Positions 1-64,000 of a stretch of DNA of 64,000 nucleotides are shown one piece after another (positions within the stretch are counted from its first letter, which is position 1; each line of letters opens with the position of its first letter). Position numbers and translations under genes: made by a program. A model generated the notes under the pieces. That model was not told the origin of the DNA. It saw nothing but the letters and a program-made list of their open reading frames with translations, and searched no databases. This DNA comes from Eledone cirrhosa (lineage: Eukaryota): contig OZ024746.1 of assembly GCA_964016885.1 (NCBI GenBank), forward strand, positions 58,032,001 through 58,096,000. Direction: 5' to 3'.

Positions 1-696
1 AGCCCTCTGCCGCTCTTATCGAATCTCGTTTATCGTGAACTCGTGCGCCGATTTTTCGATACTCGATCTTTCTAATATATTTAGCTCTGGACATAGCTAT
101 CCACCAGTTAATTTTATTGCTCATTTTTTGTCGATTCTATTGAGTGATGAATAGCTTTTGTTTTATTTTAACATGTCTATTGAGCACTCTAATTCGATAT
201 GTGTATTTCCACATTCACTCGAATTGTTTTCGCGGATATAGGGGTCATCTCCCTTGTCTAATGCCATGTGCGTTTTTCACTGGTAGTTGGCTCCTCTGCC
301 GCCAGGAAAAAACTCGTTGAGAAAGTAAACCTCCGTTCCGCTTACTCTAGTAGGCTTTTATATTTATATGTGAGCTGATAGAGTACAGTCTAAGGATTTA
401 CAGAAACCCATGAAGCTAGATTTAACACCTGTCTAGTGGGTCCGGGTATGATTTTACATTCATTTAAATTATTGACGTATTGTTTTATTGATATTTTTTA
501 TCTGTTTGTCCCGAATCTTCCTCTATCGATTTTAAATCGTATGGTTGATTGTAGACTTGTTCTATATGTGACGGTATTTTAACGATAGTTATAGCTCTGA
601 TTCATCTGAATTATTGAGCCCTCTGCCGCTCTTATCGAATCTCGTTTATCGTGAACTCGTGCGCCGATTTTTCGATACTCGATCTTTCTAATATAT
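1..696. repeat. Direct repeat with 616-bp period (1-80 recurs at 617-696), ending in (TA)n; probably the end of a tandem non-coding retroelement unit
   Basis: agccctctgccgctcttatcgaatctcg...tctaatatat occurs at 1 and at 617; the left side is cut by the window edge. Confidence 0.75.
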
Positions 697-1055
697 ATAT
701 ATAAATATAAAATACATGCAGTACAGGAGGAAATTAACGTATTAATTACTTGGATTCAAATACTAAAACAATGTATTCAATGTTTCTTTGTAGACTTTAT
801 TTATATATATATTATCATTCATGGATTTATTCTTCTATTTCGTTTGTAGTATTTGTTCGTATAAAACTATACTGAAACTAGTATGAGATGTACATTTTGG
901 CCAAGTCTATTTATCTAACTCTAATACTCAATACTTCGTTTACAATTAGATCCTCATAGGATCGGTTGGGATCTCTGTTATAAAGTATTTATATTACATG
1001 TATTTTCAGAGTGTATAGAGAAAAGACATTCACAAGACGTTTAAAAATGATATTA

Positions 1056-1123
<68 letters not shown>

Positions 1124-1210
1124 AATAATATATATATATATATATATATATATGAACTCGTCGATAATTGCTGGCCTTGTGCCAAATGTAGAAACAATTA
1201 TATATATATG

Positions 1211-1289
<79 letters not shown>

Positions 1290-2469
1290 AACAAGGGGAG
1301 AAGAATACTGCGTGGTTGCACATGGATTACATATTATAAAATTAATCCCTCATTAGTGATTTGCCAACCATCATTGGTATTTCATCGCATTAAAAATCAG
1401 ATGTCTCAGGTTGGTGCGAGCAATAAATAAAATAAGCTATTGGGACAAGTGAAACGCGTAAAGCGAGTAAGACAAGTAAACAACAAGAAAGTAAAGCAAA
1501 CCGAAGGTTGGAAAAACAGCAAGCAACATGATGTTTATCCGATCAGCATAAGCTGGGTGAATTTCATGAGCGGTCAGAGAAGCAGACCGTACGCCGTGAA
1601 TGATATATATAGTATAAAAGAGAAAACACAGGTAAGCATTAAGAGAAGGATTTTATCCAGGTATTTACGACCGTTTCATTGGTAAGTGCAACCTTATATT
1701 GCTATACTGCAAATAGCAGCCACTCAATTATAATTGTTGTTCACAGTCCAAATTTTCAAAAGAATGAGTAAGTTGCTCTTGAAATAATTCTTAATATATA
1801 GAGAAAAACATTTATTTGGAATTGTATTTACTAGTATAGAGAGAGAGGAATTAGAAGGTGAGGTGACAAACGGAATAGTATAGAGAGGGAGGAAGGGGGA
1901 AGGGGTAGGAAGTAGAGTGACAAACTGAGATGGAGGGAGGGGTAGAGGTGGAAGGATTCATTGGTCAGTTTTGATAGCAGACTTCATGTCGTGGAATGTA
2001 GTGAGTTAAAGAGAATTAAATTGATCATAGTGGGAGGGATGGATAGAGAGGGAGAGAGAGAGGGGGAGATATAAAGAGATAAATATATATATATATATAT
2101 ATATAACGAATAAAGATAAAGATAATAATGACAAATATAAAAGCAAAGAAGGGGGTGAGAAAGAAGAAAAGAAAAGATAGCCATGAAGGGAGGGAAGGAA
2201 GGAAGAAAACGAAGAAATAGAAGGGGAATGAGGGAGAAGTGGTGGATATATGTATTGGTTTTGTGGGTAATTAAAAGGGTTTAGATACAACAAGAGGGTA
2301 TAAAGTCTAAGTATATGCAGTTTGTCAGTTGGTAGTAAGAAGTTAAGGGTTCGATTTGTAGTGCGAAAACTTCTCTTTGAGTCTATGGTTACAATAAATT
2401 GATATTTCGATTTTATTGTTGAGTAACTTATTCTTCGAACTCAAGATGTAGAACAGCTCAAGGTCGCAT

Positions 2470-2730
2470 AATCGACAGCTTCTCATACCACTCTTTCACA
2501 AATAAAAAACTAAGACATTCCACTTCGGTCGCGGACTACATCACATCACTAAAGGACTTAAACATCAGCTTCCCTACGCACTGGGATATTGTCGGCAGCG
2601 CTGCACCGTACAACTTAAAGAGGAAATGCGGTATTTGCCTCATGGAGCTCTACCACATCATAACTGCACCCCACGAGCTCATCAACATCAGAGCTGAAAC
2701 AGCGATATGTTGTACGCATCGCTTTAAAAT
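2470..2730 (+). pseudogene. Penelope-like element GIY-YIG endonuclease C-terminal fragment
   Basis: Translates HSFTNKKLRHSTSVADYITSLKDLNISFPTHWDIVGSAAPYNLKRKCGICLMELYHIITAPHELINIRAETAICCTH, matching the PLE pattern W..PY..CxxC..E..N.R.E...C.H. Confidence 0.75.
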
Positions 2731-3369
2731 ATCCTTCTTCATATGGGTTAAGGATGTAAGGATGAGGAGTGAAACCGTACACTGGATCTCCCTGCAACAA
2801 GTCGTAACACCCCGGCGGGCAGGCGCTGCAAAATAACACCCAGGAAACTATCCTTGCATACAAGACCCAGCCTCAAACGACTCAGAAAAAACAGATGCGG
2901 CATAGAAAACACTCAAAATAAGCGTTGATTACATGCGTATCGACAATGGTAAGGTCGTAACCTCATCTCGTAGCGGATATAAAATTTGTCCGGGAAAGAC
3001 TGCCCTAACACCGGCCAGAGTTACCTCCCTTGACCTGCTGCAAAATCAAAACAAGCTATTTTTGCGTGGATTTAACCCCAAAAACACTTTCCGAGCAATG
3101 TAAGGAACACTTTTGATTATTTATGCCCTTGAATAAGCGAAACGTACGTAGGTGCTCTTTTAAATAAACATGTTTTAACGGTCTATTCTCCGATTTCTTA
3201 CTTTCCCACGTGCTTACGTTCTGCTAACTCTCTAGCCCACTAAATATTAACACTTCGTATATTTAATAATGCCGGCACTAGAATCGAGCACCTTTGGCAT
3301 ACGCTACTTGGCAAATAACTATATGTATCACCTCTCCACCCTATTTTTCTCTCTCTCGATACGTAAATA

Positions 3370-3420
<51 letters not shown>

Positions 3421-3422
<2 letters not shown>

Positions 3423-3879
3423 AAAGTTCTATTTAAAATTGTTGGGATACAACAAGTAAATATTTTTATAACTGATATAAAGCATTCGGCAAGTATTTGG
3501 AGTAGATATACGATATTAATAAATGGAAACTATATTTATAAAACCATATTTATTTCATTATACATATTTCAGGGATACCAAATTAAATTATGGTATGCCT
3601 TCATCAGACAAAATACAATATATAACAGTTTTACAAATAAGCTTTGACGTACCCTTTTAAAATGCAACCATTATTTTTGGAAGCCATCTCGATGGCTATC
3701 CAGATGGCTTCCAAAAATAATGGTTGCATTTTAAAAGGGTACGTCAAAGCTTATTTGTAAAACTGTTATATATTGTATTTTGTCTGATGAAGGCATACCA
3801 TAATTTAATTTGGTATCCCTGAAATATGTATAATGAAATAAATATGGTTTTATAAATATAGTTTCCATTTATTAATATC

Positions 3880-3885
<6 letters not shown>
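3421..3885. mobile_element. PLE-type fold-back element: 184-bp inverted arms (3506-3689 / 3702-3885), 12-nt spacer, one-sided tail, flanked by (TA)n
   Basis: The arms are reverse complements by eye and each contains a hammerhead; a related copy lies at 52011-52240. Confidence 0.85.
3768..3846 (+). ncRNA. Minimal type I hammerhead ribozyme (mirror copy on the minus strand at about 3545-3623)
   Basis: tattttgt-CTGATGA-aggcatacca[taatttaatt]tggtatccct-GAAA-tatgta-TA^atgaaata: core, stem II and stem I pairing are present. Confidence 0.75.
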
Positions 3886-3917
<32 letters not shown>

Positions 3918-4159
3918 CTATATATATATATATATATATTTGTTTGTGTGTGTGAGTATCAATCTCAATCTCTCCGTATACAGCTGTATGTAAACGCACA
4001 CTCAAGCACACACAGACACAGACAGACACGCACGCACCCACATACATACATACATACATATTTATACATATACGCATACGTATATAGTTGTTGTTTTCTA
4101 TATAAACTTGTGGTTCCTATATCTAATATTTCCTTTAGTGCAAAGTTGACATTATTTTT

Positions 4160-4500
4160 TGCAGTTACGGCCCTTGCTATTCTGAGTTCAAATCCCGCCG
4201 AGGTTAACTTTGCCTTTCATCCTTACGGGGTCGATAAAATAAAGTAGCAGTAATGCACTGGGTTATTGCTGGCCTTGTGCCAAAAGTAGAAACAATTATT
4301 TTTTGCAGGTGGATTGGCAGAATCGGTAGAGGGTCGGACGCCAGGCTTTGACGCATAGAGTTACGGCCCTTGCCATTCTGAGTTCAAATCCCGCCGAGGT
4401 TCAAATCCCGCCTTTCATCCTTACGGGGTCGATAAAAATAAAGTACCAGTAATGTACTGGTTGATTGCTGGCCTTGTGCCAATAGTAGAAACAATTATTT
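4160..4500 (+). mobile_element. Two tandem tRNA-derived SINE copies (5'-truncated 4160-4300; full 4308-4500)
   Basis: A-box-like tggcagaatcgg, B-box gagttcaaatccc, central domain gcctttcatccttacggggtcgataaaataaagtaccag, tail gctggccttgtgccaaaagtagaaacaatta. Confidence 0.85.
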
Positions 4501-4724
4501 TTTGATGTATCATCTTCATTCTGTATGAAGTTTTGTTTCGTTTCTTTCATTTTCATCTTTCCATTTCCTCTAAAAGAGTTCTATTTTGGTTGTATTTTCC
4601 TGTGTGAAGTTGAATCAGTGTTTATTCTGAAAAAATGTTTGTTTCCCTTTAATATCACACAATACATCAACATAAACGCACATGCTTACGCGCGAGCAAA
4701 TATGCGTAGGTGTGTGTTTCTATA

Positions 4725-4798
<74 letters not shown>

Positions 4799-5022
4799 AA
4801 TGTGTATTTATGTATATACACACATTCCTTTATATATATATATAGGAATGTGTGTGCGTGTATATATATATATATACATTGTTGGTGCAGGTGCATGTTG
4901 ACATGTGTAATGAGGAAGGGCATAGATGTGGTACAATAAAAGTGACAGTCAGTATCAATCAATCTGATGGCATTCTCTCTCACTATCTCTCTCTCTCAAT
5001 CTCTTTCTCTCTCTACCAGTCT

Positions 5023-5086
<64 letters not shown>

Positions 5087-6000
5087 TCATCTACGTCAAC
5101 AATACCACAATTGCTCACGACCTCCCACAAACACCATCCGTACCACAATCACTACCAGCAACGCAACCTCCACCGGCACCATAGTTACGACAGCCACAAC
5201 CACTAGCGCCGCCATTTCTTAACATTTTATATGCTGGTCAAGACGTTAGATACTTGACAACGTGTCAAAACGAATTAATATCAGATCAAATCGGAATAAC
5301 AATTGGAAGAATACCGCCATGTTCACTTGAACAGTTAGTTCCCACCGAGTGATGATTACCTTTGCAGAAAACTTTACTACATAAACCGCCCCCCAAACAA
5401 AAATACTAAAACATGAAGTACATTAGAACAGCATACAGAATTATTTCCGTTTTGTCATGTTTCTATTTCAAACATTTAGTTGTTTTTCTTTGTGTGTGTG
5501 TGTGTCGTTTATCTTCATTTGTTTCCATGTTTATTTTTGAGTTTTTTTTTTCTCCTTTCTCAACATTTTTTGTTTCGGAAGATTCTTTGAGAATGCATGA
5601 GAAAACTAGCACGCAGATTCTCCTGGGTATATTGGTGGTGATGCGTGGGCATGGTTGAAGATTGGCAGCTAAATACTAGCATCATGCTGTGAAGAATTCG
5701 TGGCATGCTTACGTAACGTCAAATAAGGCATGTTTCACGGCACTGAGATATGTGATCGTAATACTTAAAAACAACTAACGTACATTACAACATTACATTA
5801 CATCTATTTTAACAATTTCTTCATCAAATTCCGATCACACGCTCAGGTGCTTGCAAGTTACATTCCGCCATTTTATTTAAAGGACATAAAGGGGTGGTTT
5901 TACATTAATTGGATAGATTTTCTTGATAGTTTTTATAGTCGAGGCTCACATATTTATACATACACTGAGGTACAAAAGCAACCTGATACATAAGCATATG

Positions 6001-6009
6001 GATAGATTA

Positions 6010-6091
<82 letters not shown>
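6001..6091. repeat. (GATA)n microsatellite, Tx1 target
   Basis: Direct read. Confidence 0.95.
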
Positions 6092-6093
<2 letters not shown>

Positions 6094-6651
6094 ATTTCTT
6101 TATTAGCCACAAGGGCACAAAAGAAGGGAACAAATACAAATGGGGAGTTTACATATAGGTATATGAAAATAAAACTATTAATAAAATAACAAATAACAAT
6201 TGAAATCCCCAATAGGGGGGATGCGTTACACCGAGGTTGTACACACCCCGAAAAAAATGTACAACCCTCATCTCCAGGAGCACCAAGAGTGGTTACTCCC
6301 TTCCTCTCTTCCTCTTTTTTCTGAACCTACAGGCTTATATTGAGAGAAGGCCCAACCACTCGGGCCATCTTTTCCACATTCACCCACCTTTTATATTATT
6401 TACTGGGGTACAGCACCTCTCTCTCCATCCTGATTCTTCTTCCAAAATGATATTTGAAAAAACTAATCAGTTGTTCGCCGGAGAGAAGATGTCTGATCTC
6501 AGCCCTTTTAACCTCGTCCACCATATAACCTCTTTCACCATGGCCATAACACATAGGTAAAGCGCCTCTCCCTCGTTTTTAAAGGAGGGTGGCAGTTTGA
6601 TCATGACAATGGACTCGGTGGTCAACTGGATTGGTCCCACCCGCGACAATA
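6092..6651 (-). mobile_element. Tx1-clade non-LTR retrotransposon, 5'-truncated 3' fragment
   Basis: ORF2 C-terminal peptide SRVGPIQLTTESIVMIKLPPSFKNEGEA..KEVIWWTRLKG; 3' end ...gtggctaataaagaaa abuts (TATC)n. Confidence 0.85.
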
Positions 6652-6880
6652 GATAGATAGATATATTTCTTTATTTACCATAAAGGCATAAAAAGAAGGG
6701 ACAAATACAAAGGGGGAGTTTACATACAATCTAGTAAAAAGGGTATAAAATGAAAATAATCGAAAATAACCTCAAAAGGGAGGGGACGTGATGGGGGTTG
6801 CACACACCCCCGAAAAAGTGTGCAATCCTTTGCCCGGGGAGCACATGGGGAAGGTGCTCCCCACTCGTTTACTTCTTTAC

Positions 6881-9800
6881 CTACAGGATGGTATACAGAG
6901 AAGGCCCATTTACACGAGCCATTCTCGCCACTATCACCCACCTTTTATAAAACTGCCTGTGGCCAAGCACCTCTCTCTCCATTCTTATCCTTCTTCCGAA
7001 GTGATATCGGAAGAAGTAGACCAGACTATGGCCAGAGAGGAAGTTGCCTGACCTTTCAATCGTGTCCACCAAACAACCTCTTTCAACATGGCTATTACGC
7101 ACAGAAAAACCGCCTTTGCTTCCTTTGTGAAGAGGGGAGGCGGTTTGATTGTCATCACGGACTCGGCGGTCAATTGAATCGGCGCCACCCGCGACAGCAG
7201 TCGTTCGGCGTAGCCCCACAGATCAGCCACGTCCGGACATTGCACCAATGCGTGCGCAACGGTTTCTTCGTGACGCCCGTGTCTGTAGAGCCTCTCTCGA
7301 ACGGGTAGAGCCCCTCGGTAGCACTGCCAGGCCAGTGACTTCTGGAAGTTGTCCATTGGTCCTGGGCCGAAAGTCCTACCGAACAGGCTGGCCAGTTCGT
7401 CCCTTTCCATGTCCAGCGACTCTCCAAGGGTGTCATCGCCCCTGCTAGCCACCAGCCCTCTATAGAATGATGAGGTGGATTCTCCACCGATGGCCTGGCC
7501 CGCTTGCCAGAGAGTCCTGAGCGCCTGAGCACACTCAGTGTGCCAGTCTTCCAGTTTTCCGGATCTTTGCTTGACCCAGGACTGTAGCTCGGTGAGTGAG
7601 ACGAGTCTCGGAAAGGCTCGTTTCACGAACAGAGCCCACACCGGTTGACCAGTGAGGAATACCTGTAGGTGTCGTAGCCTTAATTCGTGCCTACGCATCA
7701 TCAACCACGGCATCCCCAGCCCTCCTTTCGAAGTTTGTTAGCAGCAGATGGATCTTCTCACCATAGGAGGGCGCTTCTTCCAAAGAAATTGGAAGAGCAT
7801 GCGTTCCATGGTGGTGAGTGTTTCCTTAGGGCAAGGCACGACAGTCAGGCGGTAGTAAGTGACGGACGCTATGTAAATGTTCGCCACCTCCGCCCGGCCT
7901 TTTAGGGACAGCTTACACTTGGCCCATTTCTGGGTTAGTGCAAACACCTTGTTCGTAACCTCGCTCCAGTCAGTTCTTTTCCACCTGGAGGTCCGGTCCA
8001 AACCAGACCCCAAGCAACTTTACTGGGCCCTCCGTCCAGTGTCAGACGACACCGTCGGGAGGCATCGGTCCATGTTCCGAGTTGCAGCCCGATGGATTTT
8101 TCCCGGTTCAGTTTCGCTCCTGACAACCTTTCGTAATCCTCCAGTAAGGTACCGATCGCCTCGATCTCCGAGTCGGTCGATAACATTATTGTTACGTCAT
8201 GGGCGTAGGCCGACACCGCTTTGCTCAATCCTGGTTCCAGGGGGATACCCTGCAACAACTCCAACTTCCTCAGTAAAGGCTCGAGAGTCAATACGTACAG
8301 AAGGGAGGAGAGAGGGCACCCCTGTCGAATGGATCGTGTGATTTCGAACGGCTTTGAAAGGTAGCCGTTCACCTTGATCCTAGAACAGATGTGGTTGCTA
8401 TGTAAGGCAGTGATCCAGCCTCTGAAAACAGGACCGAACCCAGCCGCCGCTAGCACCGCATCCAGGTAACCATGGTCGACCCTATCGAAGGCCTTATACT
8501 GATCCAAGTTGATCAGGGCCCCACCGAAGCCGGGTTTGTTGCCAACCCTCTCTATGATGTATCGCATGAGGTGGAGGTTATTGTGAATGGACCTGGATAG
8601 GATAGCACATGTCTGCGCATTTCCCACCAGGCCACCCACGACAAGCGCCAACCTCTTTGCTAACACCTTGGCCAAAATCTTTAACTCTGTGTTTAGCAGG
8701 GTTATGGGCCGAAAATTATTTATACTATCTCCCTTGTTCTCGTCCTTCCTCACCAGCGTGACTACGCCCTTGGCTACAGAACAAGGAATTCTCCCGTTCT
8801 GCTGCCAATTGCAGTAGACCGCTTCGAGGAGTTCGGAGAAGAAGACCGGCATTGCTAAATAAAGTTCGTAAGGTATACCATCGAGACCTGGAGATTTGCG
8901 TCTGCTGCATTGGCTCAGCACATCTCCGATCTCATCAGCCGAGATTGGTCCCTCGCAGGACTCTGCCTCTTCGCTCGAGAGACGCGGCAGGCCGTCGAGG
9001 TATGGACCGAAATCCACGTCCCCGCCCGGACCCTCGCCTCCCCCGAATAATCGGGCAAAGTGCCTTTGAAAGGCCTCGCACATCTGCTTAGGCTCCCGGA
9101 TCACCCGTCCATCTTCGTCTTGCAACGACCGGATGCTGGATCGATTTCCACTCTTAGCTTCTGTCACGCGGGCCCAGCAAACGGCTTTGGCACCCTCATT
9201 ACCTAGAGCACGTATTTTACTTCGAATGACGCAGCCTTCGGGCTTTGCATCGAAAAACTGGTTCAAGGCCGTCCTCGATGCCAGCACTCTGGCCACATCT
9301 TCGCTCTTGATTGCCTCTTCTAATTTACCTGTTAATTCTTTCTCGTTTCTATTCCTATCGGCAGCTAACATCTTGCTATAACTCATTGATTCTGTTTTAA
9401 TCTCTCTTTTGAGAGATGCCCACCATCGGTTATTGACGATTGCACCCGTCAACCTCTCCTTAACTAATCTGCTAATCCGGTTTCTGTAAGTCTCTTTTGC
9501 CGGTAAAGACAAATTAAGTTTCCAGTAAGCGGGACCCTGTTTATGTGTTTTCTCGAGATTGACTACGCAGGTCACTAATTTGCGATCCGTGTAGCCAACG
9601 GTGCGCATTTCTGGACAGCTTAATATGTCCCTATCCTTACTTCTAACTAAGAATCTATCTAAGTACGATCTAGATTGACCACTGTGGTTTCTCCAAGTCC
9701 AGGTAGGCACAGTTGGAAAATCTAGTCGATATCTATCGACCAAGTTCAAACGGTCGAGTAACCCCTTGAGGCTGTTACACCCCCTCTATTAGGACATGCT

Positions 9801-10261
9801 CCTTCATAGTCCCAACGTGCATCTAGGATGTCATTCCAATCCCCCGCTAGAAGCAGTGAACGCGACGTTCCCAGAAAAGTCTCTAAACGCTGGAAGAAGT
9901 AGGGCCGTTCAGCTCCGAAAGGGGAGTAGACGGCGACCAGTCTTAAGGCCGCACGTTCACTACTGCCAACGTCTAGCACCAACAAACGACCCTCCGGGTC
10001 CGAGTGCACAACCTGTACGACAAGACCCAAGTGTTTTTGCAGCAGTACGACAACCCCACCCCCACATCCAGGTTGACAGAGAGATGCATGTACCTCAAAG
10101 TCATCGAAGGTAGGGGCCAGCTGCCGCACGACGCTGATCCGAGTCTCACAGATAACCATTACATTTATACCACATGAGCTGAGGTCATTTAGAAGCTTTG
10201 CTTGCTTCCAAGTTGAGCCCAGGCCACGTGCATTCAAACATCCTACTCTTAACACATCCAT
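6881..10261 (-). pseudogene. Tx1 ORF2 (APE endonuclease + reverse transcriptase), frameshifted
   Basis: LNARGL, GDWN, SYLDRFL, SPGLDGIP, NFRPITLLN, KAFDRVDH, RQGCPLS and YAHD (degenerate YADD), split over ORFs 9746-10261, 7935-9749, 7738-8013, 6985-7713 and 6881-7219. Confidence 0.92.
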
Positions 10262-10294
10262 GTGGGCGGCAGAGCCAAAGGAGAGTGTAGAGAC

Positions 10295-12219
10295 CTACCT
10301 TTCCGCTTCCCGGGGTTCGGGTCGCACGACTTCCATGGGGTCGGGGGTGTTGGGTGAAGGGGTGTCTTGTGGTGGTGTGGGGTCGTCAGTGTGTGGTGGG
10401 GTTGGGGTGTTTGTAGTTGGGGAGGGGGGAGGGGGAAAGCGTTTTAGTAGGACGCGGTTTATGGGTTTGACAGAGGGTGGTCCTACGTCCTCCTTAAAAT
10501 CCTTTTTTAGTTTTTGGTAGAGGTTCATTGGGATCTTTATTAATTTAAAATGTGGGTAGTTTTCTGAAGAAACAAAGTTTACACCTTCGGTTTGTACCGA
10601 AGGATTATTGTATATGAGTTCATTTAATTTATTATTGTTTCTGTTGATGTAAGTATAGTGTAATGTCTTTTTTTCGGATGGTGTCAGTGTTTCGAAGAGG
10701 GGAGGGGCAGGTTTGGTTTTGTTTGTTGCTGGAGGGGTGTTTTCTGTTTTGTTGGATTGTGTTGAGATTTGGGTGGGGGTTGTTTGGCCTTGTGTGTTTT
10801 GCACATGTTTTCTCTTTTTCCTTTTAATCTGTCTGAAGGACTCCGTTTCTTCCTCTGAATTCGTTGGGTTATCTTCAGTGTTGGAGGGAAGAGGTATGTT
10901 TGCTAATGTTTCCGTGTTGGTTTTCTTTGTGGAGGAGATGGATGTCACTATGTTAGACTGTGTTGTGTGTTGTGTCTGCGGTGGTTGTGTTGTTTTATTG
11001 AGTGAGGGGTTGGGTGGGCCTGTATTTTGTTTTGAGGTAATGTGTTGTGACTGTTTGTGTTGTGGTGGTGGTGTAGTTTTACTGAGGGACGGGTTGGGTG
11101 GGACTGAGTTTTGTTGTTTGTTTATCTGTTGTGGTCGTGGTGGTGGAGCTGGTGTTGGTAGCAGGGTTTTCTTTTTGTTGAGTTGGGGACAAGCGGCCTT
11201 CAGGTGCCCTCTGCCTGCACAGATATGACAGGACGGCCTTCTCCCCTCCACGCTAATGTTTATATACCCGTGGCCCTCTAATAGGATTCTGTCGGGTATT
11301 TGGGCGATGCGTTCAGGCTTCATTTGCACTACCAGCTCTATACCTGTTCCACTGAACGCATTGCCTGTGGTTTTCCCAATGGAAATCCCGTTGTCATTCA
11401 CTGGATCGATGAAGCCAGCTATGAGCCAGCAGTAGTCCACATCTGGCATCATTGCATCCAGCCATATGCGTTGAGTTCTTTTACCCATATAAGATGGATA
11501 AAAGGTAAAGTTTTTCGAACAAATCGGTGACAAATCACATTTAGTTGCCGCCGATTCGTTCTTCATAATAATTGCTAGGCTTCCATACAGTCTGTCTTTT
11601 CTTATGAAAGTGGTTTCATTAAGTACTTCTGTGAGTACTGTTTTGATATCTGCCTAAGTTGGCTGTTCAGGTTTTTTTGAAGTGTTGTTGATGGTGCGGA
11701 ACACGACCGTTCGACTTTCAATGTCTTTGGTGAGTTCTTGAGGCATTTTTACTGATAAAATACCATTCTCTCCTTCACTTATGTATTGTTTGGCGTCTGT
11801 GATTCTTCGTGCCACATCTGAAATATTTTCAGGTATATATGTCAAAGATTTCTTTGTTTTTTGTGCAAATGAAATCTTGTTGACTCTGTCGTCTGCTTTG
11901 CTTTCTGTTATGGTGTTATTTTCAAATGTTATTTTTGTGTTTGTTGTGTCTTTGTTTGTGGTATTAGTATTGTCATGCAATTTTTCAAATTTTTTTTTTC
12001 GTTGTTGGAATCCATGTCCAGATTTGTGTTTTCGTCATTTTTCTCCGCAGATTTCTCTGTTTTTATTTTATTTTTTCCTTCCTTCTCTATGACGTTAGTT
12101 GGGAATGAAGGGGGGACTAAAGCGTGCGAGCTTACAAGTCTTACCGCTGTCCCCCCACCACTATTTTCGTTCGCTTCGTTTAACATTTCTGTCAGACGAT
12201 TGAAATTTTTTTGCCACAA
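10295..12219 (-). pseudogene. Tx1 ORF1 (gag-like, zinc knuckle, Pro/Thr-rich tail), interrupted
   Basis: VEGRRPSCHICAGRGHLKAAC CCHC motif; homologous to the 38167-38856 ORF; N-terminus is broken into 11654-11980 and 11929-12219. Confidence 0.8.
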
Positions 12220-12424
12220 AATTTTTTAAAACAGGTTTTTCACCTCTAGGAGGGGTAAAGATGAGCTGACCCACCGCCTGACACTTCAGACGGGGGGTCA
12301 AGCTACACAATAGTATCAAAATTAAATTTGAACTCACAAAATTTCCGCAATAAATTTGAACAAAACTTCTGCGCGAAGTGAATTACATCCACACTGTAGA
12401 ACAGACGACAGCTAGATTAAGACA

Positions 12425-12425
<1 letters not shown>

Positions 12426-12520
<95 letters not shown>
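12426..12520. repeat. (GATA)n microsatellite between Tx1 copies
   Basis: Direct read. Confidence 0.95.
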
Positions 12521-12523
<3 letters not shown>

Positions 12524-13447
12524 TGTTTCTTTATTAGTCACAGGGGAACAAAAGATGGGGACAAATACAAACGGGGAAGTTTACATAAAATAAAAACGTG
12601 TAAAATACTATCACAAATGCAATTTAAAAATTAATCGATTTTCCCCAATAGGGGCGACATTTCATATGGTTAACACATGCCCCCGAAAAAATGTGCAACC
12701 CTCATCTCCAGGAATACGAAGAGTTTGTACCACTTTCCTCTCTTCCTCTTTTTCCTCAACCTACAGGCTGATATAGAGAGAAGGCCTATCACTCAGGCCA
12801 TTCTCGCCACTTTCACCCACATTTCATAAGACATGCTGTAGTACAGCATCTCTCTCTCCATCCTGATTCTTCTTCCAAAGTGGTATTTTAACCTCATCCA
12901 CCATACAACCTCTTTCGCCATAGCTATCACACAAAGGAAAACCGCCTCTCCTTCGTTTTTGAAGGAGGGTGGCGGTTTGATATTGACAATGGTCTCGGTG
13001 GTCAACCGGATTGGTCCCACCCGCGATAATAATCGTTCTACATAGCCCCACAGGTCGGTAACGTCCGGGCAGTGTATGAATGCGTACGCGACAGTTTCTT
13101 CGTCTCGTAGGCATCTCGGACAGATCTTTTTCGAAGGGTCCCTGCACGGGCGCCCATGTCTGTAGAGCTTGTCTCGAACTGGTAGAGCTCCTCGGTAGCA
13201 CTGCCAGGCCAGTGACTTTTGGAAGGTGTCCATCGGTCCGGGGAAGAAGGTCCTACCGAACAGACTGGTCAGTTCGTCTTCCTCTACGCCTAGAGTTTCA
13301 CCGAGCGTGTCGTTGCACTTGCTGCGGCTCAACCCTCTATAGAATGACGAAGTGGAGTCTTCACTGATTGCCTGCCAGAGGGCTGTGAGCTCCTGAGCAC
13401 ATTCGATGTGCCAGTCACCCATTTTCCTCGGTCTTTGCTTGACCCAG
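12521..13447 (-). mobile_element. Tx1 3' fragment
   Basis: ORF 12793-13422 FQKSLAWQCYRGALPVRDKL..CPRC..HAFIHCP-like zinc motif; GATA at both ends. Confidence 0.88.
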
Positions 13448-13460
13448 ATAGATAGATAGA

Positions 13461-14208
13461 AATATATCTTTCTTTATTTGCCACAGGGCCGTACAAAAAT
13501 TGGACATTACAAGACGTAATAATAAAATAACAATTGAAATCCCCAATAGCGGGAACGTTGCTGCAGGGTTGCTTTACACCCCGTGGATAGAACGACCCTC
13601 AACACCAGGAACACGTTTTGTAGATGTTCCTGTCTCCCTTCTGTTTATCTTCCTCAACCTACAGGTTTATATACTCGTACCATTTTCGCAACATTCACCC
13701 ACCTTTCAGCGAATTTACTGGGGTGTAGCACCTCTCTCTCCACTCTCACCTTCCTTCTGAAGTGGTACTTAAAGAAGGGGATAAATTGTTGTCCGGAGAG
13801 AAAGGTGTTTACCCTCGGTCCTTTTAACCATATTACCTCTTTCGCCATAGCCACCAGACAGAGGAAAACCGCCTCTCCTTCATTCATAAATGAAGGCGGC
13901 GGGATGATCCTCACAATGGACTCGGCTGAAAACTGGATGTGTCCCACACGTGGCAGTAGCTGTTCGACTAATTCCACAGGTTGGTCACCCTGGGCACTGA
14001 AACGAGACCTCTGGAAGTTATCCATAGATCATGGGAGGAAATTCCTCCCGAACAGACTGGTCAGTTCGTCCTCCTCGATGCCTAGAATTTCCCCGAGAAC
14101 GTGATCGCACTTATCCTCCATTAATCCCCTATAGAAAGTCGAAGTGGAGTCTCCGCTGATTGCCGTTTTCGCTTGGTAGAGGGCTGTGAGCGCCTGTAGG
14201 CACTCGAG
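13461..14208 (-). mobile_element. Tx1 3' fragment, second subfamily, with internal deletion
   Basis: ORF 13654-14025; 3'UTR shared with the copy at 34205; GATA at both ends. Confidence 0.85.
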
Positions 14209-14220
14209 GATACATAGATA

Positions 14221-17200
14221 AGTTTCTATTTATTTGCCACGAGGGCACAAAAGAAGGGGACAAATACAAGGGGGGGGGGAGTTTACATGAAGGAACGAGT
14301 AAAAAACAAATAACAAATATAAAATTAACAATACAGTCCTCAATAGGGAGGAGGCGTTTTGGGGGTTACACACACACCCGAAAAAGTGTGCAACCCTTTT
14401 ACTTAGGAGCACAGAGAGGGGGTGCTCCTTTGAACTTCCACCTTTCCACCTACACGTTGATAAAGAGAGAAGGCCCATTCACACGGGCCATTCTCGCTAC
14501 TTTCACCCACCTTTCATAAAACTTGCTGGGTTAGAGCACTTCTCTCTCCATCCTGATCCTTCTCTTAAAATGGTATTTAAAGAAAAGGACCAGTTGTTGA
14601 TCAGAGAGAAAGGTTTCCGACCTCAGCCTTTTCAAACGTGTCCTCCATACCACCTCTTTCACCATGGCTATTACACAGAGGAAGACCGCCTCTCCTTCAT
14701 TTTTGAAGCGGGGAGGCGGCTAGATCGTTACAATGGACTCGGTGGTTCACCGGATTGGTCCCACCCGTGACAGCAATCGTTGGACATAGCCCCACAGATC
14801 GACAACGCCCGAGCAGTGTACCAATGCGTTCCCAACGGTTTCCTCGTCGCGCACGCATCTGGGACGATCTTTTTCGAGGGGCCCCTACCCGGGCTGCCGT
14901 GTCTATAGAGCTTTTCTCGAACGGGCAGCGCCCTTCGGTAGCACTGCCAGGACAGGGACCTCTATAAATTGTCAATAGGTCCCGGGCCAAATGTCCTCCC
15001 GAATAGGCTGGCCAGTTCGTCTTCTTCGATGCCTTGGGCTTGTCCGAGGGCGTCGTCGCACCTACTAACCACCAGCCCTCTATAAAATGACGAGGTGGAG
15101 TCTCCACAGAGAGCCGGGTCCGCCTGCCAGAGAGCCGTGAGCGCCTGGGCACACTTGGTGTGCCAGGTGCCCAGTTATCCCGGTCTTTGCTTGTCCCAAA
15201 ACTGCACCTCGGTGAGCGAGACGAGTCTCGGAAAGGCTCGCCTCACAAACGGGGCCCCACACCTGTTGGCCGGTGAGGAATACCTGGAGGTGCCGTAGCC
15301 TTAATGTGTGTTTACGCATCAGTAGCCACGGCATCCCAGCCCCCTTTCGAAGGGTGTTGACAGCAGATGGATCTCCTCACCAAAGGAGCCCGCTTGTTCC
15401 AAAGGAATTAGAAGAGTGCGCGCTCCATTTTTGTGAGCGTTTCCCTTGGGCAAGGCAAGACGGTCAGGCGGTAATAGATGACGGACGCTATATAAGCGTT
15501 CGCCACCTCCGCCCGCCCTTTCAGGGATAGTTTGCACTCAGCCCACTTCTGGGTCAGCGCAAACACACTCTTCGCTACCTCACCCCAGTTCTTCTCCACC
15601 TGGAGGTCTGGCCCGAACAAGACTCCGAGCAACTTCACCGGGCCCTCCGTCCAACGTCCGACGACGCCGTTGGAGGCCATCGGTTTGCCCCTCTACTCGC
15701 CGAGTTGCAACCGCCTGACTTGTCCCGGTTCAGCTTAGCCCCTGTAAAGGTTTCGTATTCCTCCAGTAAGTTGCCGATCACTCCGATTTCCGAGACGGTT
15801 GACACCATTACTGTCACGTCATCGGCATAGGCTGACACCGCTTTCCGCAATCCCGGTTCCAAAGGGATGCCCTGTAACGAACCAAACTTCTGCAGCAGTG
15901 GCTTGAGGGGCCAATTCAAACAGAATGGAGGAGAGTGAGCATCCCTCTCGGATGGACCGCGTGATTTCGAACGGCTCCGAGAGGTATCCGTTGACCTTGA
16001 CCATAGAGCAGATGGGGCTGCTGTGCATGGCAGTGATTCACCCCTGAAAATGGTTGCGAAACCTGCCGCCACTAGCACCGCTTCCAGGTAACGATGGTCG
16101 ACTCTATCGAATGCCTTAGATTGGTCCGAGTTGATCAGGGCCCCACACAAGCCGGGGTCGTTCCAAAACCCTCTCTATGATGTATCGCATGAGCTGGAGG
16201 TTGTCGTGAATGGACTTGGACGGGATAGCGGATGTCTGCGCATCTCCCACCAGGTTGCCCACGACGAAGCGCCAACCTCTTTGCTAACACCTTGGCCAAA
16301 ATCTTTAACTCTGCATTTAGCAGAGTTATGGGCCTAAAATTACTGATTTTTTCTCGTCCTTCCTCACTAACGAGACTACGCCCTTGGTCACAGAACGGGT
16401 AATTCTCCCGTTCTGTTGCCAGTTGCAGTAGACCGCCTCGAGGAGATCGAAAAACAAGTCCGGCATACTTAAATACAGTTCGTATGGAAGACCATCGAGC
16501 CCCGGAGGTTTGCGTCTGCCGCATTTGGCTCAGAACGTCCCCTATTTCAGCCGAAAGACGCGGCAGGCCGTCGAGGTATGGACCAAGGTCCACATCCTCA
16601 TCTACCCCCACCCCACACCCACCCCTTCCGAACAATCTGGCAATGTGCCTTTGAAAGGCCTCGCACAACTGCTTAGGTTCAAGGATCACCCGTCCATCCT
16701 GGTCTCGCAAAGACCGGATAGTGGATTTAATCCCACTTTTGGCTTCTGTCACGCGGGCCCAGCTAACAGCTTTGATCTCCTCGTTTCCTAGAGCACGTAT
16801 TTTGCTTCGGACAACGCAGCCTTCGTGTTTCGCGTCGAAAAACTGGCCCAAGGCCGTTCTCGACGCTAGCACTCTGGCTACGTCGCCGCTTCTAATTGTC
16901 TCTTCTACACTATCTAGCAACTCCCTTTCCTTCCTATTTCTATCTCCTATTACTAACTCCTATTGAAACTACTCTAATCTCTCTTTGAGAGAGCCCCACC
17001 ACCTGCTGTTGACGATGGCGCAACTCCCTTTCCTTCCTATTTCTATCTTCCTATTACTAACTCCTATTGAAACTACTCTAATCTCTCTTTTGAGAGAGCC
17101 CCACCACCTGCTGTTGACGATGGCGCCCGTCAACCACTCCTTAACTAAATTACTAATCCGGTAAGGACAAGTTGGGTTTCCAGGAACCGGGTCCCTGTCT

Positions 17201-17275
17201 ATGCGTTCTATCAATTTTTACCATGGAGGTCACTAACTTGTGGTCTGAATAGCCAACCATGAGCATTTCTGGACA
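14221..17275 (-). mobile_element. Tx1 3-kb fragment (RT and C-terminus), degenerate, with a tandem duplication of about 103 bp at 16918-17125
   Basis: NFRPITLLNAELKILAK, KAFDRVDHRYL and AVSAYADD motifs across frameshifted ORFs. Confidence 0.9.
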
Positions 17276-17277
17276 AC

Positions 17278-17386
17278 GGTGGATTGGCTGTATCGGTAGA
17301 GGGTCGGACGCCATGCTTTCCAGCATAGTTACGTCCCTTTACGATCTGAGTGCAAATCCCGCCGAGGTTGACTTTGCCTTTCATCC
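17278..17386 (+). mobile_element. tRNA-derived SINE, 3'-truncated
   Basis: Nearly identical to the 5' part of the SINE at 19510. Confidence 0.85.
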
Positions 17387-17650
17387 ACTTCTTTATCACA
17401 GCTTATATGGTCATTAAGAGAGAAGAATTTAAAATACTCCATTTTTTGGACGAAACTTCGGAAAAGTGGAGTTTACCGCAACTCAAGTATATCAGTAACT
17501 GTGCGCTTTGTACAATGGAGACCCTGTTGATTATTATTAATTATAAGACCTTAATTAACAAAAAAAGTGAATTATTCTCTAATTGTCTTCATAAAGCTTT
17601 GTCTACATTTCAAGCCTCCCCTAAGCCCAGGAAAAAACACTAGGCAACTA
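17387..17650 (+). pseudogene. PLE GIY-YIG C-terminal fragment
   Basis: SLSQLIWSLREKNLKYSIFW.. then CALCTMETLLII..LINKKSELFSNCLHK. Confidence 0.7.
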
Positions 17651-18010
17651 AACTTGGTTTTTAGGCGTGCATAATCAACAGTTGAAAACCTTAATGGCCT
17701 TTAATATTGCTTTATCTTATAAATATCTATAAAAGAAATAACGTTTGAATGAATGACACTTGTTTAATAATATGCTGACACGTTCATATACATAACATAA
17801 TATTATTAACTTGATCCATACCATTATTTCTCTATCTTTATTTTTTTATCTATGTTTTAAATATACTTCAAATATCCAACCTGTAATTTTTTACGAACCT
17901 TATTTTGAACTGTGAATCATTCATGCGTTTACACTCCTTTATTTATATATATGTATGTATTTAACTTTTGCATGTTTTTAAGTATACCTATGTTTATTTT
18001 TCTATCTATA

Positions 18011-18870
18011 AGGAAGTCTATTCTCAGCTAAGTTCCCAGGCGATGCGTGGACACAGGGAACTTATACAAAAATAATTCAGTGGATGAAAAAAAGCAAGCG
18101 TGGACTAAATTCCAAGACATAGGCAGTGATTTTTTCAATGTCTTGGAATTTAGTCCACGCTTGCTTTTTTCCATCCACTGAATTATTTTTGTATAAGTTC
18201 CCTGTGTCCACGCATCGCCTGGGAATAGACTTCCTGATGACGAAATGCCTTCTCCATGCGTTTCATTCGGAAACCATGTTTATTCCCTTTCAGAAACTAA
18301 TTAGTTAGAGTGAAATTTTAGTAAGTAAGTTAATTTTTTATAATTTTCTTATTTTACGTCTTTCATATAATTGTTCTGCATCCCCTTGCATTGAACCACA
18401 AAGTTACTAAGACAAAACCTATATATTTGCTAGCATAGGTATGCATCTGTGTATATATGTTGGTAGATATACTAATTCTTTATAATTATCTCCAAATTAC
18501 TTTGTTGAGCAAAAATTTGCCAAAACTGCTACTATAGTTCATAGTAATAGTTAGGCTACTGTCTTCTTAACACCCCACTCCTCAGTGATTAACCTCGATG
18601 TCACGTGATTGATTCTTTTGAATTTGCCACCGACCAAGTAGGCAGTGATTTTTTCAATGTCTTGGAATTTAGTCCACGCTTGCTTTTTTCCATCCACTGA
18701 ATTATTTTCGTATAAGTTCCCTGTGTCCACGCATCACCTGGGAACTTAGCTGAGAATAGACTTCCTAATGACGAAACCATGTTTATTCCCTTTCAAAAAC
18801 TAATTAGTTGGAGTGAAATTTTAGTAAATAAGTTAATTTTTATAATTTTCTTATTTTACGTCTTTCCTAT
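18011..18870. repeat. pLTR-like arrangement: inverted copy (18011-18120) plus two direct copies (18120-18370, 18639-18870)
   Basis: aggcagtgattttttcaatgtcttggaatttagtccacgc... occurs twice and its reverse complement lies immediately upstream. Confidence 0.8.
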
Positions 18871-19509
18871 ATATATATATATGTGTGTGTGTGTCTAATG
18901 GTAGCTAAGATGCTTCTATAGGCGCTATGCCGGTTGAGCACTCTATGCTCCTACAGAGCAGAGTATTATAGAATGCAAAACGAAAAATCAGTGATGCATC
19001 GGAACTCAATTTATTGTGTGTTACAATTGTTTCCCCGGCGAACAGTTCGAGGTGCGATCCGTGTGTGGATCGAACAGACTCTAGACTTGTAGGTTCCTCG
19101 GACACGTCTATTGTTTTCGGATCATATCCTCTTTCTGGGGTTTTCTGGCCCTACAATCCTATATCGTCCACCTTCATCTGCTTTGCGTGTCCTTGGGTTG
19201 GTCACTTGTTAGTGACGTCAACATTATTCTGACCCCTTGTAGCAGCCCGCTGACCGTCAGGGCGTCTTGTGTGCTTATGTTCACACACAGAAATAGACGA
19301 ACACATTATATTGTTAATAACACTAATTCGGATGTGACGTTAGCAGAATTCAGCATGTGTGAAGCATTCAAACCGGTACACAACTCTTTTAGCTTGCTGA
19401 TATGCGTCGAACTGGATATGTTCAGATTACATAGCTCAAGTAACAAAGAAAGTGTTTGCAGCGTTTACAAAGATGAATCTGCTTATACCTTCAAAGGAAC
19501 ATTATTGAA

Positions 19510-19697
19510 GGTGGATTGGCAGTATCGGTAGAGGGTCGGACGCCATGCTTTCCAGCATAGTTACGTCCCTTTACGATCTGAGTTCAAATCCCGCCGAGGT
19601 TGACTTTGCCTTTCATCCTTACGGGGTCGATAAAATAAAGTACCAGTAATGCACTGGGTAATTGCTGGCCTTGTGCCTAAAGTAGAAACAATTATTG
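19510..19697 (+). mobile_element. tRNA-derived SINE, full length
   Basis: A and B boxes, central domain and tail as at 4308. Confidence 0.88.
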
Positions 19698-19986
19698 AAA
19701 AGTTGCTGAATTTAAGGCTCGAAAGTATTTCCCGTAGACAATACCTATTTATTCTGTGACAAACATGAACACATTCCATTCATGAATATACATTAAAACA
19801 TACGTTAGAATATTCTTTTAAAGGATGTGAATATTTTTTTGTAAAACAAGATTTCTGAAGAGGTTGGTGGCCTTAATTTACTAATTAACTACTTTAATTA
19901 TGATAATGGGAATTGTTTGTTTGTCATACTAAACGGCGTTCTAAACAATTCAATTGCACTTGAATCTACAGATCATAATGTAAGTA

Positions 19987-20134
19987 GAAGAAGAAGAAGA
20001 AGAAGAAGTAGAAGAAGAAGAAGAAGAAGAAGAAGAAGAAGAAGAAGAAGAAGAAGAAGAAGAAGAAGAAGAAGAAGAAGAAGAAGAAGAAGAAGAAGAA
20101 GAAGAAGAAGAAGAAGAAGAAGAAGAAGAAGAAG
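19987..20134. repeat. (GAA)n microsatellite
   Basis: Direct read. Confidence 0.95.
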
Positions 20135-20288
20135 ACACGTACATATATGTGACACATCTTCGCATCTATTATGTACATTTTTTTATGTATATAATTTATA
20201 CATATAATGCATGTTACATTTAGATACCCTATTTTATAACTTGATTGATATCATCTCAGACGATGATCGCACCACTTTTTATATGCAA

Positions 20289-20371
<83 letters not shown>

Positions 20372-20548
20372 CACATATATATATATATACACATATATGC
20401 ACCCACACACATCCACACATATACACATATATATGTATTATTTATATGTTTATATATATATATATTTATATATACATATATATATATATGTGTATATTTG
20501 TGTGTGTGTGCGTGTGTGGCATTTATGTAATTACGTGCGTGCACGTAG

Positions 20549-20591
<43 letters not shown>

Positions 20592-20633
20592 TTATATATA
20601 TATAGTTATGTAATAAACAACATAAGGTAATTA

Positions 20634-20694
20634 TTTCATTTACCAATGGTTTCTTGAGAGCTAACAGCTTTTGCTTCCAATCATCAGAATGAAA
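20634..20694 (-). ncRNA. Hammerhead ribozyme in PLE pLTR
   Basis: Minus strand: tttcatt-CTGATGA-ttggaagc..gctctcaa-GAAA-ccattgg-TA^aatgaaa, with a 7-bp stem I. Confidence 0.85.
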
Positions 20695-20797
20695 AAATCC
20701 TGGTGTATTTATTGGTATTGGATTTTAAAAACAAGAATATAATCTATATGAAAGTGAGGCTGGAAAAGGAAGAAGGAAAGGAAAAATAAACACACAT

Positions 20798-20847
<50 letters not shown>

Positions 20848-21354
20848 ATATATATACACACAAACATATACATACACATATATATAGATACATATATATA
20901 TATGTATACATATATATATATAAAATATATATATATATACACATACATACACACATGCATACACGTACAAATACACATACATATCCATACATACGCATAC
21001 GCACAAATACACACACGCATGCATATATATATATATATATACATATACATCTATATATATATACACACACAATCATACATATATACACGCGTACATACGC
21101 ACACATACATACACACATATATAAACGCATACATACGCACACACAAATATAGATATATGTACACACACCTACATACGCACATACACAAAAGTATAATAGA
21201 CGACTATAAAGGCCGTCATATAAGAATAAAAATAAATGTAAAAATTATTATAAAGTTGACAGCGATACAGGAGACAAATAAACACAATTATACATACACA
21301 TACATATACATAAATACATACACACACACATACACATTCATACACATATACATA

Positions 21355-21414
<60 letters not shown>

Positions 21415-21533
21415 CATAGATATACACACACACATACATACACACACATGTATGTGTGTAAAACTCATTATTAGATGTATTCATAGAACCTTGTTTAACT
21501 CTTAAATATATACATATATATACACACACACAC

Positions 21534-21579
<46 letters not shown>

Positions 21580-21583
<4 letters not shown>

Positions 21584-22192
21584 GGTGGCTGCCAACTCGT
21601 TTTCGAGTACAGCCACTACTTTATATCCATGTAGGAGAACCCCTACCGAAGCGCTGAACGAGTGTGACATTTTAGTCCAGCCAGCGACTTGAAAACTCTG
21701 GTACAAACACTAGACTTGTGACAATTATTGACACATAGTTCTGGGCCCATGGTACCATGTGATGACAAGTGCAGAGGGATCTCCAGATATAAAGCAATGC
21801 CTGTGCCGTGTAGCTTTTATAGTGAGCAAGGCACTGCACAAAGCCAGTCCCACTCTCTTAACCAAGATGATATTTACCAAAAAGAAGAACAAGTCAACAT
21901 CATTGGATACCATCAGGGTTGCAAGTGTTATATCGGAGTTTTCCTTCTCCTAGAATTCTGCCTTGACAAAGGCTAAGAGGTGATCTCTCCCGGTGATTTT
22001 GGATGGCCATTGACTCTTAAGAGCTCATCTGCCCTTTGACAGGTTTTGTTTTTAGTCCTGCAGTATGTCCATAGTCACCCTCCTCACCAAGAAACCTTTG
22101 TGTGGTTGCCAGTTTAGTCGCCAACGAGTCGACCATGAGACAGGTTGTACTGGGATACATGTTACCAGTAGCACCAACTGGTGACCTGACAT
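21580..22192 (-). mobile_element. Non-coding RTE-tailed element (partial copies at 59212-59531 and 28285-28875)
   Basis: About 320 bp shared with the 59212 copy; 3' tail tggctgtactcgaaaacgagttggcagccaccat resembles the RTE-type tail at 59588-59626. Confidence 0.7.
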
Positions 22193-22251
22193 ATGTTTTT
22201 AGTCCTGAAGGATGTCCAAAGTCACCCTCCTCACCAAGAAACCTTGGTATT

Positions 22252-22388
22252 GGGGTTAACGTATGTTGATGCCCTAAGGACAGACACTGGTCTGTTGGAG
22301 ATGCAGGACATCGCAGCAATAATGAGGGACAGAGACCGCTGGAGAGAACTCGTCCATGGATCTCGGGAATTTTACCCGCCTTAGTTAG
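22252..22388 (+). mobile_element. RTE-X-like LINE 3' stub
   Basis: [35 protein letters not shown], as at 29821 and 45303. Confidence 0.85.
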
Positions 22389-22562
22389 ATATATACATAT
22401 AGGAAAAAGTATGACACCGACGGCAGAGTTCAAGCCGTTTCTGAGGCTATTATATATATACACACACAAACATATATATAAAAATACACATATACACACA
22501 CACACACACATATCTACAAAAGTTACGCCACCACCTTAATAAAAATACACACACACATATAA

Positions 22563-22625
<63 letters not shown>

Positions 22626-23001
22626 ATTACAACATATACATATAAAAAATACAATTATATACACACATACATATACATACAGATATATATAATTATATAT
22701 ACATATACATATACATACATATATATACATATATACACATATACACAACACACGCACACACGCAGAAATAAATATCTAAAAATAAGAAGGTGGGTATGTA
22801 AAGGGTAAGGTAGAAAGTAGGGGGAATAAGGAAAATAAATGACATAGGAAAAAGTTTAAATATAAGGGGAGATAAGGAAGAAAAAATATAAGTTTAGAAA
22901 ATAATAAAAAAATAAAAAAATAAAAATCGTAGCGGATGTAAGGCGTAGAGAGCAGAGAAGAAGTTCAAGGTGGTTGAGTCATCGTAGGAATGTGAATCCA
23001 G

Positions 23002-23450
23002 TTACAGATCAGATGTGATTTCAGGCGAGGATAACATCTGAAGATCTCGGTCGTGGAGTTCAGGCAAGTTGAAGTGGCTTTCAAGTTTTGTAAAATCCAA
23101 AATGTTCATGTGGTACACAAAGAACAATTCTTTGTGCCCCTTTGGTACTCCCTCGAATGGTCTAAAATAGACCAATCGATAGAGTACGGGATGTTTTTGT
23201 CCTTGAATTCTCACACCTTATTTGCGAGAGCCGTTGCTGTTCTTTTATCGGAGTGTTTAAAAGAAGCGACATGTTGCATAAAACCTGCTTTTAAACCTGT
23301 CCTGAGTCATGCCAACATATCGTTCACTCCTGGCTGGTTGGTTGATAATTAAAGGTGTCATTTGGCCTCATATACAACGGATTTGGTATTACATTTGCCC
23401 TGTAATGGGCATTCATCCGGCTTCCTGCAACTGCATCCTGGATTTATTCT
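23002..23450 (-). pseudogene. PLE GIY-YIG endonuclease, degenerate
   Basis: CSCRKPDECPLQGKCNTKSVVYEAK..RYVGMT..QHVASFKH..ATALA..YSIDWSIL..CSLC..CLNSTTE. Confidence 0.85.
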
Positions 23451-23474
23451 CGTACGATTAGAATTGGTGATTTA

Positions 23475-23551
<77 letters not shown>

Positions 23552-23654
23552 ATGTGTGTTTATTTTTCCATTCCGTCTTCCTTTTCTAGCCTCACTTTCA
23601 TATAGATTATATTTTTGTTTTTAAAATCCAATGTCAATAAATACACCATGATTT

Positions 23655-23715
23655 TTTCATTATGATGATTGAAAGCAAAATTTGTTTGCTTTCAAGAAAC
23701 CACTGGTAAATGAAA
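23655..23715 (+). ncRNA. Hammerhead ribozyme, inverted pLTR copy with core C3 mutated to A
   Basis: tttcatt-aTGATGA-ttgaaagcaaa[atttg]tttgctttcaa-GAAA-ccactgg-TA^aatgaaa. Confidence 0.7.
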
Positions 23716-23852
23716 TAATTACCTTATGTTGTTTATTACATAACTATTAAGCTATGTAATCTACATAGAGCACTCTTTTTTCCTGGACCTTTCCGACGGA
23801 ATTACTTCATTTATATATATATATATATTTATATACTACGTTTATATATATA

Positions 23853-23970
<118 letters not shown>

Positions 23971-24433
23971 CTATCTTTTCTTATACCATTTTTAAAGGGT
24001 CCGTCGAGCTTCCGATTATTGAGTAGTGTAAGATCGATACACATCTAACCTTGAGCTGATCAGCGGAGAAATGCGCGTCACCTACCAATAAATGAAGGAG
24101 TAACCAATCGTCCTTGTTATTATCTCAATATATATATGCATATATAGAAATATATATAGAGAGAAATATATATCTATGTACATATATATATATATACTTC
24201 TGTACATATACAAATATATGTATTAAATGTATATATACATATATATTTGATTTTGGTATTTGTTTTGCAAGATTTCTCATCTGAAATCTTGTTTCCAAAC
24301 AGATATTGTTATCCTTTGTTAATATGCTGCCAATAAAAACGCATGAACTTATTGTGTTTCACTTCAATTCATTACTATAATTTCCCGGTCGGTTAGCTTA
24401 ATAATCTGATTGTTGTTTAGTTGATTATTATTA

Positions 24434-24472
24434 CCATAGCGCTTTCGTCACATTCTGTGACCTCCTCAGTGG
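24434..24472 (-). ncRNA. Minimal hammerhead ribozyme downstream of a GIY-YIG fragment
   Basis: cca-CTGAGGA-ggtcaca[gaa]tgtgac-GAAA-gcgc-TA^tgg. Confidence 0.8.
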
Positions 24473-24739
24473 GTCTTTTTGCTGTTATTCTGTTGTACTC
24501 TTTTGTTCTGTCTTACACAATCTTCTTTTTGTGAGTTGTGAACTTGGGCTGCTCATGCATTATATCCGTGTCTGTGTTAGTGTATGTGTTTGTGAGTTTC
24601 TATCTATTATATATTCATCTATTTTCTGTCCTATCTGTCTCTAGTTGGTTATTTGTTCTATCTCTATATGTCTGGTTATCTTATTAGTTTATTACTTGAT
24701 TATTATTTGATTGTCTGCATATATCTTATTATTGTCCTT

Positions 24740-25095
24740 AGTTACTACGCAGTTATGTTGTTACAATTCCACTCTTCCTTTCTATTTAGTCTTGGTCGGT
24801 GTTCATTTAAATTCGTTGCTTCAGTCCTCTATCAGAGCATGGCATCTTTTTATATCTTGATATTTTTCAATGAAATCCAATATTCCATTCTCGCAAATTT
24901 CTTGATTACTGATGAGTCTTTCTCATCTTGGAGTTCTTGTCAGTGTTATTGAATCCTTTCTTGTATGCTACCAACCGTTTCCCCTATGTATGTCGTGTTC
25001 CTATTTCTTCACTGTCCTTCCGTGCATCTTATGCTATATACCACGTTCTTAGATTTACAGTTATTCTGTAGACTAACCCCGCAGAGTGGGAATTT
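24740..25095 (-). pseudogene. PLE GIY-YIG fragment (second lineage)
   Basis: [36 protein letters not shown]. Confidence 0.75.
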
Positions 25096-25227
25096 TCCAT
25101 CGCTACAACGGGTTTTCTATTCAGGGATTTTCTATTATAGTAATATTTTAATTTGTCTAAAGCCCTTCTATACATCTCTCTCTCCTTCTCTCTTTCACTC
25201 TTTCTCTCTCTCCCTAACTATTTATCT

Positions 25228-25350
<123 letters not shown>

Positions 25351-25351
25351 A

Positions 25352-25887
<536 letters not shown>

Positions 25888-26026
25888 GTGTTACACGATA
25901 TTCAATGATTATGTCAAAGAATGAGTTTTACAGTAGATTGGAAGCACTCTACGGTAACAAATAATTTTCCGGAGTTATTAATATTAAAATATAAATATTA
26001 ATAAAATAGATGTTATTTTGATCAAT

Positions 26027-26085
26027 TACATTTTATTATACATATTTCTGATGTACACCAGTACGTCCTCATCAGACAAAATATA
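26027..26085 (-). ncRNA. Hammerhead ribozyme related to the one at 3768
   Basis: tatattttgt-CTGATGA-ggacgtac[tggt]gtacatca-GAAA-tatgta-TA^ataaaatgta, with a 10-bp stem I. Confidence 0.78.
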
Positions 26086-26366
26086 ATGATACATGACATA
26101 CCTTGAGATGTTAAATGGTTAAGATTTAATCAAGATAGTGACTACCTTGATTAATATTTATATCTTAATATATATATATATATAATGAAGGAAATGTGGT
26201 AAGGGACCAGGTGGACCATAACGCACAAGAGTACTCGATACTTTGGGTAGTAGAGTGAGTAATAGGAAAAGGTTCAGGACCCCGACGGCTATTTCTGGAC
26301 AGAAATGTGTCCAGAACTAGCCGTCGAAACGTCTTGAGCTCTGCCATAGAGGTCCTGATCCTTTTC

Positions 26367-26407
<41 letters not shown>

Positions 26408-26538
26408 ATACTTATACAATTAGATATCGTCTAGGCTAGCCGGATCTAGCTGTCAAAACCGCCAGATCTCAGGAGTCGGGGCCCTGCATCTTTTCACACA
26501 CACACGCTGTGACACACGCTGTGACACACGCACACACA

Positions 26539-26634
<96 letters not shown>

Positions 26635-26863
26635 TATATATATATATTGATATATATATATATATATATATTAAATTAACAGATTAAAGTTTACGCATCG
26701 TGCTTTCACCCTTGAAGGGATCGTCTGAAACAAATATTTTAATAAAGATTTGCTGCACGGTTTTTATATATTTTTATATATATATATATATTATCCTTAT
26801 CGAGCCCTCTTCGGATTTTAGTCTTCACATTTATTATTATTACTATATATATACATATATATA

Positions 26864-27254
26864 TATATTAATAAAAGGAATTCCAACTTTGTCTGATTTA
26901 CTCGTTTTATTTACAATCCTTTAACATTTATAATGCTATTAGAATGAAATAGTATGGTAGAATATTAAATGTTAAGTATTAATTGAACAAGTACTTTCAT
27001 GCTTTCGCAATCTTCAGGTTCATAATGTGTGGTGACAGTCAAGTTTGCAATTTTCAACAGTTGAAAATTGCAAACTTGACTGTCACCACACATTATGAAC
27101 CTTAAGATTGCGAAAGCATGAAAGTACTTGTTAAATTAACACTTAACATTTAAGATTCTACCATACTATTTCTTTCTAATACCATTATGAATTTTAAAGG
27201 ATTGTAAATAAAACGAGTAAATCTTACAAAGTTGGAATTTTGTTTTATTAATAT
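26864..27254. mobile_element. Fold-back HHR element, arms of about 195 bp with a 1-nt spacer at 27059
   Basis: Centre ...gcaattttcaac a gttgaaaattgc... Confidence 0.85.
26984..27022 (-). ncRNA. Minimal hammerhead ribozyme (right-arm mirror has a mutated core)
   Basis: tgaac-CTGAAGA-ttgc[gaaa]gcat-GAAA-gtac-TT^gttca. Confidence 0.78.
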
Positions 27255-27327
27255 AATCTTCTATACACAATCATACACAACCGTGTATATTTTTCTATCT
27301 ATCTATATATGTATGTATATATATATA

Positions 27328-28267
<940 letters not shown>

Positions 28268-29819
28268 TATACATACATATATACATGATTGCTTCCCCCT
28301 CGTTATCGAGTATTGCACGATATACCATTATTAATAATCATCAATTAATTCTATCGTGCAAAGCCTGTGCGTGAAGATATTTTTTTTAAGTGAGGACAGA
28401 CTGTGCACTAAGCCAATCTCACTCTCTGAGTGACAGTAGCTATAACCCGAAAAGAAGAAAAGATCAACATCATCGGTAACTACTGAGCCGCAGGTTTTAT
28501 GTCGGAGTTATCCCAGTTTCCTGAGTTGCCTTCTAGAAGAATGCCCCGACAAAGTCTAGGGGTCCTTCACTCCCAGTGGTTTAACCACGCGATCGGGTGT
28601 CCAACCCGACTATTTCTATGTCCCCGCGCATATATATACACAATACACATGCACCCTTGCAGACACACATGTACATATACATCTATATGTACATGTGTAT
28701 ACATATATATGTACATGTGTATACATATATTTACTAATTTTTGGATGGCCGTTGACTCTTATGAGTTCTTCCGCCCATGGTCATGTTTTGTATTTTGTCC
28801 TGCAGGGTGACCAAAATCACCCTCCTCACTAAGTAAACTTGGTGGGGTTGCCGGTTTAGTCGCCGACGACCCGACATACATACATGCATACATGGGGATA
28901 CATATAGAGAGAAAGGAAGAGAAAATTAGCGTCGTATATAGAATCGTAAATAATAGAATAATAGTGAGTAGAGTAACTACTTATTTCATATTCATAAATA
29001 TAGTACAACCTTTCATGTTTCTCGCTAGTAGTTCAACAAATATAAAGGATGTTTATGGTGCATTGTATGTGTATATTTTTCTGAATGTTTCTCAATGTAT
29101 TATCCTGTAATTTGTCTTTACTTATTTCAAATTCTTCAGAAATAAGCAATTATATTTTATATACTTAATTTTGATACTAAATTTCATAGAGAAATTTGTA
29201 ATTCTGTTTCCATATTGTTTGGTGCCTCCATTACGCATTTTGGCACGTTCATACACAGCTGTTACATTATACTATTTCTTTATTGTTCTCATAAATTATA
29301 AATGTATACTGACGAATATGTTCCTTGTGTATTACTTGCATTTTCTCGGACTTAATCTAAATGCATATACATATATGAGTATATGTTTATTTATGTTCTT
29401 CGGTGGATTGATTTAAAGTTAGAGAATCTAAACAAGGCATAGAGATCAAATTCACTTAATGTATTCATAAAATGATTTTTAAAGACGTTTTTATATACCT
29501 CAAGATCAACCTTGATTAAGTACACCTATGCAGAAAGGTATTCCATGTAAGGTCATTTCACGATTTGTTTATTTAGACAGTACTTCTCCTTTTTTTTTTG
29601 AAGCAACAACTGAACATACCAAATAACCAGACCCAAGCCCAAACAAGAATGGAACTAAACATCATTGTATTATTTGTGGACGGGTGTTACTTAGCGTTCC
29701 AAAATCTAATCGAGATCTTATGCCAAAAAAAAAACAGACATACAGAGGGACCAAGAAGTGGTCAAGCATTGAGTCGAGCAGACGGCATATATATAATATA
29801 CTGTATATATATCTATCTA

Positions 29820-30377
<558 letters not shown>

Positions 30378-30378
30378 T

Positions 30379-30564
30379 ATATTGTTATAATTTGGGAGGG
30401 TCATGTTGCCAATAAGAAACACACGCACCACCTGTTTCACTTGAAAAGTGAAAGCATCTGGTGCGTGTGTTTCTTATTGGCAACATGACCTTCCCAAAGT
30501 ATAACAATATCGGTTTCAACACACGTTTTCAGATAAAGAATCTTGCTAAACAAATTCAGAAATG

Positions 30565-30643
<79 letters not shown>

Positions 30644-30832
30644 TTTTGATATAGAAGATCTTCTACAGTACTAGAACTGTTTCATTCATAAGAAAAATTC
30701 AGGGAGCTCCCTGAAAATTACCCACGAATGAAACAGTTCTAATCCTGTAGAAGCTCTTCTATATTAAAACCTTTATACTCTGCTATGTATTGAGTACCTT
30801 ACTTACTGTGGTTACCTCCGATTTAACCCGGA

Positions 30833-30886
<54 letters not shown>

Positions 30887-31083
30887 GTGCATGTGTTGGT
30901 TGTTTACCGACACTTCAGTATGCAGTTTAGAGCATTCAACGAAGTGCAGAGGTGGGTCTTTTTACTCTGGAGTAATGTAAAACTAACGTGGCTATCACTG
31001 AAATATATATATATGTAAACTTCGTTGAGTGCTCTAAATTGCATACTGAATTGTTGGTGAACAACCAACACATACACAAAATT
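30379..31083. repeat. Three short fold-back elements in (TA)n (30379-30568, 30641-30838, 30881-31083)
   Basis: Each has inverted arms of about 55-65 bp; the first two have one-sided tails and GAAA..TC HHR 3'-half remnants. Confidence 0.75.
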
Positions 31084-31264
31084 ATATATATATATAGAGA
31101 GAGAGAAAAAAGATGAAATCGAAAATTCAACTGGAGTCATATTCTTTAAAAAATGTATATATATGTATTTGGTTCCTTTTCCGGTTTCGCAGTTCTTCTG
31201 CTTTTTAAAAGTAGAGTTGAGATGGAGGGTCTGTGGTTTTTCTCACGTCTGTGGTTTTTTCTCA

Positions 31265-31298
<34 letters not shown>

Positions 31299-31307
31299 GT
31301 GTGTGTG

Positions 31308-31357
<50 letters not shown>

Positions 31358-32429
31358 GAGAGAAATAGAGAGAGAGAGTGGGAGAGGGAGGCAGGTGAGA
31401 AAGAGATAGATAGATATGGAATAAATATGTGCCGAGTATGAGCTACAAAATATCTATCCAACACTTAGTGTATTTCTGCAGCAAGCAAGTTACAATATCT
31501 CTGTAAATTCTGCCAGTATTCTTGCAAACAACAACAAATTCACCAGCGTCCCGGTCAACTTCAGGCTAACCTTCTGTATAGTGCAATCTTTTAAGCAATA
31601 TTTTACGTGTTTCTGCATATTATTGTGCATCTATATAATAGTATTTAATGTGTATTATAGCAATGAAAGGGCAACAGTTTTGCAAGTGTTTGGGTAGTTC
31701 AATAAAACGGTTAGGAATTTATGGGCGAGTAAGGTTCGCCAAATACGAGATTTATTAAATTCGTATTCTCCTTGCACGTCTGATGCCATGAATCATTGGG
31801 GAGTGGAGTGAATAAACAAATATAGACAAAATATATATTATAGAAAATAGAAGATCTAATGCAATAAATGCTGCAATAAGAACCGTGATATATATAGGGA
31901 GCTGTGTTCGGGGTGTAGGTAGTAATAGTGGTGGTTTGGGTGGTGTGTTCAGATAGAGCTATTGATAGTGATGGTGTCGTTAGTTTTATCCCAAGTAGAG
32001 AGTTGTTATTGGTACTGTGTTGATGGTGCTGTACTTAGATTGCATGTGGCCGACATAGCTAGTGAGAGAGATTTAGTGAGGAATATATAGAGAGATTAAG
32101 ACAATGAGAGAAATAAATAGTGATATAGATAGATATATTTCTTTATTTGCCACAACAACGTAAAAAAATTGGACATTACAAGACATGATGGTGGGGTTAT
32201 ATAGATAGATAGATTGATTGATTAATTGATAGATAGATAGCATACGTGTAAGGCATGTCTATGGTTACTTGAGGACTAACTAGAAATATTTTGAGGAAAA
32301 ATACAACATTACTGATGAAGAGAATGAGAGAAATAAATAGCAAGTGATATAGATAGATAGAAAGATGTATGTATATAGATAGATAGACATACAGACAAAC
32401 AGATAGTTATATATATAAATAGATAGATT

Positions 32430-32484
<55 letters not shown>

Positions 32485-32487
<3 letters not shown>

Positions 32488-33460
32488 TTTCTTTTTATTT
32501 GCCACTAGGGCATCAAAAAGTGGGACAAGTACAATGGGGGGAGTTTACATAACAAGGCGTCCTCAATAAGGAGGAGGCAATAACAAAATATAAAAATAAA
32601 ATAAAATATAACAAGATAAAATTTATAACAAAATCCTCAATAGAGAGGAGGCGCCTTGGGGGGTTGCACACACCCCCGAAAAAAGTGTGCAACCCTTCTC
32701 TTCAGGAGCACAGAGAGGGGGTGCTCCCTTGGTCTTTCATCTTCCTCACCTATAGTCTGATGTAGAGTGAATGCCCATTCACACGGGCCATTCTCGCCAC
32801 TTTCACCCATCTTTCATAAAAACGGCTGGGGTGCAGCACTTCTCTCTCCATCATGATCCTCCTTCCGAAATGATATCGGAAGAAACGAACCAGTTGTTGG
32901 CCAGAGAGAAAAGCGTCTGACCTCAGTCCTTTCAGACGCGTCCACCATACAACCTCTTTTGCCATGGCTATTACACACAGAAACACCGCCTCTCCTTCGT
33001 TTTTGAAGAGGGGAGGCGCCTTGATCATTACAATAGACTTGGTGGTCAACCGGATCGGCCCCACCCTTGACAGCAGTTGTTCGACATAGCTCCACAGATC
33101 GGCAATGCCCGAGCAGTGTACCAATGCGTGTGCAACGGTTTCCTCGTCGCAAACGCATCTGGGACAGATCTTTTTCGAGGGGTCCCTACCCGGGCGCCCG
33201 TGTCTGTAGAGCCTTTCTCGAACGGGCAGAGCCCCTCTGTAGCACTGCCAGGCCAGGGACCTCTGGAAGTTATCCATGGGTCCCGGGCTGAATGTCCTAC
33301 CGAACAGGTTGACCAGTTCGTCTTCCTCCATGCCTAGGGCTTCTCCGAGGGCGTCATCGCACCTGCTAACCACCAGCCCTCTATAGAATGACGAGGTGGA
33401 TTCTCCACTGACAGCCGGGTCCGCCTGCCAGAGAGCCGTGAGCGCCAGGGCACACTCGGT
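32485..33460 (-). mobile_element. Tx1 3' fragment (subfamily of the 14221 copy)
   Basis: ORF 32750-33529 with CPRC..HALVHC; GATA on both flanks. Confidence 0.9.
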
Positions 33461-33515
<55 letters not shown>

Positions 33516-33557
33516 GGATAGATAGGCACACTCGGATAGATAGATAGATAGATAGAT

Positions 33558-34146
33558 ATATTTCTTTATTAGCCACAGGGGCACAAAAGAAGGGGACAAA
33601 TACAAAGGGGGAAGTTTACATACAATAAAAACGTGTAAAATGTTATCACAGATGGAATTTAAAAGTTAGTCGATTTTCCCCAATAGAGGGAGACAGTTTA
33701 TATGGGTAACACAGACCCCCGAAAAAAATGTGCAACCCTCATCTCCAGGAGTACGAAGAGCTTGTACTCCTTTCCTCTCCTCCTCCTTTTCCTCAACCTA
33801 CAGGCTGATATAGAGAGAAGGCCCATTCACTCGGGCCATTCTCGCCACTTTCACCCACCTTTCATAAAACTTGCTGGGGTACAGCACCTCTCTCTCCATC
33901 CTGATTCTTCTTCCAAAGTGGTATTTGAAAAAAAGAATCAGTTGTTGGCCGGAGAGAAAGGTGTCTGACCTCAGCCCTTTCAACCTTGTCCACCATACAA
34001 CCTCTTTCGCCATAGCTATCACACAAAGGAAAACCGCCTCTCCTTCGTTTTTGAAGGAGGGTGGCGGTTTGATCATGACAATGGACTCGGTGGTCAACTG
34101 GATTGGTCCCACCCGCGACAATAGTCGTTCCACATAGCCCCACAGG
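33558..34146 (-). mobile_element. Tx1 3' fragment (subfamily of the 12521 copy)
   Basis: ORF 33798-34133; GATA on both flanks. Confidence 0.88.
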
Positions 34147-34193
<47 letters not shown>

Positions 34194-34204
34194 ATAGAAA
34201 GATA

Positions 34205-36632
34205 TTTTTATTTATTTGCCACAGGGCCGTACAAAAAATGGGACATTACAAGACGTAATAATAAAATAACAATTGAAATCCCCAATAGCGGGAACGTTAC
34301 TGAAGGGTTGTTTTACACCCCGTGGCTAGAACGAACCTCAACACCAGGAACACGTTTTGTAGATGTTCCTGTGCTCCTTCTGTTTATAACCCTCAACCTA
34401 CAGGTTTATATACAGAGAATGCCCATTCAATGGGGCCATTTTCACCACATTCTCGCACCTTTCAGCGAATTTACTGGGTTGTAGCACCTCTCTCTACTCT
34501 CACCTTCCTTCTGAAGTGGTACTTAAAGAAGGGGATAAGCTGTTGTCCGGAAAGAAAGGTGTTTACCCTCAGTCCTTTTAACCATATTACCTCTTTCGCC
34601 ATAGTCACCAGACAGAGAAAAACAGCTTCTCCTTCACTTTTAAATGAAGGTGGCGGAGTGATCTTCACGACGGACTCGGCTGACAACTGGATGCGTCCCA
34701 CACGCGACAGTATCTGTTCAACACAATTCCACAGGTCGGTCACACCTGGGCACTGAACAATTGCGTGCAGAACGGTTTCGATGTCCTGCTCGCATCTTGG
34801 ACAAGTCCTTGGCAGGATCTCTGCCAGGGCTTCTGTGCCTGTAGATTTTGGCTCGAACTGGTAGAGCTCCTCGGCAGCACTACCAGGCAAGAGACCTCTG
34901 GAAGTTATGCATAGGCGCTGGACGGAAAGTCCTCCTGAACAAACTGGTCAGTTCGTCCTCCTCGATGCCTAGAATTTCCCCTAGAACGTCGTCGCACTTA
35001 TCCTCGATAAATCCACTATAGAATGTCGAAGTGGAGTCTCCGCTGATTGTCGTTTCCGCTTGGTAGAGGGCTGTGAGCGCCTGTAGGCACGCGAGGGGCC
35101 AGGCACATATTTTCCGCCTTCGCTTGAGCCAGGACTGCAGCTCTGTTAGTGGGACGAGTTGTGGAAGAGCTTGTCTCACAAACGACAGCCACACCGGTTC
35201 GCCGGTCAAGAATACCTGGAGATGGCGTAGCCTCAGCGCGTGTTTGCGCATCATCAGCCACGGCATGCCCAGCCCTCCTTTAGAAGGGTGTTGACAGCAG
35301 ATGGATCTCTTCACCAATGGAGACTGCTCTTCCAGAGGAACTTGAAGAGTAGGCCTTCCATTTTGGTGAAGTATTCGCGTGGACAAGGCATGACTGTCAA
35401 GCGGTTGTAGATGACGGAGGCTATGTAAGTGTTCGCCACCTCCGCTCGACCTTTCAAGGAGAGTTTGCACTCAGCCCACTTCTGGGTGAGTGCAAACACA
35501 TTCGCCGTGACCTCGTTCCAGTTCTTGTCCACATGGAGGTCTGGACCAAGCCAGATGCCGAGAAGATGTTGGTGTGCATGGCACGAACCAGCCTCTTAAG
35601 ACGGGACCAAAGCTGGCCGCCTTGAGAACCACTTTTAAGTATTGATGGTCGACCGTATCAAATGCATTAGACTGATCTAAATTGATCAGAGCCCCACCGA
35701 AGCAAGGTTTACACCCTACCCTCTCTATGATGTATCGCATGAGGTGGAGGTTGTCGTCTATGGACCTGGTAGGGATTGCACACTTTTGCGCTTCCCCTTC
35801 CAGCTTCTCGACGACAAGCGCCAGGCTCGTTGCTAACACCTTGGCCAAAATCTTTAACTCTGTATTGAGCAGAGTTATGGGCCTGAAATTGCTTATATCA
35901 TCCCCCTTGTTCTCATCTTTCTTGATCAGCTTACTATGCCTCTACCTACAGAATTGGGAATCCTCCCGTTCTGCTGCCAATTGAAGTAGACAACTTCGAG
36001 GACGCGAGAGAACAAGTCTGGCATGCCTATGTACAACTTATACGGTACACCATCTAAACCGGTTAATTTGCGTTTCCCGCAGTGGCCTAGGGCATCTTCT
36101 ATTTCATCCCCTGTGATCGGCCTTTCGCAGCGCTCCGCATCCGTGCTCGAGATCGTGGTACGCTCTCGAGATAGGAGCTGAAGTCCATCACCTCGCTCGA
36201 CGTACCGTTTTTCCCAAACAGTTGTGTAAAATGCTGCTGGAAGGCCGTGCACATCTGCCTGGATTCAAGTATAATGCGCCCATCTTTGTCTTGCAAAGAC
36301 CGAATTGTGGATTTGTTGCCACTTTTCGCTTCTGCCACTCGGGCCCAGCTAACAGCTTTGGCTCCCTCGTTTCTTAGAGCACGTGTTCTACTTCTGACAA
36401 TGCAACCTTCGTGTTTCACGTTGAAGAACTGGTCTAGTGCCGTTCTCGCCGCTAGCACGTCAGCTGTACTGCCATTCCTAAGTGACTCTCCTACTTAAGC
36501 TACCAGTTCATTTTCATTTTTGTTTTTTCTAAAGCTACTTCCTTGCTAAATGCTATCGATTCGATTCTAATTGCTCTCTTGAGAGAGCACAACCCCTTGT
36601 TGTTGACGATCACCCCCGTCAACTGGCACTTA
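34205..36632 (-). mobile_element. Tx1 2.4-kb fragment (subfamily of the 13461 copy), internally deleted near 35565
   Basis: HEGCIVRS, NFRPITLLN region and NAFDTVDH, then a jump to PDLHVDKNW..KLSLKGRAEVAN. Confidence 0.88.
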
Positions 36633-37410
36633 ACTAAGATTTTTGGAGTTCCACTTCATCCTTACTTGGAGATGTTGAGGTTCCCATGTATGAAGTGTTA
36701 TCATTGTGGGTAGGTGGGAGGCGTATGTTGTGTGGTGGTGGAGTGTTGTGTGTGTGTTTGTGGGAGTGTTGGACTGAGGAGGAAGGGGTGGGACAGAGTC
36801 TTTCAGGGGAATGTTTGGTGTAACGATAGATATGCATACGTGTAAGGCATGCAATGGGTATTTGAGAACTAACTAAATATATTTTGAGGGAAAATATAGC
36901 ATTAATGAATTCGTAACATAAATCAATGACATGTGCAGGTGTTGAGTATTCGTTGTATTGTGACTTCATTAAATAAGCATGCCTTCCACATAACTTACTA
37001 ATGTGGTAATGATGGAATCGTCAAGTTAACGTGCAATATTATTGGCATAAACATTGACAAATGTCTAGGGACTAAATATTTCAAATACACAATTAGAATG
37101 AACACAAATAATGGAGTGAAGTGTTTACATATTTAATGAAAGCAGATAAACAGATGTAAATATGCCGGTAAGAGAAAAAAAGCAAATGGAAAATACGATA
37201 TTGTTGAATGACTAAGAGAACGTGAACCAAATTTCATCAACTCTGTGTATTTATCAGTGTATCTTAGTATCGCACTACATATCTACCTTCCTAATTACCA
37301 GGGCATCTCCATAGCTTCCTCTGTATCTATCCATCTATATATCTATGTATCTATCTATCTATCTATCTATCCATCTATCTATCTATCTATCTATCTATCT
37401 TTATCTATCT

Positions 37411-40182
37411 GGGATGGAAACACGCGTGAAACTTGCTGGGTAAGTTCTGCCTAAATTTCCATAGAAATTCCTAACTGTAAACTTTCATTTGTGTACCATC
37501 TTGTAGAGGGACTGCCAGGTCAAATTTTGATCTGGTCAGTCTCTCAAAATATTCTACGCCTTTAGGCGAAATATTACATAAAAAGTTTTTTTTTTGGAAA
37601 AGCTAGCATTTAAAAACAATGGCTGAAGTTTCTTCACCAACATTCGAAAGAGAAAAGGGGAAAATATGCTTACAGCTTCCCCCTGCCACTGTCATAGTAG
37701 CAGATGTCAAAGACAAAGGTCAACCAGAGGTAGAATTTTCTCCACTTGCTGACTGACAACTTGACGTTGCCATGGCAACAAATCAAAACAACACCACCAG
37801 CGGCACCAGCAACAAAAATAACAACAATGATATGAACGAAAACACAACTTCACAAATGAATTCCGCAACCACAGATCAAGCAATTAAGAACTAGAAAAAC
37901 AACAACAACAACAACGACCACAATGACAACAACAACAACAGCAACAATGATGACAACAACACTATAGCAGCAACAATAATGACAACAACACCAACAAGAA
38001 CAACTCCACAAACAAGGAAAAAAAGGTCTCTTTTGCACAAACTGTCCAAAATACAGAACTATATACACAGATTGACATCTCTAATGCCGGAGAATTGTTA
38101 AGAGATGTCAAGTAATATTTAACTTTTGGGGAGAATGGCGCTTTTAGCATCACTTCTCCCCAAGAATTGCGTAGAGACACTGTCCTGAAGACCATAGTTT
38201 TTAGGACAATCTCAAATACCACCAGAAAACTGGCTCAATTAAATCAAAACGAAATTGAGCTGGTTCTAAGAAACTCCATGAAGGACATAGCCTTCATACA
38301 GAAGGGAAAACTCTTCGGGAGTTTATCAATAATAAGGAAAGACCAATTGACGGCACAGAAATATTCTGTGTCGCCAATTGTGTGTCCCCGCTACACCTTT
38401 TTCCCCACATACATGGGAAAAAGGAACCAAAAAATAAAAATAACAAATATCACACGAAATGTAAACATTTGGTGGATAATAGCTGGTTTCATCAATTTTG
38501 ATGAAGACACAGTAATTTCGGTAGCAAAGTCCTCCAGGGGCATATTCAACGGCTTAGAAGTTCTGGTCCAAATAAGACCAGAACGGATAGCTAGAATACC
38601 ACAACGTGTGACTCTGGACGGAAATTCCTACATAAACATTTCTGTTGAGGGTAGGCGGCCTTTATGTTACCACTGTTTAAGCAGTGGTCACCTGAGGGCT
38701 TCCTATCCGCAATTAACTGGAATTAAAAAAAGGCACTACTGCCGACACCCAATACAACAACAAAATCACTACCACCACCACAACAACAACAACAACACAA
38801 CAGACAAAAACAAACCAAACTGCATACACAGTCCCACCCAACACCTCCCCACCTAAAATAACACCAGAAACACCCACACACATAACAGCTCCTCAAAATG
38901 TACCCCTCCCCAACAACAAGGATGGGGCCTCATCATCGTCACCCAGTGACGATGAGGGAGAGCCTTTCCGACCAGTAAAAAGAAAAAAAGAAAAGGCATA
39001 ACACAAACAAAAATGCAACAACCACACAAACACCCATACAACCGACGCAAACAGCACAAACAAAAACACCGCCTCCTGAAAACAAAACACCTACTACAAA
39101 ACGTAAACACACCAAGAACCACAGAAAAAAGCAACACAACACAACAAAAATGTTACACCTACATAAATACTAACAATAAAACTTTAACAGACACCATATA
39201 TAAAATCCCTTTTACACACTCTGCGGAGAATCCTAATCTTAAAATGATTAGGAACTCCATGGACACACATAAACAGTTAAAAGAAAAATTTCCTAACGAC
39301 GTAGGAAACCCCTGCGTCAAACCCTATAACCGCGTCGTTTTGAAATGTTTCCCCACCCCACCTGACATCCCCTCCCCACCAAACATCTCCGTCCCCACCC
39401 CACCCCACCAGAGACCACCACCCCACAAAACAACCCCTCCAACACCCCCATGGAAATTGTGCAACCTGGTCCCCAGGAGACGAAGAGGTGAGTGATTTCT
39501 TTTCCTCTTCTTTTAACTGTTCAGCACCAACATGGCCAATATAAGAGTTGGATGTGTGAATGTACGCGGCCTGGGGATGCCCTGGAAACAGGACAAACTC
39601 TTAAACGACCTCAGGTCGCACAGTATGGATGTAGTAGCCATTTGCGAATCCAGGATCCACAGCGAGCGACAACTGGCCCCCATCTTCGACGACTTTCAGA
39701 TCTACGTATCTCTCTGTCAGCCGTGAGGTGGGGGTGGGGTTGCCGTTTTGCTGCGGAAACACCTGGACCTCGGAACACATACGGTACATCTGGACCCGGA
39801 GGGACGACTGGTGGTCCTAGACGTTGACGGTAGTGAAGGTGGATCCTTCAGGCTAGTGGCCGCATATGCCCCATCCGAGACACCGCGGCCAGACTTCTTC
39901 AAACGTCTAGAGACTTTTCTGATAACGTCCCGCTCCCTGCTGTTAGTGGGGGACTGGAATGGAATCCTAGATGCACGTTGGGACTATGTGAGAGCATGTC
40001 CCGATAGAGGTATTAAACGGGGTATTAAACAACCCATTTGTGGCATCTCCCTCCTATTGGGGATTTCGATTGTTTTAATTGTTTGTTTTATATTTTTTTT
40101 TCCACGACTGTATGTAAAATCCCCGGCATGTGTCTTTGTATTGTCCCCTTTTCTTGTGCGCCATTGTGGCAAATAAAGAAAT
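37411..40182 (+). mobile_element. Tx1 copy with 5'UTR, ORF1 and EN start joined by a large deletion to the 3'UTR; flanked by (TATC)n
   Basis: ORF1 VEGRRPLCYHCLSSGHLRAS; EN MANIRVGCVNVRGL..GDWNG; end gtggcaaataaagaaa-tctatc. Confidence 0.88.
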
Positions 40183-40269
40183 CTATCTTTCTATCTATCT
40201 ATCAGAATATATAGTTATCTACCTACATATCTAACTATCATTTTATTTGTCAACTTATTTGTCTATCGC

Positions 40270-42128
40270 CAAATAGACAGAACAACCCAATCTGCAGGAA
40301 ACGAAAAGGTATGTACATCTTTTCGTCCTTTCGCCAATTCTTCTCCACCAATATGGCTAATTTAAGAGTTGGATTTGTGAATGTGCGTGGCCTAGAGATG
40401 TCCTGGAAACAGGCCTTTTAAACGACGTTAGGTCATACGGTATGGATATGATAGCCATCACCGAGTCCATGATCCACAACAGGCAGCAACTAAGCCCTAT
40501 CTTCAATTACTTTGAGATCTATGCTTCTCTATGTCAGCCAGTAAGTGGAGAGAGAGTGGCTGTCATGTTTCGGAAAAACCTGGACGTCGAAGTACAGCAA
40601 GTACACTTGGAACCGGAGGATAGACTGGTAGGCCTAGACGTGAACAGTGTTGGAGGTGGGGCCTTCAGACTGGTGGCCATTTATGCCCCCACTGGGCAAT
40701 CGCGGCCAGACCTCTTTAAGCGTCTTTTCTGGGAACGTCTCGCTCCTTGCTTTTAGTGAGGAATTGGAATTGTATCCCAGACGCACGATGGGACTATCTA
40801 GGGCATGTCCCAGTAGAGGGGAGTGCAACAGCCTCAAAAATTTAATCGGCCAATTCCAACTGGTCGATAGGCATCGATTTGCTTTCCCGAGTGCACCACA
40901 GTGGACGTGGACAAATCGAAGCGCGACATCTAGATCGTATTTAGAAAGGTTCCTTATTAGAGAGAGAGACACGAAGATGTTAAGCTGTCCACAAATGTAC
41001 AGGGTTGCCTATTTAGACCACAAACTAGTAATCTGCATAGTCAACCGTGATAGAATACATAGACAAGGACTCGGATACTGGAAGCTGAACGCGTCGTTAC
41101 CGACACGTAAAGCATACAGTGGTCGGATAAGTAAATTGGTTAGCAACAGTTGACGGGAGCCATTGTCAACGATAGATGGTGGTACTCTCTCAAGAGAGCA
41201 ATTAGAGTGGAGTCGATAGACTTTAGCAGATAATTAGCCTTAGAGAAAAAAACAAAACAGAAACAGAACTAGTAGCCAAGGTAGAGGAGGCGCTTAGGAG
41301 TGGCAACGCAACTATAGTGCTAGCAATGAGAACGGCAATGGACCAGTTCTTCGACGCGAAACACGAAGGCTGCGTTGTCAAAAGTAAATCACATGCTCTA
41401 GACATCGAAGGAGCAAAAGCTGTTAGCTGAGCCCGAGTGACAGAGGCGAAATGTGGCAACTTTTAAAGACCAAAACGGACGTGTGCTACTTGACTCCAAG
41501 CGGATGTGCGCGGCCTTTCAGCGGCACTTTGCGCAACGGCGCGAGCAGAGCAGCGGTGCGCCGAACAGGGGAATGCACTTCGGTACATACCTCGACGGCC
41601 TGCCGCGTCTCCCAAGCATGGACGCCGAATTATGCGAATAACCGATCACAGCCACTGAAATACGGGACGCTCTGGGCCGCTGCGGGAAACGCAAATCACC
41701 CAGTCTAGATGGTTCACCCTATGAGTTTTACATAGGCATGACATACTTGTACTCTGGCGTCCTCGAAGCCGTCTACTGCAGCTGGCAGCAGAGCGGGAGA
41801 ATTCCCAGTTCTGCAGGCATGGGCCTAGTAACGCTGAACAGGGTCAAGCGGAGACCGAAAACATGGGCACCTGACACATTGAGTGCGCTCAGGTGCTCAC
41901 AGTCCTCTTTCAAGCGGGCACAGCAATCAGTGGAGATTCCACTTCGACATTCTATAGAGGGTTAGTACGTTAAGTGCGACGACGTTCTCGGAGAGACTCT
42001 GGGCGTCGAAGACGACGAGCTCACCAGTCTGTTCGGTAGTTTTTTTACACGATTGTATGTAAAATCCACGGCATATGTCCTTGTATTGTTCCCTTTTCTT
42101 GTGCGCCCTTGTGGCAAATAAAGAAATA
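40270..42128 (+). mobile_element. Tx1 copy (ORF1 end, EN, RT start), multiply deleted, 3' end retained
   Basis: WTWTNRSATSRSYLERFL, YWKLNAS; end gtggcaaataaagaaa. Confidence 0.85.
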
Positions 42129-43578
42129 TATATATTCCCTCACCATTCATATAAAAATGTTAATGGAATATTTACTTAAACGTTCAAGATTGTTGTTATA
42201 ATTGTTTCCATTATTTTTATTGTTTTAGTTAGTCTTAATTGCGCTCTGGTATATTTCCGATATCATTACGTTTGTTTTTCACATATGTAATATATTTAGA
42301 AATACTTAAATATGTCTGCGTCTTTTTTCTTTTTTTTGTGAGAAAGTAGAAAGAGAATTGATAATAGGTTGGCTACTATTTTTGACGCAGATATTAATTT
42401 ACATCAAGATTGGCCGTTTCCTCGTTACTTAGACTGCGGTTTCCCTCCACCAATTCGCGACGATGACATCAAACCTGTGGAAGGAGCACCTATGTCAATA
42501 CATATCTGATGCAGCGAGCACCTCTGACTCTTCCCCTCATCAAAGCTTAGGCTAACTATTCTGAGAGGCACGGATGAGATGTATAGACTAGTCATTGGTG
42601 TAGAATTTGTTCCCACTCCATTTATTTCTCTCCCTTTTTCGTTATATTCCTTTTTATAGACGTTTTCAGAATATAATTTTACTTGGATTAAAATCAGTTC
42701 TGACGTGATAGTATAATTTCCTTCCACCTCAATAGATAATAATACATATTGACGTATTTATAGTAACATTACTAAAGTAACTGCGAAATAAGTGGCTTCA
42801 TTAGATGTACATTTAAACATTTACATTTGACTTATTTAAATATATGTGGATACATCGATACATGAGAATGCATGAGATAATTGACAATGGTGGCCTTTTG
42901 TCCTGTGTACAACATGCTGTTTACGTAATGATATCACGTGATGCACCTCTAGTTTAAGACTTTTACACTAAATCAAACTCTGAAAGTGCAAATCGAAGTG
43001 TTTTGAGAATTTAACATTTACTTGCAAATCTCAATTTTATGACATCAACGCACTTCCTCAGTTTAGTGATGTGCGTTTTAATTTTAGCTTCTTTTTTTTT
43101 AATGTCATTGCATTCTTTGGCGGTACAAGTTAAAAAGTACACAAACTAAAAAATAAACATCATCAAGCATAACAAGATCAAGAATGATAACAACAACAAG
43201 TAAAATAACAATCACAAAGACATAAACTTTAAGCACAACATTAAGCAAGAACAACGCTTAAAACCGAAGCCAGAATGACATTCCATTAATGTTATAAATG
43301 CCTCGTCATGAAACACTGTTCCAGAATCTAGCTTTATAAAAGACATCATGCTGCTATTTAACTGTAAAATTGCGAAAAGGGTTAACATTGAAAAAACAGA
43401 TCGAACACTTATTCAGCTTTATTTTATTCATTTCTCTATACTTCTAACAATATCCGACACAGAGAAACACGTTTATTTCCTCGCGCAATTCATTTTTCTT
43501 CGTCACGTGAATAATAGAATTAATTATTTTCATTTGTCTAGAATGCTTATATTGTTAGTCTATATTGTGTCATGATAC

Positions 43579-43641
<63 letters not shown>

Positions 43642-43699
43642 TATGTATGTATATATATAGTTTTGTGTATGTGTGTGTATGTGTATTTGTGTGTATAAG

Positions 43700-43880
43700 G
43701 GTTTAGTCCCATATACACTATGATTTCGATCTCAATGGTTACATGGTCAATTCGGAGCAGACGCATATGATGAGCAGTTACAAAACAACAGTCTCAGGGA
43801 GCAGCCCTGGCAGGAAACCATGCTGTGAATCAGAGGAAAACGAATGATTCAACAGATTCTGCACACTCCTAAATAACAAT
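43700..43880 (-). pseudogene. Very degenerate CR1/Jockey-type RT fragment
   Basis: Only the motif ..SDSQHGFLPG.. is recognisable. Confidence 0.35.
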
Positions 43881-44777
43881 ATCACTTTCCCGTTATCTAT
43901 TCGCTTTGTCAGTCAGCAATCATCACTGATCTCTTCCCTCCGTTAAATGTAGAAGGATCGCAGAGTTGAGACTTTTCCAATCCTTGATGTTGAATAAATA
44001 TGTTCTTTATCTCTTCATTTCCTTCATTCAATTATTCCTTGTATATTGGATTTGGAATCATGACTAGTCATGAGGTTACCTCTTTTCATAGTTGCAAGGA
44101 TTGTATCTTTCATGCCAGCATATTTGTTTATTTAAGGACTGATGAAATAGAGTCTAATTCGAGGTAAGTTCTTAGTTACATCATAAAACTACCGCATTCA
44201 ATTAGGTTAACTCTGTTCCGCTTGAGGTTACGCCGAGAAGAATCAAGCCATGACATTATATGATGTCTTTAATGCTCAGTATATCCTTCGCAACATCATG
44301 CAAAGGCAGGTTTCTTATTTCTGTTTTCATTGATGCGTTTATATGATTCACAGAGCCTTTAAAATGTCAGTATTTCTTACGGGGCTCTCCGTTCCGAGTA
44401 AAAATCCCGCCGGGTCCATCTTTCGAGGTTGATAAATAAACTACAAGTCAGGAACGAAAGATTTACGAAATTATTAAGAATGTTGCACAATATGCTTCAC
44501 AGTAATTTGTTTTCCTCTATACATTCTGAGTTTAAATTCTATCTCTTTGGGAGTGAATTTCCAAATAGAAGATAGTGTCATCAATAGAGAGACCAACAGA
44601 AATATTATCATAAACACGAATCAACGATGAGAAATGTTCTTATATATGTTACACATAACGGAGCGGATTTATATATATCTGCACGTGCACTGCGTCACTG
44701 ATGGTTATACATGAACAGAGAAAGACTGAGGAGGAGAGGTGGGGGGGGGGAGAGACGGTAGATATATATACGGATAG

Positions 44778-44835
<58 letters not shown>

Positions 44836-44900
44836 TAAATGTTACTCCAGTTTCAACGAGGTCATCGACTAATTCACATTGGCAGTACATATATATGTAC

Positions 44901-44933
<33 letters not shown>

Positions 44934-45180
44934 CGTGTGAGTGTGCGCGTGTGCGTGTGTATGCGTGTATGTGTATGTATGTATATATACGAGAAGATTC
45001 ACGACGTAAGTAAATTACAAACGTCAAGCTCTCATCCTTAATATAAACACACTCGATATGATGCCAATAAAGGACAGATGTCGTTGTTAATATTTTACCT
45101 TCAGCACACCAACAGTAATTTGCTTAAAACCATAGAGAGCTCAAAGAGGAGCCACCGTCCATAGTATTTTGGTTTACCAA

Positions 45181-46330
<1,150 letters not shown>

Positions 46331-46401
46331 TATATATATATATGTGTGTATGTATATATATATATATGTATATATGTATATATATATAAATATATATATA
46401 T

Positions 46402-48825
46402 ATAAATTGAAACAAAATGAAAACGAAATTTCATTTCTCACTCTTAGTATGGCACTTACTTAAATGTAAGTATGCATGTATACGTACATACATATATGTA
46501 TACAGACGTACAGTAGCATGCACATATATATATATATACACATATATACATACATATGCATACAGGTACACATACATATATGCACGTATCAGTTTAGCGG
46601 CGCTTATTATAACGTCGCTTTGTTCGTCTGTAAACAAACTGAACAGCCTGAATTTATGCCATACGGTGTTAAGGCAACCACGTCACCTTTTTGTTCAACA
46701 CTGACACAGGAACGATGTACTAGTTTCAAGCTTGTTAGCTATCATCAGCACCGTTTACCCATCTGCCAGATAGTTGAACGTTCGAAAGTATATACTTTCC
46801 TTATGAAAATTAACGGCTGAGCAGCCTAATTTGCATATTGAGTGAGTTAAATCGGTCAGGCATACCGAAAACGATAAATTGAAACAAAATGAAAACGAAA
46901 TTTCATTTCTCACTCTTAGTATGGCACTTACTTAAATGTAAGTATGCATGTATACGTACATACATATATGTATACAGACGTACAGTAGCATGCACATATA
47001 TATATATATACACATATATACATACATATGCATACAGGTACACATACATATATGCACGTATCAGTTTAGCGGCGCTTATTATAACGTCGCTTTGTTCGTC
47101 TGTAAACAAACTGAACAGCCTGAATTTATGCCATACGGTGTTAAGGCAACCACGTCACCTTTTTGTTCAACACTGACACAGGAACGATGTACTAGTTTCA
47201 AGCTTGTTAGCTATCATCAGCACCGTTTACCCATCTGCCAGATAGTTGAACGTTCGAAAGTATATACTTTCCTTATGAAAATTAACGGCTGAGCAGCCTA
47301 ATTTGCATATTGAGTGAGTTAAATCGGTCAGGCATACCGAAAACGATAAATTGAAACAAAATGAAAACGAAATTTCATTTCTCACTCTTAGTATGGCACT
47401 TACTTAAATGTAAGTATGCATGTATACGTACATACATATATGTATACAGACGTACAGTAGCATGCACATATATATATATATACACATATATACATACATA
47501 TGCATACAGGTACACATACATATATGCACGTATCAGTTTAGCGGCGCTTATTATAACGTCGCTTTGTTCGTCTGTAAACAAACTGAACAGCCTGAATTTA
47601 TGCCATACGGTGTTAAGGCAACCACGTCACCTTTTTGTTCAACACTGACACAGGAACGATGTACTAGTTTCAAGCTTGTTAGCTATCATCAGCACCGTTT
47701 ACCCATCTGCCAGATAGTTGAACGTTCGAAAGTATATACTTTCCTTATGAAAATTAACGGCTGAGCAGCCTAATTTGCATATTGAGTGAGTTAAATCGGT
47801 CAGGCATACCGAAAACGATAAATTGAAACAAAATGAAAACGAAATTTCATTTCTCACTCTTAGTATGGCACTTACTTAAATGTAAGTATGCATGTATACG
47901 TACATACATATATGTATACAGACGTACAGTAGCATGCACATATATATATATATACACATATATACATACATATGCATACAGGTACACATACATATATGCA
48001 CGTATCAGTTTAGCGGCGCTTATTATAACGTCGCTTTGTTCGTCTGTAAACAAACTGAACAGCCTGAATTTATGCCATACGGTGTTAAGGCAACCACGTC
48101 ACCTTTTTGTTCAACACTGACACAGGAACGATGTACTAGTTTCAAGCTTGTTAGCTATCATCAGCACCGTTTACCCATCTGCCAGATAGTTGAACGTTCG
48201 AAAGTATATACTTTCCTTATGAAAATTAACGGCTGAGCAGCCTAATTTGCATATTGAGTGAGTTAAATCGGTCAGGCATACCGAAAACGATAAATTGAAA
48301 CAAAATGAAAACGAAATTTCATTTCTCACTCTTAGTATGGCACTTACTTAAATGTAAGTATGCATGTATACGTACATACATATATGTATACAGACGTACA
48401 GTAGCATGCACATATATATATATATACACATATATACATACATATGCATACAGGTACACATACATATATGCACGTATCAGTTTAGCGGCGCTTATTATAA
48501 CGTCGCTTTGTTCGTCTGTAAACAAACTGAACAGCCTGAATTTATGCCATACGGTGTTAAGGCAACCACGTCACCTTTTTGTTCAACACTGACACAGGAA
48601 CGATGTACTAGTTTCAAGCTTGTTAGCTATCATCAGCACCGTTTACCCATCTGCCAGATAGTTGAACGTTCGAAAGTATATACTTTCCTTATGAAAATTA
48701 ACGGCTGAGCAGCCTAATTTGCATATTGAGTGAGTTAAATCGGTCAGGCATACCGAAAACGATAAATTGAAACAAAATGAAAACGAAATTTCATTTCTCA
48801 CTCTTAGTATGGCACTTACTTAAAT
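46402..48825 (-). repeat. Tandem array of 5.1 x 472-bp non-coding units, each with a hammerhead (retrozyme-like)
   Basis: Unit starts at 46402, 46874, 47346, 47818, 48290 and 48762; identical ORF translations recur at a 472-bp period; (TA)n flanks. Confidence 0.95.
46711..46755 (-). ncRNA. Minimal type I hammerhead (repeated at 47183-47227, 47655-47699, 48127-48171, 48599-48643)
   Basis: aacggtg-CTGATGA-tagct[aaca]agctt-GAAA-ctag-TA^catcgtt; 7-bp stem I; palindromic stem III ACTAGT. Confidence 0.88.
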
Positions 48826-48832
48826 ATGGCAC

Positions 48833-48887
<55 letters not shown>

Positions 48888-48957
48888 GTGTATATATATG
48901 CATATGTATATGATGTATATATGTATATATATGCATATGTACATGATGTATATATAT

Positions 48958-49100
48958 GAAGGCGTGTGGCTGAGTAGTGAAGGCGTGTGGATGAGTGGTT
49001 AGAGAATTGGATTCGCAATCGTAAGGTTGTGAGTTCGATTCCTGGACCAGGCGATGCGTTATGTCCTTGAGCAAGACACTTTATTTCACGTTGCTCCTTC
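48958..49100 (+). mobile_element. Second tRNA-derived SINE type with duplicated head
   Basis: ggcgtgtggatgagtggttagag..gagttcgattcc followed by tgtccttgagcaagacactt (CORE/V-like domain). Confidence 0.75.
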
Positions 49101-49206
49101 TACCTGGAGTTGCGACCGATAGATAGTTTTAGCAATTGGAAAGACCAACGGAAACATTGTTCCCTCGGTCCGATTTGACGAAAGTCGATCGTTCCTTTTA
49201 TATATA

Positions 49207-49273
<67 letters not shown>

Positions 49274-49306
49274 CTATCTATCTATATATATATACATATA
49301 TATATG

Positions 49307-49345
<39 letters not shown>

Positions 49346-50618
49346 TCATGAAATATGTGTATATGTCTATTATGCAAGTATGTCGGAGTGTGTCCGTATG
49401 AGGTATGTGTCTGTTATGTGAGTGTGTAGAATTTTCACACAAGAAAGAATTGTATAGAAGTTTGCCAAGAAAAACAACAACTTTAACTGGTCATTCAGTT
49501 AAGACATTTCGTGAACATTATGTTCATAAAATATTTCTCTGTTTTGAAATGAAACTTGGCGACTGGCCATTTCCGTATGGAAAGAAATAAGTGCGTCTCA
49601 CACTTACACGCACACCCAGTCATACAGACACACACACAGTCTAACAACATACCTTCACATACGCACACATACGCACGCACACGCCAATTATATATATATA
49701 TAAGAACACTCTATATACATCGTATCGTTACACACACACACATAATCTTAGGCACATAGACACATACATACAAAGGTAAGTCATTTTCACACACATCGTG
49801 ACACCGCGTATACATGTATTTATATTTCTGCGTTTACACAAACATGTACACACGGCCATACGCATGCATACCATATATACATACTTACACATACACACAA
49901 ATATTCCGTATACATACACGGACACGCTCTACAATATATTGTTATGTGTGTATGAATGCATCGAATTACAACCATACACTCACACAGCTAGCACAGCTTA
50001 TGCATGCAGGGACATGTATTTATTATGTTAATTTGTGTGTGTTGCGTGTATACGTCTATGTTCTCACGTACACATTTAAACATTACACCAATAGAGATAG
50101 AAGTGTATGTATGTATCTATGTATGTATGTATATATATGCATATATTTCTCTCTCTCTCTCTTTCCCTCAGTCTCTCTTCCTCTCTCTCTCCCTCTCTCT
50201 CTAATATATTTGTATATATATATATATATGTTATTAATACAGACTACATTTTAAGGAAAGAGTTTCTTCTTTCACCATAACAGTATCTTCTGAGAAGAGT
50301 CAGTCAGTAAAGGCAGAAGTACGTGTTTATTTGTATTTATTATTCATATATTCATACATATATATTTAGGGCTGATAGTATACAGTTATATAACTGGTAT
50401 TGATCAGATGATATGGCAATAGGATCGACCCTCCGAAACGATCGTAAAACAATGATATGAATAGTTAAAGTAACTGACTTTGTTGTCTTTATGTTTATTG
50501 TTAATTTAATATCTATTATATATATATATGTGTGCGTGTGTGTACGTGTGCATATTACTTTAATATACAAGCTGTGGTAAGGTGAGAAATAAAATTCTAA
50601 TTTTATTTTTATATATAA

Positions 50619-50657
<39 letters not shown>

Positions 50658-50863
50658 ATATATATATATATGTTGTGACAGCGAGCGAATTTGAAATTAG
50701 AATTATACACCTTCGCCGTATTCTTGGAATAAAGATATTTTTTTAACCCTGATGTCGGGGTTTAGAACCTTCTAAGAAATGCAAAAAGATGAGTAGTGAC
50801 GTCAATACTGATCTCTTTCCATTTCTTCGAGATTTCTAAACCCCACTATCAGGCTATACATAT

Positions 50864-51910
50864 ATAGAAGTGGTTACACAACTGTTAGTTCACCATACCG
50901 AGAACAATTGTTTCACCTTAGCGGATATTCAGCTCGTAATGGACATGGTTATACGGAACAGGAAGGACAACCGTACGAATGTGCATGCGCAGAAACGATC
51001 ACTTCACACAGGCTATACTAAATTGCGTGCGAGAGGTCTAAGGGAGATAAATGCGAAAGTCCTAAGTTTCTGGTTGATAAGAAAATTAGGATGTTGTTGC
51101 AATTCTATCCGGAGGTTTGTAGTTATGTAAGAGGTGTTTCCAGACGTGTAGACAACGTGTGAAGAATTCATTTTCTCGTGTTTAGGCAATCACTATTGCG
51201 TAATCTCTTTAGAATATTTATTCATTCATCAATACATAGTCCACACGACGGATTGCCCCTTGCGTATGGCTTGGACTTAGTGATGGCTTTCCAGTGAATG
51301 GACTGGTCTATTCTTGAGTCCTTGTGGGACCATACGTGGCTGGCAAGTTTCGTGGATGAACGTCTGTCCGGGAACCTAAAGACTACTCTATAGACCTACA
51401 GACTACCACATTCAATGGAAAGCCATTGCTAAGTCCAAGCCATACGCAAGGGGCAATCCGCCGTGTGAATTATGTATTGATGAACGAATAAATATTGTAA
51501 AGAGATTACGCAATAGTGATTGCCTAAACACGAGAAATTAATTCTTCACACGTTGTCCACACGTCTGGAAACACCTCCTACATAACTACAAAGCTCCAGA
51601 TTGAATTACAATAACATCCTAATTTTCTTATCAACCAGAAACTTTAGGACTATCGCAGTTATCTCCCTTACACCTCTCGCACGCAATTAAGTATTGCCTG
51701 TGTGAAGTGATGGTTTCTGCGCATTGGCACTGGTACGGTTGTCCTTTCTGTTCCTGTTGGTATAACCATTTCCATCACGAGCTGAGGATCCGCTAAGGTG
51801 GAACAATTGTTCTCCGTATGCTGAACTAGCTATTGTATAACCACTTCTACCTAACTCTTCCCATGGACTGAATGCTCTACCACTACGGTTATTACCTTCC
51901 AGTGTTATAC

Positions 51911-51912
<2 letters not shown>
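50864..51912. mobile_element. PLE 3' fragment as a diverged 1-kb fold-back (arms about 50864-51300 / 51408-51849)
   Basis: Both arms encode HIQWKAIAKSKPYARGNPPCELCIDE..CLNTRN.FFTRCPH-like peptides; degenerate HHR at 51779-51814(+) and 50900-50935(-). Confidence 0.85.
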
Positions 51913-52000
<88 letters not shown>

Positions 52001-52010
52001 ATATGTATAT

Positions 52011-52234
52011 GCAGAGGTTATATTTAATTTGTTGGGATACAACAAGCTTAAAAATATTTTTATAACTGATATAAAGCAATCAACAGTTTATTGTTTATTG
52101 GAGTAAATATACAATATATTAACAGATGGAAACTATATTTATAAAATCATATTTATTTTATTATACATATTTCAAGGGCCACCAAGCCAAATATGTATAA
52201 TAAAATAAATATGGTTTTATAAATATAGTTTCCA

Positions 52235-52240
<6 letters not shown>
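52011..52240. mobile_element. Short fold-back copy of the 3421-3885 family
   Basis: Shared tgttgggatacaacaag tail and atggaaactatatttataaaa arms. Confidence 0.8.
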
Positions 52241-52284
<44 letters not shown>

Positions 52285-52745
52285 TTATTAAAATTTATTA
52301 TTATTATTTCTATATATATACATATATATATATATCCATGCAAGAGTTATTTGTCTCTAATACCTAGACATCTTAATGAAAGGATAAAATATACTAAATA
52401 ATTATCTACTCAGGGACGTAACTAATATTAAACTTAACCGAGAAACTTGAATGAGGGCAACAGAATACGTCCGTTTTACCCATATAGATCCCCAACCCTG
52501 GTTTCTAGAATTCAAGAAACAATATTAATTAGTTCAAAACATTTAATGCAGCTCCTCTTCTTCCAAACAATTCTCACCTAGAAAATTGAATATAAAATTC
52601 TTCCAATATATTGAAAGAATTCTCATTGTTTCTTCTATTCCAGAAAACATGGTTGCTGATATAAATGTGTAAAACTGAGTTATTTTTCTTGGACGCTTAT
52701 ATCCGCCCCAGATCGAGATTTGTACTTACGTTTAATGAATATGTA

Positions 52746-52778
<33 letters not shown>

Positions 52779-52781
<3 letters not shown>

Positions 52782-52871
52782 GGAAAATGTTTCAACCCCC
52801 ACGGCAGAGCTCAAGCCGTTTCGACGATTCCAGGCTTGAGCTCTGCCGTCGGGTTTAAAACATTTTCCTAT
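52779..52871. repeat. Mini palindrome in (TA)n; relatives at 26261-26372 and 22399-22450
   Basis: taggaaaa..acggcagagctcaagcc / ggcttgagctctgccgt..ttttccta. Confidence 0.75.
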
Positions 52872-52945
52872 CACCCATTCTACTACCCTAAGTATTGAGT
52901 ATTCTTGTGTGAAGGCCCATCTGGTTCCTTATCACACCTCCTTCG

Positions 52946-53028
<83 letters not shown>

Positions 53029-53964
53029 CATACATATGTATGTATATATATATAAGCATATTTCGATAAATATACAGTTACATATATCAAGAATAAGACG
53101 AATATACTTATATATAAATTTATATAAATATATATATATATATGTGTGTGTGTATTTGTGTGTGTCTATGTGCGTGGGTATGCGTGTGTATGTGTGCACG
53201 TGTGTGTGTGCGCGTGTGCGTGTGTCAGAGTGTGTATGTGTGTGTGTGTATTTGTATACCACAAAGAGAGTGATAATATCTCCAATATACATAAATAACA
53301 GTGGTAATGTTGGCAGTAAACGCGTGGAACTCGCTTGTATGTTTGTGTGCAAAGCAAAAGATTACGTGTACTCTCGCATTCATATATATGTATATGTATA
53401 TGTATATATATATATCCAGATATGTGTGTGTGTTTACTACATCATAGCACCCCCATACTTATATATACATACACACACACATGCATAATACCTAGCACTC
53501 TTTGTTTGAATGTATGTGCGTGTGTGTTAGAGAAAGATATATCCATATATCTTTATGGTAGAATAATTTTCTTAAGTGAATTAAAGCACTAAGTTATATA
53601 CATTCGAAAGGAATGTTCCAGGTGTTTATCTTGCGTTTGCAATATTAGAAGCAAATCCTTGAAACTTTCAGACCTGTTTGACATTCTCTATCATAAATCA
53701 ATGCCTGTAGCTTTCCTTTCATGGAAACATTCTTGGATTTTTAATGTATACACTTAATGCTACACAACAAAATCATGCGACCTTAGTTCCAAAAATACAC
53801 ATTTCAATTCCAAATTCCAATTTCCTTTCTATTTTTATTTGTTTTCAACTATTCAACTAAATATCACATTTAAACAACTTAGAACATCTTCAAATAGAAA
53901 AATGTGGATGGCCACGTTTTCCATACATATCTATATATGTTGATAATAATAATAATGATATCTG

Positions 53965-54298
53965 ATGGAGGCACAAGGCCAACAAGGGAAAGTCGATTTA
54001 ATCGCCCCCAATGTGTTGCTGGTGCTTTATTTTATAAAAGGATAAAAGGCAAAGCTAACCTAGGTTGGATTTGAACTTAGAACCTAAAGGGACGTAACGC
54101 TATGTCACAAATAATAACAATAATGATTTCTACTATAGGCAGAAGGGCATTAATTTGGGGTAGGAGTTAGTCGATTGAATCGACTCCAGTGCGTGAATCA
54201 TGCATTATTTTATCGACCTCGTAAGGATGAAAGGCAAAGTTAACCTCGACGGGATTTGAACTGAAAACCTAAAGGGCCATAATTTATTGTCACAAAGG

Positions 54299-54349
<51 letters not shown>

Positions 54350-54735
54350 TTTCTACTTTTGGCACAAGGCTAGCAATTATCCCAGTGCATTATTGGTGCT
54401 TCATTTAATCGACATCGTATAGATGAAAGGCAAAAAGTTAACCTCGGCGGGATATGAACTCAGAACGTAAATGAGCATAACTCTATGCTGCAAAGCATGG
54501 TGTCTAACGCTCTACCAATTCTGCGAATCCACTACACTTAATAATGATGGTTTTATATATACGCAGAAGGCCAGTAATTTGGGGGAGGGGAAAGTTGATT
54601 AAATCGACCTAGTACATTACTGGTGCTTTATTTTATCGACCCCATAAGGATGAAAGGCAAAGTTAACCTCGCAGGGTATTTGAACTCAGACCGTAAAGGG
54701 CCATACCTCTATACTACATAGCATGGTGTCTAATG
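53965..54735 (-). mobile_element. Stack of about four tRNA-SINE copies separated by (AAT)n
   Basis: Repeated aaggatgaaaggcaaagttaacctcg..gatttgaact, the reverse complement of the 4308 SINE. Confidence 0.85.
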
Positions 54736-57008
54736 GGACGAGGTGTCACATTTCCATTAAGTTTTTCAGGTGTGACGCGCATATATATGCAGGATATCTG
54801 TAGATAAAATGCCATGGAAATCAATGCTCAATGTATTGCCCGAAAACTTGTTTAGTAGAATTAAATATTCATACACTTATCATCTATGCACGCGATTTTA
54901 GGTTTCAGAGTCCAGTAATGGCCACCACTGTATTGTGAAGGAACTGTCTCAATATTGGCCTCTCATCAGACACCATGGCAGAATTACAAAAAATATCCTT
55001 GGTCCAACCACTCTGCTGAACGTAATCCGTTGTTAAAAATAATATTTTTCATCGCATAATACATAGCGATCATGAAATTAGTCGCTTTTCCTGCCCCAAA
55101 CTGGTGAGGAGCATATAAAGGTGATCTTTTTCGTTTTTGTTCAGTTTATTTAGTCTGCAAATGTTCAAGCTTTTACGATCTTCCAATTCGGATTAAATGT
55201 TCAAAAATTATTCAAATCCTTAGATTTAGCTATTCTACAAGCACTTGGAGTGCAGTCTGGATTTCGACCAAAACCCTCAATTTATCCTCGTTAATGGAAG
55301 AAGAAGGTTCAGGTCCTTTCATTATTTTCAAGAATTAATGCAATACAATGGAAATTGTGAATGCAATTTTGCATTGTGCCTTCATTAACTCTACATTGCC
55401 ACGAAACGTTTAATTTACCTTTCAACAGCAATGTAGCCGAGTTAAATATTATATAAATCGAATGAACATAATTGCAGCGTATGTAATTCTACCTAAATTT
55501 ATTGTTCCCCAAAAATGTTGAAACAAAAAAAAACAAAAAAAAACATGAAACCTGCATTAATTGCTGAACACCTGTATATATACTTCGCACTAATCGCGTA
55601 ACAGAGTACTGAAAACCGATGTAGAATTAATATTCAATGCATTAAGGCTAAATAGGGAGTTTTTATTTTCACTTATTTATCACAGTGTCATCAGAAAAAA
55701 AAAACATTTCAATATCAGAGACACTATAAATAAGAAAACTCGATGTGAGGGAATGGAATTAATTGAGGAGAGGTATTTAAGATAGGGTGTACATGCTGGT
55801 GGTGGCATTTGGGGAATAGGTCTGTATGAAATAGAAGACGATCATATGTAATACTGGACTTTAGCCAGTGAAGGTGAATAAATGTATATGAGCTTAGTGA
55901 AAAGGTTCGTGGTATTGGAAGGATGAAGCGGTAGAAACTTATATACACACACATACAGGCTAAATACATATAAGAAGGTGCTTACCAATTTGTAAATAAA
56001 TATATATTTTACTCACACAAACCCACTCTAGCATACCTAGAAGGAATTGAAAGAGCTCTTGCAGCGCATCTCCCTTACCATCTTCCAGGGAAACGCATTC
56101 TCCATTCTACCCGCTGGGGACCTCATTTACTCAATTGGGACCTCATTTACTCACTATACAGAGGGATGGGGAGGGCGAGAGAGAAGGGGGCAATGAAGAT
56201 GAGAGTCGGTTCTTCCGTTTTAGGTCACATTGTACCTGTAATGAGCACATTGTGACACCTTATTGTTGTGGTTGTTGTTATTGACAGAACTATACTTAAT
56301 CCCGACTTGTTACCTCGGTAATAAAAAGAGTTGTACATTCATATTATGAATGAATTGAATATATAAAATATTTAAAATTTATAAAAAGATTATATATAAA
56401 TCGTTATATCAAATTTGTTGATGGTTAAAATTGAACTGAGGTCGCTAGTGCTGACAAGAAGGTAATAAAAAGACCACAGAGCATTCTATGCCAAGAACGG
56501 TTAAGGCTGGTGCAATAAATATTCGGTCACCGAGAAATATTGGATGGGATCTAATGAATGCGTGCGTATCCCGGGATAATGAACTGACCGTGATTTTATG
56601 ACCATGAAATCAACAGAACTGATGAAGCTTACATTGAAATACACTACATACTTCAATTGTAAACACTTAAACAATCATAAAAAATCCAATAATAAAGATA
56701 TGATTCTTATGATCTACGGACTTTTCAACCATTGTAGCATTTGCCAACAATATATGACCCCTTTCATATAATTCTATTAACATCAGAAGACTTCAAACCG
56801 GTGCTGGTTGCTGATGTACCGATTGCAAAATAATCCCATTCTGTAACAGAAATGCGTATATTAAATATGATTATTTACATTATGTCATAACGTGCATTTT
56901 ATTTACATACACACATATATATATATGTATATATAGTAATAATAATAAATTTGAAGACTAAAATCCAAAGAGGGCTCGATAAGGATAAATATATATCAAA
57001 TATATAAG

Positions 57009-57722
57009 AACCGTAGAGGACGGGAGGGCGATGATTTGGTTCGTGGAGGCGTTCCCTGGCAAAGAACGGAAAAGAGAGAATGTAGTGCGTCATTGTTTGG
57101 AGCGGTGAAGGGCAATTGCACGCAAGGACGGGGCCGCGTTTGTGGTATAAACGAGGTCGTGGACTGGTGTTCTATTGGGTTGTTCATGGAGGCCTTCTCT
57201 GGCAATGAACGGAGGAAGCGGGGATGGTGCGTCATATGTGGAGCGGGGAGGGCAGTTGCACACAAGGGCAGGGCCACGTAAATGGTATAGCTAAAGTCGA
57301 GTGTTTTCGCGTATGCTTCTGTATGTACGTATATGGATGCGTGTATGTATTTATTTAATTTCATTTACCTCTGTATTTTATTTACTTTATTCTTAACTCT
57401 GAAGACGAGAATCTTTCGGTTTCCTAGTTAGAATTTTAGTCTACGACCATTTACGTGGTTTTGTCTTTGCGTGCAATTGTTCTCCCCGATCCACATATGA
57501 CGTATTATCTTCGTTTTTCCGTTCATTGCCGGAGAACTTCTCTATGAACCACCTAATAGAATATTAGTCTACGACTTCTTTTATACCATAAACGTGGTTT
57601 TGTCTTTGCGAGTAATTGTTGTTCACCGCTCCAAATAGTGACGTATTATATTCGTTTTTCCCGTTCTTTGCCAGGGAACGTTTCCACGAACCAAAGTATC
57701 GTCTTCCTGTCTTCCTCCGGTT
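57009..57722. repeat. Inverted repeat (57009-57298 / 57431-57722), each arm with two subunits of about 143 bp; arms differ mainly by A>G
   Basis: Anchors tttggttcgtgga, cgttccctggcaaagaacgg, tttggagcggtgaa, ggcaatgaacgga and cgtcatatgtgga occur in both arms. Confidence 0.88.
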
Positions 57723-57829
57723 GCAACGTTTTTTAAATATTCACTTCTGCGTTCACAGATTCACTTTGTTACATTCAGTAGATCCCGTTAAGCAGCGATT
57801 ATTTGCTTAAACTTTAATCTGTTATTTTA

Positions 57830-57902
<73 letters not shown>

Positions 57903-57940
57903 AACAATATATATATATATATATATATATAAGTTGTAAT

Positions 57941-58049
57941 AAAATGAAAACGAAATTTCATTTCTCACTCTTAGTACGGCACTTACTTAAATGTAAGTAT
58001 GTATGTATACGTACATACATATATGTATACAGACGTACAGTAGCATGCA

Positions 58050-58080
<31 letters not shown>

Positions 58081-58099
58081 GCATATATATGCATATATA

Positions 58100-58145
<46 letters not shown>

Positions 58146-58155
58146 CATATATATA

Positions 58156-58242
<87 letters not shown>

Positions 58243-58329
58243 GCATATATATATATATATATACATATATAATAAGCGTCCGCTAAACTGATACGTACAT
58301 ATATGTATGTGTACCTGTATGTATATGTG

Positions 58330-58371
<42 letters not shown>

Positions 58372-58424
58372 TGCTACTGTACGTCTGTATACATATATGT
58401 ATGTACGTATACATACATACTTAC

Positions 58425-58427
<3 letters not shown>
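57941..58427. mobile_element. Inverted fragments of the 472-bp repeat family
   Basis: aaaatgaaaacgaaatttcatttctcactc.. forward and aataagcgtccgctaaactgatacgt.. in reverse. Confidence 0.85.
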
Positions 58428-58475
<48 letters not shown>

Positions 58476-59587
58476 AAAGAATAGAGGTGTAACACACAAG
58501 TTATTATATATTGGTAAACGGAATAGAAAAAAAATGCTGACAAATAGTTCACAGTTGAAAAATGGTTTAATTAGGTATAAAAGAGTATTAGTGATTGTAT
58601 GGGTTAGTATTCAGTTGTGGTTTTAAGTTTTTAAGTTTTTACCGGTTGCGCATTTCTAAATGCTTTTCAAAAATAATTTTGAGATAGAGTGTCCGTGTTG
58701 TTTGCTCTGATTTGTATATATATATATATATGTATATAAATTCACATATATATGTGTGTATATATATACAGACACATATATACACAGGATGTCCCCAAAA
58801 TATATACACTCTTCAACAGTATTCTAATAGATATTGCATGTACAATAGAGGTTATCAAAGTGTATATATATATATATATATGCATACATATATTACCCTG
58901 CATCACGAATATATTATTACTTAGACACAATAATAATTACTTAATTGCATACACAGTCATATACGAATACAGTGAGACTTTTATTTGGCACACCCGTACT
59001 GAGACATGCATACAAGCATACCTACATACGAACGTAGGTATATACTTACATCACACACATCCACACATTCCTGCATACATGCACGCATACATACATATTA
59101 TACATACATGGATGCATACATATATACATGCATACATACTTACATAGATGCATACATACATACATGCATACATACTTACATAGATGCATACATACATACA
59201 TAATACATTCATGGTGGCTGCCAACGCGCTTTCGATTACGGCCACTACTTTATATCCATGTAGGAGAACCCCTACCGATGCGCTGATCGAGTGTGACTTT
59301 TTAGTCCAGCCAGCGACTTGAAAACTCTAATACAAACACTACACTTGTGACAATTATTGACATATAGTGCTGGGCCCATGGTACCATGTGACGACAAGTG
59401 CAGAGAGATCTCCAGATATAAAGCAATACCTGTGCCATGAAGTTGTTATAGTGAGCAAAGACACTGCACAAAGCCATTCCCACTCTCTTAACCAAGATGA
59501 TATTTACCAAAAAGAAGAACAAGTCAACATCATACAAACATACATACATACAAACATACATACAAACATACATACTTACAAACATAC

Positions 59588-59656
59588 ATGATGGCTGCCC
59601 CCTCGTTATCGAGTATGGCCATTGCACAATAAAAAAAAAAAAAAAAAAAAAAAAAA

Positions 59657-59731
<75 letters not shown>

Positions 59732-59736
59732 AAAAG

Positions 59737-59769
<33 letters not shown>

Positions 59770-59887
59770 TATACACATATATATACATACACATATATAC
59801 ACACACATACATACACATACATACATATATACACACACACATACATACACATACACTCACACATATATACACACATACATTAATAAC

Positions 59888-59933
<46 letters not shown>

Positions 59934-60012
59934 GCAATAATAATAATAACGACAACAACAATAATAATATACATATTCATATATATATACACACACACGC
60001 ACGCACATAAGC

Positions 60013-60060
<48 letters not shown>

Positions 60061-61245
60061 GATAGCAACTAACAGTGCTGCGATCGAATGTGGCTTTTTA
60101 GCCCAGCCAATGATCTAAAATGTCTTGCACAGAGTCGGCAACCAAAACATTTACTGGGAATAGTCGGCTGTGGTTGGAGTTCGTGTACTTTTGCATGTCG
60201 CTTGAGTCCTCCTGCTGATTTACATTCTCTACCACATGTTTGGCAAGCATGATGAGTAGCATCTCCAACAGCAGCCTGGTAGTCAACCACTGGTCTTACT
60301 TTATGACTGCGAAGATGACTTTCGAGTCCAGCTTTGCTTAGGCAGAGTCTCGCACAGACGCTGCATGTCAGAAACATAGGAGGACCCTCGCCGTCTGGAA
60401 GTGCAACAGCAATACCCTTCCTCACGTCCCGCCTTACTTTCTCGTGTGCGATTCGAGATGCCTCAAAGGCAACTTTTCCCTCATATACAGTCTTTCTCCA
60501 TTTACTACGATCAGCAGCAATATTTTCCCATGTATCAGCAGAGATGTTAGCGTCTTTCAGAGAGGCCTTCAAGGAATCCTTATACCTCTTTTTTGGTTTA
60601 TGTGGCGGTCGTTTTCCTTTAACCAACTCTCCATAGAAGAGTTGTTTTGGTATTCTAGAATCCTTCATCCTGGCAAGGTGACCACTCCAACGGAGTCGCT
60701 GCTTAAGCACAAGAGCTTCTATACTGTCACACATAGAGCTTTCCAAAATCTCGACATCACTGATGTGGTCCCTCCAGTGAACGCCATGCATCCGTCTGAG
60801 ACACATCTGATGGAAACGCTCCAATTGCTTAAGGTGGCGTCGATATGTGACCCAGGTCTCGCAGGCATAAAGAAGACAAGAGAGTACACATGCCCTGTAC
60901 ACCTTTACCTTTGTCCTCCTGCATATGTCTCGCCGACCCCAGAGTCGCCTTTCTAGCTTTCCGAAAGCATCACTTGCTTTCCTAATCCTAAGTGAGATTT
61001 CACTGTCAAGGTTGCCGTATCGATTGACAGTGCTTCCCAGGTAGACAAACTGATCAACCACTCCAAGTCGTTTGCCATACACATAGATGTTTGGTTCAGT
61101 GTACTGCCTACCAGGTGCAGGTTGGTACATGACGACGGTTTTCTTGAGACTGACAGTCAAACCCAGGGCAGTGCAAGCGTCAGAAAATACATTCAAAATG
61201 TGCTGCATATCACTCTCTGTGTGCGCTACAAGAGGGAGCTTATAG
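59588..61245 (-). mobile_element. RTE-clade LINE 3' fragment; the probable 3' tail (59588-59626) is separated by microsatellite expansion
   Basis: ORF 60069-61259: GLTVSLKKT, FVYLGS, LLYACETW, RLRWSGH, RIPKQLFYGEL, then three C2H2 fingers. Confidence 0.88.
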
Positions 61246-62860
61246 ATAGGACAACACACGCTGTCTCTTCGTGGGGTAAGTTTTTAATTAATTTTTGTAT
61301 TCTGAAACATCAAAATACAACAATTTGTTGGTTACTGGACTCGGGAATGTCACGACAGAAGTTTGTGGAAGTTACACAAATATTTTAGTATATTTTAGCA
61401 GAGCAATCCTTATTTATATTTTACATTTACTTACATCTCAATATAACATGGCTAGAATTCAAATTTTGCTAAGAGAAGAAAACGGTCAAATGAACTAGAT
61501 ACATCTCACTGTCCACACCACCACAATAACGTCTACACTCTCTCCCCACCATCACATGTCATTACCATACCATACCCTATCGAGACTAAAGTCATCGACC
61601 TGTTGTCAAACTCTCTACTCTCTGATGAATGTATATATATATATGTGTGTGTATGTATATGTGTGTATATACATCACTCAGTCAAACAACCAGATTTCAA
61701 CCCCAACATCTACAACAACAACAACACCGGCACTAATGTTTACAGCAACAACAGCTTCAGAATGAACAAACATACATACATACATACATACATACATACA
61801 TACATACATACATACATACATACATGCATAGTCTAATACAACGGCGAACATAATATACACTGATGTTACAAGGTTTGAATAGATTCCAGTCATTTATTTT
61901 CATTTGATTTGCAAATTTGACAATATTTGATATGGATAACGTATGATATGCCATAACTAATCATGGCCCCCAGCTAAGATGTTGATATGCTTGATAACAG
62001 AAGCCTTGTGAATTTCCGTTTTATTCCATAAACAAATGGATTTTAAGATAGCGTTGGCTCTTTCTTTCTTATTGACTATGACATCCGACTTTCACAATGG
62101 CCGTTAAAGATGGCAGCCTTTCTATTTCTTTGCAACTAACACTAAGTAAATCTAAGCTACTAAAAGTACAGAGGAACCAGTCAGCCATCTTCGATAATGT
62201 GTTGTCCTTTTGGATAGGGAAAATTTTCATTGATTACTTTTGAGATGATGGAAACATTTGTTCTTGTCAACAGTCAAGAACATTTCAACTTACAATTAAA
62301 TCTATATAGATAATGTTGGTAGTGTTGTTGTTGGTTCTGTTTAGCCCTATGACAATGTTGTTGGAGTCAATTCTCATAAAAGACTTGTCAACAATAACCA
62401 ACGCTTTTATTTCGTTTAGATATATTATGTTTATTTTCTAAGGCTTCAATCGTTAGAGTCCCGTTCACCACATTTGAGGACTCTAATCCACAATGCTGAC
62501 ACACGTACATCGTTGATTTTAAGGGTATATATCGCTAAGCAATATACAGCTATCATCAATAATGTACTAACCAATTCGAAGAAGGAATTTTTCCTCGATA
62601 TTTTTTAGATGAAGAATATATTTTTTGTCGTCAACGGTTTAGGAGATTTCAACAATTTATTGCTGTATATATGTCGTCAGTAGTGAGGTTGGTAGATTTT
62701 GTTGTTTATTTGATTTCATGTTATTCCTGATAAGACGAGTTTTGACAGAAGGCATTCCAACTATCACCAACCCGTATTTTAAGATTATGCCTGTTTTTTT
62801 AAAGAAGTCTCTCAGCTGATGTGTGGGAGATATTGACAGTTATTATTATAAGGTTATGTC

Positions 62861-63050
62861 GGGGATTGGCAGTATCGGTAGAAGGTCGGTGGCCATGCTT
62901 TGCAGCATAGAGCTACGCCCCTTTACAGTCTGAGTTCAAATCCCACCGAGCTTCACTTTCCCTTTCATCCTTACGGGGTCGATGAAATAAAGTACCAGTA
63001 ATGTACTAGGATAATTTCTGGTCTTGTGCCAAAAGTAGAATCAATTATTA
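62861..63050 (+). mobile_element. tRNA-derived SINE, full length
   Basis: Same head, central domain and tail as at 19510. Confidence 0.85.
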
Positions 63051-64000
63051 TAAGGTTAGGTGACCATCGTTGTTAGGTGTGATTCTGATACTATTGCTGT
63101 TTATCTTACAATGATTGTCGTTAGTTCAAGCAAATATATGGAAATCTTTCAGAGAATATTTCAAGATTATCCATAAATTAATATGCAATATCATTATTGT
63201 TCAAAATGCCACTGAAGATTTGTTTCCTCTTTTTTCTCAGTATCTCGAACGTTTCCAAAAGTCGTTTACATGTGTGACCCATTCTTCTGATTAAATTAGT
63301 AATACAAACAAAATACCGCTGTCGTATATAGATTTACAATCTGTAAAATGCCTTCCGACACTGGAAACAGTATAGTACTCGAATTGTGAAAACAAATATG
63401 GGTAAATAGTTAACAAGTTCGCACCAAAATGTTATGCTTTCGCGTTCTATTCCTCTGTGTGGTATCTTGTGCAAGTGTCCATATCATAATCTTAAGTGGA
63501 ATCATACATTTGTCCAAATTATTCTGTATGATATTACGAAAGGGGTACATGTGCAAGTGAAATTCACTCACACTTATATTCAAGATTGATTGTGCTTAAA
63601 ATTCAAAGGTCTAGAGTTATAATATATTGTGTCACGGTGATACGGCTTGGGAATTATGATAACATTACATGTGTCTCTGGAATATACAGCAAATAACTCT
63701 TTATATTCGTGAGTTCATCATTCAGTTTATTGTAAGCCTGAGCGCTCACCGCTGTACCCAACCGAAAATCCTTCATTGTGTATGTAGGAGACATGAAGAA
63801 ATAGAGTTATACATGTTGGTAGCACATATAACAAAACATTCTATGGAAAGAAATCCTGCTGTTAGCTACATCATCTAAGAAAATCAATTCCAACATGTCA
63901 GCCATTTTATATAATGACAGAGACAAGTCTTAAAACTCATGTAAGGGATTATTGCTGAAATCAGACATAGTTTTAATAGGATGATTATCCAAGCTGGCGC

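Follow-up and report, generated by a model that had tools for sequence, protein, structure and literature searches.

Junction-bounded A-to-G changes in one arm of a head-to-head Penelope-like insertion of Eledone cirrhosa suggest copying of an edited antisense template

A head-to-head retroelement insertion in the window (the 64,000-nt stretch of Eledone cirrhosa DNA analysed here) is built of three pieces: an unedited tail, an edited bridge and an unedited sense arm. The accumulation of A>G changes in its left arm is confirmed, and these changes very probably go back to ADAR. It is likely that such scars record the template of each piece of a Penelope-like insertion and that inverted arms can be made on a template other than the sense RNA, namely antisense RNA, which is the likelier candidate, or edited cDNA. 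The mechanism we favour, and to which we give a moderately high probability, is that the reverse transcriptase jumped onto ADAR-edited antisense RNA and thereby bridged its two cDNA ends.

A local alignment of the left arm (plus strand) with the reverse complement of the right arm, the left end of which took in about 25 nt of non-homologous sequence, showed 46 A>G differences against 5 G>A, 3 C>T, no T>C and 12 transversions in about 300 columns. The excess of A>G between the arms described in an earlier note on this DNA is thus borne out. When the left arm (57017-57302) was compared with a family majority sequence built from 25 copies, 49 of its 111 A's were found changed to G (one of the 49 sits at the outer junction and may belong to the neighbouring piece) and none of its 60 T's to C; the other changes were 3 G>A, no C>T and 5 transversions. 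In the right arm the corresponding values were 0/219 A>G and 2/120 T>C. The A>G background in 128 unedited family segments is 0.7%, and the probability of at least 49 changes among 111 A's at a rate of 2% is 1.5e-52. As the earlier note had stated, CpG is not the context of the changes, since only 3 of the 49 are preceded by C. Majority comparison, background rate and contexts taken together show that the A>G changes of the left arm are derived, one-directional, not driven by CpG and far beyond chance.

Two readings would remove the need for such a process: G could be ancestral and the right arm decayed by C>T deamination, or the arms could belong to two common subfamilies. Both had been considered in the earlier note, and their probability is now negligible. 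With the A-rich right arm as query, 2173 candidates were obtained, of which 40 were scored; all 39 non-self full-length matches were 92-97% identical. The G-rich left arm as query yielded 39 non-self matches (again 40 scored) that were only 79-81% identical. Among the 40 candidates scored per search every other copy is therefore A-rich and none exceeds 81% identity to the G-rich arm, which argues against two subfamilies and supports the direction from A to G. The comparison with a family consensus, which the earlier note had proposed, identified the A-rich state as ancestral; the consensus does not match the G-rich arm. Deamination of the right arm is contradicted by its agreement with the family majority.

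One end is fixed in all copies of the family: AATAAA, after which comes (TA)n or a further tail of about 85-90 nt. At the opposite end, which varies between copies (5' truncation), an inverted copy is often attached. Longer copies extend into an open reading frame on the strand ending in AATAAA, and this frame fixes the orientation of the right arm: its plus strand is the sense strand, and the A>G changes are thus antisense. The tail sequence seen in the window recurs in many copies, and in the near-full-length copy L077 it leads into the start of the open reading frame. L077 spans about 3.3 kb including a 3' region of about 1.1 kb, compared with generally under 3 kb in the Hydra clade, and contains reverse-transcriptase motifs, DKT, RWR, a CxCX5C linker and a C-terminal endonuclease with CxxC and CxH flanking conserved E and N. 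One cysteine is changed in the copy L028, and the family majority encodes CxxC. The motif-like strings, among them IVY/YIG, were identified by eye in the broken frames of L077 and L028, and we take them to be those of a reverse transcriptase and a GIY-YIG-type endonuclease. A Pfam search of the open reading frame pieces gave no relevant match; the nearest ESM Atlas clusters carry PF26215, with RVT_1 and GIY-YIG in some as well (12% of members).

On these features the repeat is identified as the 3' end of a Penelope-like retrotransposon (EN+), in keeping with the retroelement postulated by the earlier note. Helitron/MITE and SINE readings were dropped since the longer copies run into a reverse-transcriptase/endonuclease frame. 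The family likely belongs to the Hydra clade, which PMC8557442, in the passages used here, defines by DKT, RWK, CxCX5C, CxxC/CxH around E and N and a (TA)n target. DKT (modified DKG) is present, RWR stands for RWK, and the copies are inserted into (TA)n as in that clade; comparison with this definition led us to replace a Neptune label by a Hydra-like one. Rfam detected no hammerhead ribozyme in four loci, the only matches being to a microsatellite-driven microRNA and other weak sub-threshold ones, and a regular-expression search found no canonical hammerhead core. A core-like string with one base changed occurs on the sense strand near the 3' end of the element (L006:1405-1465, minus) but is unsupported by its fold (z=0.30). 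The flanks of L021 and L076 contain open reading frame fragments of other, more distant Penelope-like families.

The insertion in the window extends from about 56935 to 57836 (Table 1), so that the span given in the earlier note, 57009..57722, covered its paired part but not the full insertion. Apart from A>G the two arms are equally diverged (8/283 versus 15/533), which is what a joint insertion would lead one to expect. No host function follows from this dead, truncated insertion, and no host exon was identified near it. The unedited arms of this insertion (57300) and of the copy L061 (1476) both stop at family position 665-666, possibly a truncation hotspot. Further family copies in the window, a small head-to-head insertion at 26664-26866 and another copy at 50224-50320, showed no dense editing.

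Table 1. Pieces of the head-to-head insertion in the window and locations of further copies
Feature	Position	Strand	Remarks
(TA)n-type target tract, left side	56918..56934	.	from sequence; family copies sit in (TA)n
Penelope-like 'tail' extension, family positions ~23-106, unedited	56935..57018	-	47 A's aligned: 0 A>G except 1 in TA tract
Outer join, deletes family positions ~107-243 (~137 positions)	57016..57019	.	microhomology 0-3 nt, depending on editing of one A
Hyper-edited segment, element antisense strand, family positions ~244-499	57019..57273	+	A>G at ~44% of A's
Last 26 nt of inverted arm before inversion junction	57274..57299	+	8 A's unedited; one G is a common family allele (27/61)
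Head-to-head inversion junction, family 525 / 666	57298..57300	.	2-nt microhomology
Unedited 5'-truncated sense copy, family 666 to 112	57300..57836	+	3' UTR with ~141-nt internal dimer, ends AATAAA
(TA)n target tract, right side	57837..57900	.	
L071	G000:C6:57.83 Mb		sense-strand A>G patches
L075/L077	G000:C28:96.98 Mb		sense-strand A>G patches; L077 near full length
Sister insertions L082, L083/L041	G000:C2:384248895-384249766 and 384257966-384259120		different start sites (tail versus none)

Several other repeats surround the insertion. Another inverted-repeat element in (TA)n adjoins it at 57930-58480. A 472-bp unit resembling the element at 57930-58100 is repeated 5.1 times with 100% identity at 46402-48825, which represents either a very recent tandem duplication or an assembly artefact. 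A dispersed repeat of about 200 nt, with four spaced copies at 54000-54724, presumably resembles an octopus SINE. Fragments of LINE-type reverse transcriptase, endonuclease and zf-RVT occur at 7935-10294, 12793-16174 and 32750-35941 (minus), and a frame of 404 codons at 60069-61283 (minus) ends in C2H2-type zinc fingers and looks by eye like the C-terminal part of a LINE open reading frame.

Editing scars are not confined to the window: at least 7 of over 2,000 candidate family copies carry them, a number that is a lower bound and not a rate, the search patterns having been built partly from known edited copies. L041 was found by the left-arm search and L061 and L065 by pattern searches, of which twelve were run in antisense and sense polarity, five without a match. 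Together with the window these three make four independent antisense-edited insertions, in each of which the partner arm is unedited. L041 has 156/373 A>G over about 940 family positions and an unedited partner of 220 nt (1/84). In L061 the edited arm has 36/91 and the partner 8/281, several of these being common family alleles. In L065 a 90-nt piece flanked by two junctions has 16/40; the region with which this piece might have paired is deleted from the long arm, and the adjoining piece, which has a partner, is unedited (2/51). No further partner sequence was found within about 10 kb of L061 or L065. A local partner for the edited piece is thus present in the window and in L061 but absent for most of the L041 edits and for L065 (about 10 kb scanned).

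The borders of the edited pieces follow a pattern, although the number of cases is small. In three of the four antisense cases editing begins after the deletion join (0, 16 and 1 nt in) and the outer piece is unedited, and in L041 it begins 6 nt from the end of the element. All four also have an unedited stretch of 20-28 nt, with 7-10 A's, directly ahead of the inversion, a statistic that is post hoc and to be read beside the internal unedited gaps of 22-41 nt that also occur. That all four antisense cases are inverted carries little weight, because an inverted arrangement was also scored for 26 of the 33 unedited copies that were closed (at least one through a spurious microsatellite match). 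Several copies were not counted as edited: L062, L066, L069 and L070 have two or few chance or subfamily changes, L110-L112 share a subfamily variant, and L076 is an old copy with an ambiguous 18/276 A>G and 22 G>A. Apparent T>C clusters in L020 and L046 proved to be microsatellite mis-alignments. In the flank of another copy lies a near-perfect palindrome of 78 nt (L029:2127-2204).

The earlier note had envisaged that a transcript of the inverted copy folded back, was edited as a hairpin and was then retrotransposed whole. The plus strand can indeed form a long hairpin, and Penelope RNA of a lizard is reported to be heavily edited (PMC5625713, in the part cited). However, such a transcript predicts edits on the same strand in both arms, whereas 2/120 positions are changed in the right arm of the window and 49/111 in the left (p=1e-16), and the partner is unedited in 4/4 cases. 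At the other loci the paired piece of L065 is the unedited one and its edited piece lacks a local partner, and the edits of L041 extend over more than four times the length of its partner. We therefore regard this route as highly improbable.

Two further copies, L071 and L075, are colinear and carry patchy A>G changes on the sense strand, with unedited 3' ends (the 3'-most 300-700 nt). Their edited sites are largely independent, 11 being shared, and the inverted partner of L075 is unedited. These two sense-edited copies indicate that edited RNA of the family does get reverse-transcribed.

L041 has a sister insertion 9 kb away in inverted orientation. Both have the same junction and share 49 of 51 edits, and 94 A's are unedited in both. 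They lie in different flanks, the sister has a tail (L041 has none) and a shorter edited arm, and the two differ at 13 other positions in 372 columns. For this one locus it is thus shown that an edited composite was copied at least twice and that the edits are inherited and copyable, in agreement with the heritability which the earlier note attributed to such edits. The sisters may represent opposite ends of a single event, or an edited master may have been copied again; no third copy turned up among the 40 candidates scored out of 1295. The pair also bears on the question whether sequencing, polishing or assembly at a hairpin could have produced the pattern. An artefact might be suspected because there is no independent DNA read across the edited arm (depth was 0 at 57116-57147 in all four of the 21 sequencing runs that were mapped, which is no evidence either way). 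But it would have to reproduce the shared edits at two loci with different flanks and ends while leaving their other differences in place, it would have to act where there is no hairpin (L065, L071), and it would have to imitate an enzyme-like context. This makes it extremely improbable.

The nucleotide context was counted after exclusion of family positions 690-890, where the alignment is poor, and in the window after masking of 91 polymorphic sites. Edited over total A's by 5' neighbour in the window were T 11/19, A 23/43, C 3/15 and G 5/25. The depletion of 5' G is significant (p=0.019), in agreement with the sparing of A's 3' of G that had been noticed by eye. In the pooled antisense-edited arms 198 of 478 A's are edited, distributed by 5' neighbour as U 58/100, A 108/204, C 19/80 and G 13/94 (p=2.5e-10), that is, 13/94 after G against 185/384 after the other nucleotides. 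Without the window (156/376 A's) the context remains significant at p=5e-9. A graded preference U>A>C>G is the order known for ADAR, so the ADAR-like context claimed in the earlier note holds for the antisense-edited copies. Depletion of an upstream G is described as a common ADAR mark in the cited passages of PMC5625713 and PMC2873906. By 3' neighbour the antisense set gave C 61/105, G 35/67, U 37/103 and A 65/203; A is the least edited class, unlike the enrichment of A downstream reported for hyper-edited invertebrate RNA (PMC5625713, same passages). In the sense-edited set (L071, L075) A's after A/U were edited at 65/129 and those after C/G at 14/65 (p=1e-4), but 5' G was not the lowest class (G 9/31 versus C 5/34 in clusters; overall p=0.73 for G depletion). 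The genome contains four deaminase-family loci of the ADAR/ADAT type (PF02137), a domain by which ADAR and ADAT are not told apart. Clusters of sense-strand G>A changes as left by APOBEC are absent from the edited arm, given its 3 G>A and 0 C>T.

Could a polymerase alone have done this? A burst of errors on one template segment, either by insertion of G opposite template U under nucleotide imbalance or by a translesion polymerase with a WA bias, would give A>G on the cDNA strand without any deaminase, and a 5' A/T preference is also the motif of polymerase eta. On the other hand, a rate of 40% with almost no other errors (0/60 T>C) lies far above known polymerase error rates, the same mispair cannot yield the A>G clusters that L071 and L075 carry on the sense strand, and the full graded order matches ADAR. 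An error burst is accordingly very unlikely as the source.

How, then, did an edited antisense sequence come to lie between two unedited pieces? A possible answer lies in the way Penelope-like elements insert. According to published biochemistry the protein would nick both target strands and extend both on sense RNA from two start sites, giving a tailed left end and an untailed right end. In vitro, cleavage and extension of both target strands have been observed with a purified Penelope-like protein, the two start sites defining the tail (PMC11167929, from 2024, which in the passages cited leaves the later steps unvalidated). These two cDNA start sites account for the two unedited outer pieces: the tail piece would be a short cDNA primed from the left nick and the sense arm a cDNA primed from the right nick. 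Antisense RNA of the same active subfamily would pair with sense RNA, presumably in trans, and be deaminated by ADAR. The right-hand cDNA, cut short, would switch by microhomology of 1-2 nt onto the unpaired and hence unedited margin of about 25 nt of the antisense RNA, whose inosines would be read as G by the reverse transcriptase. Finally the bridged right-hand cDNA would be joined with a deletion to the short left-hand cDNA, and the edited piece would represent a third, separately templated filler between two unedited outer pieces. Rare subfamily alleles, present in 2 of 67-69 copies, occur in both arms of L041, which makes the same active lineage the likely origin of the antisense RNA; the arms of L061 differ at two diagnostic sites. 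An antisense template and bidirectional transcription had already been proposed for head-to-head repeats in 2013, together with a call for experiments (PMC3846280). The model outlined in that source is one of self-priming; here, by contrast, the two sides of the junctions lie 140-1250 nt out of register and form no palindrome.

Instead of antisense RNA, the nascent cDNA paired with sense RNA could have been the substrate, with ADAR deaminating deoxyadenosines in the RNA:DNA hybrid. Edited antisense RNA and edited cDNA both give A>G on the antisense strand and cannot be separated by sequence alone, nor do junction microhomologies of 0-3 nt separate the models. The plus strand of the edited arm is the one that a left-primed cDNA would be, and the strand fits in 4/4 cases. 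The alleles shared by the L041 arms agree with editing of cDNA too, both arms then coming from one subfamily because one RNA was used twice, and a polymerase footprint could explain why the 20-28 nt at the 3' end of the cDNA are unedited. ADARs are able to edit a hybrid's DNA strand (PMC5389660), and a review of 2021, in the part cited, calls ADAR DNA editing of retroelements an open possibility. However, full-length human ADAR2 edited only three DNA-strand sites in a matched hybrid of 90 bp (PMC5389660, in the experiment cited), compared with about 41% of A's here. The first-made piece before the deletion join is unedited in 3/3 cases (window tail, L061 and L065, the last with 2/51), and the sense-edited copies already show a route through RNA. 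Moreover, deoxyinosine is normally repaired. All in all, editing of cDNA appears rather unlikely.

One arm might also have been overwritten after insertion, an edited transcript serving as donor in RNA-templated repair or gene conversion. Inverted repeats are prone to breakage, and in the window editing affects a part that has a local partner but spares the unpaired tail. Yet the equal divergence of the arms apart from A>G suggests that they were inserted together, the edit borders track the insertion junctions, and L065 and L041 lack partners for most of their edits. Overwriting should also strike the sense arm equally often, but 0/5 inverted partners (those of the four antisense cases and of L075) are edited. 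Such a secondary event is distinctly unlikely.

If copying of antisense RNA is the true explanation, the left arm would preserve, like a fossil, the way in which Penelope-like elements build inverted ends, and strand-resolved editing scars make the formation of head-to-head repeats a matter of genome-wide counting with clear predictions. RNA editing likely feeds heritable change, though rarely, considering the small number of scarred copies and the single one copied again. Should editing of cDNA be the true explanation, it would constitute DNA editing by ADAR in vivo, which the 2021 review, as cited above, lists as unknown, and ADAR would be an APOBEC-like DNA editor of retroelement cDNA in an invertebrate germ line.

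The family resembles known Hydra-clade elements (PMC8557442, PMC3846280, PMC11167929) in DKT, linker, CxxC/CxH, C-terminal endonuclease, (TA)n target, 5' truncation, optional tail and inverted copy. It differs from them, as far as the cited passages describe them, in the length of the tail (about 85-90 nt instead of 30-40 nt), in RWR instead of RWK and in the hammerhead, which is canonical there and was not found here; edited genomic copies are not mentioned in those passages. Hyper-edited RNA clusters in repeats are exceptionally frequent in octopus, and lizard Penelope has over 40,000 sites (PMC5625713). These clusters share with our copies the dense A>G, the depletion of upstream G and Penelope substrates, but the edits reported in that source exist in RNA only, whereas here they are found in a genome assembly and with a different downstream preference. 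Suppression of Alu retrotransposition by ADAR mutation is called undetermined in the relevant part of a review (PMC4982230). A literature search by title and abstract, with most subscription journals and supplements outside its scope, revealed no edited genomic Penelope-like copies and no antisense-edited retrocopies.

DNA editing by APOBEC has been fixed in LTR retroelements of vertebrate genomes (PMC4866542, PMC2873906). Those scars, as the cited passages describe them, are likewise clustered, strand-biased deaminase footprints in single retroelement copies, polarised by a consensus, but they consist of sense-strand G>A (C>U in the cDNA), concern LTR elements and are reported absent from 19 invertebrates, whereas the scars described here are A>G, occur in both polarities and reside in Penelope-like elements. 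A further related case is the ADAR-type A-to-G hypermutation of avian proviruses, seen in U3 of a Rous-associated virus (Felder 1994) and in an inverted repeat of avian leukosis virus (Hajjar & Linial 1995), both as summarised in the section of a review cited here (PMC12925331). There, too, nearly half of the A's were changed to G and fixed as DNA by reverse transcription. Unlike those proviruses, the present element is an endogenous retrotransposon of non-viral nature, carried in the germ line and found in the assembled genome of an animal, and its antisense edits are restricted to one arm and bounded by junctions. It is this antisense, junction-bounded form of captured ADAR edits that is new.
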